Shown here: piece by piece, positions 1-64,000 of the stretch
Layout: every line of letters begins with the position of its first letter
How positions within the stretch are numbered: position 1 is the stretch's first letter
IMG/VR virus record: IMGVR_UViG_3300023174_000036
Span: 124,001-188,000 of that record
Direction: 5' to 3' (one strand)
Length of the DNA: 64,000 nucleotides
Position numbers and translations under genes: made by a program
The notes under the pieces: generated by a model
Told to the model about the DNA's origin: nothing
The model's database searches: none
Seen by the model: only the letters and a program-made list of their open reading frames with translations

Positions 1-1
1 A

Positions 2-817
2 TTGGGCGGATACGAAATTAGTGAATTTGTAAGAGCTGGCGCAACTAGTTTTACTTCTTCAATCAATTTTGCTGATGTAGGATACACAGTTGGTAATCCA
101 GTTGTCAAATTACGTGTATTCAATGACAGCGCCACTACTCCAACAATTTATAACCAGCAAGGTGACACTATTGTTTTTAAAACAACTGTTGCAAGTGCCG
201 AAAAGACTCCAATGAAACTGGTAGGTACTGATATTGTACCTGGTATAACTCTTACTTCCAACTTAGGATCTCCTACATTAAAGTTCAAAGACGTGTATGC
301 AAACTACATATACGCCACAATTGAACAAGCAGATAAATTAACTGTTAATGGTGTTTACAGATCTGCAAGTACTGACCCTGGCATTAACACTATTGCCGCT
401 AGAGATGGAATAGGAACTCTTTCAGCAATTTTATTCTCAGGAGTAGCAACACAAGCTAATTATGCTGACTTGGCAGAAAAATATCTTGCTGATGCTGAAT
501 ATGAAGTTGGTACAGTTTTAATGATTGGCGGTGAAAAAGAAGTTACTGCTTGTACCATTGGTAGTCGAGCAATTGGCCCAGTGTCTGCAAATCCTGCCTA
601 TTTGATGAATAAAGATTTAGAAAACGGAACAGTCATTGCATTAAAAGGAAGAGTTCCAGTGAAAGTTACTGGGCCTATTGTTAAAGGTCAGCATTTGGTT
701 GCTGGTTTAAACGGAACAGCACAGTCCGCTGGTGCTGGAAATCCAGACACGTTTGCTATAGCATTAGAAAGTAACATTGATCCTTTAGTTAAATTAGTTG
801 AATGCATAATATTATAA
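2..817 (+). CDS. tail fibre/baseplate-associated protein, C-terminal part (5' truncated by window)
   Basis: Open frame from window edge; Thr/Gly-rich beta-type sequence ending in a YADLAEKY...GRVPVKV domain typical of large-phage tail proteins; upstream of structural-looking genes. Confidence 0.65.
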   Translation: MGGYEISEFVRAGATSFTSSINFADVGYTVGNPVVKLRVFNDSATTPTIYNQQGDTIVFKTTVASAEKTPMKLVGTDIVPGITLTSNLGSPTLKFKDVYANYIYATIEQADKLTVNGVYRSASTDPGINTIAARDGIGTLSAILFSGVATQANYADLAEKYLADAEYEVGTVLMIGGEKEVTACTIGSRAIGPVSANPAYLMNKDLENGTVIALKGRVPVKVTGPIVKGQHLVAGLNGTAQSAGAGNPDTFAIALESNIDPLVKLVECIIL

Positions 818-827
818 AGGAATCACT

Positions 828-1709
828 ATGGCCGGCGCAAACACTGCTGTTTTAGCAACTGATTACAATACTATACAATCTAAAGTCAATAATATATTGG
901 GTACTGGCTCAGGTGACTACGGCTACGGGCAACCAGTTACTAGTAGCCAAGTTGCTAGAACAAACAGGATTACAGTGGCTCAATGGAACGCTTTAAGAAA
1001 TGATTTATTAAAAGCACGTAGACATCAAACTGCAACAGATGAAAGCGGACTTTTATCTATTGCATCGACTACGACTCGTATAAGAGAATCTGACAGATTG
1101 GCTTATAACACATTTTCTGATACTATCACCACAAACAGATTGGTAACACCTCCTAGTGATCAAGCGTCGCTGACAAATTTACAAACCGTAACCAGAACCT
1201 CCCCATGGGCAACTACTATTAGTCATCAGGTAACTGTAACTTTTGCATCAGCAGATGAAAGTAGATATTTTTTTAATAGCGGCAGTTCTATCAAATTTAG
1301 TTCTTCAATGACTGGATATTCCGCTGGTCTTAGTTTATTGGTCAATCAATCATGGGCCACCTTGCTAGCAAACATGGGAATTATTAGTTTTAATGCGTAC
1401 TCAACTACCAAAACCGGAACAGGAACTGCTCAAACAATTGGTTTTTATAATTTAACCACTACAAATCAATTGGTTTTCACTAAACTAGTTGAAGCAGGTA
1501 ACCAGTATACTCCTAATCGTTATGAGCTGTACGTAAGAAAATCTGGAAACAGCATCATTTTTACGCCAACTTGGAGTTATGTAGAAGATGGAAATTATGG
1601 AAATTTTGAACCAGCGGATGGCACATTGACCAGTCTGATTCAGGCATACACTGCTAGCGGAGCCAACGTTTCAGTAACACCTCCAACAAGTTCCACAACT
1701 AATTTATAA
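828..1709 (+). CDS. virion structural protein, paralog of N-terminal domain of 1781..4375
   Basis: RBS AAGGA; shares DYNxIQ..NN(I/V)LG.GSGD.GYGQ, QWN.LRNDLLKAR.HQ and KLVEAGNQYTPN with next ORF. Confidence 0.7.
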   Translation: MAGANTAVLATDYNTIQSKVNNILGTGSGDYGYGQPVTSSQVARTNRITVAQWNALRNDLLKARRHQTATDESGLLSIASTTTRIRESDRLAYNTFSDTITTNRLVTPPSDQASLTNLQTVTRTSPWATTISHQVTVTFASADESRYFFNSGSSIKFSSSMTGYSAGLSLLVNQSWATLLANMGIISFNAYSTTKTGTGTAQTIGFYNLTTTNQLVFTKLVEAGNQYTPNRYELYVRKSGNSIIFTPTWSYVEDGNYGNFEPADGTLTSLIQAYTASGANVSVTPPTSSTTNL

Positions 1710-1750
1710 AAATGTGTAAGTTAAGGTATTTTTTGATACCAATACTTTGA

Positions 1751-1759
1751 TAATAAATA
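1751..1759 (+). promoter_or_regulatory. T4-like late promoter (TAATAAATA)
   Basis: ATAAATA core about 20 nt upstream of ATG 1781, GGGG RBS between. Confidence 0.55.
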
Positions 1760-1780
1760 CACATATAATAGGGGACAGTA

Positions 1781-4375
1781 ATGGCAGCAGGCGTCGGATC
1801 TAAAGTAGAATATTTAGATTACAATCAAATACAAACTATATTAAACAATGTTCTTGGCTCGGGGTCAGGAGACTCGGGCTACGGACAAACAGTTAGTAGT
1901 AGTCAAGTTGCCCAAAATTCGCTAGTCACAGTTTCCCAATGGAATTCGTTAAGAAACGATCTTCTCAAAGCTAGACAGCATCAAAGCGGTGTGGATGAAT
2001 CTGGAAATTTGGGTCTTCCTACACTTGATATTAAATTAACTGAAGCAGACCGTGCGGCATATTTGAGCATGGCAAATTTGATTAACAATAATAGGAATGT
2101 TACACCACCTAGCGGTGAAGCCAGCTTTGTAACTCTAATAACATCAAACAGATCTTCTGGTTGGAATACCACAGTTGATCAATCAATAACTATAGAATTT
2201 GGAACAGCTGATAATCTTCGCTGGTTTTTTAATGCCGGCGGAAATTTTCAACTCAGTGCTTCTCTTACTAATTTTACCACAACTGGCGACAGTAGATTAG
2301 TGAATGAATCATGGGAAGTGTTATTAAAAAATATGGGAATAATAAAGTTGTCAAATTTGACAACTACCAATACAGGAACAGGAACTCCTGCCACTAATAT
2401 TGGTTTTGTCAACTTAACTTCAACTAACCGATTGATTTTTAGTAAACTAGTTGAAGCTGGAAATCAATATACTCCTAATCAGTACGATTTATATGCAAGA
2501 ATATCAGGCGGATCAGCATTGGTGCTCACACCAACTTGGAGTTATACAGATGCTGGTAATGACGGCGGCTATAGGATATTTGAGCCAGTTCTTGGAACTT
2601 TGAATAGTTTTTGTCAGATGTATATTGCTACTGGTGCAAACGTGGCTGTTGCATATCCTCAAGTGCAATTCAGTGGAGTTGCATGGACATATTCATCAGC
2701 ATATGCTACACCTCCACCGTCCTATAGCATCCGACCTAATGTTACATTAGTGAACGAAGGCAGCACAGTTACTTACACAGTGAGTACTGACAACATCATA
2801 AACGGAACAGTATTGTATTGGAAAAATTTAGGATCTTCTACGTCACAGGATTTTGTTGACGGAAACAATTCAGGAACTGTTACTATAACAGCCGATACTG
2901 GTACTATAACTAGACAAATACGCTCAGACACTATAACAGAAGGTACTGAAACTGTTATTTTACAATTGTTAACTGGGTCGCTCACTGGAGTTCCAGTAGC
3001 AACTGCTGATACTGTAACGATCAGCGACACATCATTGACTCCTGTTAGTTATTCAATAACGCCAAATGTTCTTTCTCAAGATGAAGGGTTGCCAGTTATC
3101 TTTACTATCACCACAACTGGAGTTACAACTGGAACAGTATTATATTGGATCAACACAGGTACAACCAACGGCACTGACTTTCCAAATAGTGTCAATGACG
3201 GAACTGTTGTTATAAACAATGGCACTGCTAGTATTACACGGCCAGCAACTGCTGATCTTACAACAGAAGGTCCTGAAACTCTTATTTTGGAATTGCGTTC
3301 CGGCAGTGTGAACGGGCCTTTGCTGGCAACCAGCAGTACAGTAACAATAAATGATGCTAGTACTACTCCATTATTACCAACTTACGATGTGGCACCAAGT
3401 ATATACAGTGTCAACGAAGGCAGCAGTTTGATATTTTATGTTACCACTTCGCGTGTGGCCAACGGAACTGTGCTGTATTGGACCATTAATAACAGTACAA
3501 GCAACAATGCAGATTTCAGTAGTAGTACCAACGGTTCAGTCACGATAAATTCAAACGCGGCGCAGTTCTCAGTAACGCCAACATCGGACTCAACCACAGA
3601 AGGCCCTGAAAGTTTTTCAGTATCGCTTAGAACTGTCAGTATTTCTGGACAGGTAGTAGCAACCAGTCCCACCGTAACCATCGGTGATACTAGTCAAACT
3701 CCACCTCCACCTCCACCACCCGCGCCTGACCCAACTCCAGCTCCAACATTGGCCGCTAGTGCAGTTGGGCCTTATTATAATTATGTGGTTTTTGGACCAG
3801 GCGCAAACACCAAAGCGTACTATATAGAAATTAGCGCCGCACCTGGCGGATTCGGACAATATTATAATGTGACTACTAGTTTTAGTCAACAAAGTGGATT
3901 TGGTTCAAGCCCTTCTGGGACATTCTTTGGCGGCATAACTCGTGCTCTTATTGGATTCAACGGACCTCACGCCGGTGGATATGTGTATATAACTGTGTCG
4001 GCATCTGGATATACTTCCTATAATACCAGCATATATGTTCCTGCTAATACGGTATATACACCATACACTGCTTCTAACGGGTTTACACAAGAATTTGGTG
4101 TATCTGCTGGTGTTGCTGCCAGTGTGGTTGCTTTCTATAATGGAAATGGCACGTTCTATGTAACTCATGATCCAGGAGTACCTCGTTATCAGCCGTATCG
4201 TGCTCCAGAGTCAGGCGGCGCCGCTTATTGGACTAACTATCTAATAACCAATGGGTTGACTACAAGTTCTCAACAATTCCTTGACGCATTTGGCTCCGCT
4301 CCGGAGACGTTTACAGGCCCAAAAAACAGTTTCCAATACGGCACTGGTTGGGGTGACTTTTCAGATAAACCATAA
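1781..4375 (+). CDS. modular tail fibre/adhesin: anchor domain, three Calx-beta/Ig-like repeats, Pro linker, distal domain
   Basis: Three ~105 aa repeats (V(N/D)EG...NGT.LYW...DF...TEG.E...VTI.D.S) followed by TPPPPPPPAPDPTPAP and a Tyr/Gly-rich C-terminal domain. Confidence 0.7.
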   Translation: MAAGVGSKVEYLDYNQIQTILNNVLGSGSGDSGYGQTVSSSQVAQNSLVTVSQWNSLRNDLLKARQHQSGVDESGNLGLPTLDIKLTEADRAAYLSMANLINNNRNVTPPSGEASFVTLITSNRSSGWNTTVDQSITIEFGTADNLRWFFNAGGNFQLSASLTNFTTTGDSRLVNESWEVLLKNMGIIKLSNLTTTNTGTGTPATNIGFVNLTSTNRLIFSKLVEAGNQYTPNQYDLYARISGGSALVLTPTWSYTDAGNDGGYRIFEPVLGTLNSFCQMYIATGANVAVAYPQVQFSGVAWTYSSAYATPPPSYSIRPNVTLVNEGSTVTYTVSTDNIINGTVLYWKNLGSSTSQDFVDGNNSGTVTITADTGTITRQIRSDTITEGTETVILQLLTGSLTGVPVATADTVTISDTSLTPVSYSITPNVLSQDEGLPVIFTITTTGVTTGTVLYWINTGTTNGTDFPNSVNDGTVVINNGTASITRPATADLTTEGPETLILELRSGSVNGPLLATSSTVTINDASTTPLLPTYDVAPSIYSVNEGSSLIFYVTTSRVANGTVLYWTINNSTSNNADFSSSTNGSVTINSNAAQFSVTPTSDSTTEGPESFSVSLRTVSISGQVVATSPTVTIGDTSQTPPPPPPPAPDPTPAPTLAASAVGPYYNYVVFGPGANTKAYYIEISAAPGGFGQYYNVTTSFSQQSGFGSSPSGTFFGGITRALIGFNGPHAGGYVYITVSASGYTSYNTSIYVPANTVYTPYTASNGFTQEFGVSAGVAASVVAFYNGNGTFYVTHDPGVPRYQPYRAPESGGAAYWTNYLITNGLTTSSQQFLDAFGSAPETFTGPKNSFQYGTGWGDFSDKP

Positions 4376-4384
4376 AGGATTAAC

Positions 4385-4636
4385 ATGTTAACAAGACAAC
4401 AAATTATCGATACATTTGTCGCTGGAATTAATGAAACGCCTGGCAATGAATTAATTGAAGCTTATCAAAATTTAAGATTTACGCAACAGCAACTGGATGA
4501 AGTAATTGCACGTAATCTTGCTACAAAAGCAGACCCAACATACGCTCAACGGGTAGCAGAAGATTACCAAAAGTACATGGCCGCAACTCCAGAAGAACAA
4601 GCGGCTTGGACACACGTTGAGCCCTTACAGTCCTGA
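4385..4636 (+). CDS. small hypothetical protein (possible fibre chaperone)
   Basis: AAGGA RBS, directly follows fibre gene. Confidence 0.55.
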   Translation: MLTRQQIIDTFVAGINETPGNELIEAYQNLRFTQQQLDEVIARNLATKADPTYAQRVAEDYQKYMAATPEEQAAWTHVEPLQS

Positions 4637-4671
4637 ACTAGTTATATTTCACAATAACTGATCTAATTTCC

Positions 4672-4700
4672 TTGACTAGATAATTATAATAGTGTATTAT
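4672..4700 (+). promoter_or_regulatory. sigma70-type promoter
   Basis: TTGACT-17 nt-TATTAT upstream of GGAG RBS and ATG 4722. Confidence 0.55.
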
Positions 4701-4721
4701 TACACTATCTCGGAGTTATCT

Positions 4722-5072
4722 ATGGACGAAAAAATTGAAAAAGCATTTGAAGTTGTCAACTATATGGCAACGCTGTCAAATCAAAGACGCTTGCTGGCTG
4801 AAGAAATAGATCAAAAATTAATCTATTATATCAACGGATCAACATTTAAAATTACACCTACTTTAATTAATTTTGCAAAATTGATGATTGATTTGAAGCA
4901 TACCGTTGATGCTGTATTCATTGACGATAACAACAATCCAGTTGTGGTAGAGGATGTAAAAAAATTCTTTGAAAGTATTACAAAACAATATTTTGAAGTA
5001 ACAGAAACTTACTCTGCTAGATTCCTGGCCATTAAATCTAAAAGAAAAATAAGCGATTTAATTGATCTATGA
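4722..5072 (+). CDS. hypothetical protein
   Basis: ORF track 4692..5072; start moved to ATG 4722 (MDEKIE) behind GGAG; ATGA overlap with next gene. Confidence 0.65.
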   Translation: MDEKIEKAFEVVNYMATLSNQRRLLAEEIDQKLIYYINGSTFKITPTLINFAKLMIDLKHTVDAVFIDDNNNPVVVEDVKKFFESITKQYFEVTETYSARFLAIKSKRKISDLIDL

Positions 5073-5926
5073 AAACAGTTGGTGCTGTAATTTTTGCTCA
5101 GAATAATTCTTCAGTTGATTACGTCAAACTGGCGATTTTTGCGGCTCAGCGTCTGCAAAAATTCTTAAAAATCCCAGTCAGCATCATAACAGATTCTGCA
5201 GATTGGATGTTAAAAACTTATCCCAAAGAATGTGGAATATTTGATCAACTTATCAGTATAGATAACACATCAGAACACAATCAAAAAAGATTCAACGACG
5301 GCACATTATCTTCAAAATTTTTAGAATGGAAAAATTTATCTAGGAATTCAGTGTATAATTTAACGCCGTACGATAAAACTTTGGTAATTGATAGTGATTA
5401 TATTATCAATTCAAGCATACTAACCAATGCATTAAATTCAGATCACAGTTTTCAGTTGTATAAAAACAGTGTTGGTATTGCATCCTGGAGAAATGATACT
5501 GAATTCAAAAAAATAAATCAATATTCTATTCCTTTTTATTGGGCCACTACTTTTGTTTTTGAAAAAACATTAGAAGTAGAATGTTTTTTTACCCTGGTAG
5601 AATATATTAAAAACAACTGGCAATACTTTAGAACATTGTACAGCATAGAAGTTCCTACATTTAGGAATGATTTTGCTTTTAGTATTGCTATACATTTAAT
5701 GAATGCAAAATCAGCAGGAATCTTTGCACAAGAATTGCCAGGAAAGATGTTTTATATATCCGATAGAGATTTATTAATTTCGTTAGATGACAGCAAGATG
5801 AAATTCTTAATTGAAAAAGAAAATTATCTAGGAGAATACACAGCAGTCAGTATCCAAGATACGGATGTACATATTATGAATAAACTTAGTCTTTCAAGGT
5901 TTATTGACGGAGGTTCAGGTGTCTAA
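5069..5926 (+). CDS. glycosyltransferase-like protein (GT-A, DxD motif)
   Basis: YDKTLVIDSDYII motif, FRNDFAFSIA; paralog of next ORF. Confidence 0.6.
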   Translation: MKTVGAVIFAQNNSSVDYVKLAIFAAQRLQKFLKIPVSIITDSADWMLKTYPKECGIFDQLISIDNTSEHNQKRFNDGTLSSKFLEWKNLSRNSVYNLTPYDKTLVIDSDYIINSSILTNALNSDHSFQLYKNSVGIASWRNDTEFKKINQYSIPFYWATTFVFEKTLEVECFFTLVEYIKNNWQYFRTLYSIEVPTFRNDFAFSIAIHLMNAKSAGIFAQELPGKMFYISDRDLLISLDDSKMKFLIEKENYLGEYTAVSIQDTDVHIMNKLSLSRFIDGGSGV

Positions 5927-6761
5927 AGGATTTGTAGTTCTTGCACAAAACAATGGTACTGTTGATTATATCAAACAGGCATATGCACTGGCCTTGAGTA
6001 TCAAAAGCAGTCAAAAAGAAATTACGAACATTTCATTAGTTACAAATGACAAAGTTCCAAAAAAATATAAATCAGTGTTTGATAAAATTATTCCAATACC
6101 GTGGAACGATGATGCTGTAGAAACACAGTGGAAAATTGAGAATCGATGGAAGCTGTATCATGCCAGCCCATATTACGAATCCATTGTGTTGGATGTGGAC
6201 ATGTTATTGTTAGAAGATATCAGTGGCTGGTGGGAATACTGTGGCAATTTCAATATTCGATTTTGTTCTAAAATTACCAACTATAAATTAGAAAATGTAG
6301 TTGATACTGTACATAGAAAATCTTTTGTAGCAAACAAACTTCCCAATGTGTATCATGCATTGCATTATTTTAAAAAATCCGATGAAGCTGCCAATTTTTA
6401 TAAAGTACTAGAATACGTTGTAAACAACTGGGCATTTTGTTATGGACAGATTGCACCCAACGAATATCAAAATTGGTTAAGCATGGATTTGGCTTGTGCA
6501 GTTGCAATAGAATTATCGGGTATGCAAGAATTGATAGACATTAATTCTCCCTTGCAATTTACTCATATGAAAACGCCTATACAAGGATGGTCAGTAACTC
6601 CGGAAAGCTGGCAAGACATGATAGCCTGGCACTTAACACCCGCTGGAAAATTAGTGGTTGGAAATATTTCTCAAGATAAATTATTTCACTATGTAGAGAA
6701 AAATTTTATAACAGACAATCTACTATTGGAATTAAAGGAATTGATCAATGCCAAGTCCTAA
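5904..6761 (+). CDS. glycosyltransferase-like protein (GT-A, DxD motif)
   Basis: SPYYESIVLDVDML motif, MDLACAVA; paralog of 5069..5926. Confidence 0.6.
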   Translation: MTEVQVSKGFVVLAQNNGTVDYIKQAYALALSIKSSQKEITNISLVTNDKVPKKYKSVFDKIIPIPWNDDAVETQWKIENRWKLYHASPYYESIVLDVDMLLLEDISGWWEYCGNFNIRFCSKITNYKLENVVDTVHRKSFVANKLPNVYHALHYFKKSDEAANFYKVLEYVVNNWAFCYGQIAPNEYQNWLSMDLACAVAIELSGMQELIDINSPLQFTHMKTPIQGWSVTPESWQDMIAWHLTPAGKLVVGNISQDKLFHYVEKNFITDNLLLELKELINAKS

Positions 6762-7338
6762 ATTATATGCATATTTTGATGTTAGCACAGGTAACTTGTT
6801 GGCATTTTCCAACGAAATAAGAACTGAATACGAATACAAACTAGAAGTAACTAAAGAACAGTATCATATGTTCGTTAGCGGCATTGAAAAATTTACTGAC
6901 TGGGTAGTTTCTAGAACAAAAAATGTTGATTTTGAATTTGAATTAGTACAAAAACATCAGCAAAGTGTACTTTTTAAAAATAATTTGTTTGAAAAAATAA
7001 CAAACCCTGCTGGAGATAATACAGAGTTAACAGTTCACTATGACATTCCAGGCAAAAATTGGATTGTTATTATTACAGATGAATTTAGACAACGTATATA
7101 TGATGAAACTGCGCAAACCGGCATACGTCATAAAAATGTTGAATTCTATATCACAGCGGCAAACGAACCAAATTTATTGATACAACAAATAAGTATAGAT
7201 ATTCAAAAATTAATCCAAGATAAGATAGTAATACCGTTTGTATCTAAATACGAATTAGACGCTAAAAAAATTAATATTTTTACAAGAAACCCATTTTTCT
7301 CTTACGGTATTCAAATATGGGACACAACAAATGAATAA
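6748..7338 (+). CDS. hypothetical protein
   Basis: 196 aa ORF translationally coupled within the GT operon. Confidence 0.65.
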   Translation: MPSPKLYAYFDVSTGNLLAFSNEIRTEYEYKLEVTKEQYHMFVSGIEKFTDWVVSRTKNVDFEFELVQKHQQSVLFKNNLFEKITNPAGDNTELTVHYDIPGKNWIVIITDEFRQRIYDETAQTGIRHKNVEFYITAANEPNLLIQQISIDIQKLIQDKIVIPFVSKYELDAKKINIFTRNPFFSYGIQIWDTTNE

Positions 7339-8230
7339 TGTTATTAAAGTTATAGAGCAAGATATTATTTTTCTTAGTTACGACGAACCAAATGCTGAAA
7401 AAAATTATGCAGACTTGTGCAACAAAGTGCCTTGGGCAAAACGTGTACATGGAGTCAAGGGCAGTGATGCCGCGCACAAAGCCTGCGCCGCATTAAGTGA
7501 TACTGAATACTTTGTTACAGTGGACGCTGATAATATTATTGATCCAAAATTTCTTGAAGTTGAAATAGATTTAGACGCTTTGGGATTAACTGCTGATCAT
7601 GTGTTCAGCTGGTGCGGTCGAGTTCACGTAAATGGTCTAATGTACGGCAATGGTGGTTTAAAAATGTGGACACGCAAGTTTGTAAACAATATGCGTACAC
7701 ATGAAAATTCAGATCCTAATGATGCCAAGGGATTAGTTGAATTTTGTTTTGATGACAAATATTATCAATTCAATGAAAACTACAGCGAGAGTTTTACCAA
7801 TGCCACACCATTTCAAGCCTGGCGTGCCGGATTTCGTGAAGGCGTAAAGATGTCATTGAATCAAGGTGCCAAAGTTGAAGATTTAAAAACTGTGTGGTGG
7901 CAAAATTACGACAGAATGTTAATATGGTGTAACATTGGTGCTGATGTAGAGAACGGTGAATGGAGTATGTACGGAGCAAGAGAAGGAGCATACTTGACTA
8001 ATTGCACCGATTGGGATTATTCTAATGTGCGAGACTTTGAATGGTTGACTAATGAGTGGGAAACAAAATACAGCAAAGTAACGACTGAAATGCTACCTTA
8101 TGAAATTATGGGCCTTGGTGAAACATTACGTCACGAGTGCGGTTTAGAGGTTGCAGACTTAGACTCTGATGGTAGTAAATTTTTTAAATCAGTTTATAAT
8201 AATTCCCCTAGAATCATACGGAGACGCTAA
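7331..8230 (+). CDS. glycosyltransferase family 2-like protein
   Basis: IFLSYDEPNA, RVHGVKG, YFVTVDADN, YGNGGLK, AWRAGFREG. Confidence 0.6.
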   Translation: MNNVIKVIEQDIIFLSYDEPNAEKNYADLCNKVPWAKRVHGVKGSDAAHKACAALSDTEYFVTVDADNIIDPKFLEVEIDLDALGLTADHVFSWCGRVHVNGLMYGNGGLKMWTRKFVNNMRTHENSDPNDAKGLVEFCFDDKYYQFNENYSESFTNATPFQAWRAGFREGVKMSLNQGAKVEDLKTVWWQNYDRMLIWCNIGADVENGEWSMYGAREGAYLTNCTDWDYSNVRDFEWLTNEWETKYSKVTTEMLPYEIMGLGETLRHECGLEVADLDSDGSKFFKSVYNNSPRIIRRR

Positions 8231-8973
8231 TGTACGATATTGTATTTTTATCATTTAATGAACCAAACGCTGACAATCTTTACTTTCAATTTTTAAAAAA
8301 AATTGTTAATATTCCAAATCAAATACATAGAATTCACGGAATCAAGGGCATACATCAAGCTCATATAGAAGCCGCAAAACAAGTAAAAACTTCAATGTTT
8401 TATGTAGTTGATGCAGATGCAGATCTATTGCCTAGTTTTAAATTTGATATAAAATTGGATCCTAGCGAAGAAGACATTGTACATGTATGGCGCAGTATCA
8501 ATCCTATTAACAATTTAGAATACGGTTATGGCGGAGTCAAATTATTGCCAACTCAATTGACATTAGATATGGATGTTAATTCTGCAGATATGACTACTAG
8601 CATATCCACTAGATTTAAGGCAATGACAACTGCGTCCAATTTAACAGCATTCAATATTAATCCATTATGCACATGGCGCAGTGCATTTAGAGAATGTGCC
8701 AAATTAGCCAGCAGAACTATTGCTGGACAATTAGACGATGAATCTGCGTATAGATTGAAAGTATGGACACACATTGGCGGCGATAATCCTTTTGGAGAAT
8801 ATGCCAAAGGCGGAGCAAGTGCTGGAGAGTGGTTTGGAAAAACTTATAAGGACGACAAAAAAATGCTAGCCAAGATAAATGATTATGCTTGGCTAGAATC
8901 TCAATTCAACAGTCATATTAAAATGTTTCCGCCAGAGACATTTAAAGGAGACTGGCCGCTAGAGGAAAAATAG
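8230..8973 (+). CDS. glycosyltransferase family 2-like protein, paralog of 7331..8230
   Basis: VFLSFNEPNA, RIHGIKG, FYVVDADA, YGYGGVK, TWRSAFRE. Confidence 0.6.
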   Translation: MYDIVFLSFNEPNADNLYFQFLKKIVNIPNQIHRIHGIKGIHQAHIEAAKQVKTSMFYVVDADADLLPSFKFDIKLDPSEEDIVHVWRSINPINNLEYGYGGVKLLPTQLTLDMDVNSADMTTSISTRFKAMTTASNLTAFNINPLCTWRSAFRECAKLASRTIAGQLDDESAYRLKVWTHIGGDNPFGEYAKGGASAGEWFGKTYKDDKKMLAKINDYAWLESQFNSHIKMFPPETFKGDWPLEEK

Positions 8974-9604
8974 TGGCTATTACTTTGGCACAAGCAACAG
9001 CAACTTCTTGATGTTCTTTCTGAGTACCGTTGGCACTGCGTAGTTCAATAAAATGAATCCAACTACGTAGAGTACCATTCATATATAAACGACTTTCAAT
9101 AAGTCCTTCTGGAAGCACAGCACGAGCTTGCTCTTTTGCTATGCCGTTTTTGATAGCCCATTCGTATTCACGTTTAGCGGCATAAATGACTCGTTGTTGA
9201 GCTCTGTACCATTCATTTTGTAACAGTTGATCATCCACTTCGATGCTGTTCTGTCTATTTTTGTCGTCTTGCAGTCTAGCTTCTCTTGTAACAAAATTGA
9301 GATCTTTCGTTGGGTCAGCATAGCGTTGAGAGAACTCTTGGAAACTGAAACTTCTGTGTCGCAAGATTTGGCGAGCAATATCTCTTGTGGTTGTGATTTC
9401 GATACAGGCGGAGACCATTTCAAGTGGGCTCCAGTGTTGGTGTTTGACCAAGTACTTGATGAGTTTTTCTGATGTGTCTGTGTTAAGTTGATTGGAAGGA
9501 TTGCTGACACGGGCGCAATACGCAATAAGTTCTTGCGCATCTGCAAGGCCCAAATCTCTAAATTCCGCTGTTGGCTGAGAATAGGATAATAGCTGAACAT
9601 TCAT
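8942..9604 (-). CDS. thyX: flavin-dependent thymidylate synthase
   Basis: ARVSNP, HWSPLE, RQILRHRSFSFQEFSQRY ThyX motif. Confidence 0.95.
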   Translation of the reverse strand: MNVQLLSYSQPTAEFRDLGLADAQELIAYCARVSNPSNQLNTDTSEKLIKYLVKHQHWSPLEMVSACIEITTTRDIARQILRHRSFSFQEFSQRYADPTKDLNFVTREARLQDDKNRQNSIEVDDQLLQNEWYRAQQRVIYAAKREYEWAIKNGIAKEQARAVLPEGLIESRLYMNGTLRSWIHFIELRSANGTQKEHQEVAVACAKVIATIFPLAASLL

Positions 9605-9607
9605 TAT

Positions 9608-9928
9608 TTATAACTTCTTTTTCTTTAAGAATTTTTGGGTTGATTTTACAATGTCTTTTTTAACACGTTCAGTGTCAAGTTTAAAATCAATATTATCAAT
9701 AGAATCTTCGTAAGTTTTTACAAGCTCACGAAGATTCAATTCAAAACTAGACCATCCTTCGTTACGAGTGACTGTAGTTACTTTGATTTCCCACGTTTTA
9801 CCATCTTTAAAATTAACCAAAACTGAATGCAAATACCCAAGAGGTAATACGTTAAGTTTTACTTCACCGAATACTTCGGGCCAATGTTCAATGATTTCTT
9901 TGGGAAAGATTTTTCCCTTGGACATCAT
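9608..9928 (-). CDS. hypothetical protein
   Basis: ORF in tightly packed minus-strand operon. Confidence 0.65.
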   Translation of the reverse strand: MMSKGKIFPKEIIEHWPEVFGEVKLNVLPLGYLHSVLVNFKDGKTWEIKVTTVTRNEGWSSFELNLRELVKTYEDSIDNIDFKLDTERVKKDIVKSTQKFLKKKKL

Positions 9929-10536
9929 TTTTGTTTTTTAGTTGGCACTAAGTCTTCGGCAAGTCTACGGAAATTTGCGGCTTCTTTAGCTAGTCTATCA
10001 GCTTGACTACGATACAATTTAGCCTGTGCTTCTGGGCTTGCATCAGCAACAGTTTCAACTTCATTAACTGATGACGATGTTGTTCGTGTAACATTGCTTT
10101 CTGCTTGTTTAGCATTGGGTGTTTCTGCTTGTTTAGCATCAGGAATACCTGATTTAACAGACAAATCGTCAATTGCTACACCGCGCTGTTCTGCAATAAC
10201 TTGGTTAAGTTCCGACAACAAAATTGATACGGATGTTGTTGGTTGCATTTCAACTTGATCTGTTGAAATCTTAATCAACTTACCTTGTGTATGCAATGCT
10301 GAGAGCATAATGCTACCATCTGGAAAATTACCTCTTGCCAATGCATCTGCAAATTCATGAGCATCTTGGCCAGTTGTGCTTTCCACAAGATTGATAATAG
10401 CATCATGATAGCTATCTGGTAAATTTTCTGTTGGCACAATTAAGCAGTTGTATGCATCACCGGGTAGTGTACGGTATGCAACAACACATTTCTTGTTGGT
10501 AGATTTTACTCTACCTACGTGTTTGAGTTCAGCCAT
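9925..10536 (-). CDS. hypothetical protein
   Basis: 203 aa ORF overlapping neighbours; coiled-coil-like C-terminus. Confidence 0.7.
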   Translation of the reverse strand: MAELKHVGRVKSTNKKCVVAYRTLPGDAYNCLIVPTENLPDSYHDAIINLVESTTGQDAHEFADALARGNFPDGSIMLSALHTQGKLIKISTDQVEMQPTTSVSILLSELNQVIAEQRGVAIDDLSVKSGIPDAKQAETPNAKQAESNVTRTTSSSVNEVETVADASPEAQAKLYRSQADRLAKEAANFRRLAEDLVPTKKQK

Positions 10537-10765
10537 TTTGTTTTTGTCCTTCAGCTTGTTTAGCTACTTGATCTAAAAAAGCTGTTAATTTTGTATAAGT
10601 TTGTCCAACTGCTGTCATTTCATTTGGTTTAAATGCACCACGTGAACTGGCAATATCAATGATAACTTTCATTGCATTTAAATCGTTAATAGTTAAATCG
10701 TTTGGATTTTCTGCCGGAGCTTCAGTTTTTGGTAGCTCTTGATTGTCTTGTACGGATTCAGTCAT
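10529..10765 (-). CDS. hypothetical protein
   Basis: AAGGAG RBS; LTINDL...SSRGAFKPNEM. Confidence 0.7.
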   Translation of the reverse strand: MTESVQDNQELPKTEAPAENPNDLTINDLNAMKVIIDIASSRGAFKPNEMTAVGQTYTKLTAFLDQVAKQAEGQKQNG

Positions 10766-10797
10766 AGTGTATCTCCTTCGGTTAAGTACATAGTTAA

Positions 10798-11085
10798 TTA
10801 TCTCGTTTCTAAAAGCGGGCAGGCAATCCTGAAGAAACTTAATTCTTTTTCGCTTTCAAAACCTATTCGTGTATTATGCACAATTGTGTTAGATTGGTCT
10901 AACCCAATGCTTTGTCCAATATAATACCTACTATTTAAATTATTAAAGATCCAATGATCTATATTCTTGAGTAAAATTGGATTGTATCGTTCTATAGTAG
11001 TGTATTTAAAATGAGGACAGGCAACCCTAACCCTCCGTAATTCGAAATAATTTAAAGGATTAGGTTTGCCGTTTTTCAAACTCAT
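10798..11085 (-). CDS. hypothetical protein
   Basis: ORF packed between VWA gene and downstream genes. Confidence 0.6.
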   Translation of the reverse strand: MSLKNGKPNPLNYFELRRVRVACPHFKYTTIERYNPILLKNIDHWIFNNLNSRYYIGQSIGLDQSNTIVHNTRIGFESEKELSFFRIACPLLETR

Positions 11086-11086
11086 A

Positions 11087-12268
11087 TTATGCGTTTTCAG
11101 TCACTTCTTCGTAGTATGCAAATTCACCGAATGGTGGAACAATAGTTGTATTCCCGTGAATGATGAATACTGTATCGCAGTAATTTTCATCGCCCCAAGA
11201 GCCCCAGGGATACCCGTCTGTAAACATGATAAACTTTTTAGGTTGAATATCGTTAGCTTTCATGTATTCCCAGTTAGCATCAAACTCAGTGCCACCGCCA
11301 CCCATAACTTTGTAGTCATCAAACTCGTCCATGCTATAGCCATCGTAGTCGGCTTCGTTATATACTTTAGTATCAAAACACCATACTTTAATGTTAAAGT
11401 CTTGATACTCTTGCATAATACCTTTGATCTCTGTTAAGAAATCCTTAGCTTGGTCGTCTCCAATAGACCCTGACATATCAATTGCTACACAAATGTCAAT
11501 TGTTTCTTTAAAGTTAGTTCCTGGAAGAATAGCACCCATGTGCCAGCCTTTGCGATTTGGACGCATAAAACTAAAGTCGTCTCGGATAGTACTTTGGATT
11601 TGCTGACGAATAATTTCACGCCAGTTCATCTTAGGCTCGGTGAGTTCTTTAATCATTCGTTGGATACTTGCAGGTGTATTTCCTGCACCCGCGGCCTGAG
11701 CGGCTTGCAAAGTAGCTTCACGAATCTCGTCACGAATTTTCTTCAACTCGTCTTTGCTGTACTGCGGCTGTCCGTCTTTACCGTTCTCACCCCAGTCAAC
11801 GTGTTCGTCTAACAACTGACCAAGTGCATCTAATTCTTCTTCGTCGTGTTTGTTGTAAATTTCGTCATAGACTTCTTCTGCACCTTTGCCGTAATACTTG
11901 GCATCGTGGAAGATTTTAATCTCTGGAGGTTGCTCGCCAATGCGATCACGCACCAATTGTCCGTTAACACAATAGTCAGCGGCAATATTCCAAATACGTT
12001 TATTTCGACCTTCCACACGAGTCATATGATCAAACACGTTATGCAAAATTTCATGTGCAATAACAAATTCGATTTGTTTAGTAGTTAAAGGTGTAAAAAA
12101 TTCACGATTAAAATAAATTGTACGCCCGTCTGTAGCGGCAGTGGGAAGCCAGTCGCTTGCTTCTTCAATTTTTAGGCGTGTAGCCATATTGCCAAAGAAT
12201 GGATGGCGGAGTAGTAGACCTACACGGGCTACGATAATTTTGTCGATAATTGGATCTGCGTGTGACAT
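11087..12268 (-). CDS. metallopeptidase-like (HExxH) plus VWA domain protein
   Basis: TAATDG, AHEILH zincin motif, C-terminal IDMSGS MIDAS, GGGGTEF, FTDG. Confidence 0.85.
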   Translation of the reverse strand: MSHADPIIDKIIVARVGLLLRHPFFGNMATRLKIEEASDWLPTAATDGRTIYFNREFFTPLTTKQIEFVIAHEILHNVFDHMTRVEGRNKRIWNIAADYCVNGQLVRDRIGEQPPEIKIFHDAKYYGKGAEEVYDEIYNKHDEEELDALGQLLDEHVDWGENGKDGQPQYSKDELKKIRDEIREATLQAAQAAGAGNTPASIQRMIKELTEPKMNWREIIRQQIQSTIRDDFSFMRPNRKGWHMGAILPGTNFKETIDICVAIDMSGSIGDDQAKDFLTEIKGIMQEYQDFNIKVWCFDTKVYNEADYDGYSMDEFDDYKVMGGGGTEFDANWEYMKANDIQPKKFIMFTDGYPWGSWGDENYCDTVFIIHGNTTIVPPFGEFAYYEEVTENA

Positions 12269-12297
12269 ATTTGCTCCTGAATTTACTGTATGTATAT

Positions 12298-12326
12298 ATT
12301 ATAACACCGCCCGAAGGCGGTGTCAA
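12298..12326 (-). promoter_or_regulatory. perfect sigma70 promoter with extended -10
   Basis: Minus strand TTGACA-ccgccttcgggcggtgt(17)-TATAAT, TG at -15/-14. Confidence 0.8.
12304..12323 (-). terminator. UUCG hairpin between MoxR and VWA genes (terminator or processing site)
   Basis: ACACCGCC-TTCG-GGCGGTGT perfect 8 bp stem; only a weak U tail. Confidence 0.45.
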
Positions 12327-12341
12327 TCACTGCATTTTCAA

Positions 12342-13436
12342 TTACTTAGTCTTGTCAGTGGCTTGTGCAATGTACTTGCCAAACTTTTTATGGAACTCGT
12401 CAAAACATGCAATTTCGTCCGGATCCAGTGGCAATTTGTAAGTGCTCAATGCCAACTTAGTTCCCATGATAACCAATTCTGTTTCAAAGTTATTCATCAT
12501 AAATTCGAAGAAATTGTTAGTTTGCTCGCTCCAGTTTTTGGCTTTCTTGTCGCAAGATTCTTTCAATTCGTAGCACAATGACACAGTCAAAGAGTACATG
12601 GCAGAAATTTCTTTACTATCCATTTTCTTAACTTTGCCACTCAAAATATCGCTTGGATTTGGCATTTTGCTAGCATGTTTACGGTGAGCCATAAACTTAA
12701 GAGCAAGCCCTTCACCAACAGAACCTGACACCAAATCAGTCAATGTATCTGCATCGCAGTCGTCATCGTGCAACAATTCGCTAACAAAAGACCAGCTACG
12801 TGGAGTAGCAAATGCACGTGAGCTAGACTTAGGATCAAAGTCATACAAGTCTTTCTTAGAGAAACTCAAGAAACCAACTACGTCCTTATGCACTTTGTTT
12901 TCAGCGGCCCACTCAAAGTAGTCATCCCACTCAACAGTCATTTCCAAGTGAACAAAACGGTTAGCCAACGGAGCAGGCATACGGAATGTAACACCCTTGT
13001 CAGTTTCACGATTACCAGCCGCAACCATTACCACATTGTCTGGCAGTTTGTAAGTACCAACTCGGCGATTCAAAATCAATTGATAAGCCGCGGCCTGTAC
13101 GCTGGGAGCCGCACTATTCATTTCGTCCATGAACAAAATAATAGTTTTATGATGTTTTGCCATTACTTCGTCTGGCAATTCGCTAGGAGGAGCCCAAACC
13201 ATTTTGCTTGTGTTTGAGTCAAAATATGGAATACCTTTAATATCAGTAGGTTCCCACAATGACAAACGAACGTCAATAACGTGAGCTTCTAGCTCAGTAC
13301 CGAGTTGTTTAATAATATCCGACTTGCCAATTCCGGGAGGACCCCACAGGAAAATTGGACGCTGATTCTTAAACGCTTTGCGCAAAGACTTTTTAGCACC
13401 TTTAGGGCCTACGGTGCGGCTAATAATTTCTGCCAT
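12342..13436 (-). CDS. MoxR-like AAA+ ATPase
   Basis: GPPGIGKS Walker A, LFMDEMN Walker B, PAPLANRF, TPRSW. Confidence 0.9.
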   Translation of the reverse strand: MAEIISRTVGPKGAKKSLRKAFKNQRPIFLWGPPGIGKSDIIKQLGTELEAHVIDVRLSLWEPTDIKGIPYFDSNTSKMVWAPPSELPDEVMAKHHKTIILFMDEMNSAAPSVQAAAYQLILNRRVGTYKLPDNVVMVAAGNRETDKGVTFRMPAPLANRFVHLEMTVEWDDYFEWAAENKVHKDVVGFLSFSKKDLYDFDPKSSSRAFATPRSWSFVSELLHDDDCDADTLTDLVSGSVGEGLALKFMAHRKHASKMPNPSDILSGKVKKMDSKEISAMYSLTVSLCYELKESCDKKAKNWSEQTNNFFEFMMNNFETELVIMGTKLALSTYKLPLDPDEIACFDEFHKKFGKYIAQATDKTK

Positions 13437-13488
13437 TTTACATTTCCTATCTTAAGTTAGCGGGGTTAAAAAATTAAGCTATGTGTAT

Positions 13489-13517
13489 ATTATATGGCCT
13501 AACCGCAACAAAGTCAA
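13489..13517 (-). promoter_or_regulatory. sigma70-type promoter
   Basis: TTGACT-17-TATAAT upstream of MoxR gene. Confidence 0.75.
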
Positions 13518-13555
13518 GTAAATTTTCAAGCAGTATTCTTGAATCTAGCCAAAAA

Positions 13556-13945
13556 TTAAGATTCTTTTTGGCGTTCGCTCATGGCCTTAACCAAACCAAA
13601 TTTGCGGATATCGTCCGAAAACAAATACAGTTCAAAACTCTTACGTTCGGAAAACACTGTAATACTTTGGTTTGTTAAGTAGTAAGGACAATCGATATAT
13701 TTTTCCAAAAATATGATTGTTTGAGGACTGAGCTCAATTGGCTCAGTGAATGGGATTTCATACATCTGAATTTCTAAAATGGTTGTTAGAAATTCATAAC
13801 CTTCGTCGCTTAGTCTAAATGCATTGGGTTTATTGACTCGATTTGATTGCCACCATTTTCTATTGTACAGTTCGATATTTGCATCATCTATACTTTTACC
13901 CCATTGTTGTAAAAATATTTTGGTTAGCAAATTTCGATCAATCAT
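13556..13945 (-). CDS. hypothetical protein
   Basis: 129 aa ORF, ATGA-coupled. Confidence 0.65.
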   Translation of the reverse strand: MIDRNLLTKIFLQQWGKSIDDANIELYNRKWWQSNRVNKPNAFRLSDEGYEFLTTILEIQMYEIPFTEPIELSPQTIIFLEKYIDCPYYLTNQSITVFSERKSFELYLFSDDIRKFGLVKAMSERQKES

Positions 13946-14226
13946 GGTACTACAGTGCCTTGTGTCAATTTTATCACTTGGAAGTCTTCAGTGCCAAACG
14001 TTAAATTTAATTTCTTAGCAAGGTTCAATGCGTGACCAGGATTACTGAAACTGGTCTTTTTATATTTAGGACCGGGATAGCTGGTAAGACTGTTAAACGA
14101 TTTTAAATTGAAAGGCTCGTTCTTATAGAACACGGCCCAAATGGCTTCAGATTCTAAAATCTGCTCAGATTTGTAAGTTTTTTTGTTAGTATACTCTAAC
14201 AACACTTTAGGCTTGGGTCTTGACAT
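13942..14226 (-). CDS. hypothetical protein
   Basis: ORF track 13942..14253; likely start MSRPKPK at 14226; late promoter ATAAATA at 14255..14261. Confidence 0.65.
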   Translation of the reverse strand: MSRPKPKVLLEYTNKKTYKSEQILESEAIWAVFYKNEPFNLKSFNSLTSYPGPKYKKTSFSNPGHALNLAKKLNLTFGTEDFQVIKLTQGTVVP

Positions 14227-14264
14227 AATATGCGTCTCTCGATAAGTACGCATATATTTATCTT

Positions 14265-14513
14265 TTATTTAGGCTCTACAAAGCCTCCGCCATCCATAGT
14301 AACAGTTATTACTTCTGTATTTTGAGTATTTTTAAGAGCACTGTACAATGTTTCCCAGTCCCTATTCAGTTTATCCAACGTTTCAGTTAGTGCTAGATTT
14401 AATAACCTTGCTTGCTGTATGGTCAATTTAACTTCTTTTTGTTGATTAAGTTCAGCTACTCTAAGTAGCTGAACAAATTGTGTTATTGGAGTTAGATTAA
14501 TAGGATTTTGCAT
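14265..14513 (-). CDS. hypothetical protein
   Basis: ORF in packed operon. Confidence 0.55.
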   Translation of the reverse strand: MQNPINLTPITQFVQLLRVAELNQQKEVKLTIQQARLLNLALTETLDKLNRDWETLYSALKNTQNTEVITVTMDGGGFVEPK

Positions 14514-15072
14514 TTGCCAACACTGCCTTCATTTCTAGTTTATCTTTAAAAGGACCTTTAAATGGATATCGTTCAATGGTAATAGCTTTAGGACAAAAAC
14601 TCTTAACCCACCCTTTATTAAATTTAATAATGTAATAGCCCGCACAGTATAAACTTTTACTGGCATTTGATTTTGTAAATAATGCCAATTTACGTCTCAC
14701 ATCGTACATACTATTAAACGGCTCACACAATGTTGGGTATCCGTGACATTCAAAATTTTCTTCTTCGGATGCAGTAACTTTGACTTTGACTTTGCTACTA
14801 GATAGAAAGAAACCATCACCAAACTGTTTGGTTAAATCTTGCTTTTTGTTGAACATTACCTCGCCGGTAGTGCTACTCAAAATAAATTTGTTATTTTCTT
14901 TTTTATGTAATGTGGCAATTTTGGATCCATCTTTTTCAACAATCCAAAATTTTCCATCCACAATAGGTTTTGCGTATATTTCTGTCATTATTCTTCCTTG
15001 TATTTTGCTTGGAACGGTTCTGCATATGTTTGTATATTGTCCGCAATCTTTTTCATATCCCACGTATTGCAA
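14497..15072 (-). CDS. hypothetical protein (true start probably MTEIYAKP)
   Basis: Coding-like sequence downstream of RNase H. Confidence 0.6.
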   Translation of the reverse strand: MQYVGYEKDCGQYTNICRTVPSKIQGRIMTEIYAKPIVDGKFWIVEKDGSKIATLHKKENNKFILSSTTGEVMFNKKQDLTKQFGDGFFLSSSKVKVKVTASEEENFECHGYPTLCEPFNSMYDVRRKLALFTKSNASKSLYCAGYYIIKFNKGWVKSFCPKAITIERYPFKGPFKDKLEMKAVLANAKSY

Positions 15073-15974
15073 AATTTTAACATGCGAATTCCCACTTGAT
15101 CTACAGATTTAGAAACAGCATTTGCTTTCACAGTTTCCATAATCTTTTCTTTAATCTCAGCGGGCTGTGCAGTCAAGTCGCACAACTGTATGTTGCGTTG
15201 ATAATCCTCTAGCACACGATGTTCTAAACCGTTATGGTCGGTCCAACGCTGAAGCATGAGATTGTTCCACGAGTAGCCTTTGCTTTTACGATCTTCAAAC
15301 GCTTCAATTAGACCAACTTTGTTTTTACTGCCTTTAGTACGTACACCAGGATATGCAGAAAAGACGTTGTCGCTGGTATCGCCCCGCATACATTTTTCAA
15401 ACAGCATCCATTCGGGATCTTGTGCGGCCTTAGGCTCACCGGTCTTTTTATCCTTAACAGGTTTACCTTTAGCATCAAAGGTGCCTTCGTGTGTAATATG
15501 CAAATCGCCTACGCCATTATATTGGCTCACATTAGCGTTAATCAATTGTGCAAAATCCCCATCTGTGCTGATGATAACATGTTTTGTATCTGGATGTGCT
15601 TGTACCCAGCCAGCAATTAAGTCATCTGCTTCTAGATTAGGATGTTGCATCACAGTGCAGTTGGTCTTTTCTGTGACAAACTTTTTGAATTCGTCAAATG
15701 CTTCCCAAAACAACTTGTCTTCTTCTTGTTGTTTTTCAGTTAACGCATCTCTAGCTTCTTTACGATTGGCCTTATACGGAGTATAAAAGTCCTTGCGCCA
15801 GCTACGACCTTCGAGGCAGAACACCACATGACTACCACCAAAGTCTTGCCATGCTTTTTTAATAGAGTTGAAAGTAATATGAAAAGCCATGCCAAGTTTG
15901 ATATCAGCACTGCCTTGCACCACATGTCTAGCACGAAAGAACGTGTTAGCAGTATCAACTATAATATGTGTCAT
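14988..15974 (-). CDS. rnh: T4 RNase H-like 5'-3' exonuclease
   Basis: IVDTAN, YKANR, LEADDLIA, ISTDGDFAQL, GDTSDNV 5' nuclease motifs. Confidence 0.9.
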   Translation of the reverse strand: MTHIIVDTANTFFRARHVVQGSADIKLGMAFHITFNSIKKAWQDFGGSHVVFCLEGRSWRKDFYTPYKANRKEARDALTEKQQEEDKLFWEAFDEFKKFVTEKTNCTVMQHPNLEADDLIAGWVQAHPDTKHVIISTDGDFAQLINANVSQYNGVGDLHITHEGTFDAKGKPVKDKKTGEPKAAQDPEWMLFEKCMRGDTSDNVFSAYPGVRTKGSKNKVGLIEAFEDRKSKGYSWNNLMLQRWTDHNGLEHRVLEDYQRNIQLCDLTAQPAEIKEKIMETVKANAVSKSVDQVGIRMLKFCNTWDMKKIADNIQTYAEPFQAKYKEE

Positions 15975-16417
15975 TCTACCTCTGCTTTGCCATCGGCAAG
16001 TTTTGTTACATTAATATATCCAGCACCTACACGTCCGGGATCGGCTACTCCAGCTTCGCCCAACATGTTTCTTGCCAAATCTCTAAACCAACGATCTACA
16101 ATTTCTTCATCAGGATCTCCATCGTAGCCGTATCCTGCACGTTTTAATTCTAGCACAAATATCTCATTCCAGTCAAGCTCAAAAAAACCGTTACGGATAT
16201 TATCTTTGTTTACATGAGTGTCCAGCACAGCTACCCACGGCTCGCCTTTGGCAGTAGCACGTTCTTTTGGTGTTAGTTTAGCTTGAGCTTCTAATTCTTG
16301 AGCTTTGGTTGTTTCTGCTTGTGCTAGAGCCAGTGCTTCTTGCGCTTGAGTTTTTTCAGCTTCAAGTTTATCAATACCAAATAATCGTTTGATTAATTTT
16401 TTCATCAAGTTCCCCAC
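15971..16417 (-). CDS. hypothetical protein
   Basis: Packed ORF with FFELDWN motif. Confidence 0.65.
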   Translation of the reverse strand: MGNLMKKLIKRLFGIDKLEAEKTQAQEALALAQAETTKAQELEAQAKLTPKERATAKGEPWVAVLDTHVNKDNIRNGFFELDWNEIFVLELKRAGYGYDGDPDEEIVDRWFRDLARNMLGEAGVADPGRVGAGYINVTKLADGKAEVE

Positions 16418-17262
16418 TCGTTTTTAAACAACGGCACTTGTAGTCTATCGCTGTAGCGCAAGCCATTTTTCATAGCAAGTTCTGCAACACGGCGATTGTT
16501 CAAAGTATAAACGCTTTCAACACCACCAACAGGCATTAAGTATACTGGACCAGTAAATCCATTTTCTCTATAAATGTCTGCGGTTTCAATTGCTTCTTCT
16601 GCATCTTCTTCAGTTGCAACAACAAATTTCAAATATACATAACCCACATCTTGATAGTCATTAACAACTTCGGGTTTAATAGCTTCGTGTCTTGCCTCAC
16701 CACTGCAACTTAATTTGGCACTAACACTAAATGTCACACACCGTTCACCAGGCATACGCATGGTCCAATCCTGCAAGTATTCTTTAAATTCGGGTGTTAA
16801 TGGTTGAGTTCCATTGGTTTCAAAAGTAATTTCCTTTAACTGATTCATATAAACATGATCCAGTAAATCAGGATAAGCACGTTGCCAACCCAACAACGGT
16901 TCACCGCCAGTAATAACCAAATGCTCGTCGACCCATGTTTTATGTGGAAGTATTTCTACAATCTGTTCTGCAATGCCATCTGTTTCCATCAAAGGGCTTA
17001 GGTCTTTAAAACGTGGATCCCAACTTGCATAACTATCACACCCTGTACTTACTAATGGTAAGTCGTTGTAAGTTTTAAATTCTGCAATGCGTTCTGCAAT
17101 TGGTTCTATTTCATTACTTAGTTGACCTTTAGGCATGCCAAATCCAGAACATTTAAAGTTACAACCAAATGTACGTAGAAACACCGACGGGACGCCCATA
17201 TAGCGTCCTTCTCCTTGAATTGAATAAAACAATTCAGCAACTTTTAATTTACTCATACACAA
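16405..17262 (-). CDS. queE: 7-carboxy-7-deazaguanine synthase (radical SAM)
   Basis: ELFYSIQGEG, FLRTFGCNFKC...CDS split CxxxCxxC, ITGGEP, FETNGT, QVPLF. Confidence 0.9.
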   Translation of the reverse strand: MCMSKLKVAELFYSIQGEGRYMGVPSVFLRTFGCNFKCSGFGMPKGQLSNEIEPIAERIAEFKTYNDLPLVSTGCDSYASWDPRFKDLSPLMETDGIAEQIVEILPHKTWVDEHLVITGGEPLLGWQRAYPDLLDHVYMNQLKEITFETNGTQPLTPEFKEYLQDWTMRMPGERCVTFSVSAKLSCSGEARHEAIKPEVVNDYQDVGYVYLKFVVATEEDAEEAIETADIYRENGFTGPVYLMPVGGVESVYTLNNRRVAELAMKNGLRYSDRLQVPLFKNEWGT

Positions 17263-17642
17263 TCCTGTTCTTTTGCCATTTTTGCTATTGTAGCACGTTC
17301 TTCTTTGTTTCGCCTAGCATTTTGAAACTCTTCAACATCTGTAATAGCACTTTTCAAAGTTTCTGCATAGTTAAGAGCTTGTTGTTTACTTAGATGTACT
17401 GAAGATTCAGTATCGATATAACCTTTGGTCAATAATGTCCAAATATGATACCATCGTGTTTTACTCCAATAATTTGTTTTGCCTGTAGTATAAATGGTCA
17501 CAACAATATCGCAATCATCTGCTTCTACCCACATGTTATGATTGTGATTTTCGTCATGACAATTACAAGCAATTCGGTAGACTTTACTGTCACCCCAATC
17601 GTTTGTTTTCATAATGCCTTCGGCCGGCACTTGTATTTTCAT
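17253..17642 (-). CDS. hypothetical protein
   Basis: 129 aa ORF coupled to queE. Confidence 0.6.
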   Translation of the reverse strand: MKIQVPAEGIMKTNDWGDSKVYRIACNCHDENHNHNMWVEADDCDIVVTIYTTGKTNYWSKTRWYHIWTLLTKGYIDTESSVHLSKQQALNYAETLKSAITDVEEFQNARRNKEERATIAKMAKEQDCV

Positions 17643-17953
17643 CGTAGTGACTCCAACATTGAAATTTTAGCAATCTTTTCGCCAAAGTCTTCGTCTTTAC
17701 CAATAATGTATACCTGGCGATCATTACGATCAGTTTTAGGATCATAACGATTAAATTCTACAACTTTACCACCGACTGCACTATACACTTTAAATTGAAG
17801 TGTGGGTTCGCTGTCAATGCCTGAGCGTGTGCTAGCGGTATTCATACCGCGACTCAATTTAGGAGTTGGATAACAATCTTCTTCACGAGCCTGACCAGCG
17901 TTTTCCCAATCTTCTCGCACCCACTTGACTATCATTCTTTTAAACCATTTCAT
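17639..17953 (-). CDS. hypothetical protein
   Basis: ATGA-coupled ORF. Confidence 0.6.
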   Translation of the reverse strand: MKWFKRMIVKWVREDWENAGQAREEDCYPTPKLSRGMNTASTRSGIDSEPTLQFKVYSAVGGKVVEFNRYDPKTDRNDRQVYIIGKDEDFGEKIAKISMLESLR

Positions 17954-18144
17954 AATGACATGATCCTTTCTATTACTTTCTTCGCATCAGCAAATTCACC
18001 ACGATCCAACCTAGCTTCAATTTGAATTTCGTATTCTTCGCGAAGGTGTCTAAGATAAGGACGCATTTGGTAAGTGGCATACGGTTGCGTCCACTTAATA
18101 GTATAAAGATATTTTGGATTCATTCTACATCCTCTTCGAACCAT
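17950..18144 (-). CDS. hypothetical protein
   Basis: Small ORF, probable start MNPKY at 18123. Confidence 0.5.
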   Translation of the reverse strand: MVRRGCRMNPKYLYTIKWTQPYATYQMRPYLRHLREEYEIQIEARLDRGEFADAKKVIERIMSL

Positions 18145-18338
18145 TCGTCTACCATTTCTTCTGCTTCCGCTTGCGTAAGTGCAGGCACAAATAATCGAGC
18201 AGGTTGTCCTATTGTATGTTGTATATTAAATCTAACAATACCACCAGGTATGCTATTAAAATCTCGTTCAACTACAAACTCTTTTAGATTTTTTGCACGA
18301 TGTATTAATTGATTAGTTAAATCTTGGGCTGTTGTCAT
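18120..18338 (-). CDS. hypothetical protein
   Basis: ATGA-coupled to folE. Confidence 0.55.
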   Translation of the reverse strand: MTTAQDLTNQLIHRAKNLKEFVVERDFNSIPGGIVRFNIQHTIGQPARLFVPALTQAEAEEMVDEWFEEDVE

Positions 18339-19171
18339 CTTGGGGCAAACTCCTGTTGCATTTTAATATTGTCAAAAAATTCTTTCTTCGCTCCAGGGTC
18401 AGTCTTAAATGTACCTTGTAGCACCGTAGTCTGTGTAAGACTTGAGTGTGCCATAATTCCACGATTCTCACAACACCCATGTATAGCCTGAATATATACG
18501 CCTAAGTTTTCAGCGCCTGTGGCTTTTTGGATCTCTCTAGCAATGTCATTACAAAGTTCCTCCTGGAGAGTACCTCTACGGGCACACCACTGGGCGATAC
18601 GTGTGTACTTGCTGAGTCCGATGAGTTTCTCAGCCGCAATAATACCAATATAAGCAACGCCAGTAACGGGTTGGTGATGATGGCTACACATACTGCGAAG
18701 CTCGCTACGAACAACCAGCATACCTTCGTAGCGATCCTTCGTATCGTTTGGAAATGCTGTTGCGTCTGGTGCTGGTTCATATCTACCTGCCATTATTTCA
18801 TTAAAGTACATCTTGGCAAGTCTACGTGCTGTGCCTTTTGAGTTTGGATCGTTTTCTCGATCAATAAGCAATCGATCGAGCACTAGTTCAAATGCTTCTG
18901 TTGCCTCGTCAATTAGTTTTTCTTTATCGCCTTCGTGAAGATAATCACTGATATTATCTCCAGCCCAAAACCGTTTTTTATCGCGTTTCATTTTAAAACG
19001 AAGATGATCGCCGAGGTATGCTTCTTGATATCCGCCATCTCCAGCCATAGCGTCTAGTGCTGTTTCTTTTTTAATATATACAGGCTTACCTAGTGGCTCG
19101 TATTTGTCCTCAATAAATTCTCGACCATCGGGGGCGTTCATTACCGGATCTGTTTTAAATTCTCTAGTCAT
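18335..19171 (-). CDS. folE: GTP cyclohydrolase I
   Basis: SMCSHHHQP, IGLSKY.RI, QEEL, HGCCENRG. Confidence 0.93.
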   Translation of the reverse strand: MTREFKTDPVMNAPDGREFIEDKYEPLGKPVYIKKETALDAMAGDGGYQEAYLGDHLRFKMKRDKKRFWAGDNISDYLHEGDKEKLIDEATEAFELVLDRLLIDRENDPNSKGTARRLAKMYFNEIMAGRYEPAPDATAFPNDTKDRYEGMLVVRSELRSMCSHHHQPVTGVAYIGIIAAEKLIGLSKYTRIAQWCARRGTLQEELCNDIAREIQKATGAENLGVYIQAIHGCCENRGIMAHSSLTQTTVLQGTFKTDPGAKKEFFDNIKMQQEFAPR

Positions 19172-19189
19172 TATTACTCCTATGTTTGT

Positions 19190-19218
19190 ATTATATAGGT
19201 TTATTTAGGTTTTTGCAA
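19190..19218 (-). promoter_or_regulatory. sigma70-type promoter for folE operon
   Basis: TTGCAA-17-TATAAT then AGGAG RBS. Confidence 0.65.
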
Positions 19219-19416
19219 GATATTTTCTGCTCGAAGTTTTCGACATTGTTCCTTAACTTCTAACGGAAAGTCCGGACTAATCTCTGATATTGAACAGTTA
19301 TACGCTATCACATCGCCTTTTTTTGGAAGTGATAAAAATATTATCGGAATTGCTATTAAAAATGCAACAGCAACTACGGCTATTTCTACAGTCTCTCGCT
19401 TAGTAAAATTCTGCAT
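19201..19416 (-). CDS. small membrane protein
   Basis: Single hydrophobic segment IAVVAVAFLIAIPIIFLSL. Confidence 0.5.
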   Translation of the reverse strand: MQNFTKRETVEIAVVAVAFLIAIPIIFLSLPKKGDVIAYNCSISEISPDFPLEVKEQCRKLRAENILQKPK

Positions 19417-19589
19417 AAGTCAGCATCCTTTTCGTTTTTAAAATTAAAAAACATAGCATCATGTTTTGGATGAGTTGAATATCTTTCACCAGGCAATCCG
19501 AATACTTCTAACACAATAGCACAGGTTTCATTCCACCAAAATCCATTTTGGTTATCCCATACTACGGAGACTGTATTTTCCGTAATCAC
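19386..19589 (-). CDS. hypothetical protein
   Basis: Small coupled ORF. Confidence 0.5.
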   Translation of the reverse strand: MITENTVSVVWDNQNGFWWNETCAIVLEVFGLPGERYSTHPKHDAMFFNFKNEKDADLCRILLSERL

Positions 19590-19786
19590 TCAGCCCGCCC
19601 GCTGGTGCAACTGTCATTCCACAATTCTTGTGCTTGTTTTTTATATTCATTTAATTCGTAGTCGTGTTTGGCTGTTTGATATTGCTCTTCGGTTAGCCCG
19701 TGCCAACCACAGCACTTGCCTGTTGGACTACGCCCACAACCGCATTTGCCAAACTCTTCTGGATTTTCTTTAACTCTTATTTGCAT
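19586..19786 (-). CDS. CDGSH-like Fe-S/Zn-binding small protein
   Basis: CGCGRSPTGKCCGWH resembles CxCxxS...CDGSH; start moved to MQIRV at 19786. Confidence 0.5.
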   Translation of the reverse strand: MQIRVKENPEEFGKCGCGRSPTGKCCGWHGLTEEQYQTAKHDYELNEYKKQAQELWNDSCTSGRAE

Positions 19787-20153
19787 TTTTATAGTTTCCT
19801 TTTTCTGGTATAACATGTCTAACTCCTCCACGGGGATCTTGCATATCTCCCTTACGTCTTGGAATCATATGAACGTGTGGATACATTACTGTTTGACCAG
19901 CAGCCTCGCCACAGTTTTGTCCGACATTGAAAGCGTCCCACTTGCCTGATTCGACACCCATGTAGCCAAATTTGTATGCGGCTTTGTAGCAGTCCCAGAG
20001 ATGGTCCCAGTCTTCTTTGGTAGGCACAAAAAGCAAATGTCCTTCTGTGACAGGGTATGCATCTCGAAAGACCCAATAGTCTTTAGTTCGGTATTCAATA
20101 CCGGTCCACGGTGCTCTGTTTTCATCAAGTGCTCTTTCAAGATCTGTCGCCAT
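19770..20153 (-). CDS. HIT family hydrolase
   Basis: YPVTEGHLLFVP, NCGEAAGQTVMYPHVHMIPR histidine-triad motif. Confidence 0.9.
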   Translation of the reverse strand: MATDLERALDENRAPWTGIEYRTKDYWVFRDAYPVTEGHLLFVPTKEDWDHLWDCYKAAYKFGYMGVESGKWDAFNVGQNCGEAAGQTVMYPHVHMIPRRKGDMQDPRGGVRHVIPEKGNYKNANKS

Positions 20154-20322
20154 GGGTCATTGAGTTAAGTTGGTCTTCTAAATATTTTTTATATTCTGTT
20201 AATGCTTCAACTTTGCGCGGACTAGAGCCGTCTGCTTGCAATTTTTTAATATCGTTTTCAACTATATCAATCTTAGTTTGAAAATCAGCAATCAATATTT
20301 CTGGTGGAGTTGGATTTGCCAT
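20137..20322 (-). CDS. hypothetical protein
   Basis: AAGGA RBS, coiled-coil-like. Confidence 0.55.
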   Translation of the reverse strand: MANPTPPEILIADFQTKIDIVENDIKKLQADGSSPRKVEALTEYKKYLEDQLNSMTHGDRS

Positions 20323-20331
20323 ATTATTCCT

Positions 20332-20592
20332 TTACTTGTTTGTACCAATTCGTAAGCCTGTTATGCTTCCAAATAGTAAGAAAAATGCACACCATGTTTC
20401 TACTGTTAATGGTATCTGCAACACAGGAAATAGTGTGTTTAAGCTCCATATTCCTACAATGGGGCCAAACACAACAACAATCACAATTAGTGCAATGCCT
20501 AAAATTAATTTAATAAATGCTGATGTCATAACCAAAAATCCTCCCAAGGATAAACTAACCAACAATCTTCTTCTGCTTTGTTTACAGTCCAT
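20332..20592 (-). CDS. small membrane protein
   Basis: Two hydrophobic segments; likely start MTSAFIK. Confidence 0.55.
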   Translation of the reverse strand: MDCKQSRRRLLVSLSLGGFLVMTSAFIKLILGIALIVIVVVFGPIVGIWSLNTLFPVLQIPLTVETWCAFFLLFGSITGLRIGTNK

Positions 20593-21017
20593 ACATAATA
20601 GTCTGGATCTTTAAACTGACTTGATTGATTGTGTGTTAAAACTGCAAACCGAACATTATCTCCCCAGATGCCTTCCCATTTAGGATCGTCGGAAAAACAA
20701 CCACTTGGCCAATCTTGTTTAATCCAATTAACAGTGGATCCTTGATCGTTAATATCATCGACTATAAGAATCTTTTTACCGTTAAATGCATCTTCGGCCA
20801 TACCCAAATTACTAACACAATCGCCGCCGTCTCGAAGACTAACATCTAAACTGTTCATTTTAGTGCCAGTATATTGACTAAGCAAATTAGCAGGAACAAG
20901 TCCACCTCTAGTAATGCCTACTATATAATCCGGACGCCAATAATGAACGTGCATCTGCCTAGCAATTTCTAAACATGCACCTTCTACTTGTTGCCAAGTA
21001 TAATGAATTTTTTTCAC
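20526..21017 (-). CDS. type I phosphoribosyltransferase
   Basis: IVGITRGGLVPA, ILIVDDINDQGST PRPP-binding motif, WLVYPWE. Confidence 0.9.
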   Translation of the reverse strand: MKKIHYTWQQVEGACLEIARQMHVHYWRPDYIVGITRGGLVPANLLSQYTGTKMNSLDVSLRDGGDCVSNLGMAEDAFNGKKILIVDDINDQGSTVNWIKQDWPSGCFSDDPKWEGIWGDNVRFAVLTHNQSSQFKDPDYYVWTVNKAEEDCWLVYPWEDFWL

Positions 21018-21250
21018 GCTGTTAGCCCGTTTGCAAGTGATTGCAGTTCTTCTTTAGTCATAAAGAAGTTATAGGTTTGTGAATCACGCACAAGTCCATC
21101 TTCGTCTAAGGACTCTTGAATAATGTCCAAACTAAACAAACCCTTTGGAGCAAGTACTTCGTGTTTTTCTAATCGTACTCTAGATCCGGCGTTTTCTCTA
21201 ACAGTTATTTTTTTAGCAGTATGCGCTACTGATTCATGCAGTTCTTTCAT
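21014..21250 (-). CDS. hypothetical protein
   Basis: Coupled ORF. Confidence 0.55.
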   Translation of the reverse strand: MKELHESVAHTAKKITVRENAGSRVRLEKHEVLAPKGLFSLDIIQESLDEDGLVRDSQTYNFFMTKEELQSLANGLTA

Positions 21251-21663
21251 TATTCATCTCCTTTAATTGATTCGAATGTTCTATACTTACCCAATGCCGT
21301 AATGTATTCATCATACAGTTTCTTTAGCTTCGGATGCTTCTTTTCAAGTATAACATCTCTTTCAGGAATTTGCAAGACTTTTTCAATGGTGTTTAACCGT
21401 TCTTCTAAGTCTCGACCATTAATAACCATTCGACCTTTGACTTCTAATTCTGGAGGATTATTTTTGGCAACCAATACATCGGGAGTTATCCAATGTGGAT
21501 GAGCACCGGTTCCTGTAGTGGTATAAATCTGACCACTAACACCGCCAGCTGGGTAAACTGTTCCAACTGTTAGCGGAGTTGCAGGCGGAATAGCACCGTA
21601 TCCGACAGACACAGTGCTACCAACTAATCCATTACTGACGACGTTCTTCAAGGTAGTTGTCAT
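21250..21663 (-). CDS. hypothetical protein
   Basis: Thr/Gly-rich N-terminus, C-terminal HPKLKKLYDEY resembling YPGLKIAYEKF of 22053..22475. Confidence 0.6.
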   Translation of the reverse strand: MTTTLKNVVSNGLVGSTVSVGYGAIPPATPLTVGTVYPAGGVSGQIYTTTGTGAHPHWITPDVLVAKNNPPELEVKGRMVINGRDLEERLNTIEKVLQIPERDVILEKKHPKLKKLYDEYITALGKYRTFESIKGDE

Positions 21664-22087
21664 TATGAATCCATTTGTCTTTAACGAGGAATCCCCATTC
21701 TCTCGTTTGTGGACCTGGCATAAACAAGGTCCAAGGCGTTACGCCTTCTTTTAATTCAATTCGGTGATAGCTATTAGCACTACAAAATCTAAAATGTCCA
21801 GGTCCGCGCCATTTACGTATTTCGCAATTTCCACTGAGTACCCACTCATAATACCCGCCTGCTAGTATTAGTGTAAAGTACGGCCACGGATGATCGTGTA
21901 CATCACCGGGATCACCTTTGTGAAACTTGTGTAAGAACACATTGAATGGAAATGTTTTTCGATCTTTTAAAAACAAATAATAACGAGTTAACAACGGCTC
22001 GTTACACTGACGATCCATAATAACTCGTTTGCGATCATGTCGCTCTAACCAGTTAAGGCTTAGGTCTTTTATCTTTTGGAGTATCAT
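21632..22087 (-). CDS. cupin domain protein
   Basis: LHKF...HDHPWPYFTLILAGGYYE...SYHRIEL cupin motifs. Confidence 0.75.
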   Translation of the reverse strand: MILQKIKDLSLNWLERHDRKRVIMDRQCNEPLLTRYYLFLKDRKTFPFNVFLHKFHKGDPGDVHDHPWPYFTLILAGGYYEWVLSGNCEIRKWRGPGHFRFCSANSYHRIELKEGVTPWTLFMPGPQTREWGFLVKDKWIHNDNYLEERRQ

Positions 22088-22475
22088 AGTGATCTGTTAC
22101 TAGTTTATAAGTTGTTACAAATTTTTCGTAGGCTATCTTTAATCCAGGATATTCTTCACACATTTTTTCAATACGTTTAAAATCAGGAAAACAATTGACC
22201 CACTCTTCCGGAAAATTTATTGTAAACGAAGAAGTATCTATGCTAGTTATTGCACCAAGTTGTGCAGTAGTCAATCCTGCAATTTGTGTAGTAGTAATTG
22301 TTGAAATCGATGAACTACTATAATAACTAGGATAAGATACTACACAAGGATTATAACCAGTTAATGTAATAGTATCACTGTTATATGTATTGTGACAGTT
22401 TATACCACTTAAATCAATAGTGTACGTATCATTTAATGTTATCGATGAGTCCGGTTGCTGAGAAGAACTGCTCAT
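22053..22475 (-). CDS. hypothetical protein
   Basis: Ser/Thr-rich, C-terminal MCEEYPGLKIAYEKF. Confidence 0.6.
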   Translation of the reverse strand: MSSSSQQPDSSITLNDTYTIDLSGINCHNTYNSDTITLTGYNPCVVSYPSYYSSSSISTITTTQIAGLTTAQLGAITSIDTSSFTINFPEEWVNCFPDFKRIEKMCEEYPGLKIAYEKFVTTYKLVTDHYDTPKDKRPKP

Positions 22476-23541
22476 GTAATGCCTCCGTTTGTTTATGTAT
22501 AGACGGAATCATATGCGTGTAGTTATCCATATATTGGATTATCTTTGCGCATAAATTTGGTCTATATGTTGTGTAGGACTCAAAATTTTCAGTCCATTCA
22601 CTAGGATATTTAAATGTATCAAAGTACATTTCAGTATAACTAAGTCTATCAGGCACTAGTGGTATAGCATCAACTACTGCACCTTCGTAGCAACTAATGC
22701 CTAAAGTTTCTTGTAAGTTAGCACTAAACACCATCTTTGCTTCGCCTAACAAGTTATGATATTCATTTTTTGTTAGATATTGATCTTGGCAAACTACAAA
22801 TTCGTATTGTGGTAAATGAGTAGCGAGATCTCTAAAAATTTCAACTTGTTTTTCTGGAGCAATCCTGTGCGGAAATAAAATTAAGTCACGCTTAGGCATA
22901 CCCTTGTACGGTAACAAAGTATCGTGCATATATTCCATGGGCCAACCAGTACGTATAATTTTAGTATACTCGCCGGCTAGTATCTCACTCAGTTCCTCTT
23001 CATACCAGGGATTTTCTGTTTGGAACCCGCCATTAAGTAATTCCCTATGAAATAACTCAATATGAAAATTGGTAGCAAAATAGTTGTGATCAAATGCGTG
23101 GAAGAAACTTTTCTCCGCATTACGTACCCAAGGTTTGCCTCCAACAAGACGTCCTAGGAAATCTTGAGGATCATAACTGCCAGCATGCCATAAGCCATGT
23201 AAGGTCCAGTTAAAGCCTAATAGGTCCGACATATATTTCAGTTGGATCACAGTGGGGTTCCACGCATCTGTAAAGATAAAGTGATCGTCGGGACTGGTCT
23301 TGCCTTGATTGTGCTGTTCCAAGAACGCACACATTTGAGCACTCTTCCAATAGTTAGTATCGGAGAAGTTTAAGAACGCACCCGGAGTCAGTTGGCTGTT
23401 CTTCTGAACACCATCTACTTGAACCACATTAAACTTGTCGCCTAACTTGTTCTTGAGTAGTGCTGGCACATGACTGTGCCACTGTGCTGTATAGCGAGTC
23501 TCAATGGGCTCCAGTGAGAATATCCATATTGTTGATTTCAA
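22429..23541 (-). CDS. GT-B fold glycosyltransferase-like protein (TTG start)
   Basis: FPHRIAPEKQ and LQETLGISCYEG resemble GT4 nucleotide-sugar binding motifs; AGGAG RBS. Confidence 0.7.
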   Translation of the reverse strand: MKSTIWIFSLEPIETRYTAQWHSHVPALLKNKLGDKFNVVQVDGVQKNSQLTPGAFLNFSDTNYWKSAQMCAFLEQHNQGKTSPDDHFIFTDAWNPTVIQLKYMSDLLGFNWTLHGLWHAGSYDPQDFLGRLVGGKPWVRNAEKSFFHAFDHNYFATNFHIELFHRELLNGGFQTENPWYEEELSEILAGEYTKIIRTGWPMEYMHDTLLPYKGMPKRDLILFPHRIAPEKQVEIFRDLATHLPQYEFVVCQDQYLTKNEYHNLLGEAKMVFSANLQETLGISCYEGAVVDAIPLVPDRLSYTEMYFDTFKYPSEWTENFESYTTYRPNLCAKIIQYMDNYTHMIPSIHKQTEALHEQFFSATGLIDNIK

Positions 23542-23559
23542 AGTTGTCTCCTATACTAC

Positions 23560-23588
23560 ATTATATAGTAAAGTGGGGTATAGGTCAA
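23560..23588 (-). promoter_or_regulatory. sigma70-type promoter for the glycosyltransferase
   Basis: TTGACC-17-TATAAT then AGGAG. Confidence 0.75.
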
Positions 23589-23606
23589 ATATATTTTGCT
23601 CATTCT

Positions 23607-23852
23607 TCAACTCCACCTTAACGCAAACCATGTGGCCAACTTGGGATCTTTGACTGTGATGGTGGGCACATATTTTGGTGCTAGGTTAAACCCTTCAAAC
23701 GCTTCATGTCCTTGTGGATACATCCGCTCACGCTTATAGAACCAAGTATAATCGTCGCTGTCATAAATGCTGGTCATGTTGCCTCTACCAATATTTTTAT
23801 ACAACCATTCAATACACCCTTCGGGTACACCTTGTGGAAACTCTACTCTCAT
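23607..23852 (-). CDS. hypothetical protein (island cassette)
   Basis: 81 aa ORF ending in junction repeat. Confidence 0.6.
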   Translation of the reverse strand: MRVEFPQGVPEGCIEWLYKNIGRGNMTSIYDSDDYTWFYKRERMYPQGHEAFEGFNLAPKYVPTITVKDPKLATWFALRWS

Positions 23853-24160
23853 ATATTTCCTAATCCAACTCTACTATAACCTAACTTGGACTTAATCTCT
23901 TTACGGTCTCGGTTCTTCTCTGGTTTCCATGCTCTAGGATCAACAGTTTCGCCCGTTAGTTCATAACGAAAATCTGGATCGTAGACCATATAGCCTAACT
24001 TGTTCCATTTGATTACGCCCGCATCAAAAAGAAAGACGCATCCACGACACATACAAAAACTGGCACCATTATCCGACCACACATTACCATTGACTGTGCC
24101 CACATACTTCACAACTTTTCCTGTGTTCATTTCTTTAAGTGCTTCGTAGTAATCAATCAT
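23849..24160 (-). CDS. hypothetical protein (island cassette)
   Basis: 103 aa ORF starting at junction variant. Confidence 0.6.
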   Translation of the reverse strand: MIDYYEALKEMNTGKVVKYVGTVNGNVWSDNGASFCMCRGCVFLFDAGVIKWNKLGYMVYDPDFRYELTGETVDPRAWKPEKNRDRKEIKSKLGYSRVGLGNI

Positions 24161-24303
24161 TCTTGTTCCATCTTACTAAAGTCAGGATCCCGGCTGTACC
24201 CGATATTAAAGTTACCGAGTTTCCACCAAAGATAGCGTCCACCATAATCACAGGTTTGTACTGTAAATCCAAGAAACTTAAAATGTGTAGTCCATTCAAT
24301 CAT
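24157..24303 (-). CDS. 48 aa hypothetical protein (not in ORF track)
   Basis: MIEWTTHFKFLGFTVQTCDYGGRYLWWKLGNFNIGYSRDPDFSKMEQE between two junction repeats. Confidence 0.55.
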   Translation of the reverse strand: MIEWTTHFKFLGFTVQTCDYGGRYLWWKLGNFNIGYSRDPDFSKMEQE

Positions 24304-24616
24304 TCTTCACTCCTAGTAATTCTTTGATCAGGGTCTTTTTATCTTCAGTTGACATACCATCAACTCCGAAATGTTCTTTAATCCTGTCCTTGATAACTTC
24401 AGAAACATTGCCATTGATACCGTCTTCACGAGTATACCAAACCTGTTCAATACATTCTCGAACAATCAACTCGGCGAACTTTTCAAACGAATCGTTTGAA
24501 TCAAAAATCACACCGGCATCTTCTTCGTATTCTTTGCCTTCTAAATTGTTATAGTTGATCCTACGCATAAAGTCAGCACCAGCCTGTACAGCAAGTTCTC
24601 GAATTCGTTCGTTCAT
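24296..24616 (-). CDS. hypothetical protein, MNERI(R/K)ELA family
   Basis: Shares MNERI.ELA, FAELIVRECI, IKEHFGV with next ORF. Confidence 0.75.
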   Translation of the reverse strand: MNERIRELAVQAGADFMRRINYNNLEGKEYEEDAGVIFDSNDSFEKFAELIVRECIEQVWYTREDGINGNVSEVIKDRIKEHFGVDGMSTEDKKTLIKELLGVKND

Positions 24617-24828
24617 TCTTCAACTCCGAAATGTTCTTTAATCTGGTCAATACACTGAGAACCACCGTTAAGCCAAGTGTCAACTGATTTAGGGACAGGA
24701 TCACTAATAACTTGTTCACAACATCCGATACATTCCCGAACAATCAACTCGGCGAAATATTCAATAGATTCTTCATCCTTTCTTAGGAAATTAGCCTGTA
24801 AAGCAAGTTCTTTAATTCGTTCGTTCAT
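24613..24828 (-). CDS. hypothetical protein, MNERI(R/K)ELA family
   Basis: Tandem paralog of 24296..24616. Confidence 0.75.
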   Translation of the reverse strand: MNERIKELALQANFLRKDEESIEYFAELIVRECIGCCEQVISDPVPKSVDTWLNGGSQCIDQIKEHFGVEE

Positions 24829-24831
24829 TCT

Positions 24832-24990
24832 TCAACTCCCGACTGTTAATCGTTTAGTCACCTTGCTATACCTTAGCCAAACGATTTTTGATCCATAACG
24901 GAACCTAAATCCAAGGCTACTTTTATCACCGATCGGATAAAAGTTAAAACCATTGCGGATCACTCCGCCTTCCTCTGTGATATGTATCAT
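24832..24990 (-). CDS. 52 aa hypothetical protein (not in ORF track)
   Basis: MIHITEEGGVIRNGFNFYPIG...VGS; ATGA overlap with endonuclease stop, ends in junction repeat. Confidence 0.55.
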   Translation of the reverse strand: MIHITEEGGVIRNGFNFYPIGDKSSLGFRFRYGSKIVWLRYSKVTKRLTVGS

Positions 24991-25587
24991 TTCTTTTCCT
25001 TACAGTTATCAAAGTGGTATCTCTTCATACCGCTAACTCCGCCTTGTTTAGCACAGTGAGGACAAACAAGTACAGGTTGTAGTGTTCCTTTCAGCGAAGT
25101 AGAAACACCCAATCTACCAGAAGGCAATCCCTTCCTACGCTTATTTGATTCTGATATATGTGGAGCAGGACCAGTTGCCTTGCCCTTGTTCCAAGGTGTT
25201 ATACCTTTCTTATGGATAGCATTGGCTTTACTTGTACTGGGCATTTTAACTCCAGCAGGAGCACCATCTAATCCATTCTCCGGAATCATATTAGCCCATA
25301 CTTTCTTGCCACGGGAATCTACAGCATCTACTATGTTATGGAATTCACTAAAGAATGTAGCAAACTCTACCAACTGATCCATGTCAGTAAATTCTTCACA
25401 CCATACAGTTGTGATATCTTCGCTGTGTTCTTTTAAGTGTCTCAACCAATACTTACCAGAACCCAAATAGGTCTGTGGGTCCTTGGTAGTCTTGCCAAAG
25501 TATCGTAGTCCAGTGGTATTGTGTTGCTTGATATAAAGCCAGGTTGGCTTAAATTCCGGTGATGGAATATTACTATAAATATTCATG
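24987..25587 (-). mobile_element. GIY-YIG (Seg-like) homing endonuclease gene with NUMOD3-like repeats
   Basis: WLYIKQHNTTGLRYFGKT, YLGSGKYW, PWNKGK, ISESNK, C-terminal CPHC...HFDNC; likely start MNIYSN at 25587 behind AGGA. Confidence 0.8.
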
Positions 25588-25649
25588 CTGATAGTTCCTA
25601 ATAAACTGTTAGAGTCAGTGGATGTTGGTAGCATCGCGACTGGCACTTT

Positions 25650-25657
25650 TATTTATA
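25650..25657 (-). promoter_or_regulatory. canonical T4 late promoter TATAAATA driving the endonuclease
   Basis: Exact TATAAATA overlapping the stop codon of the truncated GT fragment. Confidence 0.7.
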
Positions 25658-25928
25658 CAGAACAGTTAGAAAGAATAAGACTGTCGCCGGAATGAACGGC
25701 TCCGTTACAAAATAAACGGCCCATTTGCTCAACCTGACTAGCCTTGTATATATTGGTACCACCAAAATTAAGGAAAGCACCAGGAGTAGTGGCTGTAGGA
25801 ATATCCTCAGGGCCAGAGATAATTTGAACATGGTGTCCTGCCTTTTTAAGAAGTTTAGGCACATGGGATTTCCATTGTCCCGTGTACCGTGTTTCAACAG
25901 CTTCTAGATCAATTATGAATATGTTCAT
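25653..25928 (-). pseudogene. orphan N-terminal fragment of a glycosyltransferase homologous to 22429..23541
   Basis: LEAVETRYTGQWKSHVPKLL and TPGAFLNFGGTN match LEPIETRYTAQWHSHVPALL and TPGAFLNFSDTN; frame ends after about 82 homologous residues. Confidence 0.8.
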
Positions 25929-26173
25929 TGGTTTCTGTTAACAAACGGACGATTGCCTTGATAAGGTTTTTTCTCGCCGGTCCATGCTTTCTTTGGACGC
26001 TTGCTCTTTTCGTAGTTGCGCCACACCCAACTTTCTCTATTGTACAAGTCGGCTTCGTTGTAAGGGAACAATTCAATCCTACAGAAGTTAAGAAAAGATT
26101 CTAGTTCATCGAAAATCTTAACGATATCCGGGCGAGTTTCAAAATAATTGATGTCTTTGTAATTCTTAGCCAT
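25925..26173 (-). CDS. hypothetical protein
   Basis: AAGGA RBS, ATGA-coupled to GT fragment. Confidence 0.65.
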   Translation of the reverse strand: MAKNYKDINYFETRPDIVKIFDELESFLNFCRIELFPYNEADLYNRESWVWRNYEKSKRPKKAWTGEKKPYQGNRPFVNRNQ

Positions 26174-26184
26174 TGTAGCTTTCC

Positions 26185-26589
26185 TTAGTACTTAATAAAT
26201 GAACCATTTTCTCCGTCTTCGGAGACTTCAATCCAGACCTCACGGTCTGGATACTTTTGTGAAATAGTGTCGTACAATTCGTCCGACATCATTTCGCAAC
26301 TCTTGTGATCTAGCGACAAAACACCTTGTGTGCTAGAATACAGTTGTTCAAGCCATCGCTTGAATTGTATGAATTCCACATCTCGGTCATTGTGGGTAAC
26401 ACTAAGCCATACCCTAAAATGAAAGATGTGACGATGAGGATAACCCAGAAACGATACATCATATTCATCTCCTGTAGCTAAGTTAGGGTTTGTTAATGCC
26501 GCTGGGTATTTGTGAATACCCTCCTTACGAAATGTAACCCAAATCATTTTGTTAGGGCGGATGTCTTGTTTAATAATCATTTTAGTCAA
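26185..26589 (-). CDS. QueD-like T-fold protein (DpdL-like candidate)
   Basis: FLGYPHRHIFHFRV, DVEFI.FK, SCEMM, EVSEDGENG; lacks the CxxxHGH of canonical QueD. Confidence 0.65.
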   Translation of the reverse strand: MTKMIIKQDIRPNKMIWVTFRKEGIHKYPAALTNPNLATGDEYDVSFLGYPHRHIFHFRVWLSVTHNDRDVEFIQFKRWLEQLYSSTQGVLSLDHKSCEMMSDELYDTISQKYPDREVWIEVSEDGENGSFIKY

Positions 26590-27130
26590 AGAACCTTTCT
26601 CTAGATTGAGATGTACGAGAGATGCTTATAATTTTTTTCATAGATTTAACTGGAATTCTAATCCTAACAGAATTTTCATGGCCCCAGCAATCTCCAACTA
26701 GATACTTATTAGGTCCATAAATGTCTTTAGAAGAATTGCCTTGCAATACTTGTTTGGCAATATAATTATAGTCTTGTTCAAATTTTTCTTGTATTTCGTT
26801 ATCAGTCATATCAACATTTATAGGTTCTTTAGTAATCCTAAAAATTGGATCTGTTAAAACTACTTCTTGTTTCTGAACTTTTTTATAGATATCAGTTTTA
26901 TTCCACGGCAAAGTTTTTATATTATCTATAGTTATAGAACCTTGAGAGTACGACGAATTGCTGTATATACTATGACTTTTTATTTCAGTACCTTCTGTTG
27001 GCATATCTACAGGCCCAACACGATCTATAATATTTCCTGCTTTTTCGTATGCGTCTTCGATAAATCGACCGTCAGAGCCGTCATTTCTTTTTTTTGGTAG
27101 CAGTGTTCCTGCCGGTATACGTTTAATCAT
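26582..27130 (-). CDS. PD-(D/E)XK nuclease-like protein
   Basis: GRFIE...G...GPVDM...TEIKS spacing like MutH/NaeI-type nucleases; start moved to MIKRIP at 27130. Confidence 0.45.
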   Translation of the reverse strand: MIKRIPAGTLLPKKRNDGSDGRFIEDAYEKAGNIIDRVGPVDMPTEGTEIKSHSIYSNSSYSQGSITIDNIKTLPWNKTDIYKKVQKQEVVLTDPIFRITKEPINVDMTDNEIQEKFEQDYNYIAKQVLQGNSSKDIYGPNKYLVGDCWGHENSVRIRIPVKSMKKIISISRTSQSRERFFD

Positions 27131-27666
27131 AATGTTGTATCTTGTGTGTACTGATCCCAATGAGTATACTTGTCTTTACTCATTAAGCTCTGTAGGTGAT
27201 GTGTCCACACACCTGGATTTGTAGCACCCCAAGTTCGGTCGTCCAGTTTAAGTGTGGCATTATAGTTGAGTTGATTAATGTAAGGTAACTTGACACTAAT
27301 CATAGGGACAAAGCGAGGATATTCGTTATAAGCAGATTCCAATACACCTTCAATGTGTTCAACACCGAAGTCCAATGAAACCCAATAGTCGGCTTTAAGG
27401 CAACCAATAATAACTTCATCCCACGCTTTATATTCTTCTTGCGAGATAGATTTGGGATTAAAACTTTGACTAGTGCCAAAGTAAATGTGTTTAATGCGTT
27501 TAGACTCGTCTAACAGTGCTTGAGTGTCGTCTGCCTTACGCAAAATTTCTTCAAGTGGAGGAGTGCCCACTACAAATAGTGTAAACATACCATAACAAAT
27601 AGTATGCTCGACTTCATAACCTGTAAAGTATACGACGTCTTGTCGTTCTTCAGTGTTTAGTCCCAT
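27127..27666 (-). CDS. conserved-looking hypothetical protein in modification cluster
   Basis: FTGYEVEHT, HIYFGTSQSF, KLDD...ATNPGVW. Confidence 0.65.
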   Translation of the reverse strand: MGLNTEERQDVVYFTGYEVEHTICYGMFTLFVVGTPPLEEILRKADDTQALLDESKRIKHIYFGTSQSFNPKSISQEEYKAWDEVIIGCLKADYWVSLDFGVEHIEGVLESAYNEYPRFVPMISVKLPYINQLNYNATLKLDDRTWGATNPGVWTHHLQSLMSKDKYTHWDQYTQDTTL

Positions 27667-28547
27667 TTGATATAACCTCTGCTGTAACCGTTTGGACGAT
27701 CCTTACCATCCGCAAACGCTTGTTGCCACTCTATGTTTCTATTATAACCTCTAGTCCAAAAAGAATCAACCTCAAGTTCACCGTTTTCAATCATCCAACG
27801 TGCTTGATGCATGGCTGTGATAAATCGAGACGTTCTTGGACTAGGTTTAACTGTGGTAACAGCTTTCCAAAGTTGCTGTTGTGCTTCTTCTTTGGTTACT
27901 GCTTTACCAACGGCATCTATAATTAGTGCTTCGTTATTTAGGTTAATATCTGTACCTATATCATATTTTCCTGATAAGTCCACGACAATGTCATAACTTT
28001 CACTGGTCCACAATAACAAAGTGTCTCCCCAGAGATCTATGTTATTAGATCCCAATGCGTCAACATCCATATCTGGAAAATGATGTTTTAAATTATTAAA
28101 AACAACCCAAGCAAGAAATCCGCTACCTAAGATCAAACATTTACCTTTGGATCTGCGTTCAAATTCTTCGTATGCTTGACTAACACAATTAATACCACAA
28201 GCAACTGGTTCTAAAATATATTTTGGATGTGCTTCTGGAACTTGTACATATTCATTGGCACGTACATTATAAAAGTCTGCGTATGCTGGTTCACCCCGAG
28301 TAGCAACAAAGTCGCCTTTTGCAAGACCAGTGACACCAGCACCCATTTCAATTACTTGACCCAAGCCTTCGTGTCCTTGCATACTAAGTGGCAATGGTCC
28401 AAAATTACCTTGCATCATATCAATGTCGCTACGACATACGCCTGTCATGATAGCTTGTACACGAATATCAGTAGGCCCTAGTGGAGGCAATTCATAGGTT
28501 ACTTCTTCAAAGTAACCTTGACCTGTAGTTTGCAAACAGCGTGTCAT
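27657..28547 (-). CDS. Zn-dependent alcohol dehydrogenase (MDR) family protein
   Basis: GVCRSD, GHEGLG, LEPVAC, LILGSGFL. Confidence 0.85.
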   Translation of the reverse strand: MTRCLQTTGQGYFEEVTYELPPLGPTDIRVQAIMTGVCRSDIDMMQGNFGPLPLSMQGHEGLGQVIEMGAGVTGLAKGDFVATRGEPAYADFYNVRANEYVQVPEAHPKYILEPVACGINCVSQAYEEFERRSKGKCLILGSGFLAWVVFNNLKHHFPDMDVDALGSNNIDLWGDTLLLWTSESYDIVVDLSGKYDIGTDINLNNEALIIDAVGKAVTKEEAQQQLWKAVTTVKPSPRTSRFITAMHQARWMIENGELEVDSFWTRGYNRNIEWQQAFADGKDRPNGYSRGYIKWD

Positions 28548-29428
28548 AGATTTTCGATCCTTTCATGGATCCACGAATCTTGTTTATATTGCTCAAGCCA
28601 AAAAGTCTGATTATCTATATTTTTAATAGCATCAGAAATCATATTCTGATAAGCATATTCTGGACAAAGGCCTAACTCAACAGTAATCACGCTGTCGTCT
28701 TCCATAACAAATTCGATATTTCTTTTATCAGATTTTAAATCTCGCCAATCAGCAGTTAGTTGCCATTTGTCTGTAAAATTAATTTGACAAAAATCATCTA
28801 CATCATACGTGCCATTAACATTAACAGTTCCGTAATCTGTGCCAGTCAATTGACCCAGTGTCCACCTTTTAAATGCAGTTTGCTTAGTCAAGTTAGCTCT
28901 AATCCAGTCTGGTGCCAATGCTATGAACCAACTTAACAAGTGAGGCATTAAATCTCTACTAACACCACCAAATGCCAGTTCTTTATTAGTAAACCAACTA
29001 CCTGGATTTGGTATACGATCTTTGTTAATCCAATTAAGATTAACTTTTTTAGATTTATTTGCTAAATCTTTTAGCTCAACAATGTTGTCTCGCCACATAT
29101 TATTTTTGACCATCATAAAACGTGTAAACGGTCTGGTCTTAATCATACCAGTCCAGTCGTTACTTGTTTTGAATCCTGGCTTTTCAACAAACACTATTTT
29201 AGTATAAGGTGCTACCTGTTCGGCTATGTCTTTATGCGTAAAATTTGGCGTACAAATATGTGCAGTATCAAAAATACTATATTTTCTAATAGCATCTGCA
29301 ACACTAGTAAACTCAGCACCTTTGGAAGGATCCATATCTACTGTAATAACTGTGTGCCCAATATTTTCTAGGACAGTCTTGTATAACTGTCCAATACCCA
29401 TACCGATAACGAGACTACGCTTGTTCAT
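28544..29428 (-). CDS. Gfo/Idh/MocA family oxidoreductase
   Basis: VIGMGIG Rossmann, ICTPNFTH, VEKP, GGVSRDLMPH. Confidence 0.85.
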   Translation of the reverse strand: MNKRSLVIGMGIGQLYKTVLENIGHTVITVDMDPSKGAEFTSVADAIRKYSIFDTAHICTPNFTHKDIAEQVAPYTKIVFVEKPGFKTSNDWTGMIKTRPFTRFMMVKNNMWRDNIVELKDLANKSKKVNLNWINKDRIPNPGSWFTNKELAFGGVSRDLMPHLLSWFIALAPDWIRANLTKQTAFKRWTLGQLTGTDYGTVNVNGTYDVDDFCQINFTDKWQLTADWRDLKSDKRNIEFVMEDDSVITVELGLCPEYAYQNMISDAIKNIDNQTFWLEQYKQDSWIHERIENL

Positions 29429-29660
29429 TTTTCTTTTCCTCGTAGACTCTAAACATTCGAGTCACTTCTTCCATTTGTTTTTGGAACACTTCAGGCGCAC
29501 CGATTGCCGCAATTTGCATATCATATTCGCTAGGATAGTGACGCAACATACTACGTGCTTCGTCTTTAACGGCTTTGGGAACTCGAGGAGTGGTTAAGAT
29601 CTTTAGTAAAAATCTTTGAGTCTGTACTACTGCTCGATATCTTTCGTCGGGTAAAGTCAT
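29415..29660 (-). CDS. hypothetical protein (BPSL0761-like)
   Basis: MTLPDERYRAV...EARSMLRHYP; start moved to 29660. Confidence 0.55.
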   Translation of the reverse strand: MTLPDERYRAVVQTQRFLLKILTTPRVPKAVKDEARSMLRHYPSEYDMQIAAIGAPEVFQKQMEEVTRMFRVYEEKKNEQA

Positions 29661-29697
29661 TTTATAGCTCTTTTTGTGAAAGTTTTCGCGGGTGATG

Positions 29698-31431
29698 TTA
29701 TTCGTGTACACTAGCTTCTAATTCGTCTAGTTTGTTATCATCAAATTCAAGGTCGTCTTCTAATTGTACAATATCTTCTTGGACTTCTTCAAAGAATTTG
29801 GAGTACATAGTTGATGCATTAACTGTTTTCTTACCAGTTGCGCCACGTGTACCAGGTATAGCTTGCCAAAATTTATCATAATAATCAATAATTGCCATTG
29901 CTGAATCTCTATCTGGCGCACTAAAGATAGCGTCTACAACATCTCTAAATTTATTTGGTAACGGAGAGTAATCTGTAAATGGTTTTGGTATAGCTGTAGT
30001 AACATCTAACATGCCAGGACATAACCCAGCATCATATTGACGATTGGCTTCTTGTACGCTGTTCAAATGTAGCCACACATTATGACCCATCATAATAGCA
30101 TAGGTAAAACTATCCCAACTTGTTTTACCAACTTTACCGATTTTGTTTACATCGTTAGGACCATAGATGCAAATGTCTTTAACTTCCACACCGTCCATTA
30201 GCGGACTAGTAGTAAACGATTTAAAATGACCATCTTGCACAACCACATCTTGGAACAGTCTAGTGTCTTTGCTGTACTTTTTGTTGTCTAAACTTGGCAA
30301 CATACGGTAGAGCCATTTTTCTCTATCTGTAATTTCTGTTTGAACATAAATTTGTCCATTAGCTGTAGCAAGAAAAGGACTAGCACAATCAAAACTAATT
30401 GTAAAACTGGGATTATGATATTTTCGAATAGCACGTTGTATATCTGTCAGCAACAACGCCCATTCTAATTTACTTGTTCCAAGAAAGTGCATCCAGTCTT
30501 GATGACCTTGTTCTAACAAACCGTCAAACTTTAATGCAACAAGTCTACGCAGTACTAGATCTACGTCACACATATTCTGCCCACCCATGGCCCAGCCATT
30601 AAATGGCTTGTCATATTTCTTTGGGTCGCAAAAGTCTTTCATTTGTTGATACCAGTCTTCTGCTTGGTCGTGGTTTTCGCCTTGTAATACATTTAAGAAT
30701 TTACAAGCGCCTGTGCGATGTTTGATAAAATATTCGTTATTATATTTGGTAGCCGCGACAGCTTGTGGATAATTACCAACGCCGCTATTTTTAGCACCAA
30801 CAGGACTTCGACCAACCCATGCTGGAATATCTAGCACCATGCCATAATCCATTAGTGCATCCATCCATGCTAGTACTTGTTCACGTTTTTTCTGTGCCGC
30901 ATCTAATTGTGCTTGATACAGTTTAACATGATCAATCTTAGTATACTTAGGATTACCGTTTTTATCTGTCTTAGGATGACCTGTTGGGTGTAATTGAGGA
31001 ACTAGTTCAACACCTTTGGCAACGGCTTCGGCCATACGTTGTGCTACTACTGGACCGTTAGGATCATTCCATTCGCCTGCCCATACGCCTTTACCAATCT
31101 GGAAACCTCCAGAGTCGCCTAACACCCAACTAGTGCTACGGTCTCTGTTACGAAACATGTCTTCACTAGGATCTGGTTTAGTCAAATCTAAGTTAGCATG
31201 ACCAGCAGAATACAAACAATGGTCAAAGTAAAATGCCGCATTGGGATTCAAATAGTTCATAGCTTCAATGCCCATAGGCCCAAAGCTAGCAGGAATACGT
31301 GCAGGATCCACGTAGTTGCTATATCTCTGTTTACCTATATATGTACTATAGAATCCTGAAGTTGCCGGCAAAAAGTAAGCATACGGTTCACCAGAGGCAT
31401 CAAATTGTGCTTTCGTTAGATTTTTATTCAT
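29698..31431 (-). CDS. dpdA: DpdA-like DNA guanine transglycosylase (TGT fold)
   Basis: LGDSGGFQ, MVLDIP, NVLQG, AMGG, HFLGTS, SFDCASP TGT motifs; no C-terminal Zn cluster of tRNA TGT; queE/folE context. Confidence 0.8.
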   Translation of the reverse strand: MNKNLTKAQFDASGEPYAYFLPATSGFYSTYIGKQRYSNYVDPARIPASFGPMGIEAMNYLNPNAAFYFDHCLYSAGHANLDLTKPDPSEDMFRNRDRSTSWVLGDSGGFQIGKGVWAGEWNDPNGPVVAQRMAEAVAKGVELVPQLHPTGHPKTDKNGNPKYTKIDHVKLYQAQLDAAQKKREQVLAWMDALMDYGMVLDIPAWVGRSPVGAKNSGVGNYPQAVAATKYNNEYFIKHRTGACKFLNVLQGENHDQAEDWYQQMKDFCDPKKYDKPFNGWAMGGQNMCDVDLVLRRLVALKFDGLLEQGHQDWMHFLGTSKLEWALLLTDIQRAIRKYHNPSFTISFDCASPFLATANGQIYVQTEITDREKWLYRMLPSLDNKKYSKDTRLFQDVVVQDGHFKSFTTSPLMDGVEVKDICIYGPNDVNKIGKVGKTSWDSFTYAIMMGHNVWLHLNSVQEANRQYDAGLCPGMLDVTTAIPKPFTDYSPLPNKFRDVVDAIFSAPDRDSAMAIIDYYDKFWQAIPGTRGATGKKTVNASTMYSKFFEEVQEDIVQLEDDLEFDDNKLDELEASVHE

Positions 31432-32174
31432 TACTTAGACTGTGCTGGAAGAATATAATCGTATACTGCAACACCGCTGTCGATGTTAATGTTCAACAAC
31501 CCACCATCTGCAATACGCATAGTAGCAGTACCGCTTAGTCCAAGAATACTTTGAACTTGATTAACGGGCCACGACCATGTTTGTTTTAGTTTGCCTTTGA
31601 CATTTGCTTGGAAAATAAAACTACCAGCGTGTGTGCTTGAATCACCAAAGCTAAACACCAAATGACCGTCTTCTGTTTTAACTTGAAAAACAGTTTCTTC
31701 TGAATGTGCATTTGATTGGAATTTCAATTTCTGTATACTGGCAACAGCAGGCGTAAATTCAATATCCCACTGTGCGCCTTTGAACTTGGCCGACTTCAAT
31801 TTGTCGTTAATAATGTCCTGGTTCATGAAACGATAATCGTTTTCAAAGTCAGCAGTTGCATTGATAAAATGCAAACCTGTTGGAACTTCTTCTCCGTTAC
31901 GTTGCTGTTTAACTACCTTGATAGTTGCACCTTCTTTGTACTCTGGACACTTGAGGTGAATATCTAGCTTGTTCAAGTTAGGCATGCCAAAGGTGCCTTC
32001 AAAGTCACTGACTGGTTCGTGCGCTTTGGCATTCAAAATAACGCTACGATCTTCAGCCATAGATTCGATTGTAGTTTCTTTGTCTGTTGCACTTACCTTG
32101 ACCAAAGGTAAAAAGCCCAAACTGTGTGTATGTGCTACTAGGTCTTGTAAAAAGTCTTTCATGAGATTCTCCAT
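31431..32174 (-). CDS. probable DNA sliding clamp/processivity factor
   Basis: About 245 aa alpha/beta pattern, SMAEDRSVI, ends YDYILPAQ like PCNA/gp45; near PolB. Confidence 0.55.
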   Translation of the reverse strand: MENLMKDFLQDLVAHTHSLGFLPLVKVSATDKETTIESMAEDRSVILNAKAHEPVSDFEGTFGMPNLNKLDIHLKCPEYKEGATIKVVKQQRNGEEVPTGLHFINATADFENDYRFMNQDIINDKLKSAKFKGAQWDIEFTPAVASIQKLKFQSNAHSEETVFQVKTEDGHLVFSFGDSSTHAGSFIFQANVKGKLKQTWSWPVNQVQSILGLSGTATMRIADGGLLNINIDSGVAVYDYILPAQSK

Positions 32175-32182
32175 ATGTTATG

Positions 32183-32211
32183 ATTATACTTAGGTTTTTT
32201 GATTATGTCAA
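32183..32211 (-). promoter_or_regulatory. perfect sigma70 promoter for clamp-dpdA operon
   Basis: TTGACA-17-TATAAT. Confidence 0.8.
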
Positions 32212-32981
32212 GCATTTTTTCTTACCGTTTCATTGTATTCCGCCGAAGCTTCTAAAATACTAAACGGTGCATTGATAGTTTTGGCATATTTTATAAATGC
32301 TTGAGTGTCTTTAGGAAAACACGCACCACCAAAACCACGTTCCCCATCAAGCCCAGGTACTAAGGTATGACTGGAACCAATTCTTTGATCATGTGTAATC
32401 ATTTGACGCACTATTGAATAGTCTGCACCATTTGCCTCACATATATCAAACAGTTGATTAAAAAAGGCTACTTTTGCCGCTAGGAAAGAGTTTATACTGT
32501 ACTTGGTCATAGCCGCTTCTAATTTAGTACATTGAAAAAACAGTTTACAATTAGGCAATACTGAACTAAAAGTCTCCTGCCAAAATCCTTCAGGATCTTC
32601 ACCGCCAATAATCATAAACTTTTGTTCGGCAAAGTCCTTAGCAGAAGTAGCCGCCCGTAAAAATTCTGGACTATACACAACGGAATGATCTTTATATACA
32701 TCATCGAATGCTTCCAGCGCACTAGGTGTTACAGTGCTTTTAATCATTACCGGCATAAAAATTGGCACTGTATCTAAAATATCAGCGATGTTTCGGACAT
32801 CACATATGCCATCTTCTGTGGTAGGAGTATTCACACAGATAATTAATCCGTCTGCATCTGGATGATCTTTTATTTGTTCTTCGGTATATTTTGGATCAAC
32901 AATTACAATTTCGTGTTTAGTTTGTAATGTTTGTCCAACTGCTTTGCCAACAAATCCGTATCCTGCAATTATAATTTTCAT
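32208..32981 (-). CDS. UDP-glucose/GDP-mannose dehydrogenase family protein (short form)
   Basis: IAGYGFVG, ICVNTP, IKSTV, SPEFL, TKYSINSFLA.K, FGGACFPKD; start moved to MKIII at 32981. Confidence 0.85.
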   Translation of the reverse strand: MKIIIAGYGFVGKAVGQTLQTKHEIVIVDPKYTEEQIKDHPDADGLIICVNTPTTEDGICDVRNIADILDTVPIFMPVMIKSTVTPSALEAFDDVYKDHSVVYSPEFLRAATSAKDFAEQKFMIIGGEDPEGFWQETFSSVLPNCKLFFQCTKLEAAMTKYSINSFLAAKVAFFNQLFDICEANGADYSIVRQMITHDQRIGSSHTLVPGLDGERGFGGACFPKDTQAFIKYAKTINAPFSILEASAEYNETVRKNA

Positions 32982-32982
32982 A

Positions 32983-35664
32983 TTAGAACTCGAAAAAACT
33001 GTTAAAGGTATTCTTTTCTTCTGTGCTGTTGATATCCCAGTTAAGAACACCAATTAAGTTGTCTAATTTATTATCAATAATTGTCTGTTCCATTTCGGCA
33101 TGATCAAATGCTAAATCTTTAAACCACTGCGGAAGTCGCAACTCGTCTACCGGATAAGCAACACTAGTAAAACCTAGTGCATTAGGTTTTAGTTTACATA
33201 CAATAACTTTAGCACCGTCTGTAATAGCCATGCTATACTTGTCTCCGTACATGCGTTTTAATGTGTTCCAATTAATACTTGCACGAACGTGACCAGGCAT
33301 ATTAGTCTTGCCAGCTTTGGCTTCTTTGGCTTGGTAGTCTGTAATGTTGTTGGCACGTTTTGGACTGCCTTTTTCCCAACCGGGACGAGCTTTAAATCGA
33401 ATTCTAAATTCACTAATATGATCCAATACTTGTTGTTCAGTTGCACCTGTCAATACTAGTTCAAGTACATCACTTAAAAAGTTTTGAATAAATTCAGGCG
33501 TGTCACTACGCTTGAGGTCCAACCCCATGGCTTTAATTTTGCCGGGTTTACCTTCAACGTCTGTACGTTTGCCTTCTTTGTCGTAATACAACACAGCATA
33601 ACGCTTCTTGGTAATAAACAAACTTTTACTACCAACAATCTCACGACCTGCTTTGATAACTTCTCCACGCGACTTGGGCACGTGAAACGAATCCAACATA
33701 AACTGTGGAAATGTACTGTTAACTTCCTCACCAATTTGGTCGTACAACTGAACAACTGATTCTTTAGTCCACGGCAACTGCCCTGCATTGATTTCTTTTT
33801 CCAATGTTTTATATGCTGAGAAATAACATGAGTCTGTATCACCGTAGATAATAGCTTTGCCTGTGTGATTGTATTCACCCGCAATAATCTCATTAACTTT
33901 ACTGGCCATGTGTTTAGCAATAGCACGACCTGTTAGTGTAGTTGATTGTCCGATACGCTTGTCAAAGAATCTACAACCGTTGTTAAGAATAGCACCATAC
34001 AAACTGTTCAAGTTAATTTTCTTGACTAGTTGTCGTTTGTCCCAGTATTCTTCTTCAACCTTATTGCCGGCTTTGATAGCTTCTTTAAGTTTAGCCTGCA
34101 TCTCTTTACGTTCAGCATACCAACGCTTTAACAAGCCAGGAATAATACCTTCTTTTTCATACGTGAAAATTGTGCCGTTGGCACTGAGGATCCACGGCTG
34201 GTTGCTTTCGTAAATTAATCTATACACTTCTGCGGCACTGACAACATCAGTGTCGCCGTTCTCCCAGTCAATAGTAATGTCTGTGCCAATTTCTTGATTT
34301 ATCACAGCAGTATACTCTAATGATCCAAACACACCTTCCCATGCCGCCGCAAAACTCTTACCTTTTGCTACAAGATTATCAATGTATTCTTGCGTAAGTG
34401 TTTGACGTAACTGCCCTACAATGGTCTCTGGCCCCATGTTAAGTGCTCTAATAGCACTAGGATACAGTGAGTTAATGTCTAGTGAACCGATCCAATCATG
34501 GATGCCTTCTTTAGGATAAGCAACATACGCACCTGCGGCCCCCTCGTTGCCTTCTCTGTCGTCCATTTTAGTTCTGTTGGGAACTTGGAAACCTCTGCGG
34601 TGTGCTTCGTTAATAATAGCCTGCTCAGTCACAGCCACAGCACCCATTGTAGTCTGTAACAACACAGTACATTCATGTGCCAGCGTGTTAGCAAGGTCCA
34701 TGAATTTTAATTTCTTGTCTAATTTTTCAAGAAGCATACAGTCATTGATGTTGTATTCAATGAAAGTTCTAAAATCATTGTTGTACAACTGATCCAATGT
34801 GCCTTCGTATTGCGTCTTACGCTCACCTAGTTCGTATTCAGCAATAGCATCCAGTCGATAGGTATGACGTTCTTCATAAGTATACTTTCGATACAGTTCA
34901 AGACTATCCAAGTGTACACGACCAATAAAGTCGTATGTAACAGCTTGTCTTCCATATTTTTCATATTCACGTTTCTTTGGCAATTGGTCAAACAAACAAA
35001 AACGTCTTGTATCTTCTTTGCTTAATGCCTTGGTCACACGATTAACCGTGTAGGGAATATCAAAGCCTTCGCTGTTCCAACCACTCAGTACATCAGCATC
35101 TTTGATCAAATCCAAGAACACATCCAACATCTCTGCTTCTGTTTCATACAGCATTACGTTGTCAAAGTCTTTGACCATTTCTTTGGCATCCGCCATGTTG
35201 AGTTTCTTGGGTGGCACAGCCAAACATATCATTGTTTCCATCCATTGTAGGTAAACAGCAATCGCAGTGATTGGCATAAATGCATCATCGGGTGACGCAT
35301 AGCCACGCTCTGGGTCGAAGTCTACTTCAATATCGAAAAATGCTACATTTAGTTTGGGAGGTTCTGCGTTTAGATAGTTTTCGCTTAGACAAACAAAGAT
35401 GGGGTTAATGTCTGCTTCAAACAGTTTTTTGCTTGAATTAATAGCTTGTTCTTTTCTTAGCTCTTTGGTATTTTTACAAATAATACGTGTGAGTGGATCA
35501 CCGTAAATACTTTGAAATTTGCCCTTGGGGTCTTTAAAGTAAAACGTGTGTTTGACAGGAATGTCACGGAACTCACGTTCTTGTTTTTTATTACGTTCGA
35601 CCACTTTAATAACGTCATTCTCGCGGTCAAACCATGCGTCTACATAGCTCAATATATTCTCCAT
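32983..35664 (-). CDS. family B DNA polymerase (T4 gp43-like)
   Basis: FFDIEV exonuclease, DINSLYPS, KINLNSLYG, YGDTDS, KKRY; true start may be TTG 35652. Confidence 0.97.
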   Translation of the reverse strand: MENILSYVDAWFDRENDVIKVVERNKKQEREFRDIPVKHTFYFKDPKGKFQSIYGDPLTRIICKNTKELRKEQAINSSKKLFEADINPIFVCLSENYLNAEPPKLNVAFFDIEVDFDPERGYASPDDAFMPITAIAVYLQWMETMICLAVPPKKLNMADAKEMVKDFDNVMLYETEAEMLDVFLDLIKDADVLSGWNSEGFDIPYTVNRVTKALSKEDTRRFCLFDQLPKKREYEKYGRQAVTYDFIGRVHLDSLELYRKYTYEERHTYRLDAIAEYELGERKTQYEGTLDQLYNNDFRTFIEYNINDCMLLEKLDKKLKFMDLANTLAHECTVLLQTTMGAVAVTEQAIINEAHRRGFQVPNRTKMDDREGNEGAAGAYVAYPKEGIHDWIGSLDINSLYPSAIRALNMGPETIVGQLRQTLTQEYIDNLVAKGKSFAAAWEGVFGSLEYTAVINQEIGTDITIDWENGDTDVVSAAEVYRLIYESNQPWILSANGTIFTYEKEGIIPGLLKRWYAERKEMQAKLKEAIKAGNKVEEEYWDKRQLVKKINLNSLYGAILNNGCRFFDKRIGQSTTLTGRAIAKHMASKVNEIIAGEYNHTGKAIIYGDTDSCYFSAYKTLEKEINAGQLPWTKESVVQLYDQIGEEVNSTFPQFMLDSFHVPKSRGEVIKAGREIVGSKSLFITKKRYAVLYYDKEGKRTDVEGKPGKIKAMGLDLKRSDTPEFIQNFLSDVLELVLTGATEQQVLDHISEFRIRFKARPGWEKGSPKRANNITDYQAKEAKAGKTNMPGHVRASINWNTLKRMYGDKYSMAITDGAKVIVCKLKPNALGFTSVAYPVDELRLPQWFKDLAFDHAEMEQTIIDNKLDNLIGVLNWDINSTEEKNTFNSFFEF

Positions 35665-35733
35665 ATGTCATTTTTGGCTGACAAATACCCAACTTGCGGT
35701 TTATGGCCCGCTTGCCCTTGCATGTACTACTTA

Positions 35734-35991
35734 TTAGATACGTTTTGTAATATCTAAAATTGCTTCAATTTCTTCCCAGTCTGCATTATGTGCCTGCCAA
35801 TCGCCTTTGTGTGCAATTTTAATAGCTTTGTTAATAACACTGGGTTTAACTTGTAATTCTTCTGCCACTGCCTGTACTGTTTCTTTTAAGCCTACTTGCA
35901 AGTCTTCAATTTCACGTAATACTGTTGATCCTTCGGTAATCAATCTTTCTAGTTTTGCCTTTTCTTCTGCGCCGTATGAACGTCCTGACAT
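35734..35991 (-). CDS. small dsDNA-binding protein (T4 DsbA/GapR-like)
   Basis: LREIEDL...LKE...AEEL...VINKAIKIA helical pattern. Confidence 0.55.
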   Translation of the reverse strand: MSGRSYGAEEKAKLERLITEGSTVLREIEDLQVGLKETVQAVAEELQVKPSVINKAIKIAHKGDWQAHNADWEEIEAILDITKRI

Positions 35992-36016
35992 GTAAGTCTC
36001 CTAATGTATATTGCCT

Positions 36017-36045
36017 ATTGTACAGTACTTATGTTGTTAATGCAA
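36017..36045 (-). promoter_or_regulatory. sigma70-type promoter
   Basis: TTGCAT-17-TACAAT upstream of AGGAG. Confidence 0.55.
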
Positions 36046-36065
36046 CCTCAATGATATTTTTGAGG

Positions 36066-36093
36066 TGAAAATGGCGGAATCAATCCGCCATAA
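36066..36093 (-). terminator. intrinsic terminator after head-protein array
   Basis: ATGGCGGA-TTGAT-TCCGCCAT followed by TTT on minus strand. Confidence 0.6.
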
Positions 36094-36477
36094 TCAATAT
36101 TTGATACTTTTAATTCTTTCCAATACTGCATCGTCTTGCGCTTTGACTGATTCATCCATTCCTGCTATACCTTTTACAACGCCCTTGCCAAATCGCCATG
36201 CTTTGTCAGCAACATCGCCGATTAGTTCTCCAGTCCCAACCACAACATCTTTAGCCACTTTTCCTGTTTTTTTACCTGCTTCATCCGCAGTTAACTCTGG
36301 CTCTGTTACTTTAGGAGCCTGACCGCTGACAGGTTCGCCGTTAATAGTGGCAACTGTTTTATCTGGATATTTCTCTTTGGCTTTTTTAACTAATAGTTCG
36401 TTGGTATATCTATCATCAGCGTTCCAAACTACAGATGTTTTATCGGTAAATTCAATTGTAAATTTTTTTGTTCCCAC
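36094..36477 (-). CDS. probable internal head protein
   Basis: MDES motif and terminal LERIKSI like neighbours. Confidence 0.5.
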   Translation of the reverse strand: MGTKKFTIEFTDKTSVVWNADDRYTNELLVKKAKEKYPDKTVATINGEPVSGQAPKVTEPELTADEAGKKTGKVAKDVVVGTGELIGDVADKAWRFGKGVVKGIAGMDESVKAQDDAVLERIKSIKY

Positions 36478-36490
36478 GCCAGCCCCTTAT

Positions 36491-38224
36491 TTAATTTTTG
36501 CCAGATCGGTCTGTTAGCCTTGCATGTTTCAATAATTCTGCATTGGTCATCTTGGAGTACTTATCTACCTGTCCAGCATCATACGGAATATTTTCCACTG
36601 TTCCACGTTTAACAAAGGTGCCGTCTTCATCGTAGCCGTCCGGACCATACCATCTTCTATAGTTGTTACCAATGTTTTTCCATCCACCTTTTTCAGTTGA
36701 TGTAACACTTGCGCCTTGATTAGTTTGCCCTAATTTTGCTCTAACCGCCGCTAATCGTTTTTGTATTGCAGGATCTTTGGATTTTGCTAACTCTGCAATA
36801 AGAGCATCAATTTGTGCTTTTAATTTTGCTAACTCTGCGGCTTGTTCTGCTGTAGGTTTATTAGCAACAACAGTTTCTTTGTCTTTTACTTTTCCTGCTT
36901 GATTAACTTCGGCTTTTTTCTCAGCATCAGTCTTTCCTTCAGGACCATTAGCAGTCTTACCATCAGTCTTACCATCAGTCTTACCATCAGTCTTACCATC
37001 AGTCTTACCATCAGTCTTACCATCAGTCTTACCATCAGTCTTACCATCAGTTTTACCATCAGTATTGGCATCTGTACTGTCATCAGTTTTATCATCTGTT
37101 GGGTTGTCTAATACTTCTTCTGGTTCAGGTAATGGTTTATCTCGCATAGCAAGGTATGCGCCGCCAGCAGCCAAAGCTACAGGAATACTGATTAATCCAC
37201 CGACTTTAAGTTTTCTACCTAACCAGCGCCAGAATCCAACTTCTTTTTCAGTGCCTTCAATTCCTTCCCATGCACCTTTATAAGATGGGTCATCTTTTAA
37301 TGTACGCTCTAATTGTTCGCTAGGAGTTTCGTTAGGTTTCTTAGGTAGCAACTCGCCTTCTTTAACTTTTATTGTACCGTCATCGAGTGCTGGCTTAACA
37401 GCATCTTTTTCTTTTGCAATTTCTTTTTTAACAAGTACTTCTTCACCAGTTTTAGGAGCAGTTGGTTCTTCTTTTGGTGATGTTGTAGATTTTGGACGTT
37501 TTGCTAATTCAAGTTCGTATTCTTTTCTTGTTACTGCTGGAATGTCTTTATTTTTTAATGCGGCTTCGAGTTCTTCTCGACTCATGCCTTGAGCTTTTTT
37601 TCTTGCAACTTCTGCACTATCAAATTTATCTTTAGGTGCTTCTGCCGGCGGCGCTGACCCTTTTTTCTTGGCTAGTTCATCAGCAAATGCTTTTCGTTCT
37701 ATTGCAGTGCCTTCTCCGGATGCAATTCTTTTTTCTAATTCAGGAATACTTAATTTTTCAGCTTTTGCAGTTGCTTCAGCGGCAGGGTCTAAGGCAGGGC
37801 CTGTTGGTTCAGCAACTGTTTTGCCAGCATTAGCACTAGTACTTTTTACCACTCTGCCTTCGTTTGCGGCTGTTTCAACTTCAGTTTTGATAACATCAGC
37901 TGTTCTGGTTGTGATTTTTTTGGGTACTTTACCGTTAACGGTTTTAATGGCATACAGTTCAGTTCCAGGCATGTGTTCCCATACTTCGGTAATTTCACGC
38001 TCAGCGAGGACCTTGACGCCCTTATCTACTTTTGGTACCATTTTCACACTAGTAATTTCAACACGCGGCCCTAGTTCTTTTATTAACTCTTTGCCGCTTT
38101 TGCCAATTAGTCTTTTTACAAATTGTTCGCCGGTTTCTCCAACAGCGCCTTCGGTTAGGGTTTTGTTTTCAATACTGTCAAGAATACGTTTAAGTTCTGA
38201 CATGTGTGTAGTTAAATTTGTCAT
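36491..38224 (-). CDS. probable internal head/ejection protein with one TM segment and DGKT repeat
   Basis: N-terminal LKRILDSIE..LTEG; hydrophobic GGLISIPVALAAGGAYLAM; (DGKT)x9. Confidence 0.55.
   Translation of the reverse strand: MTNLTTHMSELKRILDSIENKTLTEGAVGETGEQFVKRLIGKSGKELIKELGPRVEITSVKMVPKVDKGVKVLAEREITEVWEHMPGTELYAIKTVNGKVPKKITTRTADVIKTEVETAANEGRVVKSTSANAGKTVAEPTGPALDPAAEATAKAEKLSIPELEKRIASGEGTAIERKAFADELAKKKGSAPPAEAPKDKFDSAEVARKKAQGMSREELEAALKNKDIPAVTRKEYELELAKRPKSTTSPKEEPTAPKTGEEVLVKKEIAKEKDAVKPALDDGTIKVKEGELLPKKPNETPSEQLERTLKDDPSYKGAWEGIEGTEKEVGFWRWLGRKLKVGGLISIPVALAAGGAYLAMRDKPLPEPEEVLDNPTDDKTDDSTDANTDGKTDGKTDGKTDGKTDGKTDGKTDGKTDGKTDGKTANGPEGKTDAEKKAEVNQAGKVKDKETVVANKPTAEQAAELAKLKAQIDALIAELAKSKDPAIQKRLAAVRAKLGQTNQGASVTSTEKGGWKNIGNNYRRWYGPDGYDEDGTFVKRGTVENIPYDAGQVDKYSKMTNAELLKHARLTDRSGKN
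36952..37059 (-). repeat. 12 bp coding tandem repeat (CAGTCTTACCAT)x9
   Basis: Eight identical units plus one single-mismatch unit; encodes DGKT. Confidence 0.95.
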
Positions 38225-39861
38225 TGTAGGCCTTCCTCTAACCCTGTTTTTTTCCTTGCCCAGTCTATGCCAGGTTGTATAGTGTCCAAGGCCTTATCAA
38301 CCCCTTTACCTATGGCTTTGTATGTATCTGGTAAAAATTCTTTTAATATCAAAGCCGCACCATTGAATCCTGCAGAAATTAAAGCTGAAATTAACAAAGC
38401 CAATTTTGACAAATTACCTGTTAAGCCTTTATAAAATGCATCTGCATGTACTTTAAGTGCGGCGCTTACTGCTTCAGCAGCCTTTGTGGGATTTAATTTT
38501 ACTAATTCCCAATAAGGTTTACCCCAGATTTTTACCATACTTTGAATGCCACGAGCTATTCTAATAATCCATCTAACAAATATTGCACCAGCTCCTGCAT
38601 ATCCAACCACTGCAGAACCACCTGCGGTAAATGGAGCCATAATAGTTCCCACAAGTACAAACCCAGCCGCAATGCCTAAATCTATTCCAAGATCTTTAAA
38701 GCTGTATACTCCGGGTATAATTTCGTCTTCCCAAGACAAAGTGCCTTCGTTCCATATGGCATTAGGGATAGTTGTTACTATATTTTTCTCTTTCCATGTA
38801 CGGCGATCAACTCTGCCAGATTTAGTATCATCTGGATCTCCGTATTTGCTTTGTAAATACGCATCCACATCAAAGTCATCATCGTCTTTTTTAGATTTTG
38901 TATCTTTGGGTTTGTCATACTTAGACGACAAATTCAAATCAGCTTCAGCTTCTAGCAATGAGTAAGGATGATTTTTTCTATAACCAAAACTTTCAATCAG
39001 TTCTGCAATTGAAGTTTTTTTTTGATAACCAAAACTTTCAACTAGTGAAGCGGCTAGGTTAGATTCTTTAACAACACCGGGCACTGCTATTTGTTTTGCG
39101 TTGTCCCATGTAGCTCCAGCATTTGGCGCCACAGTTTGCCCGCCCGTGGCTTTTGTGCCACCCCATGTGGGATCAAATGCATGTGCATTGGCATCATCGC
39201 TATCGTCCATGGGGTCTCTAGTTGAAGTAACTTTTGCGGCCTGATCTTTTTTAGCACCAGTGTTGATATCTTCTTTAAGTTTGAGATACTGATCAACCAA
39301 GCCTTCCAGTTGAGTCATTTTTGCTTCTTCATCTGCTGATGAAACTTTAGCGGCTTGTGCCGCATCAACTGGCGCTGTTGTATTAGCCGCCACATCTGCT
39401 GATTGTTTTTTAACAGCATCAAATTCTTTTTGTGCTCCACCGCTGGATAACCAGTTGGTTAATCCTGCTGGGCCCTTTGCATTTGCAGGGATTAATCCCT
39501 TAGCGGCTAGCGGCTTCCAATCATCTGGACTTGGTGGAACGACCCGAGGATTTTCTCCAGGGTGCATTTCGCTATTAGAACTCCACGTTCTATTTCCGTA
39601 GGCCACAACAAAATCGCCTTCGCTGTTGAATAAGCCTTCAAAATTGTTTTGCTGTGCCAGTTTAGCTAACGCAATGTTACCAGCAACACGAGGATCCCAT
39701 GTGGTAAATCCAGTCCAACCGCCTTTGGCTTTTTCAGCAACAGCTTTGTCCATTGCGGCTTTTTCTACAGCGGCAATGCTTTGCAAGGTAAGAGAACCTT
39801 CTGCTTCATTGATATGATCTAATTTATTAATGAGTTCTCTAAAGTTCATTTCTTTTTCCAA
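38221..39861 (-). CDS. probable internal head/ejection protein with hydrophobic hairpins
   Basis: MNFRELINKLDHINEAE; VKES, LVES, LIES, LLEAE; C-terminal hydrophobic segments. Confidence 0.55.
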   Translation of the reverse strand: MEKEMNFRELINKLDHINEAEGSLTLQSIAAVEKAAMDKAVAEKAKGGWTGFTTWDPRVAGNIALAKLAQQNNFEGLFNSEGDFVVAYGNRTWSSNSEMHPGENPRVVPPSPDDWKPLAAKGLIPANAKGPAGLTNWLSSGGAQKEFDAVKKQSADVAANTTAPVDAAQAAKVSSADEEAKMTQLEGLVDQYLKLKEDINTGAKKDQAAKVTSTRDPMDDSDDANAHAFDPTWGGTKATGGQTVAPNAGATWDNAKQIAVPGVVKESNLAASLVESFGYQKKTSIAELIESFGYRKNHPYSLLEAEADLNLSSKYDKPKDTKSKKDDDDFDVDAYLQSKYGDPDDTKSGRVDRRTWKEKNIVTTIPNAIWNEGTLSWEDEIIPGVYSFKDLGIDLGIAAGFVLVGTIMAPFTAGGSAVVGYAGAGAIFVRWIIRIARGIQSMVKIWGKPYWELVKLNPTKAAEAVSAALKVHADAFYKGLTGNLSKLALLISALISAGFNGAALILKEFLPDTYKAIGKGVDKALDTIQPGIDWARKKTGLEEGLQ

Positions 39862-41232
39862 TTATTTTTTCTTTGTAATACTTGCGCCTTGACCAGACTT
39901 TAAATCATTAGAAATTTCTTTTTCGTCAAATGGTCTTGGTATTGAGCTAACCGCTTTATCCACTGCTTGTCTTGCATTTGCACCTGCTGACACCAAGGTA
40001 TTGGTAACTTTATTTACCACTGAGTTAGCACCTTGCTCTCCAATGTGTGGATTAATACCTTTGCTCTGCACTCCGCCTTTACGACGTTTTGCGGCAAGCT
40101 CACCAATACCATGACGAATTTGTTCTAGATTTTGTTCAAGACCCATGAACATGCCGCCTTTGGCTTTCTTACAAATTTCTTCCCAAGCAAGCAGACTATC
40201 GCTTTCTGCTAGTTCAGCTAATTCTTTTAATTGTGCGCGAGCTTGTGCAATGCGACCTTTCAAGCTCATTGGGTTTGCTTTCTCGTGTCCGTATATGTGC
40301 GGATCATTGGGATCTCCAGTCATTTCAATCGGAGTCTCCGATACTGTTTGTGCAGATTCTTTCATCAGCACTCGTTCAGCAATGGTCTTGGCATATTGAT
40401 TAATCAATGCACGTTTTTCTTCTTTGCGTTGCATAATCTCAGTTTCAGCTTCAACAAAGTATTTGTCAATTAGTCGTTCACGTGGTTGTGGTTTTGTTTT
40501 AGGTTGCTGATAATGTTGCATGGCCATTTGCACTGGCAATGCAACCTTGTGTGGATTAGTGCCTTCACTTAGTATACTAACATCATTTTTATCTACAATA
40601 GATAAGAATTTACTTAGACTGTTTTCTTGGACTGGCGCACCATTAACTTGCGCCATTGCACGACCATATGTGGCTTCTTTATCTTTGTTACCCATAGCGT
40701 ATAAATCTTTATTTGACACAATATTGTTAGCTTCCTCGCCACGGCCCTGCCATGATTTAGATGTTATTCCTTTGGCATCTCGACCCATTGCCATCTTACC
40801 TACACCTAAATCGTATTCAGTATTATGTGATACCACTTTACCTTTAGCATCAACAGTTTGGGTAGTATTCATTGGGCCAGCATTATAATTTTGTGTAGTT
40901 TGATTATTAGTCAAATCAATTGTTTGACTTGCTCCAGTGAATTGAGGTGTAGTGTATTTTATAGCCTTACCTGACTTATCATAGATAAATGTTCCAAACC
41001 CACCAGCATAAGTTTTAGTACCATCTGGATTTGTTGTTAATTTAGATCCATCGCCTTGGTCGCCATCTTGTGCAGGCAGTTGCGGTATGGGAGGAACTTT
41101 GACTGGTTTAACGGCTGGTTGATTAATCTCAGCTTCTTTGACCACACGAAGAAACTTAGACATGCTGTCAGCACCTTCTACAGGCTTTGAAGCAACACCG
41201 TCCATTGCCTGTAAAATTTTCTTCATGTCCAT
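39862..41232 (-). CDS. probable internal head protein
   Basis: MKKILQAMD, repeated SKFL.(V/I)V...E, ILSEG, MKES, VSET. Confidence 0.55.
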   Translation of the reverse strand: MDMKKILQAMDGVASKPVEGADSMSKFLRVVKEAEINQPAVKPVKVPPIPQLPAQDGDQGDGSKLTTNPDGTKTYAGGFGTFIYDKSGKAIKYTTPQFTGASQTIDLTNNQTTQNYNAGPMNTTQTVDAKGKVVSHNTEYDLGVGKMAMGRDAKGITSKSWQGRGEEANNIVSNKDLYAMGNKDKEATYGRAMAQVNGAPVQENSLSKFLSIVDKNDVSILSEGTNPHKVALPVQMAMQHYQQPKTKPQPRERLIDKYFVEAETEIMQRKEEKRALINQYAKTIAERVLMKESAQTVSETPIEMTGDPNDPHIYGHEKANPMSLKGRIAQARAQLKELAELAESDSLLAWEEICKKAKGGMFMGLEQNLEQIRHGIGELAAKRRKGGVQSKGINPHIGEQGANSVVNKVTNTLVSAGANARQAVDKAVSSIPRPFDEKEISNDLKSGQGASITKKK

Positions 41233-41236
41233 GCTA

Positions 41237-42148
41237 TTAACCTTTTAATACTCTGCTGGTTATATCTTTAATGCGAGTTAATTCTGAATTTTCTTTTAAA
41301 CTTCTAAACTGTGCAGTACCGCCGGGCATTATTGGCCCGCCATGCAAGTTGTCGCGTTCTTGTCCTGCTTTGTTGTACCACTTACCATCTTGACCTTTTG
41401 TCAGTGGTTCTCCAGTTTGATAATCTTTAGGAACAAATGGCGCAGATGGAGCAGGTTCTGGCTCGCGTTGTCTAGGTTCGCGGACATTCCATCCTGCGGC
41501 TTTCATTGCGGCAAGTGTTTGCTTTCCTGGCATTCCGGCAGTTGCTTTGCCATTTTCAATCTTGATATGTGAACCAAACCCAATGGTATGGATATTGTCT
41601 GTTAATTCAAGCCAATATATTTTACCTTGTGTATCAAATACAGTAGGATAATTCTGCCCATCATAGTTAGTTGTTGTTAAAGTAAATCCATTTCCTAAAT
41701 CCTGATCAGCACCTTCTTCTAAACCAATAGCACCTTTAATTTTATCTACTATGCTTGGCTTTTGCATACTTGGCGGTAAGCAATTGTTTGGTAATGTCTT
41801 AACAACACTTGGATTTCTCGCCATCCATTCTTTAGCAGGTAACACAGGAATGTAATTTCCTTTAGAATCTAACGGTGCTCCGTTTCCGGCACCAGGTTCC
41901 CCAGCCATAGCTTCTGCACTGCGAAGATTTTCAATACGCCATTTAATTTGATTTCTTTCCCACGGCTCACGGGCACGTGATAACAAATCATTAAGTTGCC
42001 TAAATTGTGGATTTTTATTGTTATAGTCTTTATCAGCTTGATCAGCTTCTGCACGATCGTCCCCAGGCCATCCAGGCTGACCATTTAGCTCAGATAATCG
42101 AGTATTATACTCAAAAATAAATCCTGGTTCAACATCAGTTATACGCAT
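41237..42148 (-). CDS. probable internal head protein
   Basis: MRITDV, LEEG, terminal LKENSELTRIKDIT. Confidence 0.55.
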   Translation of the reverse strand: MRITDVEPGFIFEYNTRLSELNGQPGWPGDDRAEADQADKDYNNKNPQFRQLNDLLSRAREPWERNQIKWRIENLRSAEAMAGEPGAGNGAPLDSKGNYIPVLPAKEWMARNPSVVKTLPNNCLPPSMQKPSIVDKIKGAIGLEEGADQDLGNGFTLTTTNYDGQNYPTVFDTQGKIYWLELTDNIHTIGFGSHIKIENGKATAGMPGKQTLAAMKAAGWNVREPRQREPEPAPSAPFVPKDYQTGEPLTKGQDGKWYNKAGQERDNLHGGPIMPGGTAQFRSLKENSELTRIKDITSRVLKG

Positions 42149-42152
42149 ACTA

Positions 42153-43958
42153 TTAACCGTTCAAACGTGTCAAGAATTGTTTCATGCGATCTAAGTCCGC
42201 TGATTCTTTAACAGGGTATGTTTTTCCATCCACTTTGAATTCAGTCTTGCCAGCTTTTCTAGCCGCGTCTAATTCTCCTGAAAATTCGTTACCCTCATCA
42301 GCCACATCATTGCCTTTGGTAGGTTTGTCTTTTTTCTGAACAGCTGATTTTTCGGCAATGTATGCTTGTGTTTCTTTAATGTTCTTCCACATAGCGGCAG
42401 CGGCAATCTTTTCACCTTTCTCACCACCACCAGCAGCCTTGGCCACTTTGTCAAAACTCTTACCTGGCTTGCCAATGTCTTTGCCTGCTTTAGCATCTTT
42501 AACTACAGCTGACTTCTTAGCCTTGCTTAGACCTGCACTTGGTTTGGCGGCCTCTGGTAAATTTGGACGAGGATGAGTGCCTTGTGCTGATTTGATACTG
42601 CCTTTTAAACTACTGACGTGATTTCTACTTGGCATGCCTTTGCGTTTGCCGTGTGTGTTCATCGAACCAGCACCGCCGCGGCCGTATCCTTTGACTAGTG
42701 GATCATTGTGGTCAAATTCGCCACCGCCCTTTAGATTCTTTTCGCCCGGATAGTCATCTGGTTTTGGACCATTGTAATAATCATCATCATGATAATCATA
42801 CTGGTCATAATCACGCGGCTCTTGAGTATACAATTTGTCTTTGTGTTTAGGATCACGCCACTTGGCAGCTTCTTTAACTGTCTTGCCGCCTTTTTCATCT
42901 TTACCAAGACGTCCGGCAATAACATCACCGCGTGTTACTTTGTCGTATGGTTTGGCATTGTTGGCCAAGTTGCCATCGCCTTTCTTTTTAGCTTCGTAAA
43001 CGCCTGTGCCATAAGTTTCGTCAACTTCTTTGGCTTTCTTTGGTTTAGCAGGAGCACCATCTCTGTTGTCAAACTTCTCGCTGTCCTTCATGCCCCAAGT
43101 CTTGGCACTCTTTGGACTTTGCTTTTGTGCTGGAGCTCGCTTTGCTTTCTCTTCAGCTGATTGTGCTTTGGCATGACTTGCTTTGCCTTTGCCTGATTTA
43201 GCCATCGAATCCAGCTCGTCGCCGTCATCTTTGTAGCTGGTATTTTTATGAATTACACCTGTGTCAGTTTTAGTTAATTCGCCAGTGGCTGTTTTCTTTG
43301 TGGAACCCACTTTGGCATTTGCATCAAAATCTTCGTCCACTTCTTCGTCGTCTGGAATACCATTGTGGTTACGGTCAAGACGTTTGCTGGCAGCATGGAA
43401 CGCTTTGGCTTGACGATTGTATTTTTCAACTTTTGATTTAACATGATCTGGAATTGCTTTAGGCTCTTCGTAAACCATTCCACTGCCGCCACATTCTGTA
43501 CATTCACGATGTCCACCACTCAAAATACCTTCGGCAATTTTGTCGTCGGCATCGGCTTTGATTTTTTCTGCGTGTACTTTCTTAAGCTCTTTAACTTTAG
43601 ATTTAGCCTCCATCAGGCGATTATTAATAATACGCTTTTGGCTTTCGGTATAAACTTCGCTGTCTTCAAGAGCTTTGCCATACTGGCTAAACTTCATTTC
43701 ATATTCAAGATAATGGTAAACGGATGCAATATAGTCAGCGGCTTTGGTAATCTTGGCTTGCACCCAGGCTTCCATCTGATCTTCATCATTAATCTGTTTA
43801 AACAGCTTGTGTGAATAGTTTGCAATCTTGTATAAATCAGCTTTGGCCATTGCACCTTCGCGATCGGACTGTCCGGGCTGTAATCCAATTACATTTTCCG
43901 CGTCTTGCGACATGATTTCTGGCTCTGCTGGTCCCATTGGGTTCATTTGATCTGACAT
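42153..43958 (-). CDS. probable internal head protein, Lys/Asp-rich
   Basis: Late promoter at 43983..43989; IAEG, VDED, VDET, VKEA, LPEA, terminal VKESADLDRMK. Confidence 0.6.
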   Translation of the reverse strand: MSDQMNPMGPAEPEIMSQDAENVIGLQPGQSDREGAMAKADLYKIANYSHKLFKQINDEDQMEAWVQAKITKAADYIASVYHYLEYEMKFSQYGKALEDSEVYTESQKRIINNRLMEAKSKVKELKKVHAEKIKADADDKIAEGILSGGHRECTECGGSGMVYEEPKAIPDHVKSKVEKYNRQAKAFHAASKRLDRNHNGIPDDEEVDEDFDANAKVGSTKKTATGELTKTDTGVIHKNTSYKDDGDELDSMAKSGKGKASHAKAQSAEEKAKRAPAQKQSPKSAKTWGMKDSEKFDNRDGAPAKPKKAKEVDETYGTGVYEAKKKGDGNLANNAKPYDKVTRGDVIAGRLGKDEKGGKTVKEAAKWRDPKHKDKLYTQEPRDYDQYDYHDDDYYNGPKPDDYPGEKNLKGGGEFDHNDPLVKGYGRGGAGSMNTHGKRKGMPSRNHVSSLKGSIKSAQGTHPRPNLPEAAKPSAGLSKAKKSAVVKDAKAGKDIGKPGKSFDKVAKAAGGGEKGEKIAAAAMWKNIKETQAYIAEKSAVQKKDKPTKGNDVADEGNEFSGELDAARKAGKTEFKVDGKTYPVKESADLDRMKQFLTRLNG

Positions 43959-43985
43959 ATTTGTAACTCCGTTAACTTGTAATAT

Positions 43986-44588
43986 TTATCTTTTGACGCT
44001 GCCGCCGCCCAATAGGTTGGCACCCTTCATATCAAGGGCATTTTTAGCAGTACCATCTTTGTTCTTAGGCTGTTTTACTGGTTTGTTCTTGTATACTGCA
44101 CCAACGCCCACATTGGCCGCAGTAGTCATGTTTCCAGGTGCGCTGGCGAATTCTTTTAGGGTTTCACTGACCGGAGCGCCAGTTTCGTGTACTGAAGCTT
44201 TTTTACCTTTGTTTTGCAAACTTCTAGCCACAGCTTCTGCGTGTGATTTGCTACCAAACACCTTCCAAGTTTTACCATCTATTGCAACTGCGTAATTGTT
44301 AGTTTCATGGCCTAATTCGTGTTCCATCTCACGACGTTTGAATTCACGTTTTTCGCGATCCCCAAATCCAGTACGATTGTCATCGTAGTTACGATAGCTT
44401 TCAGCCACACTTTCCTTCTTGGCAGTTTTGGCCGCATCTTTCCATGCTTGTGCTGTGGGCGCTTTAGGACTATCAGCATCTCTACTAGTGCCTGCTTTTT
44501 TACGTTTGTTCACATAGTAGTATAGTCCTTTCTTTTCACTTTCTACTATATCTTTTTTAACACTTTCATCTAATTCATGCATTTTCAT
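43986..44588 (-). CDS. probable internal head protein
   Basis: MKMHELDES, IVES, VAES, VSET, LKE. Confidence 0.55.
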   Translation of the reverse strand: MKMHELDESVKKDIVESEKKGLYYYVNKRKKAGTSRDADSPKAPTAQAWKDAAKTAKKESVAESYRNYDDNRTGFGDREKREFKRREMEHELGHETNNYAVAIDGKTWKVFGSKSHAEAVARSLQNKGKKASVHETGAPVSETLKEFASAPGNMTTAANVGVGAVYKNKPVKQPKNKDGTAKNALDMKGANLLGGGSVKR

Positions 44589-44896
44589 AATTTTTTCTCC
44601 CCAGTCATGTATGGTAAACTAAACCATAATTTGAACCATTCAGGAGTTCCTGGTTTAATATTGTTTTTGCGCTGTATCTCACCGTTGTTATCGCCGGTTA
44701 CACTGATGTTGCTGCCTAAGCTAGCACGATACTCGTGTAGTCTTGCTTCACCACCTAGACCACCTAGACCAGCCAGTGCTTTTAATTCGTGTATAGGATC
44801 ATTGGGATCGAGATAACAATCGTCATCTGCACTTTGATTCAAATCCTGTGTAGTGATCCTATATTGTTTCATTTTAAACTTGCTCTTAACATCCAA
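44585..44896 (-). CDS. hypothetical protein
   Basis: Ends PGTPEWFKLWFSLPYMTG. Confidence 0.6.
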   Translation of the reverse strand: MDVKSKFKMKQYRITTQDLNQSADDDCYLDPNDPIHELKALAGLGGLGGEARLHEYRASLGSNISVTGDNNGEIQRKNNIKPGTPEWFKLWFSLPYMTGEKKL

Positions 44897-45306
44897 CTGT
44901 GTTTCTTATGCGCATCCTGACGATCTGCAAAGAAGTTACTTAGTCCGTGATCACCAGCATCTTCGGCCATGGCAAACACTATCTTGAACATGTTGGCCAT
45001 TTTATCACTATCAGCTAACAGTTCGCGTAACATACTTTGAAAATCTGGAACTGAGTTCTCATCTTCAATCTTGCTCAGCATACTAAATTTGCTGTAACTA
45101 GCAGGCGCATAAATTTGCAAAGCACGTAGTTCTTCTGCAAATTTATCAACTACTCCATACACTTCGTCATATATTCTTTCAAACAACAAATGATGCTGAT
45201 AAAACAACGGCCCTTCGGTATTCCAGTGAAAGTTTTGCGCCTTTAATGCAAATGAATATTCGCTGGCAAATGCTGTTTTTAATGCTAAATGATATTTTTC
45301 GTCCAC
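44869..45306 (-). CDS. dps: Dps/ferritin-like DNA-protection protein
   Basis: KAQNFHWNTEG..FY..H.LFE.IY....D.FAE.LR, HKKHSWML. Confidence 0.9.
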   Translation of the reverse strand: MDEKYHLALKTAFASEYSFALKAQNFHWNTEGPLFYQHHLLFERIYDEVYGVVDKFAEELRALQIYAPASYSKFSMLSKIEDENSVPDFQSMLRELLADSDKMANMFKIVFAMAEDAGDHGLSNFFADRQDAHKKHSWMLRASLK

Positions 45307-45307
45307 T

Positions 45308-46411
45308 TTAAACTCCGTATTTGTTTCGTTTAGGTTTTGCTACAGGACTGACTTTATGAGTAGAATCCAATTCTCGACTCTTCATATCGCCTTTATTTGT
45401 ATCCTTGTAACTAGCACCAACAACCTTATATGCTTGTTTAAGCATGTCTTGTTCTTCTTGTGTATAAGGATGAGTTGTTTTTTGTTTACCAATCCAGCTC
45501 TTGGCCTTCATCTCAATAGGGTCTTTGCCGTTAGCACCAGCCACGGCCATGCCTAATCGATATGCGGTGTAATCACCGCTAACATGCTCGCTATCACCGT
45601 AAGTATTAACACCTCTAGTGGGCTGTTGTTGTCGCTTGGTCATTTTAGCCTGCGATGACTCTAGCATTGCAGTCATTTCTCTAATTTGTTCTGCTAGTTG
45701 AAATGCACGAAGATTTTTCTTTGGTGTATTCTTGTTTACGTCAACTGTGGTGTTTTGTTTTGTAATAATACCAACACCTGCGGCATCTTCTTTGGCTTTA
45801 ACTGCTTTTTTAACTTTTTCTGGATACTGATTTAAATAATATGCAACCACATCAAATATAGGTTTTGCTTCACCATCAACTTCGACGGTCACACTAGGAT
45901 CAATGCCCATGTCTTTATAGAACGCATTACGGTCACCGGTTCTTACAGCCTTACGCAAATCCGTTGCACTTGCCAATCGTTCTGTTGCAACATGCTCAAT
46001 ATTTTTAAATTTATACATACCATGTTCGCTTTCAGCGCCATTGTATTTGACCAATACGTCAGCTAACCATGTTTCATCGGTATATACTTTCAAATGTACA
46101 TTTTCACCATACTTGTCGTAAACACTGGTGGCTAATGTTAGCAAACTTTGTTCAGGAACAACATGACCTGCAACTGGCGGAAATACTGCGGCCATGCATT
46201 GTAATTTAACATCATAGGGTAATGGATCTTTAGGGCCGCTAGTGCTGTCGTTAGTTCCTACATACCAAATTGGATTTTTGCTGGCTGCTTTCCATACACC
46301 TTTGTGACCTTTGTGCGGAGGATTAAAGCGTCCAAATGAAATCCCAATAGTCTTTATACTATTAGTTGGTTGCTCACCTTCAAACATTTCTCTTAACTTC
46401 ATGGTACCCAC
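45308..46411 (-). CDS. cytidyltransferase-like (HIGH) domain fused to head-protein-like C-terminal domain
   Basis: SFGRFNPPHKGH, DPL, ASAT.LR. Confidence 0.7.
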   Translation of the reverse strand: MGTMKLREMFEGEQPTNSIKTIGISFGRFNPPHKGHKGVWKAASKNPIWYVGTNDSTSGPKDPLPYDVKLQCMAAVFPPVAGHVVPEQSLLTLATSVYDKYGENVHLKVYTDETWLADVLVKYNGAESEHGMYKFKNIEHVATERLASATDLRKAVRTGDRNAFYKDMGIDPSVTVEVDGEAKPIFDVVAYYLNQYPEKVKKAVKAKEDAAGVGIITKQNTTVDVNKNTPKKNLRAFQLAEQIREMTAMLESSQAKMTKRQQQPTRGVNTYGDSEHVSGDYTAYRLGMAVAGANGKDPIEMKAKSWIGKQKTTHPYTQEEQDMLKQAYKVVGASYKDTNKGDMKSRELDSTHKVSPVAKPKRNKYGV

Positions 46412-47613
46412 CTTGATAATGTTTCCCCGCTACCGTGTTGAACGTTATCTCGTGGAACAAATTTAGTATGCATATCACCTGCTGAATCGTACTGTACCCA
46501 TCCTTCTGAATTGATAACTTTAATTTCTGGAGGATTCATTTCTAATTGCGATAACAGTTGATTTTTCAAATTCATAATTCGCTTAACATAATTAAACACA
46601 GTAGTAACGCCAGCCGGAACAGCATCTATACGGGATCTAATATTCAACTTCATGCTGTCGGATTTGACCATACCACTTGCACCTGTATCAACCCAAGTTA
46701 TAAAATCATCACCAACATTGGCCAACTGTCCTGATTTGGATTTTTCATTCATGTAACGATATATAATACCTTTGAAGTTTGATACTTTTGGAATAGGTGA
46801 CAAGAACGCATCAATAGTTGCTTTATCTTGTTTGAGATCCATTTCAATTTTATCAATAACTTTGGTATCCATTTTTGGTTGTACTTTGGCATAGTATGGA
46901 CTCAATACAATTAACTCAGGTATTGGATTCATATATGTAGTAAAATCTCTAACTGGTTTTTGTTCACTATCACCAGCACCAAATTTATCAAAGCTACCGT
47001 GTGCGGCAACCATGGCCTGTGCACCTTCCGCAATACGCTGACCCAGTGTAGAGTCGACAGCAATGTGATATTGTGTTTGACTTTTTAAATTAGGATTTAA
47101 TTCATACACACCATCCACTTCTTCTGGGGGTGTTGTAAATAGACCATCGGCATAAAAATAAATTTCTTTACCTTTACGTGGAACTTTGGTAGAAGCTTTG
47201 AAAATCTCATACAAGTGACTAAACTCTGTGGCAAACTGTTGGCGCTCTGCTTGTTTGGCAGGATCGTTGCCAGCATCACCGCTTTTGTTCAAAATAAAAT
47301 TATAAATGCCACGCACACTGGTAAAATCGCTTATATCGCTAGTGCCTGTTCCACCGCGACTCCAACCGTTGTGACCGCATAAGATAAACTGTCCGTCTTT
47401 AGTGTAGCCCCAATAAATTTGCGGTGCTCCGTCCCATTTAAATCTGGTATTTTCTGAACTAGCAGTTCCAGCTTTACGTATATGCTCAAGAGCTTTGATT
47501 ACACCAGCAGTGCCGTGTAAAAAAGTCAAATCTTCTACGTGGTTAAATGCTCTGCCAACTTTTGCTTTGACAGGTTCAACAGCCTCACGTATAAACAATT
47601 CTCTTAGTAACAC
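46399..47613 (-). CDS. conserved phage protein with ligase-like KxDG motif (DUF6267-like)
   Basis: NHVEDL, FKWDGAPQIYWG, YADGLF, terminal EGWV...KFVPR. Confidence 0.55.
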   Translation of the reverse strand: MLLRELFIREAVEPVKAKVGRAFNHVEDLTFLHGTAGVIKALEHIRKAGTASSENTRFKWDGAPQIYWGYTKDGQFILCGHNGWSRGGTGTSDISDFTSVRGIYNFILNKSGDAGNDPAKQAERQQFATEFSHLYEIFKASTKVPRKGKEIYFYADGLFTTPPEEVDGVYELNPNLKSQTQYHIAVDSTLGQRIAEGAQAMVAAHGSFDKFGAGDSEQKPVRDFTTYMNPIPELIVLSPYYAKVQPKMDTKVIDKIEMDLKQDKATIDAFLSPIPKVSNFKGIIYRYMNEKSKSGQLANVGDDFITWVDTGASGMVKSDSMKLNIRSRIDAVPAGVTTVFNYVKRIMNLKNQLLSQLEMNPPEIKVINSEGWVQYDSAGDMHTKFVPRDNVQHGSGETLSRWVP

Positions 47614-47615
47614 AA

Positions 47616-48008
47616 TTAGTCCTTGTACTTGCCATCAGCTAGATGTTGTTTAAAGTCTTCTTGCATTTTTTTGCAAATACTAGTAACAGTTTTGTCGTCT
47701 AACGATTCAGGCAGTTCACGTATAGGGAATCGTTTAACATATTGCTGATAGCTACTTACAACTGCTGGCTTAAAAACATCAGGATTTATTGAACGATTGC
47801 TGTTGGCCCTATCAAGGCAGCGGGCAATGCTGGGATAAACATGACGTCGATACACATCATCGTCATGATTCATGAAATGAGTCAAGTCTTCTACAAGGTC
47901 ATAGTCCAGTTCTCTACCCTTTTCAGTAGATTTAACAAAATCTAAATCTTTAAAGAATTTATTTTCTAATAGTTCACGTATACGCATTATAAAGCCCGGT
48001 TTTAACAA
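47616..48008 (-). CDS. hypothetical late protein
   Basis: MRIRELLE; late promoter ATAAATA at 48046..48052. Confidence 0.6.
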   Translation of the reverse strand: MLKPGFIMRIRELLENKFFKDLDFVKSTEKGRELDYDLVEDLTHFMNHDDDVYRRHVYPSIARCLDRANSNRSINPDVFKPAVVSSYQQYVKRFPIRELPESLDDKTVTSICKKMQEDFKQHLADGKYKD

Positions 48009-48071
48009 AAATTACATACATGGCGGCAGATGCTCGCCTTTAGAGTATTTATCGTAAAACACAATTACTGT

Positions 48072-48719
48072 TTAGGCTTTCTCGTTTACGACCCGCTCAA
48101 CTTTGGAAATTACGCCGCTAAGATGCATCTTTGCCATGAGCAAATTATTATCACCTGTAATGTAAAAGTAACTGCCGCCCCAGCTATTGTTTCTTAACAG
48201 CTGAATTTTACAAGATTTAGTTAGTTTTATCTTGGAATTATTACTAGCCCATGTGATAAAAGTGCTGTATTCTTGCGAAGTTTTGCCCAGTGTTACCCTG
48301 TAATCGTATTTTATCTTGGGCAAAATAACTGTGTTTTCTTCTAGAGTTGTGCCGGTTGCCGGCTTGCAAATATACTTTACTCGAGATGCATCCAATTTGA
48401 TTAATTTGTCAACATCTTGTTTGTTATTAGTATACACTGTGACCCATGGAGTTTCTACACGTATTTCTATGTTGTCTAACGCAGAAAGCACATGCTCTAA
48501 CTTGATAGCATATTGCAACTCTTCTTCAGTTTTGATAGTCCAACGTTTTCTAGAATACACATCAGTTTCTAATTTTACATTTTTTATGCGGTCAGCAATA
48601 ACATCGCTGGGTGCGTTTCTAAATAAATGAGCGCCAGAAAATACCAATACAATTTTGTACTGGTACTTTCCGTAAAACAGTTTTTTAGTCTGCTTGAACT
48701 GCATGGTCAGTAGTTTCAA
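48072..48719 (-). CDS. hypothetical protein
   Basis: 215 aa ORF overlapping clpA end. Confidence 0.6.
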   Translation of the reverse strand: MKLLTMQFKQTKKLFYGKYQYKIVLVFSGAHLFRNAPSDVIADRIKNVKLETDVYSRKRWTIKTEEELQYAIKLEHVLSALDNIEIRVETPWVTVYTNNKQDVDKLIKLDASRVKYICKPATGTTLEENTVILPKIKYDYRVTLGKTSQEYSTFITWASNNSKIKLTKSCKIQLLRNNSWGGSYFYITGDNNLLMAKMHLSGVISKVERVVNEKA

Positions 48720-50961
48720 TTGCCAACATTGGCGCTTTAGATGTTTTACCTTTAGCTACCAATGCTATTTTATCTTCACTAATAGAGATAGTAAGCCACC
48801 CGCCGTTCTTGAGGTCTCCAAACAACATCATGCGAGCAAGGTCACGTTTAATTTCCTTGTCAATAACACGTTGTAATGGACGAGCACCCATTTTAGGATC
48901 AAAGCCTTTGGCAATAAGCCAGTTGGTAGCCTCGTTATTAATTTTGATACGAATACCTTTTTCTTTAACTTGATCACGCATTTCGTCAATGAACTTGGTA
49001 ACAACTTTGACCATTGTTTCTTTATTGAGTTTGTTGAATGTAATAACTGCATCAAGTCGATTTCGAAACTCTGGAGTAAAAAACTTTTTCAAGTCTTTAT
49101 CGCTGTAGTCTTTACTTTGTGATCCAAATCCAATAGTATTCTTTTCAGCATCCTGCGCACCTGCATTGGTGGTGAGAATCAATACAATGTTACGGCAATC
49201 AGCTTTTTTACCATTCGAACCAGTAATAAAACCGTTATCCATAATTTGCAACAATACTGTGCTGACATCTGGATGTGACTTTTCAACTTCGTCAAACAAC
49301 AAAACAGCATTAGGGTTTTCTTGAATCTGTGTAATCAACAAGCCAGCATTTTCTTCAAAGCCAACATACCCTGGTGGACTACCAATCAGTTTGGAGATGC
49401 TATGCTTCTCTTGGTATTCTGACATGTCAAACCGCAACAGTTTGACACCCAAGTGCTTGGCCAGCGACTTGGCAGTTTCGGTCTTACCGCAACCAGTTGG
49501 CCCCATGAATATAAATGATCCAACAGGTTTGTTTTCACTCTTAAGTCCTGCCTGTGCAACAATGATCTTGTCCACAATTTCTTCCACAGCGGTGTCTTGT
49601 CCAAACACATCTGCGCTGACATTGTCTTGCAATTTGGAAATACTTGCACTTTCAGTTTCAGAAACTTGTTCTTCAGGAATTTGTACCATCTTAGCAAGTT
49701 CGTATTGAATTTCACGTTCGGTAATGATACGCTCGTCTGCAAGTTTGAGATTGAAACGACTACAAGCCAAGTCAATCAAATCAATGGCCTTATCTGGAAG
49801 TTTCTTATCTGTTTGATATTTTACACTTAGCTTGATTGCTGAATGTAATGCATCGTCTTTAATTTTAACATTATGGAATCCTTCATAGTATTTTTTAATA
49901 CCCTTAAGGATCTGTGTAGTAACTTCAATTGTTGGTTCATCAACAGTAATACGTTGGAAACGACGCATCAATGCACGATCCTTTTCAAAGTGCTTGCGAT
50001 ATTCTTCCCATGTTGTACTAGCAACAACTTTGATATTGCCTTTGCTCAATGCAGGTTTCATCATGTTGGCAAGGTCGTTTGCACTGTTACCAGCAGATCC
50101 TGCACCAGAGATCATGTGTGCTTCGTCGATAAACAACACAGTCTTGCCTTTCTTTTGAAGAGCTTTGATAACTGCTTTAAATCTTTCTTCAAAGTCTCCG
50201 CGATATTTAGATCCAGCTAGCATAGCTGAGATATCTAAATTATAAACAGTGTAGTCTTTTAAGAAGTCTGGAACAGCACCCTTGACAATATTGTAGGCTA
50301 GTCCTTCTGCTATGGCAGTCTTACCTACACCCGGATCTCCAACTAAGATAACATTATTTTTATTACGACGACCCATTGCAAGTGCAATATTTTCCAGTTC
50401 GTCAACACGACCAATAACTGGGTCAATTTTATTTTTTTCTACTTGAGCATTTAAGTTTGTAGTAAACGCCTGCAGAGCTTTACTTGGTTGACCGCCTTCT
50501 TGAGGTTGTTCTTCCTCTTCAGGATCATCCACGCTGTTATTCAAGAAGTCAGCAAACTTGTCTCTATCAATGCCAGCTTTTGCAATATAAAAATATGCCC
50601 AACTGCGTTTTTCACCCATCATTGCAACAAACACATCAGTGGGCTCAATGCGCTGGCGTCCGTTGAACAACACTTGTGTAAACGCACGATTCAACACACG
50701 CTCCACGCTTTGTGTTTTCTTAGGCTTGACCACAACATCTTGCACAGTGATTTCACCGCATTTGTTTTTCAAATAATCAGTTAATTCTGATTTCATTGTT
50801 TCAGGCTTGGAACCAAAACTTTGTAAACAACTAACAAACGATTCTTCAGTCAGCATAGCTAGAAAGATATGTTCGATTGTTAAATATTCATGATGCAGTT
50901 TTTTAGCAGTCTCTAATGCTTTTTCAAATACTGCCTGCAAATTATCACTTGGTTCTACCAT
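48685..50961 (-). CDS. clpA: ATP-dependent Clp protease ATP-binding subunit
   Basis: N-domain HEYLTIEH, GDPGVGKT, FIDEAH, RRFQ, GPTGCGKT, FDMSEY, LLFDEVEK, GARPL. Confidence 0.93.
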   Translation of the reverse strand: MVEPSDNLQAVFEKALETAKKLHHEYLTIEHIFLAMLTEESFVSCLQSFGSKPETMKSELTDYLKNKCGEITVQDVVVKPKKTQSVERVLNRAFTQVLFNGRQRIEPTDVFVAMMGEKRSWAYFYIAKAGIDRDKFADFLNNSVDDPEEEEQPQEGGQPSKALQAFTTNLNAQVEKNKIDPVIGRVDELENIALAMGRRNKNNVILVGDPGVGKTAIAEGLAYNIVKGAVPDFLKDYTVYNLDISAMLAGSKYRGDFEERFKAVIKALQKKGKTVLFIDEAHMISGAGSAGNSANDLANMMKPALSKGNIKVVASTTWEEYRKHFEKDRALMRRFQRITVDEPTIEVTTQILKGIKKYYEGFHNVKIKDDALHSAIKLSVKYQTDKKLPDKAIDLIDLACSRFNLKLADERIITEREIQYELAKMVQIPEEQVSETESASISKLQDNVSADVFGQDTAVEEIVDKIIVAQAGLKSENKPVGSFIFMGPTGCGKTETAKSLAKHLGVKLLRFDMSEYQEKHSISKLIGSPPGYVGFEENAGLLITQIQENPNAVLLFDEVEKSHPDVSTVLLQIMDNGFITGSNGKKADCRNIVLILTTNAGAQDAEKNTIGFGSQSKDYSDKDLKKFFTPEFRNRLDAVITFNKLNKETMVKVVTKFIDEMRDQVKEKGIRIKINNEATNWLIAKGFDPKMGARPLQRVIDKEIKRDLARMMLFGDLKNGGWLTISISEDKIALVAKGKTSKAPMLAIETTDHAVQAD

Positions 50962-51448
50962 TTAATTTCCTCTGTTTTTTAATTGCCATTGCTAGTTTAA
51001 GTGGACTTAGTCCATCTGTAAAACATACGCCATCCAAATGATCTAGTTCGTGTAAGAAACATCTGGCATCTAGACCCTCTAATTGTATTATACGCTCTTG
51101 GCCTGTATTGTCAAGGTATTTTGCAATCAAACTTGTACTGCGTTCAACTTTTAACCATAAATCCGGAAAACTCAAACATCCTTCGTCTCCTATGGCTTTT
51201 TCATTATTTACTTCAAGGATAATGGGATTAAACAGCCCACACTCTCGACCATCCTGAGTACGCATGACAAATACACGTTTCAACAATCCAACTTGTTGTG
51301 CGGCAAGTCCTATACCGTTTGATATCTTCATTAAACTAAGCATCTCTTGCTCGACACGTGCCGCTTGTTCACAATCTTCTGCACTTTCAAATTGCCAAGG
51401 CGTTGCTGATTGTTTTAATATTGGATTAGGATGTTTTATTAATTTCAT
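50945..51448 (-). CDS. def: peptide deformylase
   Basis: [23 protein letters not shown]. Confidence 0.95.
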
Positions 51449-52277
51449 TGTTAATTGAGCGAAGTCTTTCTACTAACGAAGGATCTGTAACGGCCGGAGT
51501 TCGGATTTTAATAACAGATACAAAACGACCTTTGTGCCCAGTGTTTACATTTGGAAATCCATTACCGTGACTGGCAAATTCTGAACCGTCTTCAATACCA
51601 GCACGTAAATCAAGATCCAATGCTTGTCCTGACAATGTTTTTACTTGTTTTCTACAACCAACCATAGCGTCAATGGGACTAATGTACACTTTTGTGTAAA
51701 TGTCATCGCCCACACGGGTAAAGTTAGCATCGGGCAATATCACAATAGTAACATTTAAATTACCACGGGGTGCATTTGGAATACTGTCGTCACCAAGTCC
51801 TTGATATCTGATAGTTTCAGCATGTCCAATACCAGGCGGCACATTAATAACAACAGTTTGTGTACGTCCACTAGGCAATTTATAATTTGCTTCTAGTTGT
51901 TTGCCTACAAACGAATCCATTAACGTAATTTGACATTGGATATTTAAATCTCTATTTCGGCCACGGCCACCGTGTCTGCCAAAAATATCTCCAAACGGAT
52001 GTCCAGCAAATGGATTGTTTTGCCCAAATGCTTGTTCAAACGGATCCCAACCACCAGTATGAAAACGTACTTGTGGGCCACCCATTCTTTGTTGGTCGTA
52101 TTCAGCACGTTTATTTTGATCACTTAGTGTGTCGTATGCCACACTAATATCTTTAAACTTGGCTTGATCACCGCCTTTGTCCGGGTGATGCTTATTGGCC
52201 AAACTTCTGTAGGCTTTTTTAATTTCTTCAGGAGTTGCTTGTTCATTAACTCCAAGGGTTTGATAATAATCAGTCAT
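51426..52277 (-). CDS. DnaJ/CbpA-like co-chaperone (no Zn finger)
   Basis: [16 protein letters not shown]-domain, G/F linker, C-terminal DnaJ domains; late promoter at 52297..52303. Confidence 0.9.
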
Positions 52278-52289
52278 TGATGTAATTCC

Positions 52290-52967
52290 TTAAGGATATT
52301 TATGAATAACATTTTCATCGTTATGAAAGTTAAATGCCACGGTCATTCTTTCACCGTCCGCAGTAAAAGGATTAACCAAATGAGACATCCAACCGGGAAA
52401 AATTAATACATCTCCAGGTTTTCCTCTAAAAGAAAAACTAGTTGAATCTAGAAAGTTTTTGTTTGCACTGTATATAAAATGAGTCACACCCGGCAAATAA
52501 CTTCCACCTTTAATTTTAGAAAGTTCTTCTAATGCATCAATTTCTTCGGCTATGCTAGGATCTTCTTTTAGATATATAATACCGGATAATGGACTTTTAT
52601 TATGATCGTGTAAACAATTATAGTCGTGTTTTCGAGTAATATTTAACCAAGCAGATGCAATTGCTAATTTTGTTTCTTTAACTGACTGATCCGCAGTATG
52701 ATGACTTTGTAAATAATATTCCCCTAATGCTACTAAAAACGATTGTAAATTTGATTCAACAAAAAAATCATAATTCAGCAACAGTTGATTTGTATTTTTC
52801 CCTACAAGATATTCTGACCAGTCGTATTCTTTAAGATATGCTTCGTCTTGTGTCTTTGCCTTCATTGCTTCGCTTTCGGCAAGCACGGCCGCAAGTATAT
52901 CATCGGGTAAATGAAATTTTAAAAATACGGGCCCAAAAGGGCTAATCATAATCGGTTGTTCAGTCAT
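52290..52967 (-). CDS. 2OG-Fe(II) oxygenase-like protein
   Basis: AWLN, HDH...LSGIIYL, IFPGWMSHLVNP, ERMTVAFN. Confidence 0.75.
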   Translation of the reverse strand: MTEQPIMISPFGPVFLKFHLPDDILAAVLAESEAMKAKTQDEAYLKEYDWSEYLVGKNTNQLLLNYDFFVESNLQSFLVALGEYYLQSHHTADQSVKETKLAIASAWLNITRKHDYNCLHDHNKSPLSGIIYLKEDPSIAEEIDALEELSKIKGGSYLPGVTHFIYSANKNFLDSTSFSFRGKPGDVLIFPGWMSHLVNPFTADGERMTVAFNFHNDENVIHKYP

Positions 52968-52991
52968 AATAATGGGTCAAGTAATACAGTA

Positions 52992-53020
52992 ATTATACTA
53001 TATTAGACTTGACCCGTCAA
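52992..53020 (-). promoter_or_regulatory. sigma70-type promoter
   Basis: TTGACG-17-TATAAT. Confidence 0.65.
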
Positions 53021-53033
53021 GAGTCTGAGCTAA

Positions 53034-53246
53034 TTATTTCTTTTTAGCTGGCTCTGGAACTGCGTGACCTTCGGCTTTTTCATGTACTTTGATCTTCTTG
53101 CACACTTGAACTGGCTTACCGTCCTTACCATTTACAACTTTACCAGCCTTGTCCAATTTGTCTTTACAAACTTCTTTGGTCTCGCCACCGGCATATGCAC
53201 ATACAGCAATACCAAAACTCATCATCAATGCTAAAATTAATTTCAT
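53034..53246 (-). CDS. small secreted protein
   Basis: Signal peptide MKLILALMMSFGIAVCAYA; two Cys, Lys-rich. Confidence 0.65.
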   Translation of the reverse strand: MKLILALMMSFGIAVCAYAGGETKEVCKDKLDKAGKVVNGKDGKPVQVCKKIKVHEKAEGHAVPEPAKKK

Positions 53247-53256
53247 TTTATTTTCC

Positions 53257-53814
53257 TTATAAAACAGGATCTGGATCCTGAGGTACTATTTTCTTACCAC
53301 CAGCTGTTGTTGTTACTCCTGTTGGAGTTGTCCCCCAACTTGGTGCTGGTGTAAAACTTGTTGTTGGCGCTGAAGGTATGCTTCCAAACCCGCCTCCGCC
53401 AAAGCCACTTGGCGCTGGTTGGTTGAACCCTGTTGGTGCTGGAGTACTGAAGCCCCCAGGCGAGGCACCAAATCCTGTTTGAGGTGAGCCAAATGTTGTT
53501 GTGACGCTCTGTGATACGGGTGCAAGTCCACCATTATTTGCTCCGCCTAATTTTTCTTGTGTACGACCAAATGCCGCAATACCTAAAACAGCACCCATTG
53601 CAATGTGGAATAAACCAGCACCTTGTAGTGTTAGCGGATTCCACTGTGTGATTTGTGTGTGGGTCATTGTTTGTAACAGACTCCATAAGATTGGAAATAC
53701 CACCATGTCCATAGTACAAACCAACATGTACATCCAACCCATCATTGGACGCCATTTGCTGTTCATCCAATCTTCTTTCTTTTGCTCGCTTGCGCTTTTG
53801 ACTTCTTCTGACAT
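53257..53814 (-). CDS. probable holin with low-complexity C-terminal tail
   Basis: KWRPMMGW then hydrophobic segments and MGAVLGIAAFGRTQEK, like 3TM holins; inside lysis cluster. Confidence 0.65.
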   Translation of the reverse strand: MSEEVKSASEQKKEDWMNSKWRPMMGWMYMLVCTMDMVVFPILWSLLQTMTHTQITQWNPLTLQGAGLFHIAMGAVLGIAAFGRTQEKLGGANNGGLAPVSQSVTTTFGSPQTGFGASPGGFSTPAPTGFNQPAPSGFGGGGFGSIPSAPTTSFTPAPSWGTTPTGVTTTAGGKKIVPQDPDPVL

Positions 53815-53838
53815 TTAGTTCGCTCCTAAATTATACTA

Positions 53839-54459
53839 CTATTTAACTGATTCAAAGATTTTTTTCTGTTCCTTGTACCATTCTTGCCATGCTTCTAATT
53901 TGGCTGCGTTTTCGTGACAGCTTCCGTAGTTTTCAACGACTCTGTCGAGGAGTTGACTGGCTTTAACTTCGCTGGGGGTTCCATCAGTTGCGGCGGCACG
54001 TCCGGCCACTTCATTACGACTGGCGCTGTCGTGCAAGCTGACAGTAGACTTAGGCAAGCTACAACTAGCATCCAACTGCTTGCCGGCAACTTCTTTAATG
54101 ATTTCTCTGTTGACATAAACATTTTCCTTGACTACTTTAATTTTTTCAACTATTTTAGTTTCTATAACTTTGTTAACTTGCTGACTTTTTTCTTCTGCAA
54201 TTTTAACTTTGGCTTCTAATTCTTGGACTCTGGCCAACCATGCTTGTTGTACGCCGTGCCCACCGTAAAAATACGCTCCTACTACTAACAATACAACACC
54301 AACTAATTCCGCTGGTAATTTATATTGACCCATTAAAGGAAGCCACTTTACCAGTTTACTAGCAATGTAAAGTGCAACACCTGCTGTTAGGATTATATAA
54401 TAAATCCAAACAAACAAATTATCTGGAATGAGACTTAGCATCCATCCAAGTTGGCCCAT
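53839..54459 (-). CDS. i-spanin (Rz-like)
   Basis: N-terminal TM segments, coiled coil, C-terminal NY..CHEN..KL.AWQEW. Confidence 0.7.
   Translation of the reverse strand: MGQLGWMLSLIPDNLFVWIYYIILTAGVALYIASKLVKWLPLMGQYKLPAELVGVVLLVVGAYFYGGHGVQQAWLARVQELEAKVKIAEEKSQQVNKVIETKIVEKIKVVKENVYVNREIIKEVAGKQLDASCSLPKSTVSLHDSASRNEVAGRAAATDGTPSEVKASQLLDRVVENYGSCHENAAKLEAWQEWYKEQKKIFESVK
53895..54071 (-). CDS. o-spanin (Rz1-like lipoprotein) embedded in i-spanin
   Basis: MLVVACLSLLSAC lipobox then Pro-rich WPDVPPQLMEPP in alternate frame. Confidence 0.75.
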   Translation of the reverse strand: MLVVACLSLLSACTTAPVVMKWPDVPPQLMEPPAKLKPVNSSTESLKTTEAVTKTQPN

Positions 54460-54460
54460 G

Positions 54461-55090
54461 TTAGCTTCCTAAAATGTGCATGGCATGATTATAATGCTTG
54501 ATGCGATCATCTAAACCCAATGTGCCACCATTAATACGTTTAGTCAATGTTAGCATGTCTCCACTGTCTGCCCATTGATTCAAGTTGTTGGTTTCCCAAA
54601 ACCAGCAAGCACTTTGTACAGCGCCTTCAAATGTTCCAAGAAATTCTGGAATCTCTTCCACAGGAGTTTCGATACTTTCTGCAAATCGAGTATAGTTGTC
54701 TTTGCCGGTTAATTGAATTAGACCACGACCACAATAACGGAAACCGTCGCCTGATGCCTCAGGACCGTTACCCATACGCCCGCCGTATGCGCGATTAGCA
54801 ATGCGTTCTGGTTGTTGTGCATACTGTCGAGCTACATCAATATTGGGAAAATAACGTGGCCACACTTTCATCAATGTTTCTGCACGATAGTTTAAATTTT
54901 CCTTTAATGCTTTATAACCGCCTGACTCGTGTGCTGTTTGCGCTAAAAAAGCCGCTACACGTGGCACTGTGTTAATGTCATAGTCTGGAAGTAGCAATGC
55001 TAGTGCTTCATACCAATGATTAACATACTGATTATTTGTGATAATTTGTGATAATTTATTTTCTGTAAATTCAAAATCAAAGTTTGACAT
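54461..55090 (-). CDS. endolysin, glycoside hydrolase family 19
   Basis: AQTAHESGG, GRGLIQLTGKDNY, TKRINGG. Confidence 0.9.
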   Translation of the reverse strand: MSNFDFEFTENKLSQIITNNQYVNHWYEALALLLPDYDINTVPRVAAFLAQTAHESGGYKALKENLNYRAETLMKVWPRYFPNIDVARQYAQQPERIANRAYGGRMGNGPEASGDGFRYCGRGLIQLTGKDNYTRFAESIETPVEEIPEFLGTFEGAVQSACWFWETNNLNQWADSGDMLTLTKRINGGTLGLDDRIKHYNHAMHILGS

Positions 55091-55092
55091 TA

Positions 55093-55824
55093 TTAAATCC
55101 TTTCAAGTGCAACGGCCCATCCGTTGTTTTCAAATATAAACTTACTATTAATTTTGGTAATATTGTAGTTACCAATTGTTTTAGTTAGAAATAATACTTC
55201 TGAGATATCTTTTCCTTCTAACATAATAGGCCCTTGTATATTATTGTATACATCGTGCCTTGATCCACTGTCAACGATATTAAACGATACTGGTTGATTA
55301 ACAGATCGTCTAAATGTAATAGACTCGTCTAGTACTGTTACTTTATCAGCATAACTTTTAGCAAAAAACTCACTGAAGTTATTCAATCCAGTTCTTTCTG
55401 TGGCAATTTTATAAGAATTTTTATCTGTGGGAACGATCGATGTAATATTTTCTTTAGTTGCTTCTTGGCTTTTGAAATTTTTAAAATAACGGAATCTCAT
55501 ATAATCAAATTCTGTTAACTTAGTAACTCCGTTGATAATTTCCATAATTTGTTCAGCCGCATGCCTACCGCGTTCTAATTCTACAAAAACTAAAAATTCG
55601 CCGTCGTCTGTTTCGCCTGGTGTGACATCTGCGTCAAGTACAAAATCGTAGCCCATCTCAATAAAATTTTCTAAATCTTTAGCAGGATCTTCTTCGGCCA
55701 CTACAAAACTTAAAACAATAACTTCTTCGTCGTTGCCAACTTTACTTTTGTAGCTGTCAATTCCAAATACTTTTTTAATCATGTGGCGCAAGTCGCCTGC
55801 TCTCAAACTTTCAGTAATTTTCAT
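55093..55824 (-). CDS. hypothetical protein
   Basis: MKITESL; 243 aa. Confidence 0.65.
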   Translation of the reverse strand: MKITESLRAGDLRHMIKKVFGIDSYKSKVGNDEEVIVLSFVVAEEDPAKDLENFIEMGYDFVLDADVTPGETDDGEFLVFVELERGRHAAEQIMEIINGVTKLTEFDYMRFRYFKNFKSQEATKENITSIVPTDKNSYKIATERTGLNNFSEFFAKSYADKVTVLDESITFRRSVNQPVSFNIVDSGSRHDVYNNIQGPIMLEGKDISEVLFLTKTIGNYNITKINSKFIFENNGWAVALERI

Positions 55825-55832
55825 ATTGATCC

Positions 55833-56423
55833 TTACGCTACCGGAGCCATTCCACCCGCTGGAGCGCCACCTGGCATACCACCACCTGCTGGAGCGCCGC
55901 CCGGCGGAGCCATTCCACCAGGAGCTGCCGGAGTGGTAGGAGCCGCTGTTGCTGGACCCTGAGCTTCACTTGGAGCAGTTCCTGATTGATTTTCGTTTTT
56001 CATCTTGTCCATGTAGCCTTTGTAAACATCAAACGCTACTTTTTTTGGCATTTGAATTTCAACAAGCCAGATAGGCTTACGATCTAATTTGCCTTTTTTA
56101 CTGCCTGGACGAATATCTTCATGTGTGCGGATTTTACGTGGTTCAAGTAAATGACTTTTTTGATATCTTACTTTGCAACCTAAATCTATTAGTCTCTTGC
56201 CTGCATTGGGATCAGGCATCTTGTCTTGAGGCCACATAAAACTAGCAGTTATCCAGTGACGGTCAACTCGAGGCCCATATGCCAACTCGCCGTCAACCCA
56301 GTTTTCAAATACGTAAGTGTCCATCTCGTCGAGAACACGCTCAAAATCTTTTAAAACAGCTAGATTAGAGTTGTTTTCATACAGTGTTTGTATATTGTTA
56401 ATGACGTCTATTATATCATGCAT
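55833..56423 (-). CDS. hypothetical protein with Pro/Gly/Ala tail
   Basis: 196 aa; late-promoter-like TAAATAAGTA upstream. Confidence 0.65.
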   Translation of the reverse strand: MHDIIDVINNIQTLYENNSNLAVLKDFERVLDEMDTYVFENWVDGELAYGPRVDRHWITASFMWPQDKMPDPNAGKRLIDLGCKVRYQKSHLLEPRKIRTHEDIRPGSKKGKLDRKPIWLVEIQMPKKVAFDVYKGYMDKMKNENQSGTAPSEAQGPATAAPTTPAAPGGMAPPGGAPAGGGMPGGAPAGGMAPVA

Positions 56424-56504
56424 TATGGTAAGTCCCAGAAGTTTCTATACTTATTTAGCTGGTTTTAAACGATAACATAACAGTTTATTATTCTGCGGAT
56501 CGAG

Positions 56505-56587
56505 TAAATAAAAATGTAGGACCTCTGTAGTTATCAAGGGCGGTCGCTACAAGTCCTACTTAACCAAGTAAAGTAGGAGCAACTTAG
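56505..56587 (+). promoter_or_regulatory. structured phoH leader with alternative pairings
   Basis: TAAATA then GTAGGAC/GTCCTAC and TGTAG/CTACA stems, or TCCTACTT/AAGTAGGA covering the AGGAG RBS. Confidence 0.55.
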
Positions 56588-57322
56588 ATGAGTAAACAGC
56601 GAGTAACGCAACGAGTGAAAAAACGTTTTACATCAGAAGTTAACATAATTGATTTTCAACCATACTTGCCTCAAAAGAAGCAACGTGTACAATTATCACC
56701 AAGAAACTCTAATCAAGAATTATACGTAAGAAAATTGCAAGATGATGCTAAAAGCATTATTTTAGCCATTGGTCCAGCCGGCACAGGTAAAACTATGCTA
56801 GCCGTACAGAACGGGATTAGATTATTTCAAGAGGGTAAAGTTGACAAGATCATTGTGACAAGACCCGCCGTGAGTGTAGATGAAGATTTGGGATTTTTGC
56901 CAGGAACGCTGAATGAAAAAATGGCGCCTTGGACAAGACCTATATTTGACGTCTTAGGAGAGTATTACCAGCAAAAAGACATTGCAAAGATGTTGGAGGA
57001 TGGAACTATCGAAATAAGCCCGCTCGCTTATATGCGAGGCCGCACATTTAAAAACGCTTACATTATCGCTGACGAATGTCAGAATACAACTGTAAACCAA
57101 ATGAAAATGTTGTTGACCAGACTTGGAGATAATTCTAGAATGGTAGTGACAGGAGATTTAGCTCAAGCAGATAGATTAAACGATAATGGATTAATCAATT
57201 TTTGTAATTTACTTGGAGGGAAGCCAGGATTGAAACATATTGACATTGTTCAATTTAATGCCAAAGATATTGAACGTCATAATGCTGTTAAGGAGGTTTT
57301 AGCATTATACGGTGATTCATAA
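56588..57322 (+). CDS. phoH: PhoH family ATPase
   Basis: GPAGTGKT, TRPAV, LGFLPG, YMRGRTF, DECQN, GDLAQAD. Confidence 0.95.
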   Translation: MSKQRVTQRVKKRFTSEVNIIDFQPYLPQKKQRVQLSPRNSNQELYVRKLQDDAKSIILAIGPAGTGKTMLAVQNGIRLFQEGKVDKIIVTRPAVSVDEDLGFLPGTLNEKMAPWTRPIFDVLGEYYQQKDIAKMLEDGTIEISPLAYMRGRTFKNAYIIADECQNTTVNQMKMLLTRLGDNSRMVVTGDLAQADRLNDNGLINFCNLLGGKPGLKHIDIVQFNAKDIERHNAVKEVLALYGDS

Positions 57323-57347
57323 AAAAAGGACCTTCGGGTCCTTTTTT
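57321..57347. terminator. bidirectional intrinsic terminator
   Basis: AAAAAAAGGACC-TTCG-GGTCCTTTTTT between convergent phoH and dCMP deaminase. Confidence 0.9.
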
Positions 57348-57774
57348 ACAGTTGTGTTACAGTTATTCCTGATCGTTCAAGGAACGTAACACCATCAGTA
57401 CTACGATAACTGTTACGATAGAATACACTGCGAATGCCACTTTGAAATATAAGTTTTGCACAGTCCAAGCATGGGCTATGAGTAACAAACAATACAGCCC
57501 CATCACCAGATTCTGTACTTTTCGCAAGTTTAGCAATAGCATTAGTTTCTGCATGTAACACCTCTGGTTTACTTTTTAATGTAACTGTATCATCACTATG
57601 TTGGATAACGTACTCGCAATCGTTATCCCATCCTGCGGGCATGCCATTATAGCCAATACTGATAATACGATCATCCTTGACCACAATAGCACCAACATGA
57701 AGCCTACGTGCTGAACTAAGTTCAGCAAATCGTTCAGCAACATCCATGTAGGCATTTATGAATTTTTCTTTCAT
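57346..57774 (-). CDS. dCMP deaminase
   Basis: [25 protein letters not shown]. Confidence 0.9.
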
Positions 57775-58094
57775 TCTTCTAGCAAGTCTAATTTATTAGG
57801 TTTGTTATTCCATTCTTCTGCATCAGGTAGCGCAGGTTTACGTTTAGTAATGGTAGGCCATTTTTTAGCAAGCCGTGTATTAAGCTCAGTCCAAAACACA
57901 ACATCAACAGTTTTATCAGTATCGGGAACAATAGCATCGATCGGGCACTCAGGAACGCACACACCACAGTCAATACATTCGTCTGGATCGATAACAAGAA
58001 AGTTAGGACCTTCTTTAAAACAATCAACAGGACAAACTTCTACACAATCAGTATGTTTGCATTTAATACAATTCTCTAATACCAAATATGTCAT
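57771..58094 (-). CDS. fdxA: 7Fe ferredoxin (FdxA type)
   Basis: [30 protein letters not shown]. Confidence 0.92.
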
Positions 58095-59047
58095 AGGTGA
58101 CTCAGTCTAATTAGGGTTGCCGCAAGATTAATTTCTGGATCAATAATTAATGTATGATCTACCAGTCCTTGTTTAATAATAAGAATTGCCTTGTCTTGAA
58201 CGGTTTCATCTCCAAAAATTTCCACATTATCATATAACCAACGGAATATTTCCTCCATCTCTTCTGGCCGTGCTTGACTACAAACAAGTTTACGACCTTC
58301 TGTAATTTTTCCTGCTTTAAACAATCGAACCATGTCTAACTTATAATCAGCTTGTCCGCTATCTGCTTTCTCAGGAGTATGCAATTTTCCATCCATACTG
58401 TTCATTTGTGTAGTGTTAATACACTTGCGAAGGTCAGGGTAAGTTGCTTTGACAAAGGTGTCCAATGTGTCCAAATCAAACTCTACGGATTCCTCCATAA
58501 GAATAGTAGCAACACGGGCAGTAAATTCTGCAATGTCAACACGTTCGATATGAAAACCTTGGCAACGACTGTGCAGTGCAGGAATAATCCTATTGGGATA
58601 ATTACAAGTAAGAATAAAACGTGCAGTGGTATGATACTCTTCCATAACTCCACGCAATGCCGCTTGTGCATTGGGACTCAAATAGTCTGCTTCGTCTAAC
58701 AGCACAACTTTAAAGTCTCCAAATGGAATCATCTGTACAAAGTTCACAATCTTATCACGAACATCCTCAACTGAGTTTGTACGTGATGCGTTGATTTCCA
58801 AAACATCTAGATCATTAATTTGTAGTTCATTGAACAACACTCTGGCAAGAGTAGTTTTACCAATGCCAGCATTACCGCTAAACAACAAATGCGGGATACT
58901 TTTTTGTTTAATCCAAGATTCTACTTGCTCTTTTTGATGATTATCTCTAAACACATAGCCGTCAATAGTGTTAGGACGGTATTTCTCAACCCATAATTCT
59001 TTCATTTTAAACCATTTCCTCGTAAATGCCAAGTGCTTCTGCAACAA
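58091..59047 (-). CDS. clamp loader small subunit (RFC/gp44-like)
   Basis: [29 protein letters not shown]; start likely MKELWVEK. Confidence 0.9.
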
Positions 59048-59270
59048 TTAATAGTACGCCAGCAACAGTAAATTCACCAAAGCACAATGCAATGCCAGCA
59101 ATAATTCTAAAGAAGCTTTTTACAAAGCTAATATATTTGTGTTTAGTTGGATCTGGGTGTTCAACTTCGCTAGTAGTTTTTTTCTCTACAGCATCTAAAC
59201 GACCCATAAGGTCTTGCATTAGTTGAATATTTGCTTCGTAGTCTTGCTTTGCTTGATCTTTAGCGTTCAT
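59007..59270 (-). CDS. small membrane protein
   Basis: AGGAG RBS; coiled coil plus hydrophobic C-terminus. Confidence 0.55.
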   Translation of the reverse strand: MNAKDQAKQDYEANIQLMQDLMGRLDAVEKKTTSEVEHPDPTKHKYISFVKSFFRIIAGIALCFGEFTVAGVLLIVAEALGIYEEMV

Positions 59271-59301
59271 AGTATCTCCTTAATTAGAAACTCTTGCTCT
59301 A

Positions 59302-59330
59302 ATTGTACTATGAACGTTAGCGATAGTCAA
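59302..59330 (-). promoter_or_regulatory. sigma70-type promoter
   Basis: TTGACT-17-TACAAT. Confidence 0.65.
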
Positions 59331-59342
59331 GGAAAATATTAC

Positions 59343-59903
59343 TCAAATATTAAATGAAAATGTTTTTCTAGGATTATCGTTTAATTTTTGTGGAACTTCA
59401 TGTTCTATCCACGAATTCCACATCACAATCTTTCCAGCTTGAGGCTCAATAAATTTTGTATTTTGTATTTCACCATTAAATACCGATATCGGTTTTGGAT
59501 TAAACAACACTAATGGCGGAACATCTTTGCCCACTTCTAAATAAATGATTCCAGAAAATGTACATCGATGATGCATGTGCCTTCTTAGATAAGCATTTTT
59601 ATTCATAGAACTAAAAAAACCGTAAGGTTTAAATTCTATTTGATTGTAATCCATTTCTGAAGCTTCAGCCAGTTGAACAGCATAGGTCATGATGATCATA
59701 CTCAATGTCTGTTGTACAACCGGATCCGACATTACAACAGGATTAAGATCATCTGATCCCAGCGTTGACGGAAAATTATCAATATTAAGTAAATTGTCCT
59801 TAGTTAGCGACGTATACTTATTACACAGCGGAAGCAATGTGTTTGCCAACTCAATATTTGAGTCCTGAAGCACAAATGTTGGAAATACAGACTCAATTAT
59901 CAT
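59343..59903 (-). CDS. 2OG-Fe(II) oxygenase-like protein
   Basis: HMH...FSGIIYL, MWNSWIEHEVP, RKTFSFN. Confidence 0.75.
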   Translation of the reverse strand: MIIESVFPTFVLQDSNIELANTLLPLCNKYTSLTKDNLLNIDNFPSTLGSDDLNPVVMSDPVVQQTLSMIIMTYAVQLAEASEMDYNQIEFKPYGFFSSMNKNAYLRRHMHHRCTFSGIIYLEVGKDVPPLVLFNPKPISVFNGEIQNTKFIEPQAGKIVMWNSWIEHEVPQKLNDNPRKTFSFNI

Positions 59904-60314
59904 TTATTGTTCAAAACTTGGTCTTGAAAACGAAGCTGGATCAAATGTTGCGTGTGTTACGGTACTGTGAGCGCCGTGAATAATTTGATCAGGTTTTTCA
60001 TCAGTGACCATTAATATACCATTTGGGTCAGCACGACGAATAATCATATCGTTGCCATCGTCGTCTAGCACTGTAAATCCTCTACTCCACCGGCCATGTT
60101 CGAGTAAGATCCACTCGCCTACTTTTACATCAATTTGTTCCGGCCCAACGGAATACACTCGACCCCATCGACTTTTAACACCCTCGCTTTTACCATCATC
60201 GCTGGGTAGAACAATTCCGCCTTTAGTTACTTGCGCACCAAAATCCATATCAACAATAACAATATTATCGCGAATTGGTCTTAGTTTGCTGGCATATACT
60301 GGTGTTCTTTTCAT
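59904..60314 (-). CDS. groES: GroES-like co-chaperonin
   Basis: LRPIRDNIVI, TKGGIVLP, VYSVGP, VKVG. Confidence 0.8.
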   Translation of the reverse strand: MKRTPVYASKLRPIRDNIVIVDMDFGAQVTKGGIVLPSDDGKSEGVKSRWGRVYSVGPEQIDVKVGEWILLEHGRWSRGFTVLDDDGNDMIIRRADPNGILMVTDEKPDQIIHGAHSTVTHATFDPASFSRPSFEQ

Positions 60315-60613
60315 TCGTTGCCTTCTGGATCCATGTCTGCTACATTTTTCTTAGCAATCACTGGTTTTGCAGTAGCAACTTCTTCGACTTGACGTACATT
60401 AATTTGATCAGGTACGATTCTGTTGGCTTCTGCTTCTCTTAGAATATCTTCGCGCTTTCTAACGATCTTGCCGCCTGGCCCTAGTTCGTCACCACGTGCA
60501 TTTACCTTAAGATTACCCACAGCTGGCGTGAGTTCGTTTATGTTTACTAAACGATTCATATCAACTTCTTTGCCTTGCATTGAACGATATATTTGTTTTG
60601 GTTGTTGTTCCAT
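60311..60613 (-). CDS. hypothetical protein
   Basis: YRSMQGK.VDM, AVGNLKVNARGDELGPGG. Confidence 0.65.
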   Translation of the reverse strand: MEQQPKQIYRSMQGKEVDMNRLVNINELTPAVGNLKVNARGDELGPGGKIVRKREDILREAEANRIVPDQINVRQVEEVATAKPVIAKKNVADMDPEGNE

Positions 60614-60640
60614 TTTAAATCTCCTTAATTATACTAGTAC

Positions 60641-61153
60641 TTATCTCAGGAATTCCTGCCAGTCAAGATTATATTTAATACTATCAATATGGTGTACCCC
60701 TATCAAATAGAGTATGTAACTGGCCACACTGGATCCTCTACCCACACCCCAAACCACATTGTTTTTATTGCAAGTATCCACAAAATATTTGAGCCAACGT
60801 AATAAATCCAGCATATTGCGCTCTTTGAATGCCACTAGTTCTTCAGTAACTCTAGTGTGTTGCGGATCCCAAGGGGGTGTTTGTTGCCAAATCCACGCTT
60901 CTATATCCAGTGTTTTGTATTCTTCAGGCATGTACCAATTTGATTGGCAAGCTGAATCGTAGTCACCGACTTCAAAGTGGGTATCGTAAGGTTCTAGGAA
61001 TTTAAATCCTATTTTGGATTCCAGTTGTTTGATTGCGTCAGATCGTTGATCAACTAGTAAGGTATCCGTTGCATCAAATTGATAACTTTGATACAACGCA
61101 TCAAACAGATCTTGTTCTGAAAATATGGGATTACTGTATTTGTCTAGGCGCAT
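60641..61153 (-). CDS. DNA polymerase III alpha (DnaE) fragment-like protein
   Basis: RVTEEL..F, WGVGRGSSVASYILYLIG motif; only 170 aa. Confidence 0.75.
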   Translation of the reverse strand: MRLDKYSNPIFSEQDLFDALYQSYQFDATDTLLVDQRSDAIKQLESKIGFKFLEPYDTHFEVGDYDSACQSNWYMPEEYKTLDIEAWIWQQTPPWDPQHTRVTEELVAFKERNMLDLLRWLKYFVDTCNKNNVVWGVGRGSSVASYILYLIGVHHIDSIKYNLDWQEFLR

Positions 61154-61160
61154 AGCCTAT

Positions 61161-61189
61161 ATTTTACTGTATGTTGATTAGCTTGTCAA
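61161..61189 (-). promoter_or_regulatory. sigma70-type promoter
   Basis: TTGACA-17-TAAAAT. Confidence 0.65.
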
Positions 61190-61394
61190 GGTTTTTATCG
61201 CGATTATCAACCATTTTTTGCCATTCAGCACGTTGCCTTCTGGCTTGCTCAGTTTTATATGTGTCCAAAGCCAATGATACTTGTTGTCGCAAATCTGGAT
61301 TTGCGGATTGAAAATATTTTTTAGTGAGATCGTTGATTTTAAAATCAATCTCACTGTCTTTTAAATTTTCTAAATTTGATATTAATGGATGCAT
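61164..61394 (-). CDS. hypothetical protein
   Basis: Coiled-coil 76 aa ORF. Confidence 0.6.
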   Translation of the reverse strand: MHPLISNLENLKDSEIDFKINDLTKKYFQSANPDLRQQVSLALDTYKTEQARRQRAEWQKMVDNRDKNLDKLINIQ

Positions 61395-62485
61395 TAATTG
61401 TATTCGCCTAAATATCGAAGATACACATTGAGACCGCCGTCAATACTCCATGCTTCTATAACTTTAACGTTATCATTAGTTATGGTTGTTAACACAGCAG
61501 TTGCAGTTGCTTGTACTCCAGTCACCGCAGGAGCTCCTATAGTAACTTGCGGTGGCACAGTAGTCCAGCCGTCTCCGCCATCTGTAACAACTATGCTGTC
61601 AATAGCACATACCAAATCTACTCTTGCTCCTGAACCTATACCGGTTAATGCTGTGACAGTTTTTGAACCAGCCAGTGGTGTTGTCAACGGGCCGTTAACA
61701 CTGACGCTGACGTTGGTAATACCACCTGAACCGTTAACTCCGGTTACTGATAACACAATACTTGTGTCTTGGTTTACAACTAGCAAATCGCCGTTGGCAT
61801 AATTAGAACCAAGTGAACCTGAACTAACAGTTGCTGACAGAACTTTGTATTTGGCAGTTGCGGTTGCAACTGTACCGCCAGCTAATGTTGGACTAGTAAA
61901 TGAAACAGTAGTTGGTGTAATATATTTACTACCTGGTTCAGTAACAGTAATGCTTCTAACACTTTCTCCACCAACTTTAAATCCATAAGTTGTGCTGTTT
62001 GGCAATGTGGGATATGCCACATCATATCTAATAGATCCGCCACCGCTGGTTGCAAATCCTGGTGTTCGCACTCCGTTTTGATCGCTGGCAATCAATACAC
62101 GAATTAATCCCATTTTGCCCGCAGTTGGCCATCCTGTAAATGTTAAAGTTGCATCTCCTGCTAGAATGAATCTCTGCACAGGACCGTTAATTAAATCTAC
62201 ATTAGAAGCTGTTGAAACAGTGCCTCCGCTAAAATACACGCCGTAAAATCTATTGTACAAGCCATTGCTTATAGTGCTACCATTTAGGTCGTTGTTAACA
62301 ACTGCGTTGGTTGCGAGGTTGGCTTTCAACACTGCATTGGTTTGCAATGCGGTAAGTTCAGTTTTGGCAATGGCTAATCCTGCTGAAATAGCTGTAAAAT
62401 TATCACGAAACCCTTGGCTGTTATTGTCAACACCTGCAACTGGGTAAGATGTGTTAATTGTTCCGACATTTATTTGACTGGTCAT
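61394..62485 (-). CDS. tail/baseplate structural protein
   Basis: YPVAGVDNNSQGFRDNF; ITVTEPGSKY...ATATA repeats; late promoter at 62516..62522. Confidence 0.65.
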   Translation of the reverse strand: MTSQINVGTINTSYPVAGVDNNSQGFRDNFTAISAGLAIAKTELTALQTNAVLKANLATNAVVNNDLNGSTISNGLYNRFYGVYFSGGTVSTASNVDLINGPVQRFILAGDATLTFTGWPTAGKMGLIRVLIASDQNGVRTPGFATSGGGSIRYDVAYPTLPNSTTYGFKVGGESVRSITVTEPGSKYITPTTVSFTSPTLAGGTVATATAKYKVLSATVSSGSLGSNYANGDLLVVNQDTSIVLSVTGVNGSGGITNVSVSVNGPLTTPLAGSKTVTALTGIGSGARVDLVCAIDSIVVTDGGDGWTTVPPQVTIGAPAVTGVQATATAVLTTITNDNVKVIEAWSIDGGLNVYLRYLGEYN

Positions 62486-63999
62486 ACTGTTATCCTATCG
62501 TTTCTAAATACAAGATATTTATCGTTAATCGAACCGGTGACAGAATCTATTATGTATCTGTCCACTGTGTAATCTAAAGATTTAAAATCAAATTCGCTGT
62601 GTTGGATATTTAATAAAATATCAGCACTTTTGCCCGCTTCGCAGTAACAAATTGGAATAGCCAACACAAATCCTAATTCTTGACTATTCCCAGGTTGTAT
62701 ACTACGCATCCATAAAGGCATGTAGTTCCTCTCTGTTGCACCAGTATCTTTAATCCTGCTACGCCAATTGGTAATACTGTTTGGAAAATAGGTATTGACA
62801 TTGGGATTTGAAACTTCGTAACCTGTGCTGTCGGCTGTGATTATTGGCTCCGGCCTAATGTTTTCCGGACTGTCGGCACCTAATGAATCCAAAGTTCTAC
62901 TCCAAATATTGGTACTGCTATCGATAGTTATAGTATCGCTAGACAGCCCTGGTAATTGAATATTTCTTGGCAAATATTTGCCGTTTGGCTCTTGCGGGTC
63001 CACAACACTGACATATATCACTTCATATACTGTATCGGTAGTACCGGGCTGAATAGCAACTGCGGATTTAACCGGACCAAAAGCAAATCGTTTTCTTTTG
63101 TGATTCAAACCAATTGCACCAACAAACCTAGCGGCATCTTTGGTTTCTATACCAGCATATACCATCATGTTTAAATCAGTCTGAACTCCAAAATTAGCAT
63201 CATTGGTTCTATAAATGCTACTAGGTGTAAAAATAGAAGTATCGGTAATGAATGATTTCCAAAGAGCTCGTTGTGATTGTTTTAAGAACGGCTTGGTTCT
63301 GATATTGCTGAAACTTATATCGTTTGGGGTATCAATGTACAAGGTAAATGCGCGAGTAGTTGCACTATAGTCATATTGATCTCTAGCTTGCACGGTAAAC
63401 GTATATTGCTTGTCTATACTGGTAGTATCAAAATCAAAAGTTATAAATTTTCTACTTGAGCCAACTGTGTCGTAAAATCTCGTAAGGCCTTTGGATCCAG
63501 AAACAGCATCATAAAATTGATTGACCTTGCCTATAATTTCTCCGTCATAGTTTAGTGATAAACCTGGAGGCAGTGATCCACTTGTTAACGTATAAGAAAT
63601 AATTGCATCAGGTATGGTACTTGAAGCGGCCACATGCAAATTAGAAATAAAATTTGCATTGATGTTGCCCAAGTTGGCATCAGTTAGCCACGTTATTACA
63701 CTGTCAATCTCGCCAATAATACCAATAGTAAATGTTCTGGATGCAGTCGCACTGTCTTGTTTGTCTCCAAATCTAGTAGCAGTGATGGTGAAGTTATAAG
63801 TTTTTGTGATAGCTGGCTGATATGGAACCAGTCCGTATACCGTAGCAGTTTGTATATCAAAATTGGTACCTTTGGGTAACACACTCAAAGTTCCAATATA
63901 AAAACTGGTTCCTGTTGGTATGCTTACTTGTAGCGGTGTTAAGATAGTGAGACGATAACGTCCATTGCCTAAATTCTCCACCACACTGATTTTATAAAG
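62482..63999 (-). CDS. large baseplate/structural protein, C-terminal part (5' end outside window)
   Basis: Frame open to window edge; GSLPPGLSL Ig-like (He_PIG-type) repeat, YTFTVQA. Confidence 0.65.
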   Translation of the reverse strand, partial: LYKISVVENLGNGRYRLTILTPLQVSIPTGTSFYIGTLSVLPKGTNFDIQTATVYGLVPYQPAITKTYNFTITATRFGDKQDSATASRTFTIGIIGEIDSVITWLTDANLGNINANFISNLHVAASSTIPDAIISYTLTSGSLPPGLSLNYDGEIIGKVNQFYDAVSGSKGLTRFYDTVGSSRKFITFDFDTTSIDKQYTFTVQARDQYDYSATTRAFTLYIDTPNDISFSNIRTKPFLKQSQRALWKSFITDTSIFTPSSIYRTNDANFGVQTDLNMMVYAGIETKDAARFVGAIGLNHKRKRFAFGPVKSAVAIQPGTTDTVYEVIYVSVVDPQEPNGKYLPRNIQLPGLSSDTITIDSSTNIWSRTLDSLGADSPENIRPEPIITADSTGYEVSNPNVNTYFPNSITNWRSRIKDTGATERNYMPLWMRSIQPGNSQELGFVLAIPICYCEAGKSADILLNIQHSEFDFKSLDYTVDRYIIDSVTGSINDKYLVFRNDRITV

Positions 64000-64000
64000 T

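What the first reader, a model, noticed from the sequence alone, without database searches (positions are those of the whole stretch)
26185..26589. QueD paralog with LxxxHRHxF instead of CxxxHGH: possible CDG decarboxylase (DpdL-like)
The T-fold protein lacks the catalytic Cys motif of canonical QueD and has LGYPHRHIF. As I recall, the predicted 7-carboxy-7-deazaguanine decarboxylase DpdL was defined by such a motif; this needs verification. With no queC in the window, the base could be CDG or unsubstituted 7-deazaguanine, and a CDG carboxyl would be a plausible handle for sugar attachment.
Basis: partly seen in the sequence, partly recalled or inferred. Interest (0 to 1): 0.6.

Follow-up and report, generated by a model that had tools for sequence, protein, structure and literature searches.

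The report
DpdL-type QueD paralog in jumbo phage
This small phage gene belongs to the DpdL family, QueD-like enzymes predicted but never shown to strip the carboxyl group from a queuosine precursor so that 7-deazaguanine can replace guanine in phage DNA. Here it sits in a conserved operon with a glycosyltransferase, which hints at a further sugar decoration.

Summary
Pfam, NCBIfam and HMMER profiles do not link it to QueD. A high-confidence AlphaFold model (pLDDT 96) does: it matches PTPS/QueD T-fold structures best (Z 12.6-13.2).

It is 55% identical to Acidovorax phage ACP17 DpdL and 32% to Cellulophaga phage phiST DpdL.

The 356-kb phage genome has FolE, QueE, QueD and a TGT-motif DpdA-like protein but no QueC, which is the published DpdL context.

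The gene is a new member of a known but biochemically unproven family. CDG decarboxylation remains the best inference.

New here:
- The family is large, with 2069 clusters at 50% identity.
- In 8 of 14 phage lineages DpdL lies within 4 kb of one GT4-like glycosyltransferase family.
- It occurs fused to LmbE/PIG-L-like, YhhQ-like and "protein X" domains.

So the final base in this lineage may be more than plain 7-deazaguanine.

The parts
26185..26580 (-). dpdL: 131-aa QueD/PTPS-fold protein carrying LGYPHRHIF. Conserved H23, H49 and H51 are the putative Zn site. S94-C95-E96 and E121-D122 are also conserved.
26582..27160 (-). 192-aa ORF inserted between protein X and dpdL. Present in only 3 of 77 relatives and has no family match. 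Probably a mobile insertion; a nuclease-like D..E-x-K pattern was seen by eye only.
27127..27666 (-). Protein X: 179 aa of unknown function with a G-x-EVE...TLF motif. It lies immediately upstream of dpdL in relatives, and homologs are fused to DpdL in P0183 and P0184.
   Evidence: fold unresolved
29698..31431 (-). DpdA-like DNA-guanine transglycosylase candidate, 577 aa. TGT motifs are DSGGFQ 106-111, LQGE, GWAMGG, HFLGTS and ISFDCASPF.
   Evidence: no Pfam or PDB HMM hit
22429..23541 (-). GT4-like GT-B glycosyltransferase, 370 aa, with an E-x7-E motif. The same family lies within 4 kb of dpdL in 8 of 14 lineages.
25653..25928 (-). 91-aa N-terminal remnant of a second copy of the same glycosyltransferase. 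It sits where relatives have their single full-length copy.
24987..25646 (-). 219-aa ORF found in none of 67 relatives, directly after the glycosyltransferase remnant. Suspected homing endonuclease, by eye only; no family hit.
25925..26173 (-). 82-aa conserved ORF between dpdL and the glycosyltransferase (71 of 76 relatives). Function unknown.
18335..19171 (-). FolE, GTP cyclohydrolase I.
16405..17262 (-). QueE-like radical-SAM CDG synthase.
   Evidence: PHROG 2076, E 5e-55
20526..21017 (-). Xanthine/guanine-type phosphoribosyltransferase. Homologs lie in the deazaguanine gene clusters of PA5oct and cyanophage BUCT-ZZ01 (adjacent to QueE in the latter).
27657..29428 (-). Two oxidoreductase genes between dpdA and X: an MDR/ADH-like gene (27657-28547) and a GFO/IDH/MocA-like gene (28544-29428). 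Present in 17 of about 73 relatives. Candidate sugar-tailoring enzymes.
32208..33053 (-). Short (281 aa) NDP-sugar dehydrogenase, UDP-glucose dehydrogenase-like. Present in 25 of 65 relatives.

Best explanation
The gene encodes a DpdL-family enzyme: a QueD/PTPS-type T-fold protein that keeps the three-histidine metal site and the pterin/purine-anchoring glutamate but has Leu in place of QueD's catalytic Cys.

Proposed pathway:
1. The phage's FolE, QueD and QueE make 7-carboxy-7-deazaguanine (CDG) from GTP.
2. No QueC exists to take CDG on to preQ0.
3. DpdL binds CDG with its 2-amino-4-oxo edge on E96 and its 7-carboxylate at the metal site, and removes CO2 to give 7-deazaguanine.
4. The DpdA-like transglycosylase (29698-31431) exchanges that base for guanine in phage DNA, which shields the DNA from restriction.

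What is shown: family membership, fold, residue conservation and pathway context.

What is inferred: the substrate, the decarboxylation chemistry and the insertion step.
For: - Homology to the two published DpdLs.
- PTPS/QueD fold at Z 12.6-13.2.
- Profile alignment puts L45/H49/R50/H51 on QueD C27/H31/G32/H33.
- In 76 representatives at 50% identity, H23, H49, H51, L45, F53, R66, E69, S94-C95-E96 and E121-D122 are kept in 74-76 of 76, and R50 in 70 of 76.
- FolE, QueE and QueD are present and QueC is absent from the genome.
- QueC is absent from 10 of 12 other DpdL phages; D479 and BUDD give only partial matches (one above, one below the Pfam cut-off), far from dpdL.
- phiST carries DpdL but none of the accessory genes, and all its guanine is replaced by dDG (PMC10516641).
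- PA5oct, a relative with the same operon, resists G-containing restriction sites (PMC12191111).
- A fusion to a YhhQ/Vut_1 domain, the family of preQ0/preQ1 importers, ties the domain to free 7-deazapurine bases.
Against: - No DpdL has been shown to decarboxylate anything. Co-expression of phiST or ACP17 dpdL with the matching dpdA in E. coli gave no dDG.
- The DpdA-like assignment rests on motifs, a language-model lead and a weak profile-profile match (Prob 51%, E 1.5e-4).
- Tight linkage to a glycosyltransferase, protein X, PIG-L-like and PP-loop genes suggests that the chemistry in this clade is not just CDG to DG.
Confidence: 0.55

Rival explanations
1. DpdL is a decarboxylase, but it acts at the nucleotide level as in tubercidin biosynthesis. 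The cluster's phosphoribosyltransferase first joins CDG to PRPP, and DpdL then decarboxylates the 7-carboxy-7-deaza-GMP.
For: - An XPRT-like phosphoribosyltransferase sits in the cluster (20526-21017).
- It recurs in the deazaguanine clusters of PA5oct and BUCT-ZZ01.
- In tubercidin biosynthesis, TubE is CDG-specific and rejects 7-deazaguanine, and decarboxylation follows ribosylation (PMC6112128).
- This would explain why dpdL plus dpdA alone gave no dDG in E. coli.
Against: - phiST has no such phosphoribosyltransferase in its annotated cluster yet makes dDG.
- A phosphoribosyltransferase can equally be explained as salvage of the guanine that DpdA releases.
- The tubercidin decarboxylase is a UbiD-family enzyme, not a T-fold enzyme.
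- A transglycosylase needs a free base.
Confidence: 0.15
2. DpdL is not a decarboxylase in this clade. It binds or presents CDG, or another 7-deazapurine, to a sugar-linked hypermodification machinery made of a GT4-like transferase, with or without an LmbE/PIG-L deacetylase and a PP-loop ATPase. The carboxyl group is kept as an amide or ester handle.
For: - An LmbE/PIG-L-like domain is fused to DpdL in at least 8 representative clusters.
- Stand-alone PIG-L-like genes and PP-loop (PAPS_reduct) genes lie beside dpdL in BUDD, BCSR5 and SRR24079427.
- GT4 plus PIG-L plus an ATP-dependent ligase is the logic of mycothiol and bacillithiol synthesis (established knowledge).
- The glycosyltransferase family lies within 4 kb of dpdL in 8 of 14 lineages.
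Against: - The window genome has no PIG-L and no PAPS_reduct homolog.
- phiST DpdL conserves the same residues and works in a phage whose DNA carries plain dDG.
- The PIG-L assignment is weak: Pfam scores fall below the cut-off, and the PDB hits have E 0.15 and 0.74.
- Six DpdL lineages lack the glycosyltransferase genome-wide.
Confidence: 0.15
3. It is a second, functional or degenerate QueD: a CPH4 synthase, or a catalytically dead subunit or regulator of QueD.
For: QueD/PTPS is the closest fold, and the metal ligands are retained.
Against: - The Cys essential for QueD is Leu in 74 of 76 family representatives.
- A separate QueD that scores above the Pfam cut-off is encoded elsewhere in the genome.
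- Strong purifying selection and distinct invariant residues (R50, H63, R66, S-C-E) argue for a function of its own.
Confidence: 0.05

Closest known systems
DpdL of Cellulophaga phage phiST (CGPG_00067 / PhiST_gp040) and Acidovorax phage ACP17 (ASD50405), from Cui et al., NAR 2023
   Same: - Homologous over the full length: 32% and 55% identity.
- Same LxxxHRHxF signature.
- Same conserved His, Glu and S-C-E residues.
- Same context: FolE, QueD, QueE and a DpdA, without QueC.
   Different: - phiST has a short DpdA3 (259 aa) and no glycosyltransferase or protein X.
- The window has a 577-aa DpdA-like protein of the PA5oct type, protein X, a GT4-like transferase and sugar oxidoreductases in the same operon.
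- Activity is untested in all of them.
QueD, 6-carboxy-5,6,7,8-tetrahydropterin synthase (E. coli, PDB 4NTK), and PTPS
   Same: T-fold monomer (Z 12.6, rmsd 1.9 A over 109 residues). The three His metal ligands and the anchoring Glu are in equivalent positions.
   Different: - About 17% identity, with no HMM-level match.
- Catalytic Cys27 is Leu and Gly32 is Arg.
- The fourth His is displaced.
- An invariant S-C-E and R66/E69 are added.
- The genome has its own QueD.
TubF, the UbiD-family decarboxylase of tubercidin biosynthesis
   Same: Proposed to remove the 7-carboxyl group of a CDG-derived intermediate in a QueC-less pathway that also contains a phosphoribosyltransferase.
   Different: It has an unrelated fold and cofactor (prenylated FMN), acts on the ribonucleotide, and belongs to a secondary-metabolite pathway rather than a DNA-modification pathway.
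HuiG, the glycosyltransferase of huimycin biosynthesis
   Same: It is a precedent for a glycosyltransferase that uses UDP-GlcNAc to glycosylate a 7-deazapurine base (bioRxiv 10.64898/2026.04.15.718813).
   Different: It acts on a free secondary-metabolite base. No homology to the window glycosyltransferase was tested.

Membership tests
DpdL (predicted CDG decarboxylase, Cui et al. 2023) | Sequence homology to phiST CGPG_00067 and ACP17 DpdL | tested here: met
   tblastn and blastp give 55% identity to ACP17 (E 6e-44) and 32% to phiST gp040 (E 2e-14). PHROG 17812 matches at E 2.8e-33.
DpdL (predicted CDG decarboxylase, Cui et al. 2023) | Signature LxxxHRHxF in place of QueD's CxxxHGH | tested here: met
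   L45-GYP-H49-R50-H51-I-F53. hhalign maps these residues onto QueD C27/H31/G32/H33/F35. Across 76 representatives: L 74, H 75, R 70, H 76, F 75.
DpdL (predicted CDG decarboxylase, Cui et al. 2023) | QueD/PTPS T-fold | tested here: met
   AlphaFold2 pLDDT 96.3. Foldseek's top hit is 4NTK QueD. VIA-align gives Z 13.2 and 12.6 to PTPS and QueD. Sequence HMMs do not detect the relationship.
DpdL (predicted CDG decarboxylase, Cui et al. 2023) | Genome encodes FolE, QueD, QueE and a DpdA but no QueC | tested here: met
   - FolE: 132 bits.
- QueD: 53 bits, at G000 208581-209057.
- QueE: PHROG 2076, E 5e-55.
- QueC: best match 10.5 bits, inside an unrelated 758-aa ORF.
- DpdA: met only at motif and weak-profile level.
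DpdL (predicted CDG decarboxylase, Cui et al. 2023) | Converts CDG to 7-deazaguanine; dDG present in virion DNA | not testable with these tools
   No biochemical proof exists for any family member. The published heterologous test was negative.
QueD (CPH4 synthase, PF01242) | Catalytic Cys in CxxxHGH, and a score above the Pfam gathering threshold | tested here: not met
   Leu stands at the Cys position. There is no PF01242 hit at E<=10.
DpdA / TGT superfamily (for the 577-aa neighbour) | TIM-barrel transglycosylase with a DSGG(F/Y/L)Q Asp, QG, HxLG and an FD(C/S) nucleophile Asp | tested here: inconclusive
   All motifs are present and invariant in 32 homologs. hhalign to the BUDD/ACP17 DpdA-like family gives Prob 51%, E 1.5e-4 across all motifs. 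An atlas lead points to clusters carrying PF01702. There is no Pfam or PDB HMM hit, and the protein was not folded.
GT4-type GT-B glycosyltransferase (for the 370-aa neighbour) | C-terminal Glycos_transf_1 domain with an E-x7-E motif | tested here: inconclusive
   The E-x7-E motif is present. The profile hits WlaC 6eji (E 3.7e-4), GlgM 6tvp (E 9e-4) and a GT1-family protein 5i45 (E 5e-3). An atlas lead points to PF00534 clusters. The protein's own sequence has no Pfam hit.

The most novel reading that the evidence does not exclude
In this jumbo-phage lineage, and in PA5oct-, ACP17-, Phosso-, BUDD-, BCSR5- and BUCT-ZZ01-like phages, the DNA base is not plain 7-deazaguanine but a glycosylated 7-deazaguanine. 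DpdL and DpdA would install the deazapurine. The operon's dedicated GT4-like transferase would then add a sugar. In this genome the donor sugar is possibly tailored by the MDR, GFO/IDH/MocA and NDP-sugar dehydrogenase genes; in other phages it would be deacetylated by the PIG-L-like domain that is fused to DpdL.

This would be the first sugar-bearing 7-deazapurine found in DNA. It could also explain why dpdL plus dpdA alone failed in E. coli.
Probability: 0.3. Interest if true: 0.85.

Novelty: new member of a known kind. Interest (0 to 1): 0.5.

Why it matters
DpdL is the only proposed route to 7-deazaguanine DNA, and it has never been demonstrated.

This window shows that the family is abundant in uncultured jumbo phages: thousands of near-identical metagenomic copies and 2069 clusters at 50% identity.

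In most lineages DpdL travels as a fixed module of DpdA, protein X, DpdL and a GT4-like glycosyltransferase. Recurrent fusions join it to deacetylase-like, transporter-like and protein-X domains.

This yields concrete, testable reasons for the failed reconstitution, namely missing partners or the wrong substrate level. It also nominates cultured phages (PA5oct, ACP17, Phosso) in which a sugar-modified deazaguanine could be sought by mass spectrometry.

Such a base would matter for phage evasion of restriction, for defence systems that sense modified G, and for sequencing and enzymology of modified DNA.

Tried and rejected
- **Sequence-only links to QueD failed.** Pfam at E<=10, NCBIfam, and HMMER profiles of 6 and 76 DpdLs against PDB found nothing significant. 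hhalign to four phage QueDs gave only 41% probability over the C-terminal third. The relationship rests on the predicted structure and on hhalign to E. coli QueD (Prob 50%, E 1.7e-4).
- **Protein X stays unassigned.** It has no Pfam or PHROG hit. The AlphaFold2 model is only moderate (pLDDT 66.5, C-terminal third unresolved). Foldseek found nothing at E<=1e-3. VIA-align's best hits are Z 7.6 to STAS domains and about Z 6 to QueE, within the background range. No function is assigned.
- **Complex prediction for DpdL plus protein X** gave no verdict (score 0.00). It counts neither for nor against binding.
- **The DpdA-like protein** gave no Pfam TGT hit in the genome and no PDB HMM hit with 2- or 32-sequence profiles. 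hhalign to phiST DpdA3 was non-significant.
- **PIG-L assignment of the fused N-terminal domain** rests on motifs plus sub-threshold hits only.
- **A co-variation idea was rejected.** I considered that the phage QueD variant (Q...C...HGY, lacking two canonical His) co-varies with DpdL. The same variant is common in QueC-positive phages.
- **Hydroxymethyl-pyrimidine as the glycosyltransferase target:** the genome has no ThyA-family hydroxymethylase, so nothing supports it.
- **Supplementary tables of the NAR paper are not held**. I could not check which DpdA subfamily the authors assign to ACP17-type proteins, or whether PA5oct is on their list.

Full report
**Setting**

The window is bases 124001-188000 of a single 356-kb viral contig that is 96% complete by CheckV. 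Its DNA polymerase, sliding clamp and RNase H are 35-50% identical to those of the jumbo phages Pseudomonas PA5oct and Sinorhizobium Phosso. All genes discussed here are on the minus strand.

**The observation**

The ORF listing gives 26185-26589 (134 aa) from a TTG. The upstream ORF ends with TAA at 26584-26582. One base later comes an ATG at 26580. That start gives a 131-aa product, the length of nearly all called homologs.

In 131-aa numbering the protein carries L45-GYP-H49-R50-H51-I-F53. The gene is real. Among 30 gap-free IMG/VR homologs, differences fall 594/351/1513 on codon positions 1/2/3, and synonymous codon changes outnumber non-synonymous ones 1270 to 556.

**Is it a QueD paralog?**

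Sequence searches alone do not show this.
- Pfam finds nothing even at E<=10.
- NCBIfam finds nothing.
- PHROGs places it in family 17812 of unknown function (E 2.8e-33).
- HMMER profiles built from 6 or 76 family members find no QueD in PDB. The only PTPS-family hit is PH0634 at E 0.16.

The structure prediction does show it. An AlphaFold2 model from a 76-sequence alignment has pLDDT 96.3 and pTM 0.85, with a beta-beta-alpha-alpha-beta-beta T-fold layout.
- Foldseek ranks E. coli QueD (4NTK) first: E 5e-5, TM 0.66/0.71.
- VIA-align gives Z 13.2 to Pyrococcus PTPS and Z 12.6 to QueD (rmsd 1.9 A over 109 of 120 residues).
- Other T-fold enzymes fall lower: dihydroneopterin aldolase near Z 10, and QueF-like, urate oxidase and GTP cyclohydrolase I below that.

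hhalign of the family profile against E. coli QueD (Prob 50%, E 1.7e-4) aligns:

| DpdL | QueD |
|---|---|
| H23 | His16 |
| L45 | Cys27 |
| H49 | His31 |
| R50 | Gly32 |
| H51 | His33 |
| F53 | Phe35 |
| E96 | Glu86 |

E121/D122 align at or next to Glu110.

**Is it DpdL?**

Cui et al. (NAR 2023, PMC10516641) found that all guanine in phiST DNA is replaced by 2'-deoxy-7-deazaguanine. They named the QueD paralog CGPG_00067 DpdL and noted the change from CxxxHGH to LxxxHRHxF. They also noted that the gene occurs in phages with DpdA, FolE, QueD and QueE but no QueC. Finally, they reported that co-expressing phiST or ACP17 dpdL with the matching dpdA in E. coli gave no dDG.

The window protein hits exactly those genes:
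- ACP17 ASD50405, directly upstream of QueE: 55% identity.
- phiST gp040, next to the MazG-like gene: 32% identity.

The genome context also matches:
- FolE at 18335-19171.
- QueE-like at 16405-17262.
- QueD outside the window at G000 208581-209057.
- No QueC anywhere.

Of 12 other DpdL-bearing phage genomes, 10 have no QueC match. The other two, D479 and BUDD, have only partial matches far from dpdL, one above and one below the Pfam cut-off. Every membership criterion that can be tested is therefore met. Only the activity itself is untestable here, and it is unproven in the literature.

**The family**

An exhaustive search finds 2069 representatives at 50% identity with E<=1e-3. More than 8000 near-identical metagenomic proteins exist, and more than 594 IMG/VR loci.

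Conservation in 76 full-length representatives:

| Residue | Conserved in |
|---|---|
| H23 | 75 |
| L45 | 74 |
| H49 | 75 |
| R50 | 70 (Phe in PA5oct) |
| H51 | 76 |
| F53 | 75 |
| H63 | 65 |
| R66 | 75 |
| E69 | 75 |
| S94 / C95 / E96 | 76 / 74 / 76 |
| E121 / D122 | 75 / 75 |

The QueD metal site and the anchoring Glu are kept and the QueD Cys is gone. A new set of invariant residues has appeared: R50, R66, the S-C-E triplet and E-D.

CDG is the ring-contracted product of CPH4, which is QueD's own product. A QueD-derived pocket that holds the 7-carboxylate near the metal is therefore chemically reasonable. This last step is inference, not a result.

**Surroundings**

Eighty IMG/VR relatives share this order:

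DNA polymerase, (NDP-sugar dehydrogenase), clamp, DpdA-like, (98-aa ORF, GFO/IDH/MocA, MDR), protein X, DpdL, 82-aa ORF, glycosyltransferase.

Downstream come FolE, a cupin, the phosphoribosyltransferase, a HIT protein and QueE. Frequencies among those relatives:
- Protein X is present in 75 of 76, and its alignment typically runs to within a few bases of the dpdL start.
- The DpdA-like gene is present in 66 of 66.
- A glycosyltransferase matching the 91-aa remnant is present in 66 of 73, and one matching the full 370-aa copy in 47 of 53.
- The two oxidoreductases are present in only 17 of about 73.
- The NDP-sugar dehydrogenase is present in 25 of 65.

The window differs through two rare insertions.
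- A 192-aa ORF lies between X and dpdL (3 of 77 relatives).
- A 219-aa ORF (0 of 67 relatives) follows a 91-aa N-terminal remnant of the glycosyltransferase. A complete but more divergent glycosyltransferase copy lies 2 kb further on. This looks like the footprint of a mobile endonuclease, which is an inference.

*The DpdA-like protein (577 aa).* It has no Pfam or PDB HMM hit. It does carry the TGT hallmarks DSGGFQ, LQGE, GWAMGG, HFLGTS and ISFDCASPF, whose key residues are invariant or nearly so in 32 homologs. hhalign to the ACP17/BUDD family, which BUDD's annotators call queuine tRNA-ribosyltransferase, aligns most of these motifs (Prob 51%, E 1.5e-4). A language-model search points to viral clusters carrying PF01702.

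*The glycosyltransferase (370 aa).* It has an E-x7-E motif and weak profile hits to GT4 enzymes. Atlas look-alike clusters are named GT family 1, and one carries PF00534. Other annotators call its homologs glycosyltransferase or GT family 4.

**A link not discussed in the 2023 paper**

The main text of that paper contains none of the terms 'glycosyltransferase', 'glycosyl', 'sugar' or 'phosphoribosyl'.

Across 14 DpdL lineages, this one glycosyltransferase family lies within 4 kb of dpdL in 8: the window, Phosso, PA5oct, ACP17, BUDD, BCSR5, BUCT-ZZ01 and a T4-like metagenomic contig. It is absent genome-wide from phiST, RHph_I1_18, Ahp1, Bakedbeans, D479 and MA9V-3.

Conversely, only 22 of 50,697 phage records hold the glycosyltransferase family. 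Seventeen of these carry DpdL. The other five are PhiXhv-like Xanthomonas and Erwinia phages. In the one inspected (PhiXhv-15), the homolog sits in the row Gat-QueC, PIG-L deacetylase, glycosyltransferase, GFO/IDH/MocA. Wherever it was examined, then, the glycosyltransferase lies beside 7-deazaguanine genes.

Fusions among DpdL representatives point the same way:
- An LmbE/PIG-L-like domain (PHxDDE and HPDH motifs) in at least 8 clusters.
- A YhhQ/Vut_1 transporter domain in one.
- Protein X in two.
- A dUTPase/dCTP-deaminase-like domain in one.

PP-loop (PAPS_reduct) proteins and stand-alone PIG-L-like proteins flank dpdL in BUDD, BCSR5 and the metagenomic contig. The window genome has neither PIG-L nor PAPS_reduct. 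It also has no ThyA-type hydroxymethylase that could supply another glycosylation target.

**Interpretation**

Family membership is secure. The most likely function remains the published one. CDG made by FolE, QueD and QueE is decarboxylated by DpdL. The resulting 7-deazaguanine is exchanged into DNA by the DpdA-like enzyme.

phiST supports this. It has DpdL with the same conserved residues but none of the accessory genes, and its DNA carries plain dDG. PA5oct, a relative with the same operon, resists restriction at G-containing sites (PMC12191111).

I put this at about 0.55, because no DpdL activity has ever been observed. The rivals are:
- Decarboxylation at the nucleotide level after a TubE-like phosphoribosyl transfer (precedent PMC6112128).
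- A non-decarboxylating role within a sugar-linked modification that keeps the carboxyl group.
- A QueD-like or inactive role.

If DpdL is a decarboxylase, however, the handle cannot be the carboxyl group. Huimycin and dapiramicin show that glycosyltransferases can glycosylate a 7-deazapurine base.

**Verdict**

This is a correct and well-recalled call. The gene is a new member of a known but unproven family. The most novel reading that the evidence does not exclude is a glycosylated 7-deazaguanine in this widespread jumbo-phage lineage (about 0.3).

Noticed in passing
window 24987-25928 and 22429-23541: The glycosyltransferase locus looks rearranged. A 91-aa N-terminal remnant, 77% identical to the relatives' single glycosyltransferase, is followed by a 219-aa ORF found in none of 67 relatives. 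That ORF looks GIY-YIG-like by eye but has no family hit. A complete, more divergent glycosyltransferase copy (60-69% identical) lies 2 kb on. This fits partial duplication or replacement driven by a homing endonuclease.
   Followed up: partly
window 26582-27160: A 192-aa ORF is wedged between protein X and dpdL, which abut in relatives. It is present in only 3 of 77 relatives and has no family match. A nuclease-like D...E-I-K pattern was seen by eye only.
   Followed up: partly
window 32208-33053: The NDP-sugar (UDP-glucose) dehydrogenase homolog is only 281 aa. It covers the N-terminal and central domains but not the C-terminal domain. Its start overlaps the end of the DNA polymerase gene by about 70 nt.
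   Followed up: no
G000:C1:216000-267000 (outside the window): Ten radical-SAM domain hits, eight above the Pfam cut-off, cluster within about 50 kb of the same phage genome.
   Followed up: no
L107 (Xanthomonas phage PhiXhv-15) 2409-10836: A phage with no DpdL hit has this row: a GNAT/FemAB-like protein, three ORFs without a Pfam match, Gat-QueC (PF06508, E 4e-49), a PIG-L deacetylase, a homolog of the window glycosyltransferase, and a GFO/IDH/MocA oxidoreductase. This may be a sugar-linked 7-deazaguanine pathway of the QueC type.
   Followed up: partly
L003 (G000 208581-209057) and the phage QueDs in L001, L002, L015, L103, L105, L106: The phage QueDs, including this genome's, carry Q...C-x3-H-G-Y where E. 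coli QueD has H16...C27-x3-H31-G-H33. Two of the three canonical zinc histidines are therefore missing. The variant is widespread, including in QueC-positive phages, so it is not specific to DpdL phages.
   Followed up: partly
window 21632-22087: A cupin protein (PHROG 4786, 'cysteine dioxygenase'-like, E 3e-34) is conserved in 43 of 52 relatives. In some (L032) it overlaps the end of the glycosyltransferase gene. It could be an oxygenase belonging to the same pathway.
   Followed up: no
L102 7212-8363 (Vibrio phage Bakedbeans gp176) and L106 7464-8345 (Chryseobacterium phage MA9V-3): In these phages DpdL is the C-terminal domain of longer proteins (383 and 293 aa). Their N-terminal parts have no Pfam match.
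   Followed up: partly

What the first reader, a model, noticed from the sequence alone, without database searches (positions are those of the whole stretch)
26582..27130. Restriction-like PD-(D/E)XK nuclease embedded in the modification cluster
An AT-rich ORF with E...D...EIK spacing reminiscent of MutH/NaeI-type nucleases is translationally coupled between cluster genes. It could be a phage restriction arm that cuts unmodified host or competitor DNA while deazaguanine protects self, which would make a phage-encoded R-M-like system. Alternatively it is a second free-standing homing endonuclease.
Basis: inference. Interest (0 to 1): 0.6.

Follow-up and report, generated by a model that had tools for sequence, protein, structure and literature searches.

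The report
Optional MutH-like nuclease in phage G-modification cluster
A freshwater jumbo phage carries a small, intact MutH/Sau3AI-type DNA-cutting enzyme inserted as an optional gene inside its 7-deazaguanine DNA-modification cluster. It may be a phage "restriction arm" or a selfish homing-type nuclease, and only a cleavage assay can tell which.

Summary
Window 26582..27130 (-) is a real 182-aa gene. It is AT-rich (GC 0.33 against 0.39-0.40 in the flanks) and its ATG overlaps the stop of the upstream gene.

With a 121-sequence alignment AlphaFold gives pLDDT 96.4. The best solved match is E. coli MutH (Z 16.0, rmsd 3.0 A, 169 residues), then Sau3AI, BcnI and MvaI. E25, D42, E49, K51 and K84 align with MutH E56, D70, E77, K79 and K116. 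D42 and K51 are invariant in the family.

The neighbours form a guanine-modification cluster: a TGT-like protein, a DpdL-signature T-fold protein, GTP cyclohydrolase I and a radical-SAM enzyme. The nearest cultured relative, PA5oct, has modified G by experiment.

The new result is that the nuclease is optional. Relatives with 98-99% identical core genes lack it cleanly. Relatives whose nuclease is only 28-35% identical carry it in the same slot.

The fold and an intact catalytic site are well supported. The function is not shown. My best guess (0.4) is a short-site endonuclease tolerated because the phage's own G is modified. A free-standing homing-type nuclease is the main rival (0.3).

The parts
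26582..27130 (-). MutH/Sau3AI-fold endonuclease gene, 182 aa (P0001). Predicted catalytic codons: E25 27056-27058, D42 27005-27007, E49 26984-26986, K51 26978-26980, K84 26879-26881.
   Evidence: ORF and translation. AF2 model with pLDDT 96.4. MutH Z 16.0 / rmsd 3.0 / 169 aa and Foldseek E 4e-6. Residue mapping to MutH. Family invariants. dN/dS 0.145.
27127..27666 (-). Upstream 179-aa gene (p179) of unknown function. Its stop overlaps the nuclease ATG. It looks enzyme-like, with many invariant polar residues.
   Evidence: Alignment A3. The family has >=7875 clusters. It occurs without the nuclease in PA5oct and in L027-L029. It is not MutH-like (hhalign probability 0.3%).
26185..26580 (-). Downstream DpdL-like T-fold gene, 131 aa from the ATG at 26580. 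It carries the signature L-x3-H-R-H-x-F instead of QueD's C-x3-H-G-H.
   Evidence: phrog_17812 hit. Motif found in all eight metagenomic orthologues checked. The signature is defined in PMC10516641. The start codon is read from the junction sequence.
27119..27130 (-). Left cassette boundary. The nuclease start ATGATTAAAC resembles the dpdL start.
   Evidence: Junction comparison with the nuclease-less relative L027.
26566..26584 (-). Right cassette boundary: nuclease TAA, one base, then the dpdL start ATGATTATTAAAC. A deletion between the two similar starts would reproduce the nuclease-less allele exactly.
29698..31431 (-). 577-aa divergent TGT/DpdA-like protein with a DSGGFQ motif. It is the presumed DNA guanine transglycosylase.
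   Evidence: No Pfam TGT hit. Language-model neighbours include viral clusters carrying PF01702. Homologues in PA5oct and Vibrio phage 2.275.O sit beside QueE, QueF, QueC and FolE.
27657..29428 (-). ADH_N-type (27657..28547) and GFO/IDH/MocA-type (28544..29428) oxidoreductase genes. They are cluster members in the window's clade only.
   Evidence: Pfam. Absent from the L002, L010 and L011 clades.
16405..21017 (-). Rest of the pathway: radical-SAM QueE-like (16405..17262), GTP cyclohydrolase I (18335..19171), HIT (19770..20153) and phosphoribosyltransferase (20526..21017).
   Evidence: Pfam.
22429..23541 (-). 370-aa gene that I call glycosyltransferase-like by eye only; no family scan matched it. 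It is conserved next to the cluster.
   Evidence: Synteny. No family hit.

Best explanation
Shown:
- The gene encodes a compact, single-domain member of the MutH/Sau3AI/BcnI/MvaI branch of PD-(D/E)XK endonucleases with a complete catalytic set (E25, D42, E49, K51, K84).
- It belongs to an uncharacterised, mostly viral family of proteins about 190 aa long.
- It is an optional cassette placed exactly between p179 and dpdL, inside a 7-deazaguanine-type guanine-modification cluster of a 356-kb freshwater phage.

Inferred:
- Like its solved relatives, it probably binds a short site (about 4-5 bp) as a monomer and nicks or cuts DNA with Mg2+.
- A 356-kb genome cannot avoid such sites, so the enzyme is tolerable only if the phage's own DNA is refractory. 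The obvious cause is replacement of G by a 7-deaza derivative. That removes N7 and fills the major groove where such enzymes read guanine.
- It would then act on unmodified DNA, either the host chromosome or co-infecting phages. This would be an R-M-like pair comparable in logic to T4 EndoII/EndoIV with hmC.
- Tight linkage and co-translation with the modification genes would keep the nuclease from ever being inherited without its antidote.
For: Fold: MutH Z 16.0, rmsd 3.0 A, 169 of 182 residues; Sau3AI Z 11.8, BcnI 9.2, MvaI 8.8. Foldseek E 4.3e-6, probability 1.0. Model pLDDT 96.4.

Catalytic residues align to MutH E56, D70, E77, K79 and K116 and are invariant or nearly so in 121 relatives. 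Thirteen of those 121 relatives hit Pfam MutH directly. Twenty-two of 30 language-model neighbours are MutH/Sau3AI clusters.

The gene is under purifying selection, dN/dS 0.145.

In six separate lineages whose nucleases are 28-87% identical to the window's, the gene always lies between the p179 homologue and dpdL, next to the TGT-like gene.

Modification genes occur without the nuclease (L027, L028, PA5oct). In this subfamily the nuclease was never seen without them. That asymmetry is what an R-M pair predicts.

PA5oct DNA resists G-containing restriction sites and is targeted by nucleases specific for modified G (PMC12191111).

GATC and other 4-mers are not depleted in the genome: 1157 GATC sites, O/E 0.97. 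Self-protection by site avoidance is therefore unlikely.
Against: - No cleavage data, no site specificity and no evidence of discrimination between modified and unmodified DNA.
- TGT-type modification is thought to be post-replicative (PMC10516641), so nascent phage DNA would be transiently vulnerable.
- Near-identical phages do without the gene, so it is dispensable.
- Clean presence/absence, AT-richness and a variable slot also fit a selfish mobile nuclease.
- Family members outside this subfamily sit next to HNH and T5orf172 genes rather than recognisable modification genes.
- MutH itself is nearly inactive without MutL, and the phage has no MutL or MutS.
Confidence: 0.4

Rival explanations
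1. It is a free-standing homing-type (selfish) endonuclease. It cuts the nuclease-less allele of related phages near the p171/dpdL junction during co-infection and is copied in by repair. On this reading its position inside the modification cluster only reflects a conserved target site.
For: - L027 and L028 have polB 98%, p247 99% and p82 99% identical to the window's, but no nuclease. The flanks are 97-99% (p179 3' end) and 91-94% (dpdL) identical in DNA right up to the gene.
- The boundaries are exact.
- The slot holds a 63-aa ORF or a 333-aa radical-SAM gene in other relatives.
- AT-richness persists across clades.
- Nuclease divergence is out of step with the flanks. L013 flanks are closer to the window than L002 flanks, yet the L013 nuclease is 31% identical against 52% for L002.
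- A second homing-endonuclease-like insertion lies about 1 kb away in the same genome.
- Other family members neighbour HNH and T5orf172 genes.
Against: - The protein is one 182-aa domain, almost fully superposable on MutH, with no added DNA-binding module for a long site.
- No MutH-type homing enzyme is known to me (own knowledge).
- No co-conversion signal: the window's flanks resemble the nuclease-less L027 more than the nuclease-bearing L005.
- The pattern fits ancestral presence with loss through the start-codon microhomology equally well.
Confidence: 0.3
2. It is a site- or structure-specific nickase serving the phage's own DNA transactions. It could prime recombination-dependent replication. 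It could also mark the unmodified nascent strand in the way MutH marks the unmethylated strand.
For: MutH is a monomeric nickase that reads the modification state of one strand (established knowledge). The fold match is closest to MutH-DNA complexes. The gene is co-oriented and coupled with replication-adjacent genes such as polB and the RNase H-like 5'-3' exonuclease.
Against: - Close relatives and PA5oct do without it.
- The genome has no MutS or MutL and no Dam.
Confidence: 0.12
3. It is a modification-dependent nuclease aimed at DNA carrying a different mark, such as host methylation or a rival phage's modification.
For: The structural neighbourhood includes methyl-directed enzymes at lower scores: DpnI Z 6.9, NhoI and Eco15I Z 6.6-6.8.
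Against: Those scores are in the range of a generic PD-(D/E)XK core. No separate sensor domain is present. Nothing in the context points to a specific foreign mark.
Confidence: 0.08
4. It is a helper of the transglycosylase or a non-catalytic DNA binder.
For: Constant adjacency to the TGT-like and DpdL genes.
Against: The catalytic residues are invariant. The modification cluster exists without it in PA5oct, whose DNA is modified.
Confidence: 0.03

Closest known systems
E. coli MutH (PDB 2AOR, 2AOQ, 1AZO, 2AZO)
   Same: Best structural match: Z 16.0, rmsd 3.0 A over 169 residues. The catalytic residues E56, D70, E77, K79 and K116 all have counterparts. Both are single-domain proteins.
   Different: - The target is 182 aa against 229 aa, with about 14% identity and no direct Pfam PF02976 hit.
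- The C-terminal recognition region (MutH R184-K186, Y212) could not be mapped reliably. MAFFT and the structural ranges disagree.
- The genome has no Dam, MutL or MutS.
- It is encoded by a phage, next to guanine-modification genes.
Type II restriction enzymes Sau3AI, BcnI and MvaI
   Same: Same structural clade: Z 11.8, 9.2 and 8.8. BcnI and MvaI are monomers that cut short 5-bp sites. One family member weakly hits PADLOC REase_II.
   Different: No methyltransferase partner. The presumed protection would be a transglycosylase-installed 7-deazaguanine. The target is much smaller than Sau3AI, which has two MutH-like domains. The upstream p179 is not a second MutH-like domain.
T4 endonucleases II and IV (DenA, DenB) with hmC DNA
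   Same: Functional analogy only (own knowledge). These are phage nucleases that attack unmodified DNA while the phage's modified DNA is spared.
   Different: Different folds and a different base (C against G). T4 modification is pre-replicative. No activity data exist for the present protein.
Free-standing homing endonucleases of T4-like phages (Seg and Mob proteins)
   Same: Patchy presence among close relatives, insertion between conserved genes, AT-rich gene.
   Different: Those are GIY-YIG or HNH enzymes with added DNA-binding domains (own knowledge). This one is a bare MutH-like domain.
Phage 7-deazaguanine clusters with DpdA3 and DpdL (Cellulophaga phiST; Campylobacter phages; PMC10516641)
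   Same: FolE and QueE-like genes, a T-fold protein with the DpdL signature, and a TGT too divergent for Pfam. No QueC was found.
   Different: That paper's text mentions nucleases only as host enzymes facing viral DNA, not as part of those clusters. This cluster adds UDP-glucose dehydrogenase and GFO-type and ADH-type oxidoreductase genes, plus a 370-aa gene with no family hit that I read as glycosyltransferase-like.

Membership tests
MutH/Sau3AI endonuclease family (PF02976, PD-(D/E)XK clan) | MutH-type fold over the whole domain | tested here: met
   Model pLDDT 96.4. MutH Z 16.0, rmsd 3.0 A, 169 of 182 residues. The next matches are Sau3AI, BcnI and MvaI.
MutH/Sau3AI endonuclease family (PF02976, PD-(D/E)XK clan) | Catalytic residues equivalent to MutH E56, D70, E77, K79 and K116 | tested here: met
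   E25, D42, E49, K51 and K84 by hhalign (probability 72%, E 3.4e-5) and MAFFT. D42 and K51 are invariant. E49 and K84 are >=90% conserved in 121 sequences.
MutH/Sau3AI endonuclease family (PF02976, PD-(D/E)XK clan) | Match to the Pfam model above its cut-off | tested here: not met
   No PF02976 hit for the protein or the genome. Thirteen of 121 profile-linked relatives match at E<=0.01, best 2.3e-7. Membership is therefore remote, resting on structure and transitive links.
MutH/Sau3AI endonuclease family (PF02976, PD-(D/E)XK clan) | GATC recognition, methyl-sensing Y212, activation by MutL | not testable with these tools
   The C-terminal alignment is ambiguous. The genome has no Dam, MutL or MutS. 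GATC is not depleted.
Restriction-modification-like pair (nuclease plus protective DNA modification) | Nuclease gene linked to genes that modify the DNA | tested here: met
   In all six lineages sampled the nuclease lies between p179 and dpdL, next to the TGT-like gene.
Restriction-modification-like pair (nuclease plus protective DNA modification) | Modification may occur alone, but the nuclease does not occur without it | tested here: inconclusive
   This holds within the subfamily. Three more distant family members lie in other contexts whose modification status is unknown.
Restriction-modification-like pair (nuclease plus protective DNA modification) | Cleavage is blocked by the cognate modification | not testable with these tools
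   Needs an enzyme assay.
Free-standing homing endonuclease | Presence/absence polymorphism at one locus among close relatives, with exact boundaries | tested here: met
   L027 and L028 lack it, with flanks 97-99% (p179 3' end) and 91-94% (dpdL) identical in DNA.
Free-standing homing endonuclease | Co-conversion of flanking markers with the nuclease gene | tested here: not met
   The window's flanks are closer to the nuclease-less L027 than to the nuclease-bearing L005. Only three genomes were compared, so this is a weak test.
Free-standing homing endonuclease | Long, rare target site, usually read by an added DNA-binding domain | tested here: not met
   The structural alignment to single-domain MutH spans model residues 1-175 (169 aligned). 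No extra domain is present. Site length itself was not measured.
Free-standing homing endonuclease | Cuts the nuclease-less allele near the insertion point | not testable with these tools
   Needs an assay on the L027-type junction.

The most novel reading that the evidence does not exclude
A phage-borne restriction-modification-like module in which the 'methylase' is a DNA guanine transglycosylase pathway installing a 7-deazaguanine derivative, and the restriction arm is a minimal MutH-type enzyme that reads the presence or absence of guanine N7. It may work in a strand-specific way, as MutH does with methyl-adenine. The roughly 245-cluster viral mini-MutH family would then be a widespread, unrecognised class of phage weapons against unmodified DNA.
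Probability: 0.3. Interest if true: 0.75.

Novelty: new variant of a known kind. Interest (0 to 1): 0.55.

Why it matters
Phage 7-deazaguanine modification is known only as a shield against host restriction. A nuclease genetically welded to that pathway would suggest the modification is also used offensively, to tell self from non-self DNA, as T4 does with hmC.

It would also give a compact enzyme sensitive to 7-deaza-G, which is useful because 7-deaza-dGTP is a common PCR reagent. It would assign a function to a family of about 245 viral protein clusters that currently has none.

If it is instead a homing nuclease, it would add the MutH fold to the set of homing enzymes. It would also show that modification clusters are hot spots for selfish genes.

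Tried and rejected
- Direct annotation. Pfam, PHROGs, NCBIfam and PADLOC gave nothing significant for the protein. Only a weak DUF5853 hit appeared (E 0.019).
- PDB sequence searches, with the single sequence and with both profiles, gave nothing.
- tblastn against 50,697 phage records with the protein and with two relatives gave nothing. Megablast of the region also gave nothing.
- The first AlphaFold model, built from 13 sequences, left the catalytic N-terminus unfolded (pLDDT <50). It was replaced by the 121-sequence model.
- Site-specificity clues. GATC is not depleted. GCWGC is strongly depleted in this genome (O/E 0.24), but that does not track nuclease presence or subtype across relatives, so it is probably host R-M avoidance.
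- p179 as a second, Sau3AI-like MutH domain was rejected (hhalign probability 0.3%).
- p179 as a dedicated partner or antidote was rejected. It is present in PA5oct and in L027-L029 without the nuclease, and it belongs to a family of >=7875 clusters.
- A phage MutHLS system was rejected. The genome has no MutS, MutL or Dam.
- 'Core, vertically inherited gene' was my interim view. It was overturned.
- Context census of other family members.
- BFVD's best structural match, a Synechococcus phage S-CAM7 protein, could not be located by sequence in the S-CAM7 record that is held.
- Promoter and terminator scans were at chance level.

Full report
**1. The object**

Window 26582..27130 on the minus strand is an ATG-to-TAA ORF of 182 aa, P0001. 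It is markedly AT-rich. A 400-nt window centred on it has GC 0.295, against about 0.39-0.41 on either side. The gene has GC 0.326 and GC3 0.219, while its neighbours have GC 0.39-0.40.

Its ATG overlaps the stop of the upstream 179-aa gene (ATGA). Its TAA is followed after one base by an ATG at 26580, which is the start shared by all orthologues of the downstream gene. The ORF lister's TTG start at 26589 is probably not used.

The window is bases 124001-188000 of a 356,312-bp IMG/VR virus record that CheckV estimates to be 96% complete. Near-identical DNA occurs in freshwater and lake metagenomes from at least 12 studies.

**2. What the protein is**

No curated family, PDB sequence or cultured-phage record matches it directly.

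The word-index search found 13 metagenomic homologues at 50-99% identity. The exhaustive profile search then found 245 representative clusters, mostly 180-200 aa. In an alignment of 121 of these, D42 and K51 are invariant. G21, G32, E49, K84, Q114 and R158 are at least 90% conserved. Thirteen of the 121 hit Pfam MutH on their own, best E 2.3e-7.

With that alignment AlphaFold2 gives pLDDT 96.4 and pTM 0.90. The 13-sequence model had left residues 1-59 disordered.

- Foldseek against the PDB ranks five MutH chains first (E 4.3e-6 to 5.9e-4, probability 1.0), then Sau3AI.
- VIA-align gives MutH Z 16.0 (rmsd 3.0 A, 169 residues aligned), Sau3AI 11.8, BcnI 9.2 and MvaI 8.8. Generic restriction-enzyme cores follow at Z 5-7.
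- A protein-language-model search independently returns MutH/Sau3AI clusters for 22 of 30 neighbours.

E. coli MutH was taken from the K-12 record. Profile-to-sequence alignment with it (probability 72%, E 3.4e-5) and MAFFT both place E25, D42, E49, K51 and K84 on MutH E56, D70, E77, K79 and K116.

The gene is under purifying selection: dN/dS is 0.145 with dS 0.53 against the 87%-identical L005 copy.

I could not map the C-terminal DNA-reading residues of MutH (R184-K186, Y212). The sequence alignment and the structural ranges disagree. Site specificity is therefore unknown.

**3. The surroundings are a guanine-modification cluster**

On the same strand lie these genes:

| Gene | Coordinates | Evidence |
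|---|---|---|
| Family-B DNA polymerase | 32983..35664 | |
| UDP-glucose dehydrogenase-like | 32208..33053 | |
| 247-aa protein | 31431..32174 | no family hit |
| 577-aa protein with DSGGFQ motif | 29698..31431 | see below |
| GFO-type and ADH-type oxidoreductases | 27657..29428 | |
| p179 | 27127..27666 | |
| The nuclease | 26582..27130 | section 2 |
| 131-aa T-fold protein | 26185..26580 | see below |
| 370-aa protein (glycosyltransferase-like by eye; no family hit) | 22429..23541 | |
| Phosphoribosyltransferase, HIT, GTP cyclohydrolase I, radical-SAM protein | 16405..21017 | |

The 577-aa protein has no Pfam TGT hit. Its language-model neighbours include viral clusters carrying PF01702. Its homologues sit in queuosine-type clusters:
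- in Pseudomonas phage PA5oct, in a cluster that also holds QueE;
- in Vibrio phage 2.275.O, in a cluster with QueF, a queuosine-biosynthesis (QueC-like) protein, a predicted vitamin-uptake transporter and FolE.

The 131-aa protein and all eight metagenomic orthologues checked carry L-x3-H-R-H-x-F and not QueD's C-x3-H-G-H. The published work defines L-x3-H-R-H-x-F as the signature of DpdL, the proposed 7-carboxy-7-deazaguanine decarboxylase found in phages that have DpdA, FolE, QueD and QueE but no QueC (PMC10516641). No QueC was found in this genome.

PA5oct has a polymerase 50% identical to the window's and the same gene order. Its DNA is reported to resist several G-containing restriction sites and to be attacked by defence nucleases specific for modified G (PMC12191111).

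'Embedded in the modification cluster' is therefore supported. The exact base is not known.

**4. Distribution: fixed slot, optional gene**

The nuclease occupies the same position, between the p179 homologue and dpdL and next to the TGT-like gene, in six separate lineages:

| Lineage | Nuclease identity to the window |
|---|---|
| L005, L006 | 87% |
| L002, L010 | 50-52% |
| L011 | 35% |
| L030 | 34% |
| L013 | 31% |
| L024 | 28% |

In a quick maximum-likelihood tree, eight such sequences form one clade (SH-aLRT 90). P0018 (locus L030) falls just outside it in an unresolved region.

At first this looked like a vertically inherited core gene. It is not.

- Contigs L027 and L028 have polB 98%, the 247-aa protein 99%, the TGT-like protein 91%, DpdL 92% and the 82-aa protein 99% identical to the window's. 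They are closer than the nuclease-bearing L005, yet they have no nuclease. Their p171 stop overlaps the dpdL ATG directly.
- DNA identity between the window and L027 is 0.97-0.99 over the last 300 nt of p179 and 0.91-0.94 in dpdL. Between the window and L005 it is 0.79-0.85 and 0.72-0.82.
- The nuclease begins ATGATTAAAC and dpdL begins ATGATTATTAAAC. A deletion between these two starts would produce the L027 allele exactly. An insertion preserving them is equally possible.
- In L029 the slot holds a 63-aa ORF with a hydrophobic N-terminus. In the P0201 contigs it holds a 333-aa radical-SAM gene.
- PA5oct has no homologue anywhere in its genome. It does have a p179 homologue elsewhere.
- p179 belongs to a family of at least 7875 clusters, against 13 close clusters for the nuclease.

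The nuclease is thus a dispensable accessory gene and is not part of the biosynthetic pathway.

More distant family members sit in other contexts. Two lie after an HNH gene and a T5orf172/GIY-YIG-like gene, beside DNA ligase. One lies after MazG.

**5. Mechanism**

The solved relatives are monomers that read 4-5 bp. MutH is a nickase at GATC. BcnI and MvaI cut both strands of 5-bp sites one after the other. This is established knowledge. The structural alignment to MutH spans model residues 1-175 with 169 residues aligned, and there is no extra domain.

A 356-kb genome contains hundreds to thousands of copies of any such site. GATC occurs 1157 times with O/E 0.97, and no 4-mer is strongly avoided. 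The phage must therefore be protected chemically, or the enzyme must be latent.

The simplest reading is that the 7-deaza substitution makes phage DNA refractory. The substitution removes N7 and puts a substituent in the major groove. The enzyme would then attack unmodified DNA, that is the host chromosome or co-infecting unmodified phages.

The genetic asymmetry fits an R-M-like pair: modification genes occur alone, but this nuclease subfamily was never seen without them. So does linkage tight enough that recombination cannot separate poison from antidote. I give this reading 0.4.

The main rival (0.3) is a homing-type selfish nuclease.
- For it: clean presence/absence among near-identical genomes, a variable slot, persistent AT-richness, nuclease divergence out of step with the flanks, and a second homing-endonuclease-like insertion 1 kb away.
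- Against it: the bare single domain, and no co-conversion signal in the three genomes compared.

The two readings are not exclusive, since restriction genes themselves behave as selfish elements.

Lesser rivals:
- A nickase for the phage's own replication, recombination or strand marking. The genome has no MutS, MutL or Dam, and the gene is dispensable in close relatives.
- A modification-dependent enzyme.
- A non-catalytic helper.

**6. Expression**

A metatranscriptomic library (X7) yields contigs identical to 26807-27095, inside the gene, and to 27089-27907. The second contig crosses the p179-nuclease junction into the ADH-like gene. The same library has no coverage over 24976-26748.

This is compatible with transcription and with co-transcription with p179. 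These are assembled contigs from an RNA library that may contain DNA, so it is not proof.

**7. Verdict**

- The structural interpretation (MutH-type PD-(D/E)XK nuclease) is confirmed.
- The cluster context is confirmed.
- The functional claim is untested but remains the most economical reading.
- It is a new variant of a known kind: a minimal viral MutH-like family, here used as an optional cassette in a deazaguanine cluster.
The standard genetic code was used throughout.

Noticed in passing
window 23541-25928 (compare L009 9663-11005): A roughly 2.4-kb insertion lies between the 82-aa gene and the 370-aa gene that I call glycosyltransferase-like by eye. It holds a 91-aa N-terminal fragment of that gene (25653..25928), which is 92% identical to the intact gene of the 99-100% identical strain L009. 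It also holds a 219-aa ORF (24987..25646) with a GIY-YIG-like LYI...YFG motif seen by eye (no family hit), and five small ORFs. L009, L005 and L027 lack the insertion. The full-length gene that follows is only 83% identical to L009's. This looks like the footprint of a homing-endonuclease-driven allele replacement.
   Followed up: partly
whole genome G000 (356,312 bp): Several restriction-type sites are strongly avoided despite the presumed G modification: GCAGC/GCTGC O/E 0.24 (z -17.7), GTGCAC 0.12, AAGCTT 0.22, CTGCAG 0.30 and AGCGCT 0 observed of 50 expected. ACGCGT and GCGCGC are absent. GCWGC avoidance is present in L005 and L011 but not in L002, L010 or L013, so it does not follow the nuclease.
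   Followed up: partly
window 24296-24828; also L025 593-808 and L026 10648-10881: Two tandem paralogous small ORFs (71 and 106 aa, both starting MNERI[KR]ELA) lie in a stretch with very high contig depth and many joints in all four runs laid. Homologues lie near MutH-like family members in unrelated contexts. This looks like a widespread multi-copy small phage gene family.
   Followed up: no
window 27127-27666: p179 has about 50 invariant residues across 43-88% identical orthologues, among them E18, E20, H60, D99, K140, D142-D143, N150 and H156. It belongs to a family of at least 7875 clusters, all annotated as hypothetical. In PA5oct it follows two genes of about 290-300 aa. It is probably an unrecognised enzyme.
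   Followed up: partly
window 27657-29428 and 22429-23541: The ADH-like, GFO-like and 370-aa (glycosyltransferase-like by eye) genes are far more diverged between strains (66-88% protein identity, DNA down to 0.6) than polB or the 247-aa gene (97-99%). The cluster is mosaic and diversifying.
   Followed up: no
L029 6516-6707; P0201 contigs (no DNA held): The slot between p17x and dpdL is a variable site. It holds a 63-aa ORF with a hydrophobic N-terminus in one relative and a 333-aa radical-SAM gene in another.
   Followed up: partly
window 26578-26589: The mechanical ORF call starts the DpdL-like gene at a TTG (26589). Comparison with orthologues shows that the ATG at 26580..26578 (MIIKQD...) is the conserved start.
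   Followed up: yes
window 16405-33053: No QueC and no Pfam-detectable TGT were found in the genome. A phosphoribosyltransferase, a HIT protein and sugar-nucleotide enzymes are present. The final base may be a further-decorated deazaguanine rather than plain dDG.
   Followed up: no
BFVD A0A7D5JWA5 (Synechococcus phage S-CAM7): The best viral structural match is a 196-aa uncharacterised cyanophage protein (E 2.5e-9, TM 0.66). The family profile found nothing in the S-CAM7 record that is held.
   Followed up: partly

What the first reader, a model, noticed from the sequence alone, without database searches (positions are those of the whole stretch)
36094..48008. 12 kb array of unrelated ORFs sharing putative capsid-targeting and prohead-protease signatures
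Many ORFs start with M-x-(I/L/M)-x-E/D-(L/I/M/V) or an amphipathic LKRILDSIE / LINKLDHINE / KKILQAMD helix. They contain repeated hydrophobic-x-E sites (LTEG, VKES, IAEG, LEEG, MDES, VSET), and several end in E(S/N)xxLxR(I/M)K. T4-family prohead proteases cut after Glu in such motifs. Inference: a large set of processed internal head proteins injected with the DNA, most of unknown function.
Basis: partly seen in the sequence, partly recalled or inferred. Interest (0 to 1): 0.6.

Follow-up and report, generated by a model that had tools for sequence, protein, structure and literature searches.

The report
Candidate packaged-protein gene array, jumbo phage
A 12-gene block in an uncultured 356-kb T4-related phage encodes unrelated proteins that share short, portable end-peptides resembling the tags T4 uses to load proteins into its head, so it is probably a large set of head-packaged cargo proteins, though no virion data exist.

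Summary
Window 36094-48008 carries 12 tightly packed minus-strand genes with no detectable similarity to one another. Six start with M-x-hydrophobic-x-E/D-hydrophobic. Genome-wide this leader occurs on 23 of 382 genes, against 5.8±2.3 by chance. Hydrophobic-x-Glu sites are enriched about 1.5-2-fold over local shuffles; hydrophobic-x-Asp sites are not. Two proteins end in the exact C-terminal motif and a third loosely.

The genome encodes a T4-type head module: gp23 capsid protein, gp20 portal and gp21-family protease. In relatives the end-peptides stay nearly invariant while the protein bodies change in length and sequence. The same tail sits on different bodies. A T4-late-promoter-like motif precedes the first gene.

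Two cargoes have recognisable folds: an NMN-adenylyltransferase-like enzyme and a ligase-like nucleotidyltransferase (DUF6267). Cyanophage homologues of the first carry T4-form leaders, and one is reported in a virion proteome.

The capsid-targeting reading is therefore the best explanation (about 0.6), but it rests on inference. No virion data exist for this phage. The leader is one residue out of register with T4's, and a strict T4-derived score fails. The Dps-like and 95-aa genes show no signal. I rate it a new variant of a known kind.

The parts
48046..48053 (-). T4-late-promoter-like element (GATAAATA) in the 63-nt gap upstream of the first gene of the array
   Evidence: N[AC]TAAATA occurs upstream of 52 genes against 2.7 expected. 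It precedes large structural operons, including the head operon. The sequence was read.
47616..47987 (-). 123-aa protein with leader MRIRELLE|N (longest ORF extends to 48008)
   Evidence: Relatives' ORFs start at this Met. It ranks 3rd of 322 for hydrophobic-x-Glu excess.
46399..47613 (-). 404-aa DUF6267 protein: leader, disordered linker, then a ligase-like nucleotidyltransferase body
   Evidence: Pfam DUF6267, E=1e-13. In 117 of 119 homologues a hydrophobic-x-E site ends at residue 8-10, followed by a variable linker. K59-x-D61-G62 is invariant. AF2 pLDDT is 87.5, with a low-confidence helix at 2-10 and disorder at 13-17. The top structural matches are RNA/DNA ligases, Z 6-7.
45308..46402 (-). 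364-aa protein: leader MKLREMFE|G, NMN/NaMN-adenylyltransferase-like domain (about residues 15-195), low-confidence C-terminal half
   Evidence: PHROG cytidyltransferase, E=1e-14; TIGR00125. Foldseek matches NMNAT/NadD/NadM at E=2.5e-5 to 1e-4. The leader is invariant, with a 0- or 48-aa insert before the catalytic motif. It is homologous to virion-detected S-CREM2 gp154 (PMC10665884).
44869..45306 (-). 145-aa Dps/ferritin-like protein with no leader or tail
   Evidence: Pfam Ferritin, E=3.9e-20; NCBIfam Dps-type matches below cut-off.
44585..44872 (-). 95-aa protein (103 aa from the upstream TTG) with no leader or tail; conserved C-terminal W-rich motif
43986..44588 (-). 200-aa Lys-rich basic protein with leader MKMHELDE|S and a conserved C-terminus
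   Evidence: It ranks 4th for hydrophobic-x-Glu excess. Relatives are 150-265 aa.
42153..43958 (-). 601-aa Lys-rich, low-hydrophobicity protein with the C-terminal tail preceded by V-K-E|S; residues 320-366 are a module shared with cyanophage proteins
   Evidence: The tail is kept in a distant relative (L028), while bodies range from 417 to 601 aa.
41237..42148 (-). 303-aa protein with both the leader (MRITDVE) and the C-terminal tail preceded by L-K-E|N
   Evidence: The family has 36 proteins of 166-508 aa, with the tail on different bodies.
39862..41232 (-). 456-aa basic protein with a conserved N-terminal amphipathic helix variant; the body is highly length-variable
   Evidence: relatives 218-713 aa.
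38221..39849 (-). 542-aa protein with a long leader ending I-N-E|A and a C-terminal third holding two or more hydrophobic, membrane-like helices
   Evidence: Relatives start at this Met. TM-like segments lie at 386-404 and 483-501.
36491..38224 (-). 577-aa Lys-rich protein with an N-terminal helix variant followed by L-T-E|G, one TM-like segment and a (TDGK)n repeat
36952..37063 (.). 12-nt tandem repeat, 9.3 copies, encoding the TDGK repeats inside the 577-aa gene
   Evidence: The near-identical relative L022 is 16 aa shorter.
36094..36477 (-). 127-aa protein with a looser C-terminal tail preceded by M-D-E|S

Best explanation
What the locus is. It is a late-transcribed operon of cargo genes for the phage head. 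Most of its products carry one or both of two short address peptides. One is an N-terminal leader of about 8-15 residues: M-x-hydrophobic-x-E/D-hydrophobic-hydrophobic, ending in hydrophobic-x-Glu. The other is a C-terminal amphipathic basic tail of about 15 residues, preceded by Glu-Ser or Glu-Asn.

Proposed mechanism, by analogy with T4. The address peptides bind the assembling scaffold core or shell, so the cargo is co-assembled into the prohead. The gp21-family protease then cuts after Glu. This removes the address peptides and may also cut the long disordered Lys-rich bodies. The matured cargo stays with the DNA and leaves with it at infection.

Proposed cargo classes:
- Lys-rich disordered basic proteins, likely DNA-associated (577, 601, 200 and 456 aa).
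- Proteins with membrane-like helices, possible ejection or conduit proteins (546 and 577 aa).
- Two enzymes that would act at time zero: an NMNAT-like adenylyltransferase and a ligase-like nucleotidyltransferase.

Shown: the motifs, their enrichment, their portability and conservation, the T4-type head module, the folds of two cargoes, and virion detection of a homologous family in cyanophages.

Inferred: binding to the core, cleavage, packaging, injection and function.
For: - Head module. The genome has a T4-type head module: Peptidase_S77 (E=6.5e-27), gp23 (4e-99) and gp20 (6e-108).
- Leader frequency. The leader occurs on 23 of 382 genes against 5.8±2.3 expected. Six are in the array (p=3e-5). 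Conservation is at protein level.
- Resemblance to T4. The leader has the same form as T4 gp24, Alt and the internal-protein N-termini, read from the T4 record.
- Conservation. Flanking PolB and DsbA are 98-100% identical in relatives. Array proteins diverge to 40-87% identity with large length changes, yet keep their termini.
- DUF6267 leader. It is kept down to 40% identity, with a variable linker after it. AF2 places it outside the fold. The same holds for the 367-aa family.
- Tail portability. The tail sits on different bodies and on further genes in this genome.
- Hydrophobic-x-Glu excess. It is specific to Glu. The genome-wide ranking is headed by the scaffold, with the protease 6th, and 5 of 12 array proteins fall in the top 25 (p=0.001).
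- Late expression. A late-promoter-like motif lies upstream of the first gene.
- Virion evidence in relatives. Cytidylyltransferase/NMNAT-like proteins are detected in cyanomyovirus virions (PMC10665884). S-CREM2 gp154 matches the 367-aa protein (E=2e-6). It and other cyanophage homologues start with T4-form leaders.
- T4 literature. Internal proteins are diverse with only the targeting sequence conserved (PMC3012670). T4 also has C-terminal propeptides, in gp21 and Alt (PMC9026906).
- Gene location. T4's own internal-protein and alt genes also lie outside the head module.
Against: - There is no virion proteome or N-terminal data for this phage or any close relative.
- The leader is one residue shorter before the first Glu than the T4 sequence. 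A fixed-register score built from T4 peptides does not enrich the array (Mann-Whitney p=0.80).
- P3 of the Glu-Ser site before some tails is Thr or Pro rather than hydrophobic.
- The regex has false positives, for example a heme oxygenase whose N-terminus belongs to its fold.
- The array sits among replication and chaperone genes on the same strand as PolB.
- The S-SCSM2R virion proteome (23 proteins) did not name its NMNAT homologue. The S-CREM2 authors themselves caution about carry-over in CsCl preparations.
- The Dps-like and 95-aa genes lack signals.
- The late-promoter-like motif lies 59 nt from the ATG, further than the usual 25-38 nt.
Confidence: 0.6

Rival explanations
1. The proteins are prohead-core or filler components, scaffold-like or 'inner body'-like. 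They are packaged and then degraded or retained for DNA organisation, rather than being injected effectors. The address peptides work as in the main explanation, but the role is structural.
For: Four of the proteins are Lys-rich, low in hydrophobic residues and probably disordered. Their hydrophobic-x-Glu density resembles that of the scaffold. Their rapid length change suggests weak constraint on the bodies. The tail resembles the scaffold's own C-terminus.
Against: Two members are folded enzymes. One family is found in mature cyanophage virions (PMC10665884). In T4, basic internal proteins are injected (PMC3012670).
Confidence: 0.15
2. The end-peptides are recognition tags for another machine, not the prohead. 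One candidate is the phage's own ClpA-type unfoldase encoded next door, acting with ClpP, DnaK and DnaJ elsewhere in the genome. The array would then be a set of non-virion proteins whose stability or folding is controlled through these tags.
For: A ClpA/B-like ATPase lies immediately upstream (48685-50961), with DnaJ and peptide deformylase beside it. ClpP lies at genome 225633-226175. The Clp-to-PolB synteny with the array in between is conserved across the lineage. Clp unfoldases are known to read short terminal tags (own knowledge).
Against: Atu_ph07 has the same DnaJ-Clp block but no such leaders. The leaders resemble T4 head-targeting peptides, and the Glu-specific site excess is shared with the scaffold and the prohead protease. 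Cyanophage homologues carry T4-form leaders and are virion-associated (PMC10665884). Leader genes also occur far from Clp.
Confidence: 0.1
3. The shared termini are a by-product of composition, translation-initiation preferences or chance, and the genes are ordinary unrelated accessory genes.
For: Short amphipathic motifs are common. The regex has some false positives. Three starts had to be reassigned.
Against: The excess over column shuffles is fourfold, and internal Met contexts show the pattern at only 1.3%. Codons in the leader vary. The motifs are conserved to 40% identity while the linkers vary. The tails are portable. The enrichment is specific to Glu and absent for Asp.
Confidence: 0.03

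Closest known systems
T4 internal proteins IPI/IPII/IPIII and Alt with the capsid targeting sequence (CTS), processed by gp21
   Same: A short N-terminal peptide sits on otherwise unrelated proteins and ends in hydrophobic-x-Glu. The genome encodes a gp21-family protease. The genes lie outside the head module. The cargo is basic and Lys-rich, with an enzyme among it (Alt). C-terminal propeptides exist in T4 for gp21 and Alt (PMC9026906, PMC3012670).
   Different: The first Glu is at residue 5, not 6, and a strict T4-register score fails. There are twelve contiguous genes plus two further loci, about 23 leader genes in all, rather than a handful. Cargo reaches 601 aa. The recurrent portable C-terminal tail and the membrane-like helices have no described T4 counterpart that I know of.
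Processed head, inner-body and ejection proteins of giant phages phiKZ, 201phi2-1 and SPN3US
   Same: Many head proteins (about 19 in 201phi2-1) are cut after Glu by a gp21-related protease. Propeptides hold several redundant sites. Enzymes are packaged and ejected (PMC9026906, PMC5694885, PMC7411985).
   Different: The lineage and head module differ: here gp23 and gp20 are clearly T4-type. No sequence similarity to those proteins was seen in the family scans. Their cleavage motif is reported as small-x-Glu.
Virion-associated cytidylyltransferase/NMNAT-like proteins of T4-like cyanophages (for example S-CREM2 gp154)
   Same: They are homologous to the 367-aa protein over its catalytic domain (E=2e-6). 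The architecture is the same: leader, variable linker, then adenylyltransferase domain. They are detected in virion proteomes (PMC10665884).
   Different: The cyanophage leaders have the T4 register (MK-S/N-F-x-x-F-x-x-E-A), while this lineage uses its own variant. The cyanophage papers I read do not mention a targeting peptide.
Scaffold C-terminal shell-binding peptides and encapsulin cargo-loading peptides (works-like only; own knowledge)
   Same: A short C-terminal amphipathic peptide is proposed to dock cargo to the inside of an HK97-fold shell. The tail variant ending -IAGLR resembles this phage's scaffold C-terminus, which ends -RRLAGLKI.
   Different: No binding was shown. The scaffold ranks only 10th of about 380 with a low score. 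Encapsulin peptides are not removed by a protease.

Membership tests
T4-type CTS-bearing, gp21-processed head cargo | Genome encodes a gp21-family prohead protease together with T4-type capsid and portal proteins | tested here: met
   Peptidase_S77 E=6.5e-27; Gp23 4e-99 and Portal_T4 6e-108.
T4-type CTS-bearing, gp21-processed head cargo | Short N-terminal peptide ending in a hydrophobic-x-Glu site, shared by otherwise unrelated proteins | tested here: met
   Present in 6 of 12 array genes and 23 of 382 genome-wide against 5.8±2.3 expected. The bodies are unrelated. In 117 of 119 DUF6267 homologues the Glu lies at residue 8-10.
T4-type CTS-bearing, gp21-processed head cargo | Sequence match to the T4 CTS itself, in the same register | tested here: not met
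   A fixed-register score built from T4 IPI, IPIII, Alt and gp24 gives array ranks no better than the rest of the proteome (p=0.80). The motif is shifted by one residue.
T4-type CTS-bearing, gp21-processed head cargo | Leader is separable from the mature protein (linker, not part of the fold) and conserved while the body diverges | tested here: met
   AF2 models place the leader outside the fold. Inserts after the leader vary in length. Termini are more conserved than interiors.
T4-type CTS-bearing, gp21-processed head cargo | Late expression together with head genes | tested here: inconclusive
   One late-promoter-like motif lies upstream of the first gene, but further from the start codon than usual. 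There are no expression data.
T4-type CTS-bearing, gp21-processed head cargo | Physical presence in virions with the leader removed after Glu | not testable with these tools
   The virus is uncultured. The only indirect support is virion detection of the homologous cytidylyltransferase family in cyanophages (PMC10665884).
NMN/NaMN adenylyltransferase-like nucleotidyltransferases (367-aa protein) | Rossmann-type fold with the (H/T)xGH motif | tested here: met
   The motif P-P-H-K-G-H is invariant in the family. Foldseek matches NadD/NadM/NMNAT at E=2.5e-5 to 1e-4 over residues about 15-195. PHROG cytidyltransferase E=1e-14. Substrate and activity were not tested, and phosphopantetheine adenylyltransferases score almost as well.
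Covalent nucleotidyltransferases (ATP-dependent RNA/DNA ligases): 404-aa DUF6267 protein | Motif I Lys in K-x-D-G, and the ligase adenylyltransferase fold | tested here: inconclusive
   K59-W-D61-G62 is invariant in 36 sequences. The top 25 VIA-align hits are almost all RNA/DNA ligases, but at Z 5-7 and rmsd about 4 Å. Foldseek E is only 0.04. The sequence profile finds no solved ligase.
Dps/ferritin-like (145-aa protein) | Ferritin-like four-helix domain | tested here: met
   Pfam Ferritin E=3.9e-20. Dps equivalog models score below their cut-offs.

The most novel reading that the evidence does not exclude
This lineage uses a modular, two-ended capsid-addressing code: an N-terminal leader and a scaffold-mimicking C-terminal tail, each followed or preceded by a Glu cleavage site. 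The code lets it load more than 20 different proteins into the head. They include a ready-made NAD-salvage-type adenylyltransferase and a ligase-like enzyme that would act against host defences before any phage gene is expressed, and membrane-inserting proteins that help DNA entry.
Probability: 0.3. Interest if true: 0.75.

Novelty: new variant of a known kind. Interest (0 to 1): 0.6.

Why it matters
If correct, the locus extends the T4 capsid-targeting principle in three ways. It shows a divergent leader in an uncultured aquatic jumbo-phage lineage. It adds a portable C-terminal tail. It enlarges the cargo set to include enzymes and membrane-like proteins.

It also offers an explanation for why cytidylyltransferase/NMNAT-like enzymes keep turning up in cyanophage virion proteomes: they carry a T4-form leader. 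The papers I read do not remark on this.

In practice, the leader and tail could serve as sequence markers to predict packaged or injected proteins, which are candidate anti-defence factors, in metagenomic T4-like genomes. They could also serve as tags for loading foreign proteins into such capsids.

Tried and rejected
- Megablast of the 12-kb region against 50,697 phage records gave no match. tblastn of the 404- and 200-aa proteins also gave none.
- PHROGs and Pfam gave nothing for seven of the proteins.
- The fixed-register T4 CTS score gave no enrichment.
- The syntenic Clp-to-PolB block of the nearest cultured relative with virion data, Atu_ph07, has different genes and no leaders, so its proteome cannot be transferred.
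- A literature search for DUF6267, DUF6321 and DUF3008 found no papers. The supplements of Sullivan 2010 did not hold the 'GC0119' cluster tag.
- The S-SCSM2R virion proteome text does not list its NMNAT homologue.
- The ESM Atlas feature search for the 542-aa protein returned only unnamed viral clusters below 0.9.
- Complex prediction of the scaffold protein with residues 1-40 of the 542-aa protein returned 'no answer' (score 0.00). This is not evidence either way.
- Sigma-70-type promoter and terminator scans were at background.
- No second gp23-like (gp24-type vertex) gene was found, so its N-terminus could not be compared.
- A graph clustering of N-termini at a loose threshold collapsed into one giant component and was useful only through its high-degree nodes.

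Full report
**Context.** The window is bases 124001-188000 of a 356,312-bp IMG/VR virus record estimated 96% complete. Its B-family DNA polymerase is closest to those of Sinorhizobium phage Phosso (49% identity), Agrobacterium phage Atu_ph07 (46%), Pectobacterium phage CBB and the 121Q-like E. coli jumbo phages (43%). The DNA has no near relative among 50,697 deposited phage genomes. About 40 kb upstream of the window the genome carries a T4-type head module. It holds a gp23 major capsid protein (Pfam E=4e-99), a gp20 portal (6e-108), a gp21-family prohead protease (Peptidase_S77, E=6.5e-27), a coiled-coil scaffold-like protein and an acidic core-like protein. The capsid protein's N-terminal region aligns in form with the T4 gp23 propeptide and ends at L-L-E|S.

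**The genes.** Twelve minus-strand genes fill 36094-48008 with gaps of 27 nt or less or short overlaps. DsbA-like and PolB genes lie downstream. A 215-aa gene, a ClpA/B-like ATPase, peptide deformylase and DnaJ lie upstream. All-vs-all BLASTP finds no real similarity among the twelve. Seven have no Pfam or PHROG hit.

**Check of the N-terminal pattern.** Three starts were moved a few codons inward, to where relatives' ORFs begin.
- After that, six of the twelve start with M-x-hydrophobic-x-E/D-hydrophobic.
- In my own crude call of 382 genes, the pattern ^M.[AILMFV].[ED][LIFMV] occurs 23 times. Column shuffles give 5.8±2.3 (maximum 18 of 5000).
- Only 1.3% of internal Met residues sit in this context, against 6.0% of N-termini.
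- Six of the 23 are in this array (p=3e-5). Ten more lie at genome 308-335 kb (p=8e-6).
- Codons inside the leader differ freely, with three Arg codons and five Leu codons. The constraint is therefore on the protein.

**Check of the Glu sites.**
- Hydrophobic-x-Glu occurs 81 times in the array proteins, against 55.8±6.2 in shuffles confined to 15-residue blocks (0 of 500 reach the observed count).
- With a small residue after the Glu, the count is 31 against 15.1±3.8.
- Observed/expected is 1.45-2.05 in the array and 1.10-1.16 in the rest of the proteome.
- The same test with Asp gives 0.89.
- Ranking all 322 proteins of 100 aa or more by this excess puts the scaffold first and the prohead protease sixth. 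Array proteins rank 3rd, 4th, 8th, 17th and 22nd (5 of 12 in the top 25, p=0.001).

**Check of the C-terminal motif.** The exact form is present in only two proteins (303 and 601 aa), and nowhere else in the proteome. The 127-aa protein has a looser version.

**Comparative evidence.** Related IMG/VR and metagenome contigs keep the order Clp, 215-like, 123-like, DUF6267, adenylyltransferase-like, then further genes, then DsbA and PolB.
- PolB and DsbA are 98-100% identical in the closer relatives. The array proteins fall to 40-87% identity and change length greatly: the 303-aa family spans 162-310 aa, the 456-aa family 218-713 aa and the 601-aa family 417-601 aa.
- Their first roughly 15 and last roughly 20 residues stay nearly constant.
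- In 119 DUF6267-family proteins, down to 40% identity, the leader consensus is kept. In 117 of them a hydrophobic-x-Glu site ends at residue 8-10. A variable linker of 7-15 residues follows, and in one case a whole inserted module.
- In the 367-aa family the leader is invariant and is followed by either nothing or a 48-residue insert before the catalytic motif.
- AlphaFold models place both leaders as low-confidence helices outside the folded domains.
- The tail is portable. Among 36 relatives of the 303-aa protein (166-508 aa) it occurs on bodies with quite different N-termini. It has two variants, one ending -VLKG and one ending -IAGLR. A Glu-Ser or Glu-Asn lies 2-4 residues upstream in almost all of them.
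- The -IAGLR variant also ends two other proteins of this genome. They lie at genome 24105-26798 and 310032-310838, and the latter also carries a leader. A position-specific scoring matrix (PSSM) built from the tails ranks the acidic core protein, the scaffold (which ends -RRLAGLKI) and the protease 8th, 10th and 12th of about 380, though with low scores.

**Expression signal.** The octamer N[AC]TAAATA is the T4 late-promoter core with a relaxed first base. It occurs 128 times in the genome and lies in the upstream intergenic region of 52 genes, against 2.7 expected. It usually sits 25-38 nt before the start codon. It precedes the head operon and many very large structural-type genes. One copy lies at 48046-48053 in the 63-nt gap before the first gene of the array. 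The rest of the array has no comparable gaps, so a single late transcript is plausible but not shown.

**What the cargoes are.**
- *367-aa protein.* It has a confidently modelled domain (residues about 15-195, pLDDT 85-89). This domain matches NMN/NaMN adenylyltransferases (Foldseek E=2.5e-5 to 1e-4), and phosphopantetheine adenylyltransferases almost as well. PHROG and TIGRFAM hits agree.
- *404-aa protein.* The model has mean pLDDT 87.5. Its best structural matches are RNA and DNA ligases (Z 6-7, about 180 residues, rmsd about 4 Å). K-x-D-G is invariant in the family. I read it as a ligase-like nucleotidyltransferase with moderate confidence.
- *145-aa protein.* It is Dps/ferritin-like.
- *577-, 601- and 200-aa proteins.* They have 14-15% Lys and only 21% hydrophobic residues, below the 5th percentile of the proteome. 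The 456-aa protein is also basic and low in hydrophobic residues (26%).
- *546- and 577-aa proteins.* They contain membrane-like hydrophobic helices.
- *601-aa protein, residues 320-366.* This is a module found at 70-80% identity in about 170 cyanophage genomes.

**Link to known biology.** Read from the T4 record, IPII and IPIII begin MKTYQEFIAE|A, gp24 begins MAKINELLRE|S and Alt begins MELITELFDE.
- Reviews state that the first ten residues of IPIII suffice for head targeting. Residues 4 and 7 matter for targeting, and residues 8 and 10 for processing.
- T-even internal proteins are diverse, with only the targeting sequence conserved.
- gp21 and Alt also lose C-terminal propeptides (PMC9026906, PMC3012670).
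- The leaders here have the same build but place the first Glu at residue 5 instead of 6. Accordingly, a fixed-register score derived from the T4 peptides does not enrich the array (p=0.80). I therefore treat this as 'works like' rather than as sequence membership.
- T4's own internal-protein and alt genes also lie outside its head module.

**Independent support from cyanophages.** The 367-aa protein is homologous to the 'cytidyltransferase' conserved in T4-like cyanophages (150 records).
- Those proteins begin with T4-form leaders: MKSFFQFLSE|A in S-SM2, MKSFTSFFTE|A in P-TIM68, MKSFSKFFSE|A in S-SCSM2R and MKNFSSFLTE|A in S-CREM2. A Lys/Glu/Ala-rich linker and then the catalytic domain follow.
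- S-CREM2 gp154 is annotated as a virion protein. The S-CREM2 paper reports cytidylyltransferase/NMNAT-like proteins in the virion proteomes of four cyanomyoviruses, while cautioning that carry-over is possible (PMC10665884).
- A homologous enzyme thus carries a lineage-matched leader in two branches of the T4 superfamily. This is what a detachable head-address peptide predicts.

**Alternatives.**
- *Tags read by the neighbouring Clp-type unfoldase.* The genome also has ClpP, a DnaK-like gene and DnaJ. This cannot be excluded. However, Atu_ph07 has the same DnaJ-Clp block without leaders, and this reading does not explain the Glu-site pattern shared with the scaffold and protease.
- *A purely structural, degraded-filler role.* This is possible for the Lys-rich members.
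- *Chance or composition.* The shuffles, the codon diversity and the conservation across 40%-identity homologues argue strongly against it.

**Limits.** Gene calls and starts are my own. The regex has false positives, for example a heme oxygenase. The structural matches for DUF6267 are middling. The complex prediction gave no answer. No step shows binding, cleavage, packaging or injection.

**Verdict.** The capsid-targeting interpretation is the best available, at about 0.6. It represents a new variant of the T4 and giant-phage theme of protease-processed head cargo.

Noticed in passing
window 48685-52277 (-); genome C1:225633-226175 and about 291497-293425: The phage carries a chaperone/protease set. 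In the window it comprises a ClpA/B-like two-AAA ATPase (758 aa), peptide deformylase (50945-51448) and DnaJ (51426-52277). Elsewhere there is a ClpP (E=5.6e-78) and a gene starting like DnaK. The DnaJ-Clp pair is also present in Atu_ph07.
   Followed up: partly
genome-wide; example at window 48046-48053 (-): The octamer N[AC]TAAATA lies upstream of 52 genes against 2.7 expected, typically 25-38 nt before the start codon. It looks like a T4-type late promoter with a relaxed first base. Exact TATAAATA occurs only 15 times, 13 of them within 80 nt upstream of a gene.
   Followed up: partly
genome C1:22800-30357 and C1:308307-334703 (outside the window; loci L005, L007, L033, L044): There are two further clusters of leader- and/or tail-bearing genes. 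They include a HAD-phosphatase-like protein, a DUF6321 protein, a LysM plus phage-lysozyme protein, a GH19-like protein and an 897-aa protein ending in the -IAGLR tail. A 399-aa leader gene (89082-90281) sits beside the head operon behind an exact TATAAATA.
   Followed up: partly
L023:4981-5778; P0118; genome C1:328084-328785; cyanophage loci L035, L036: Short Cys- and Lys-rich modules recur as inserts in otherwise different proteins of this lineage. Examples are W-S-x-K-Y-K-x-S-I-N-C...H-C-x-G-K-K, C-W-K-G-Y...V-P-N-C-V-P, and DUF6321. They also occur in a cyanophage protein annotated 'structural protein'.
   Followed up: partly
window 36952-37063: A 12-nt tandem repeat (9.3 copies, 99% matches) encodes TDGK repeats in the 577-aa protein. 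A relative that is otherwise 97% identical is 16 residues shorter, which suggests variation in repeat copy number.
   Followed up: no
L015:11203-12306: In one relative (a 94-kb contig) the adenylyltransferase-like gene is split into two ORFs of 114 and 236 aa. This may be a frameshift or an assembly error.
   Followed up: no
window 53257-53814 (-), 52290-52967 (-), 32208-33053 (-): The neighbours include a 3-TM holin-like protein (GTA_holin_3TM), a 2OG-Fe(II) oxygenase and a UDP-glucose/GDP-mannose dehydrogenase-like protein. A heme-oxygenase-like gene lies at genome 290114-290656.
   Followed up: no
window 45308-46402 C-terminal part; genome C1:334320-334703: The C-terminal 87 residues of the 367-aa protein are homologous (E=4e-11) to a separate 127-aa leader-bearing protein. 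This is another case of module sharing among leader genes.
   Followed up: no
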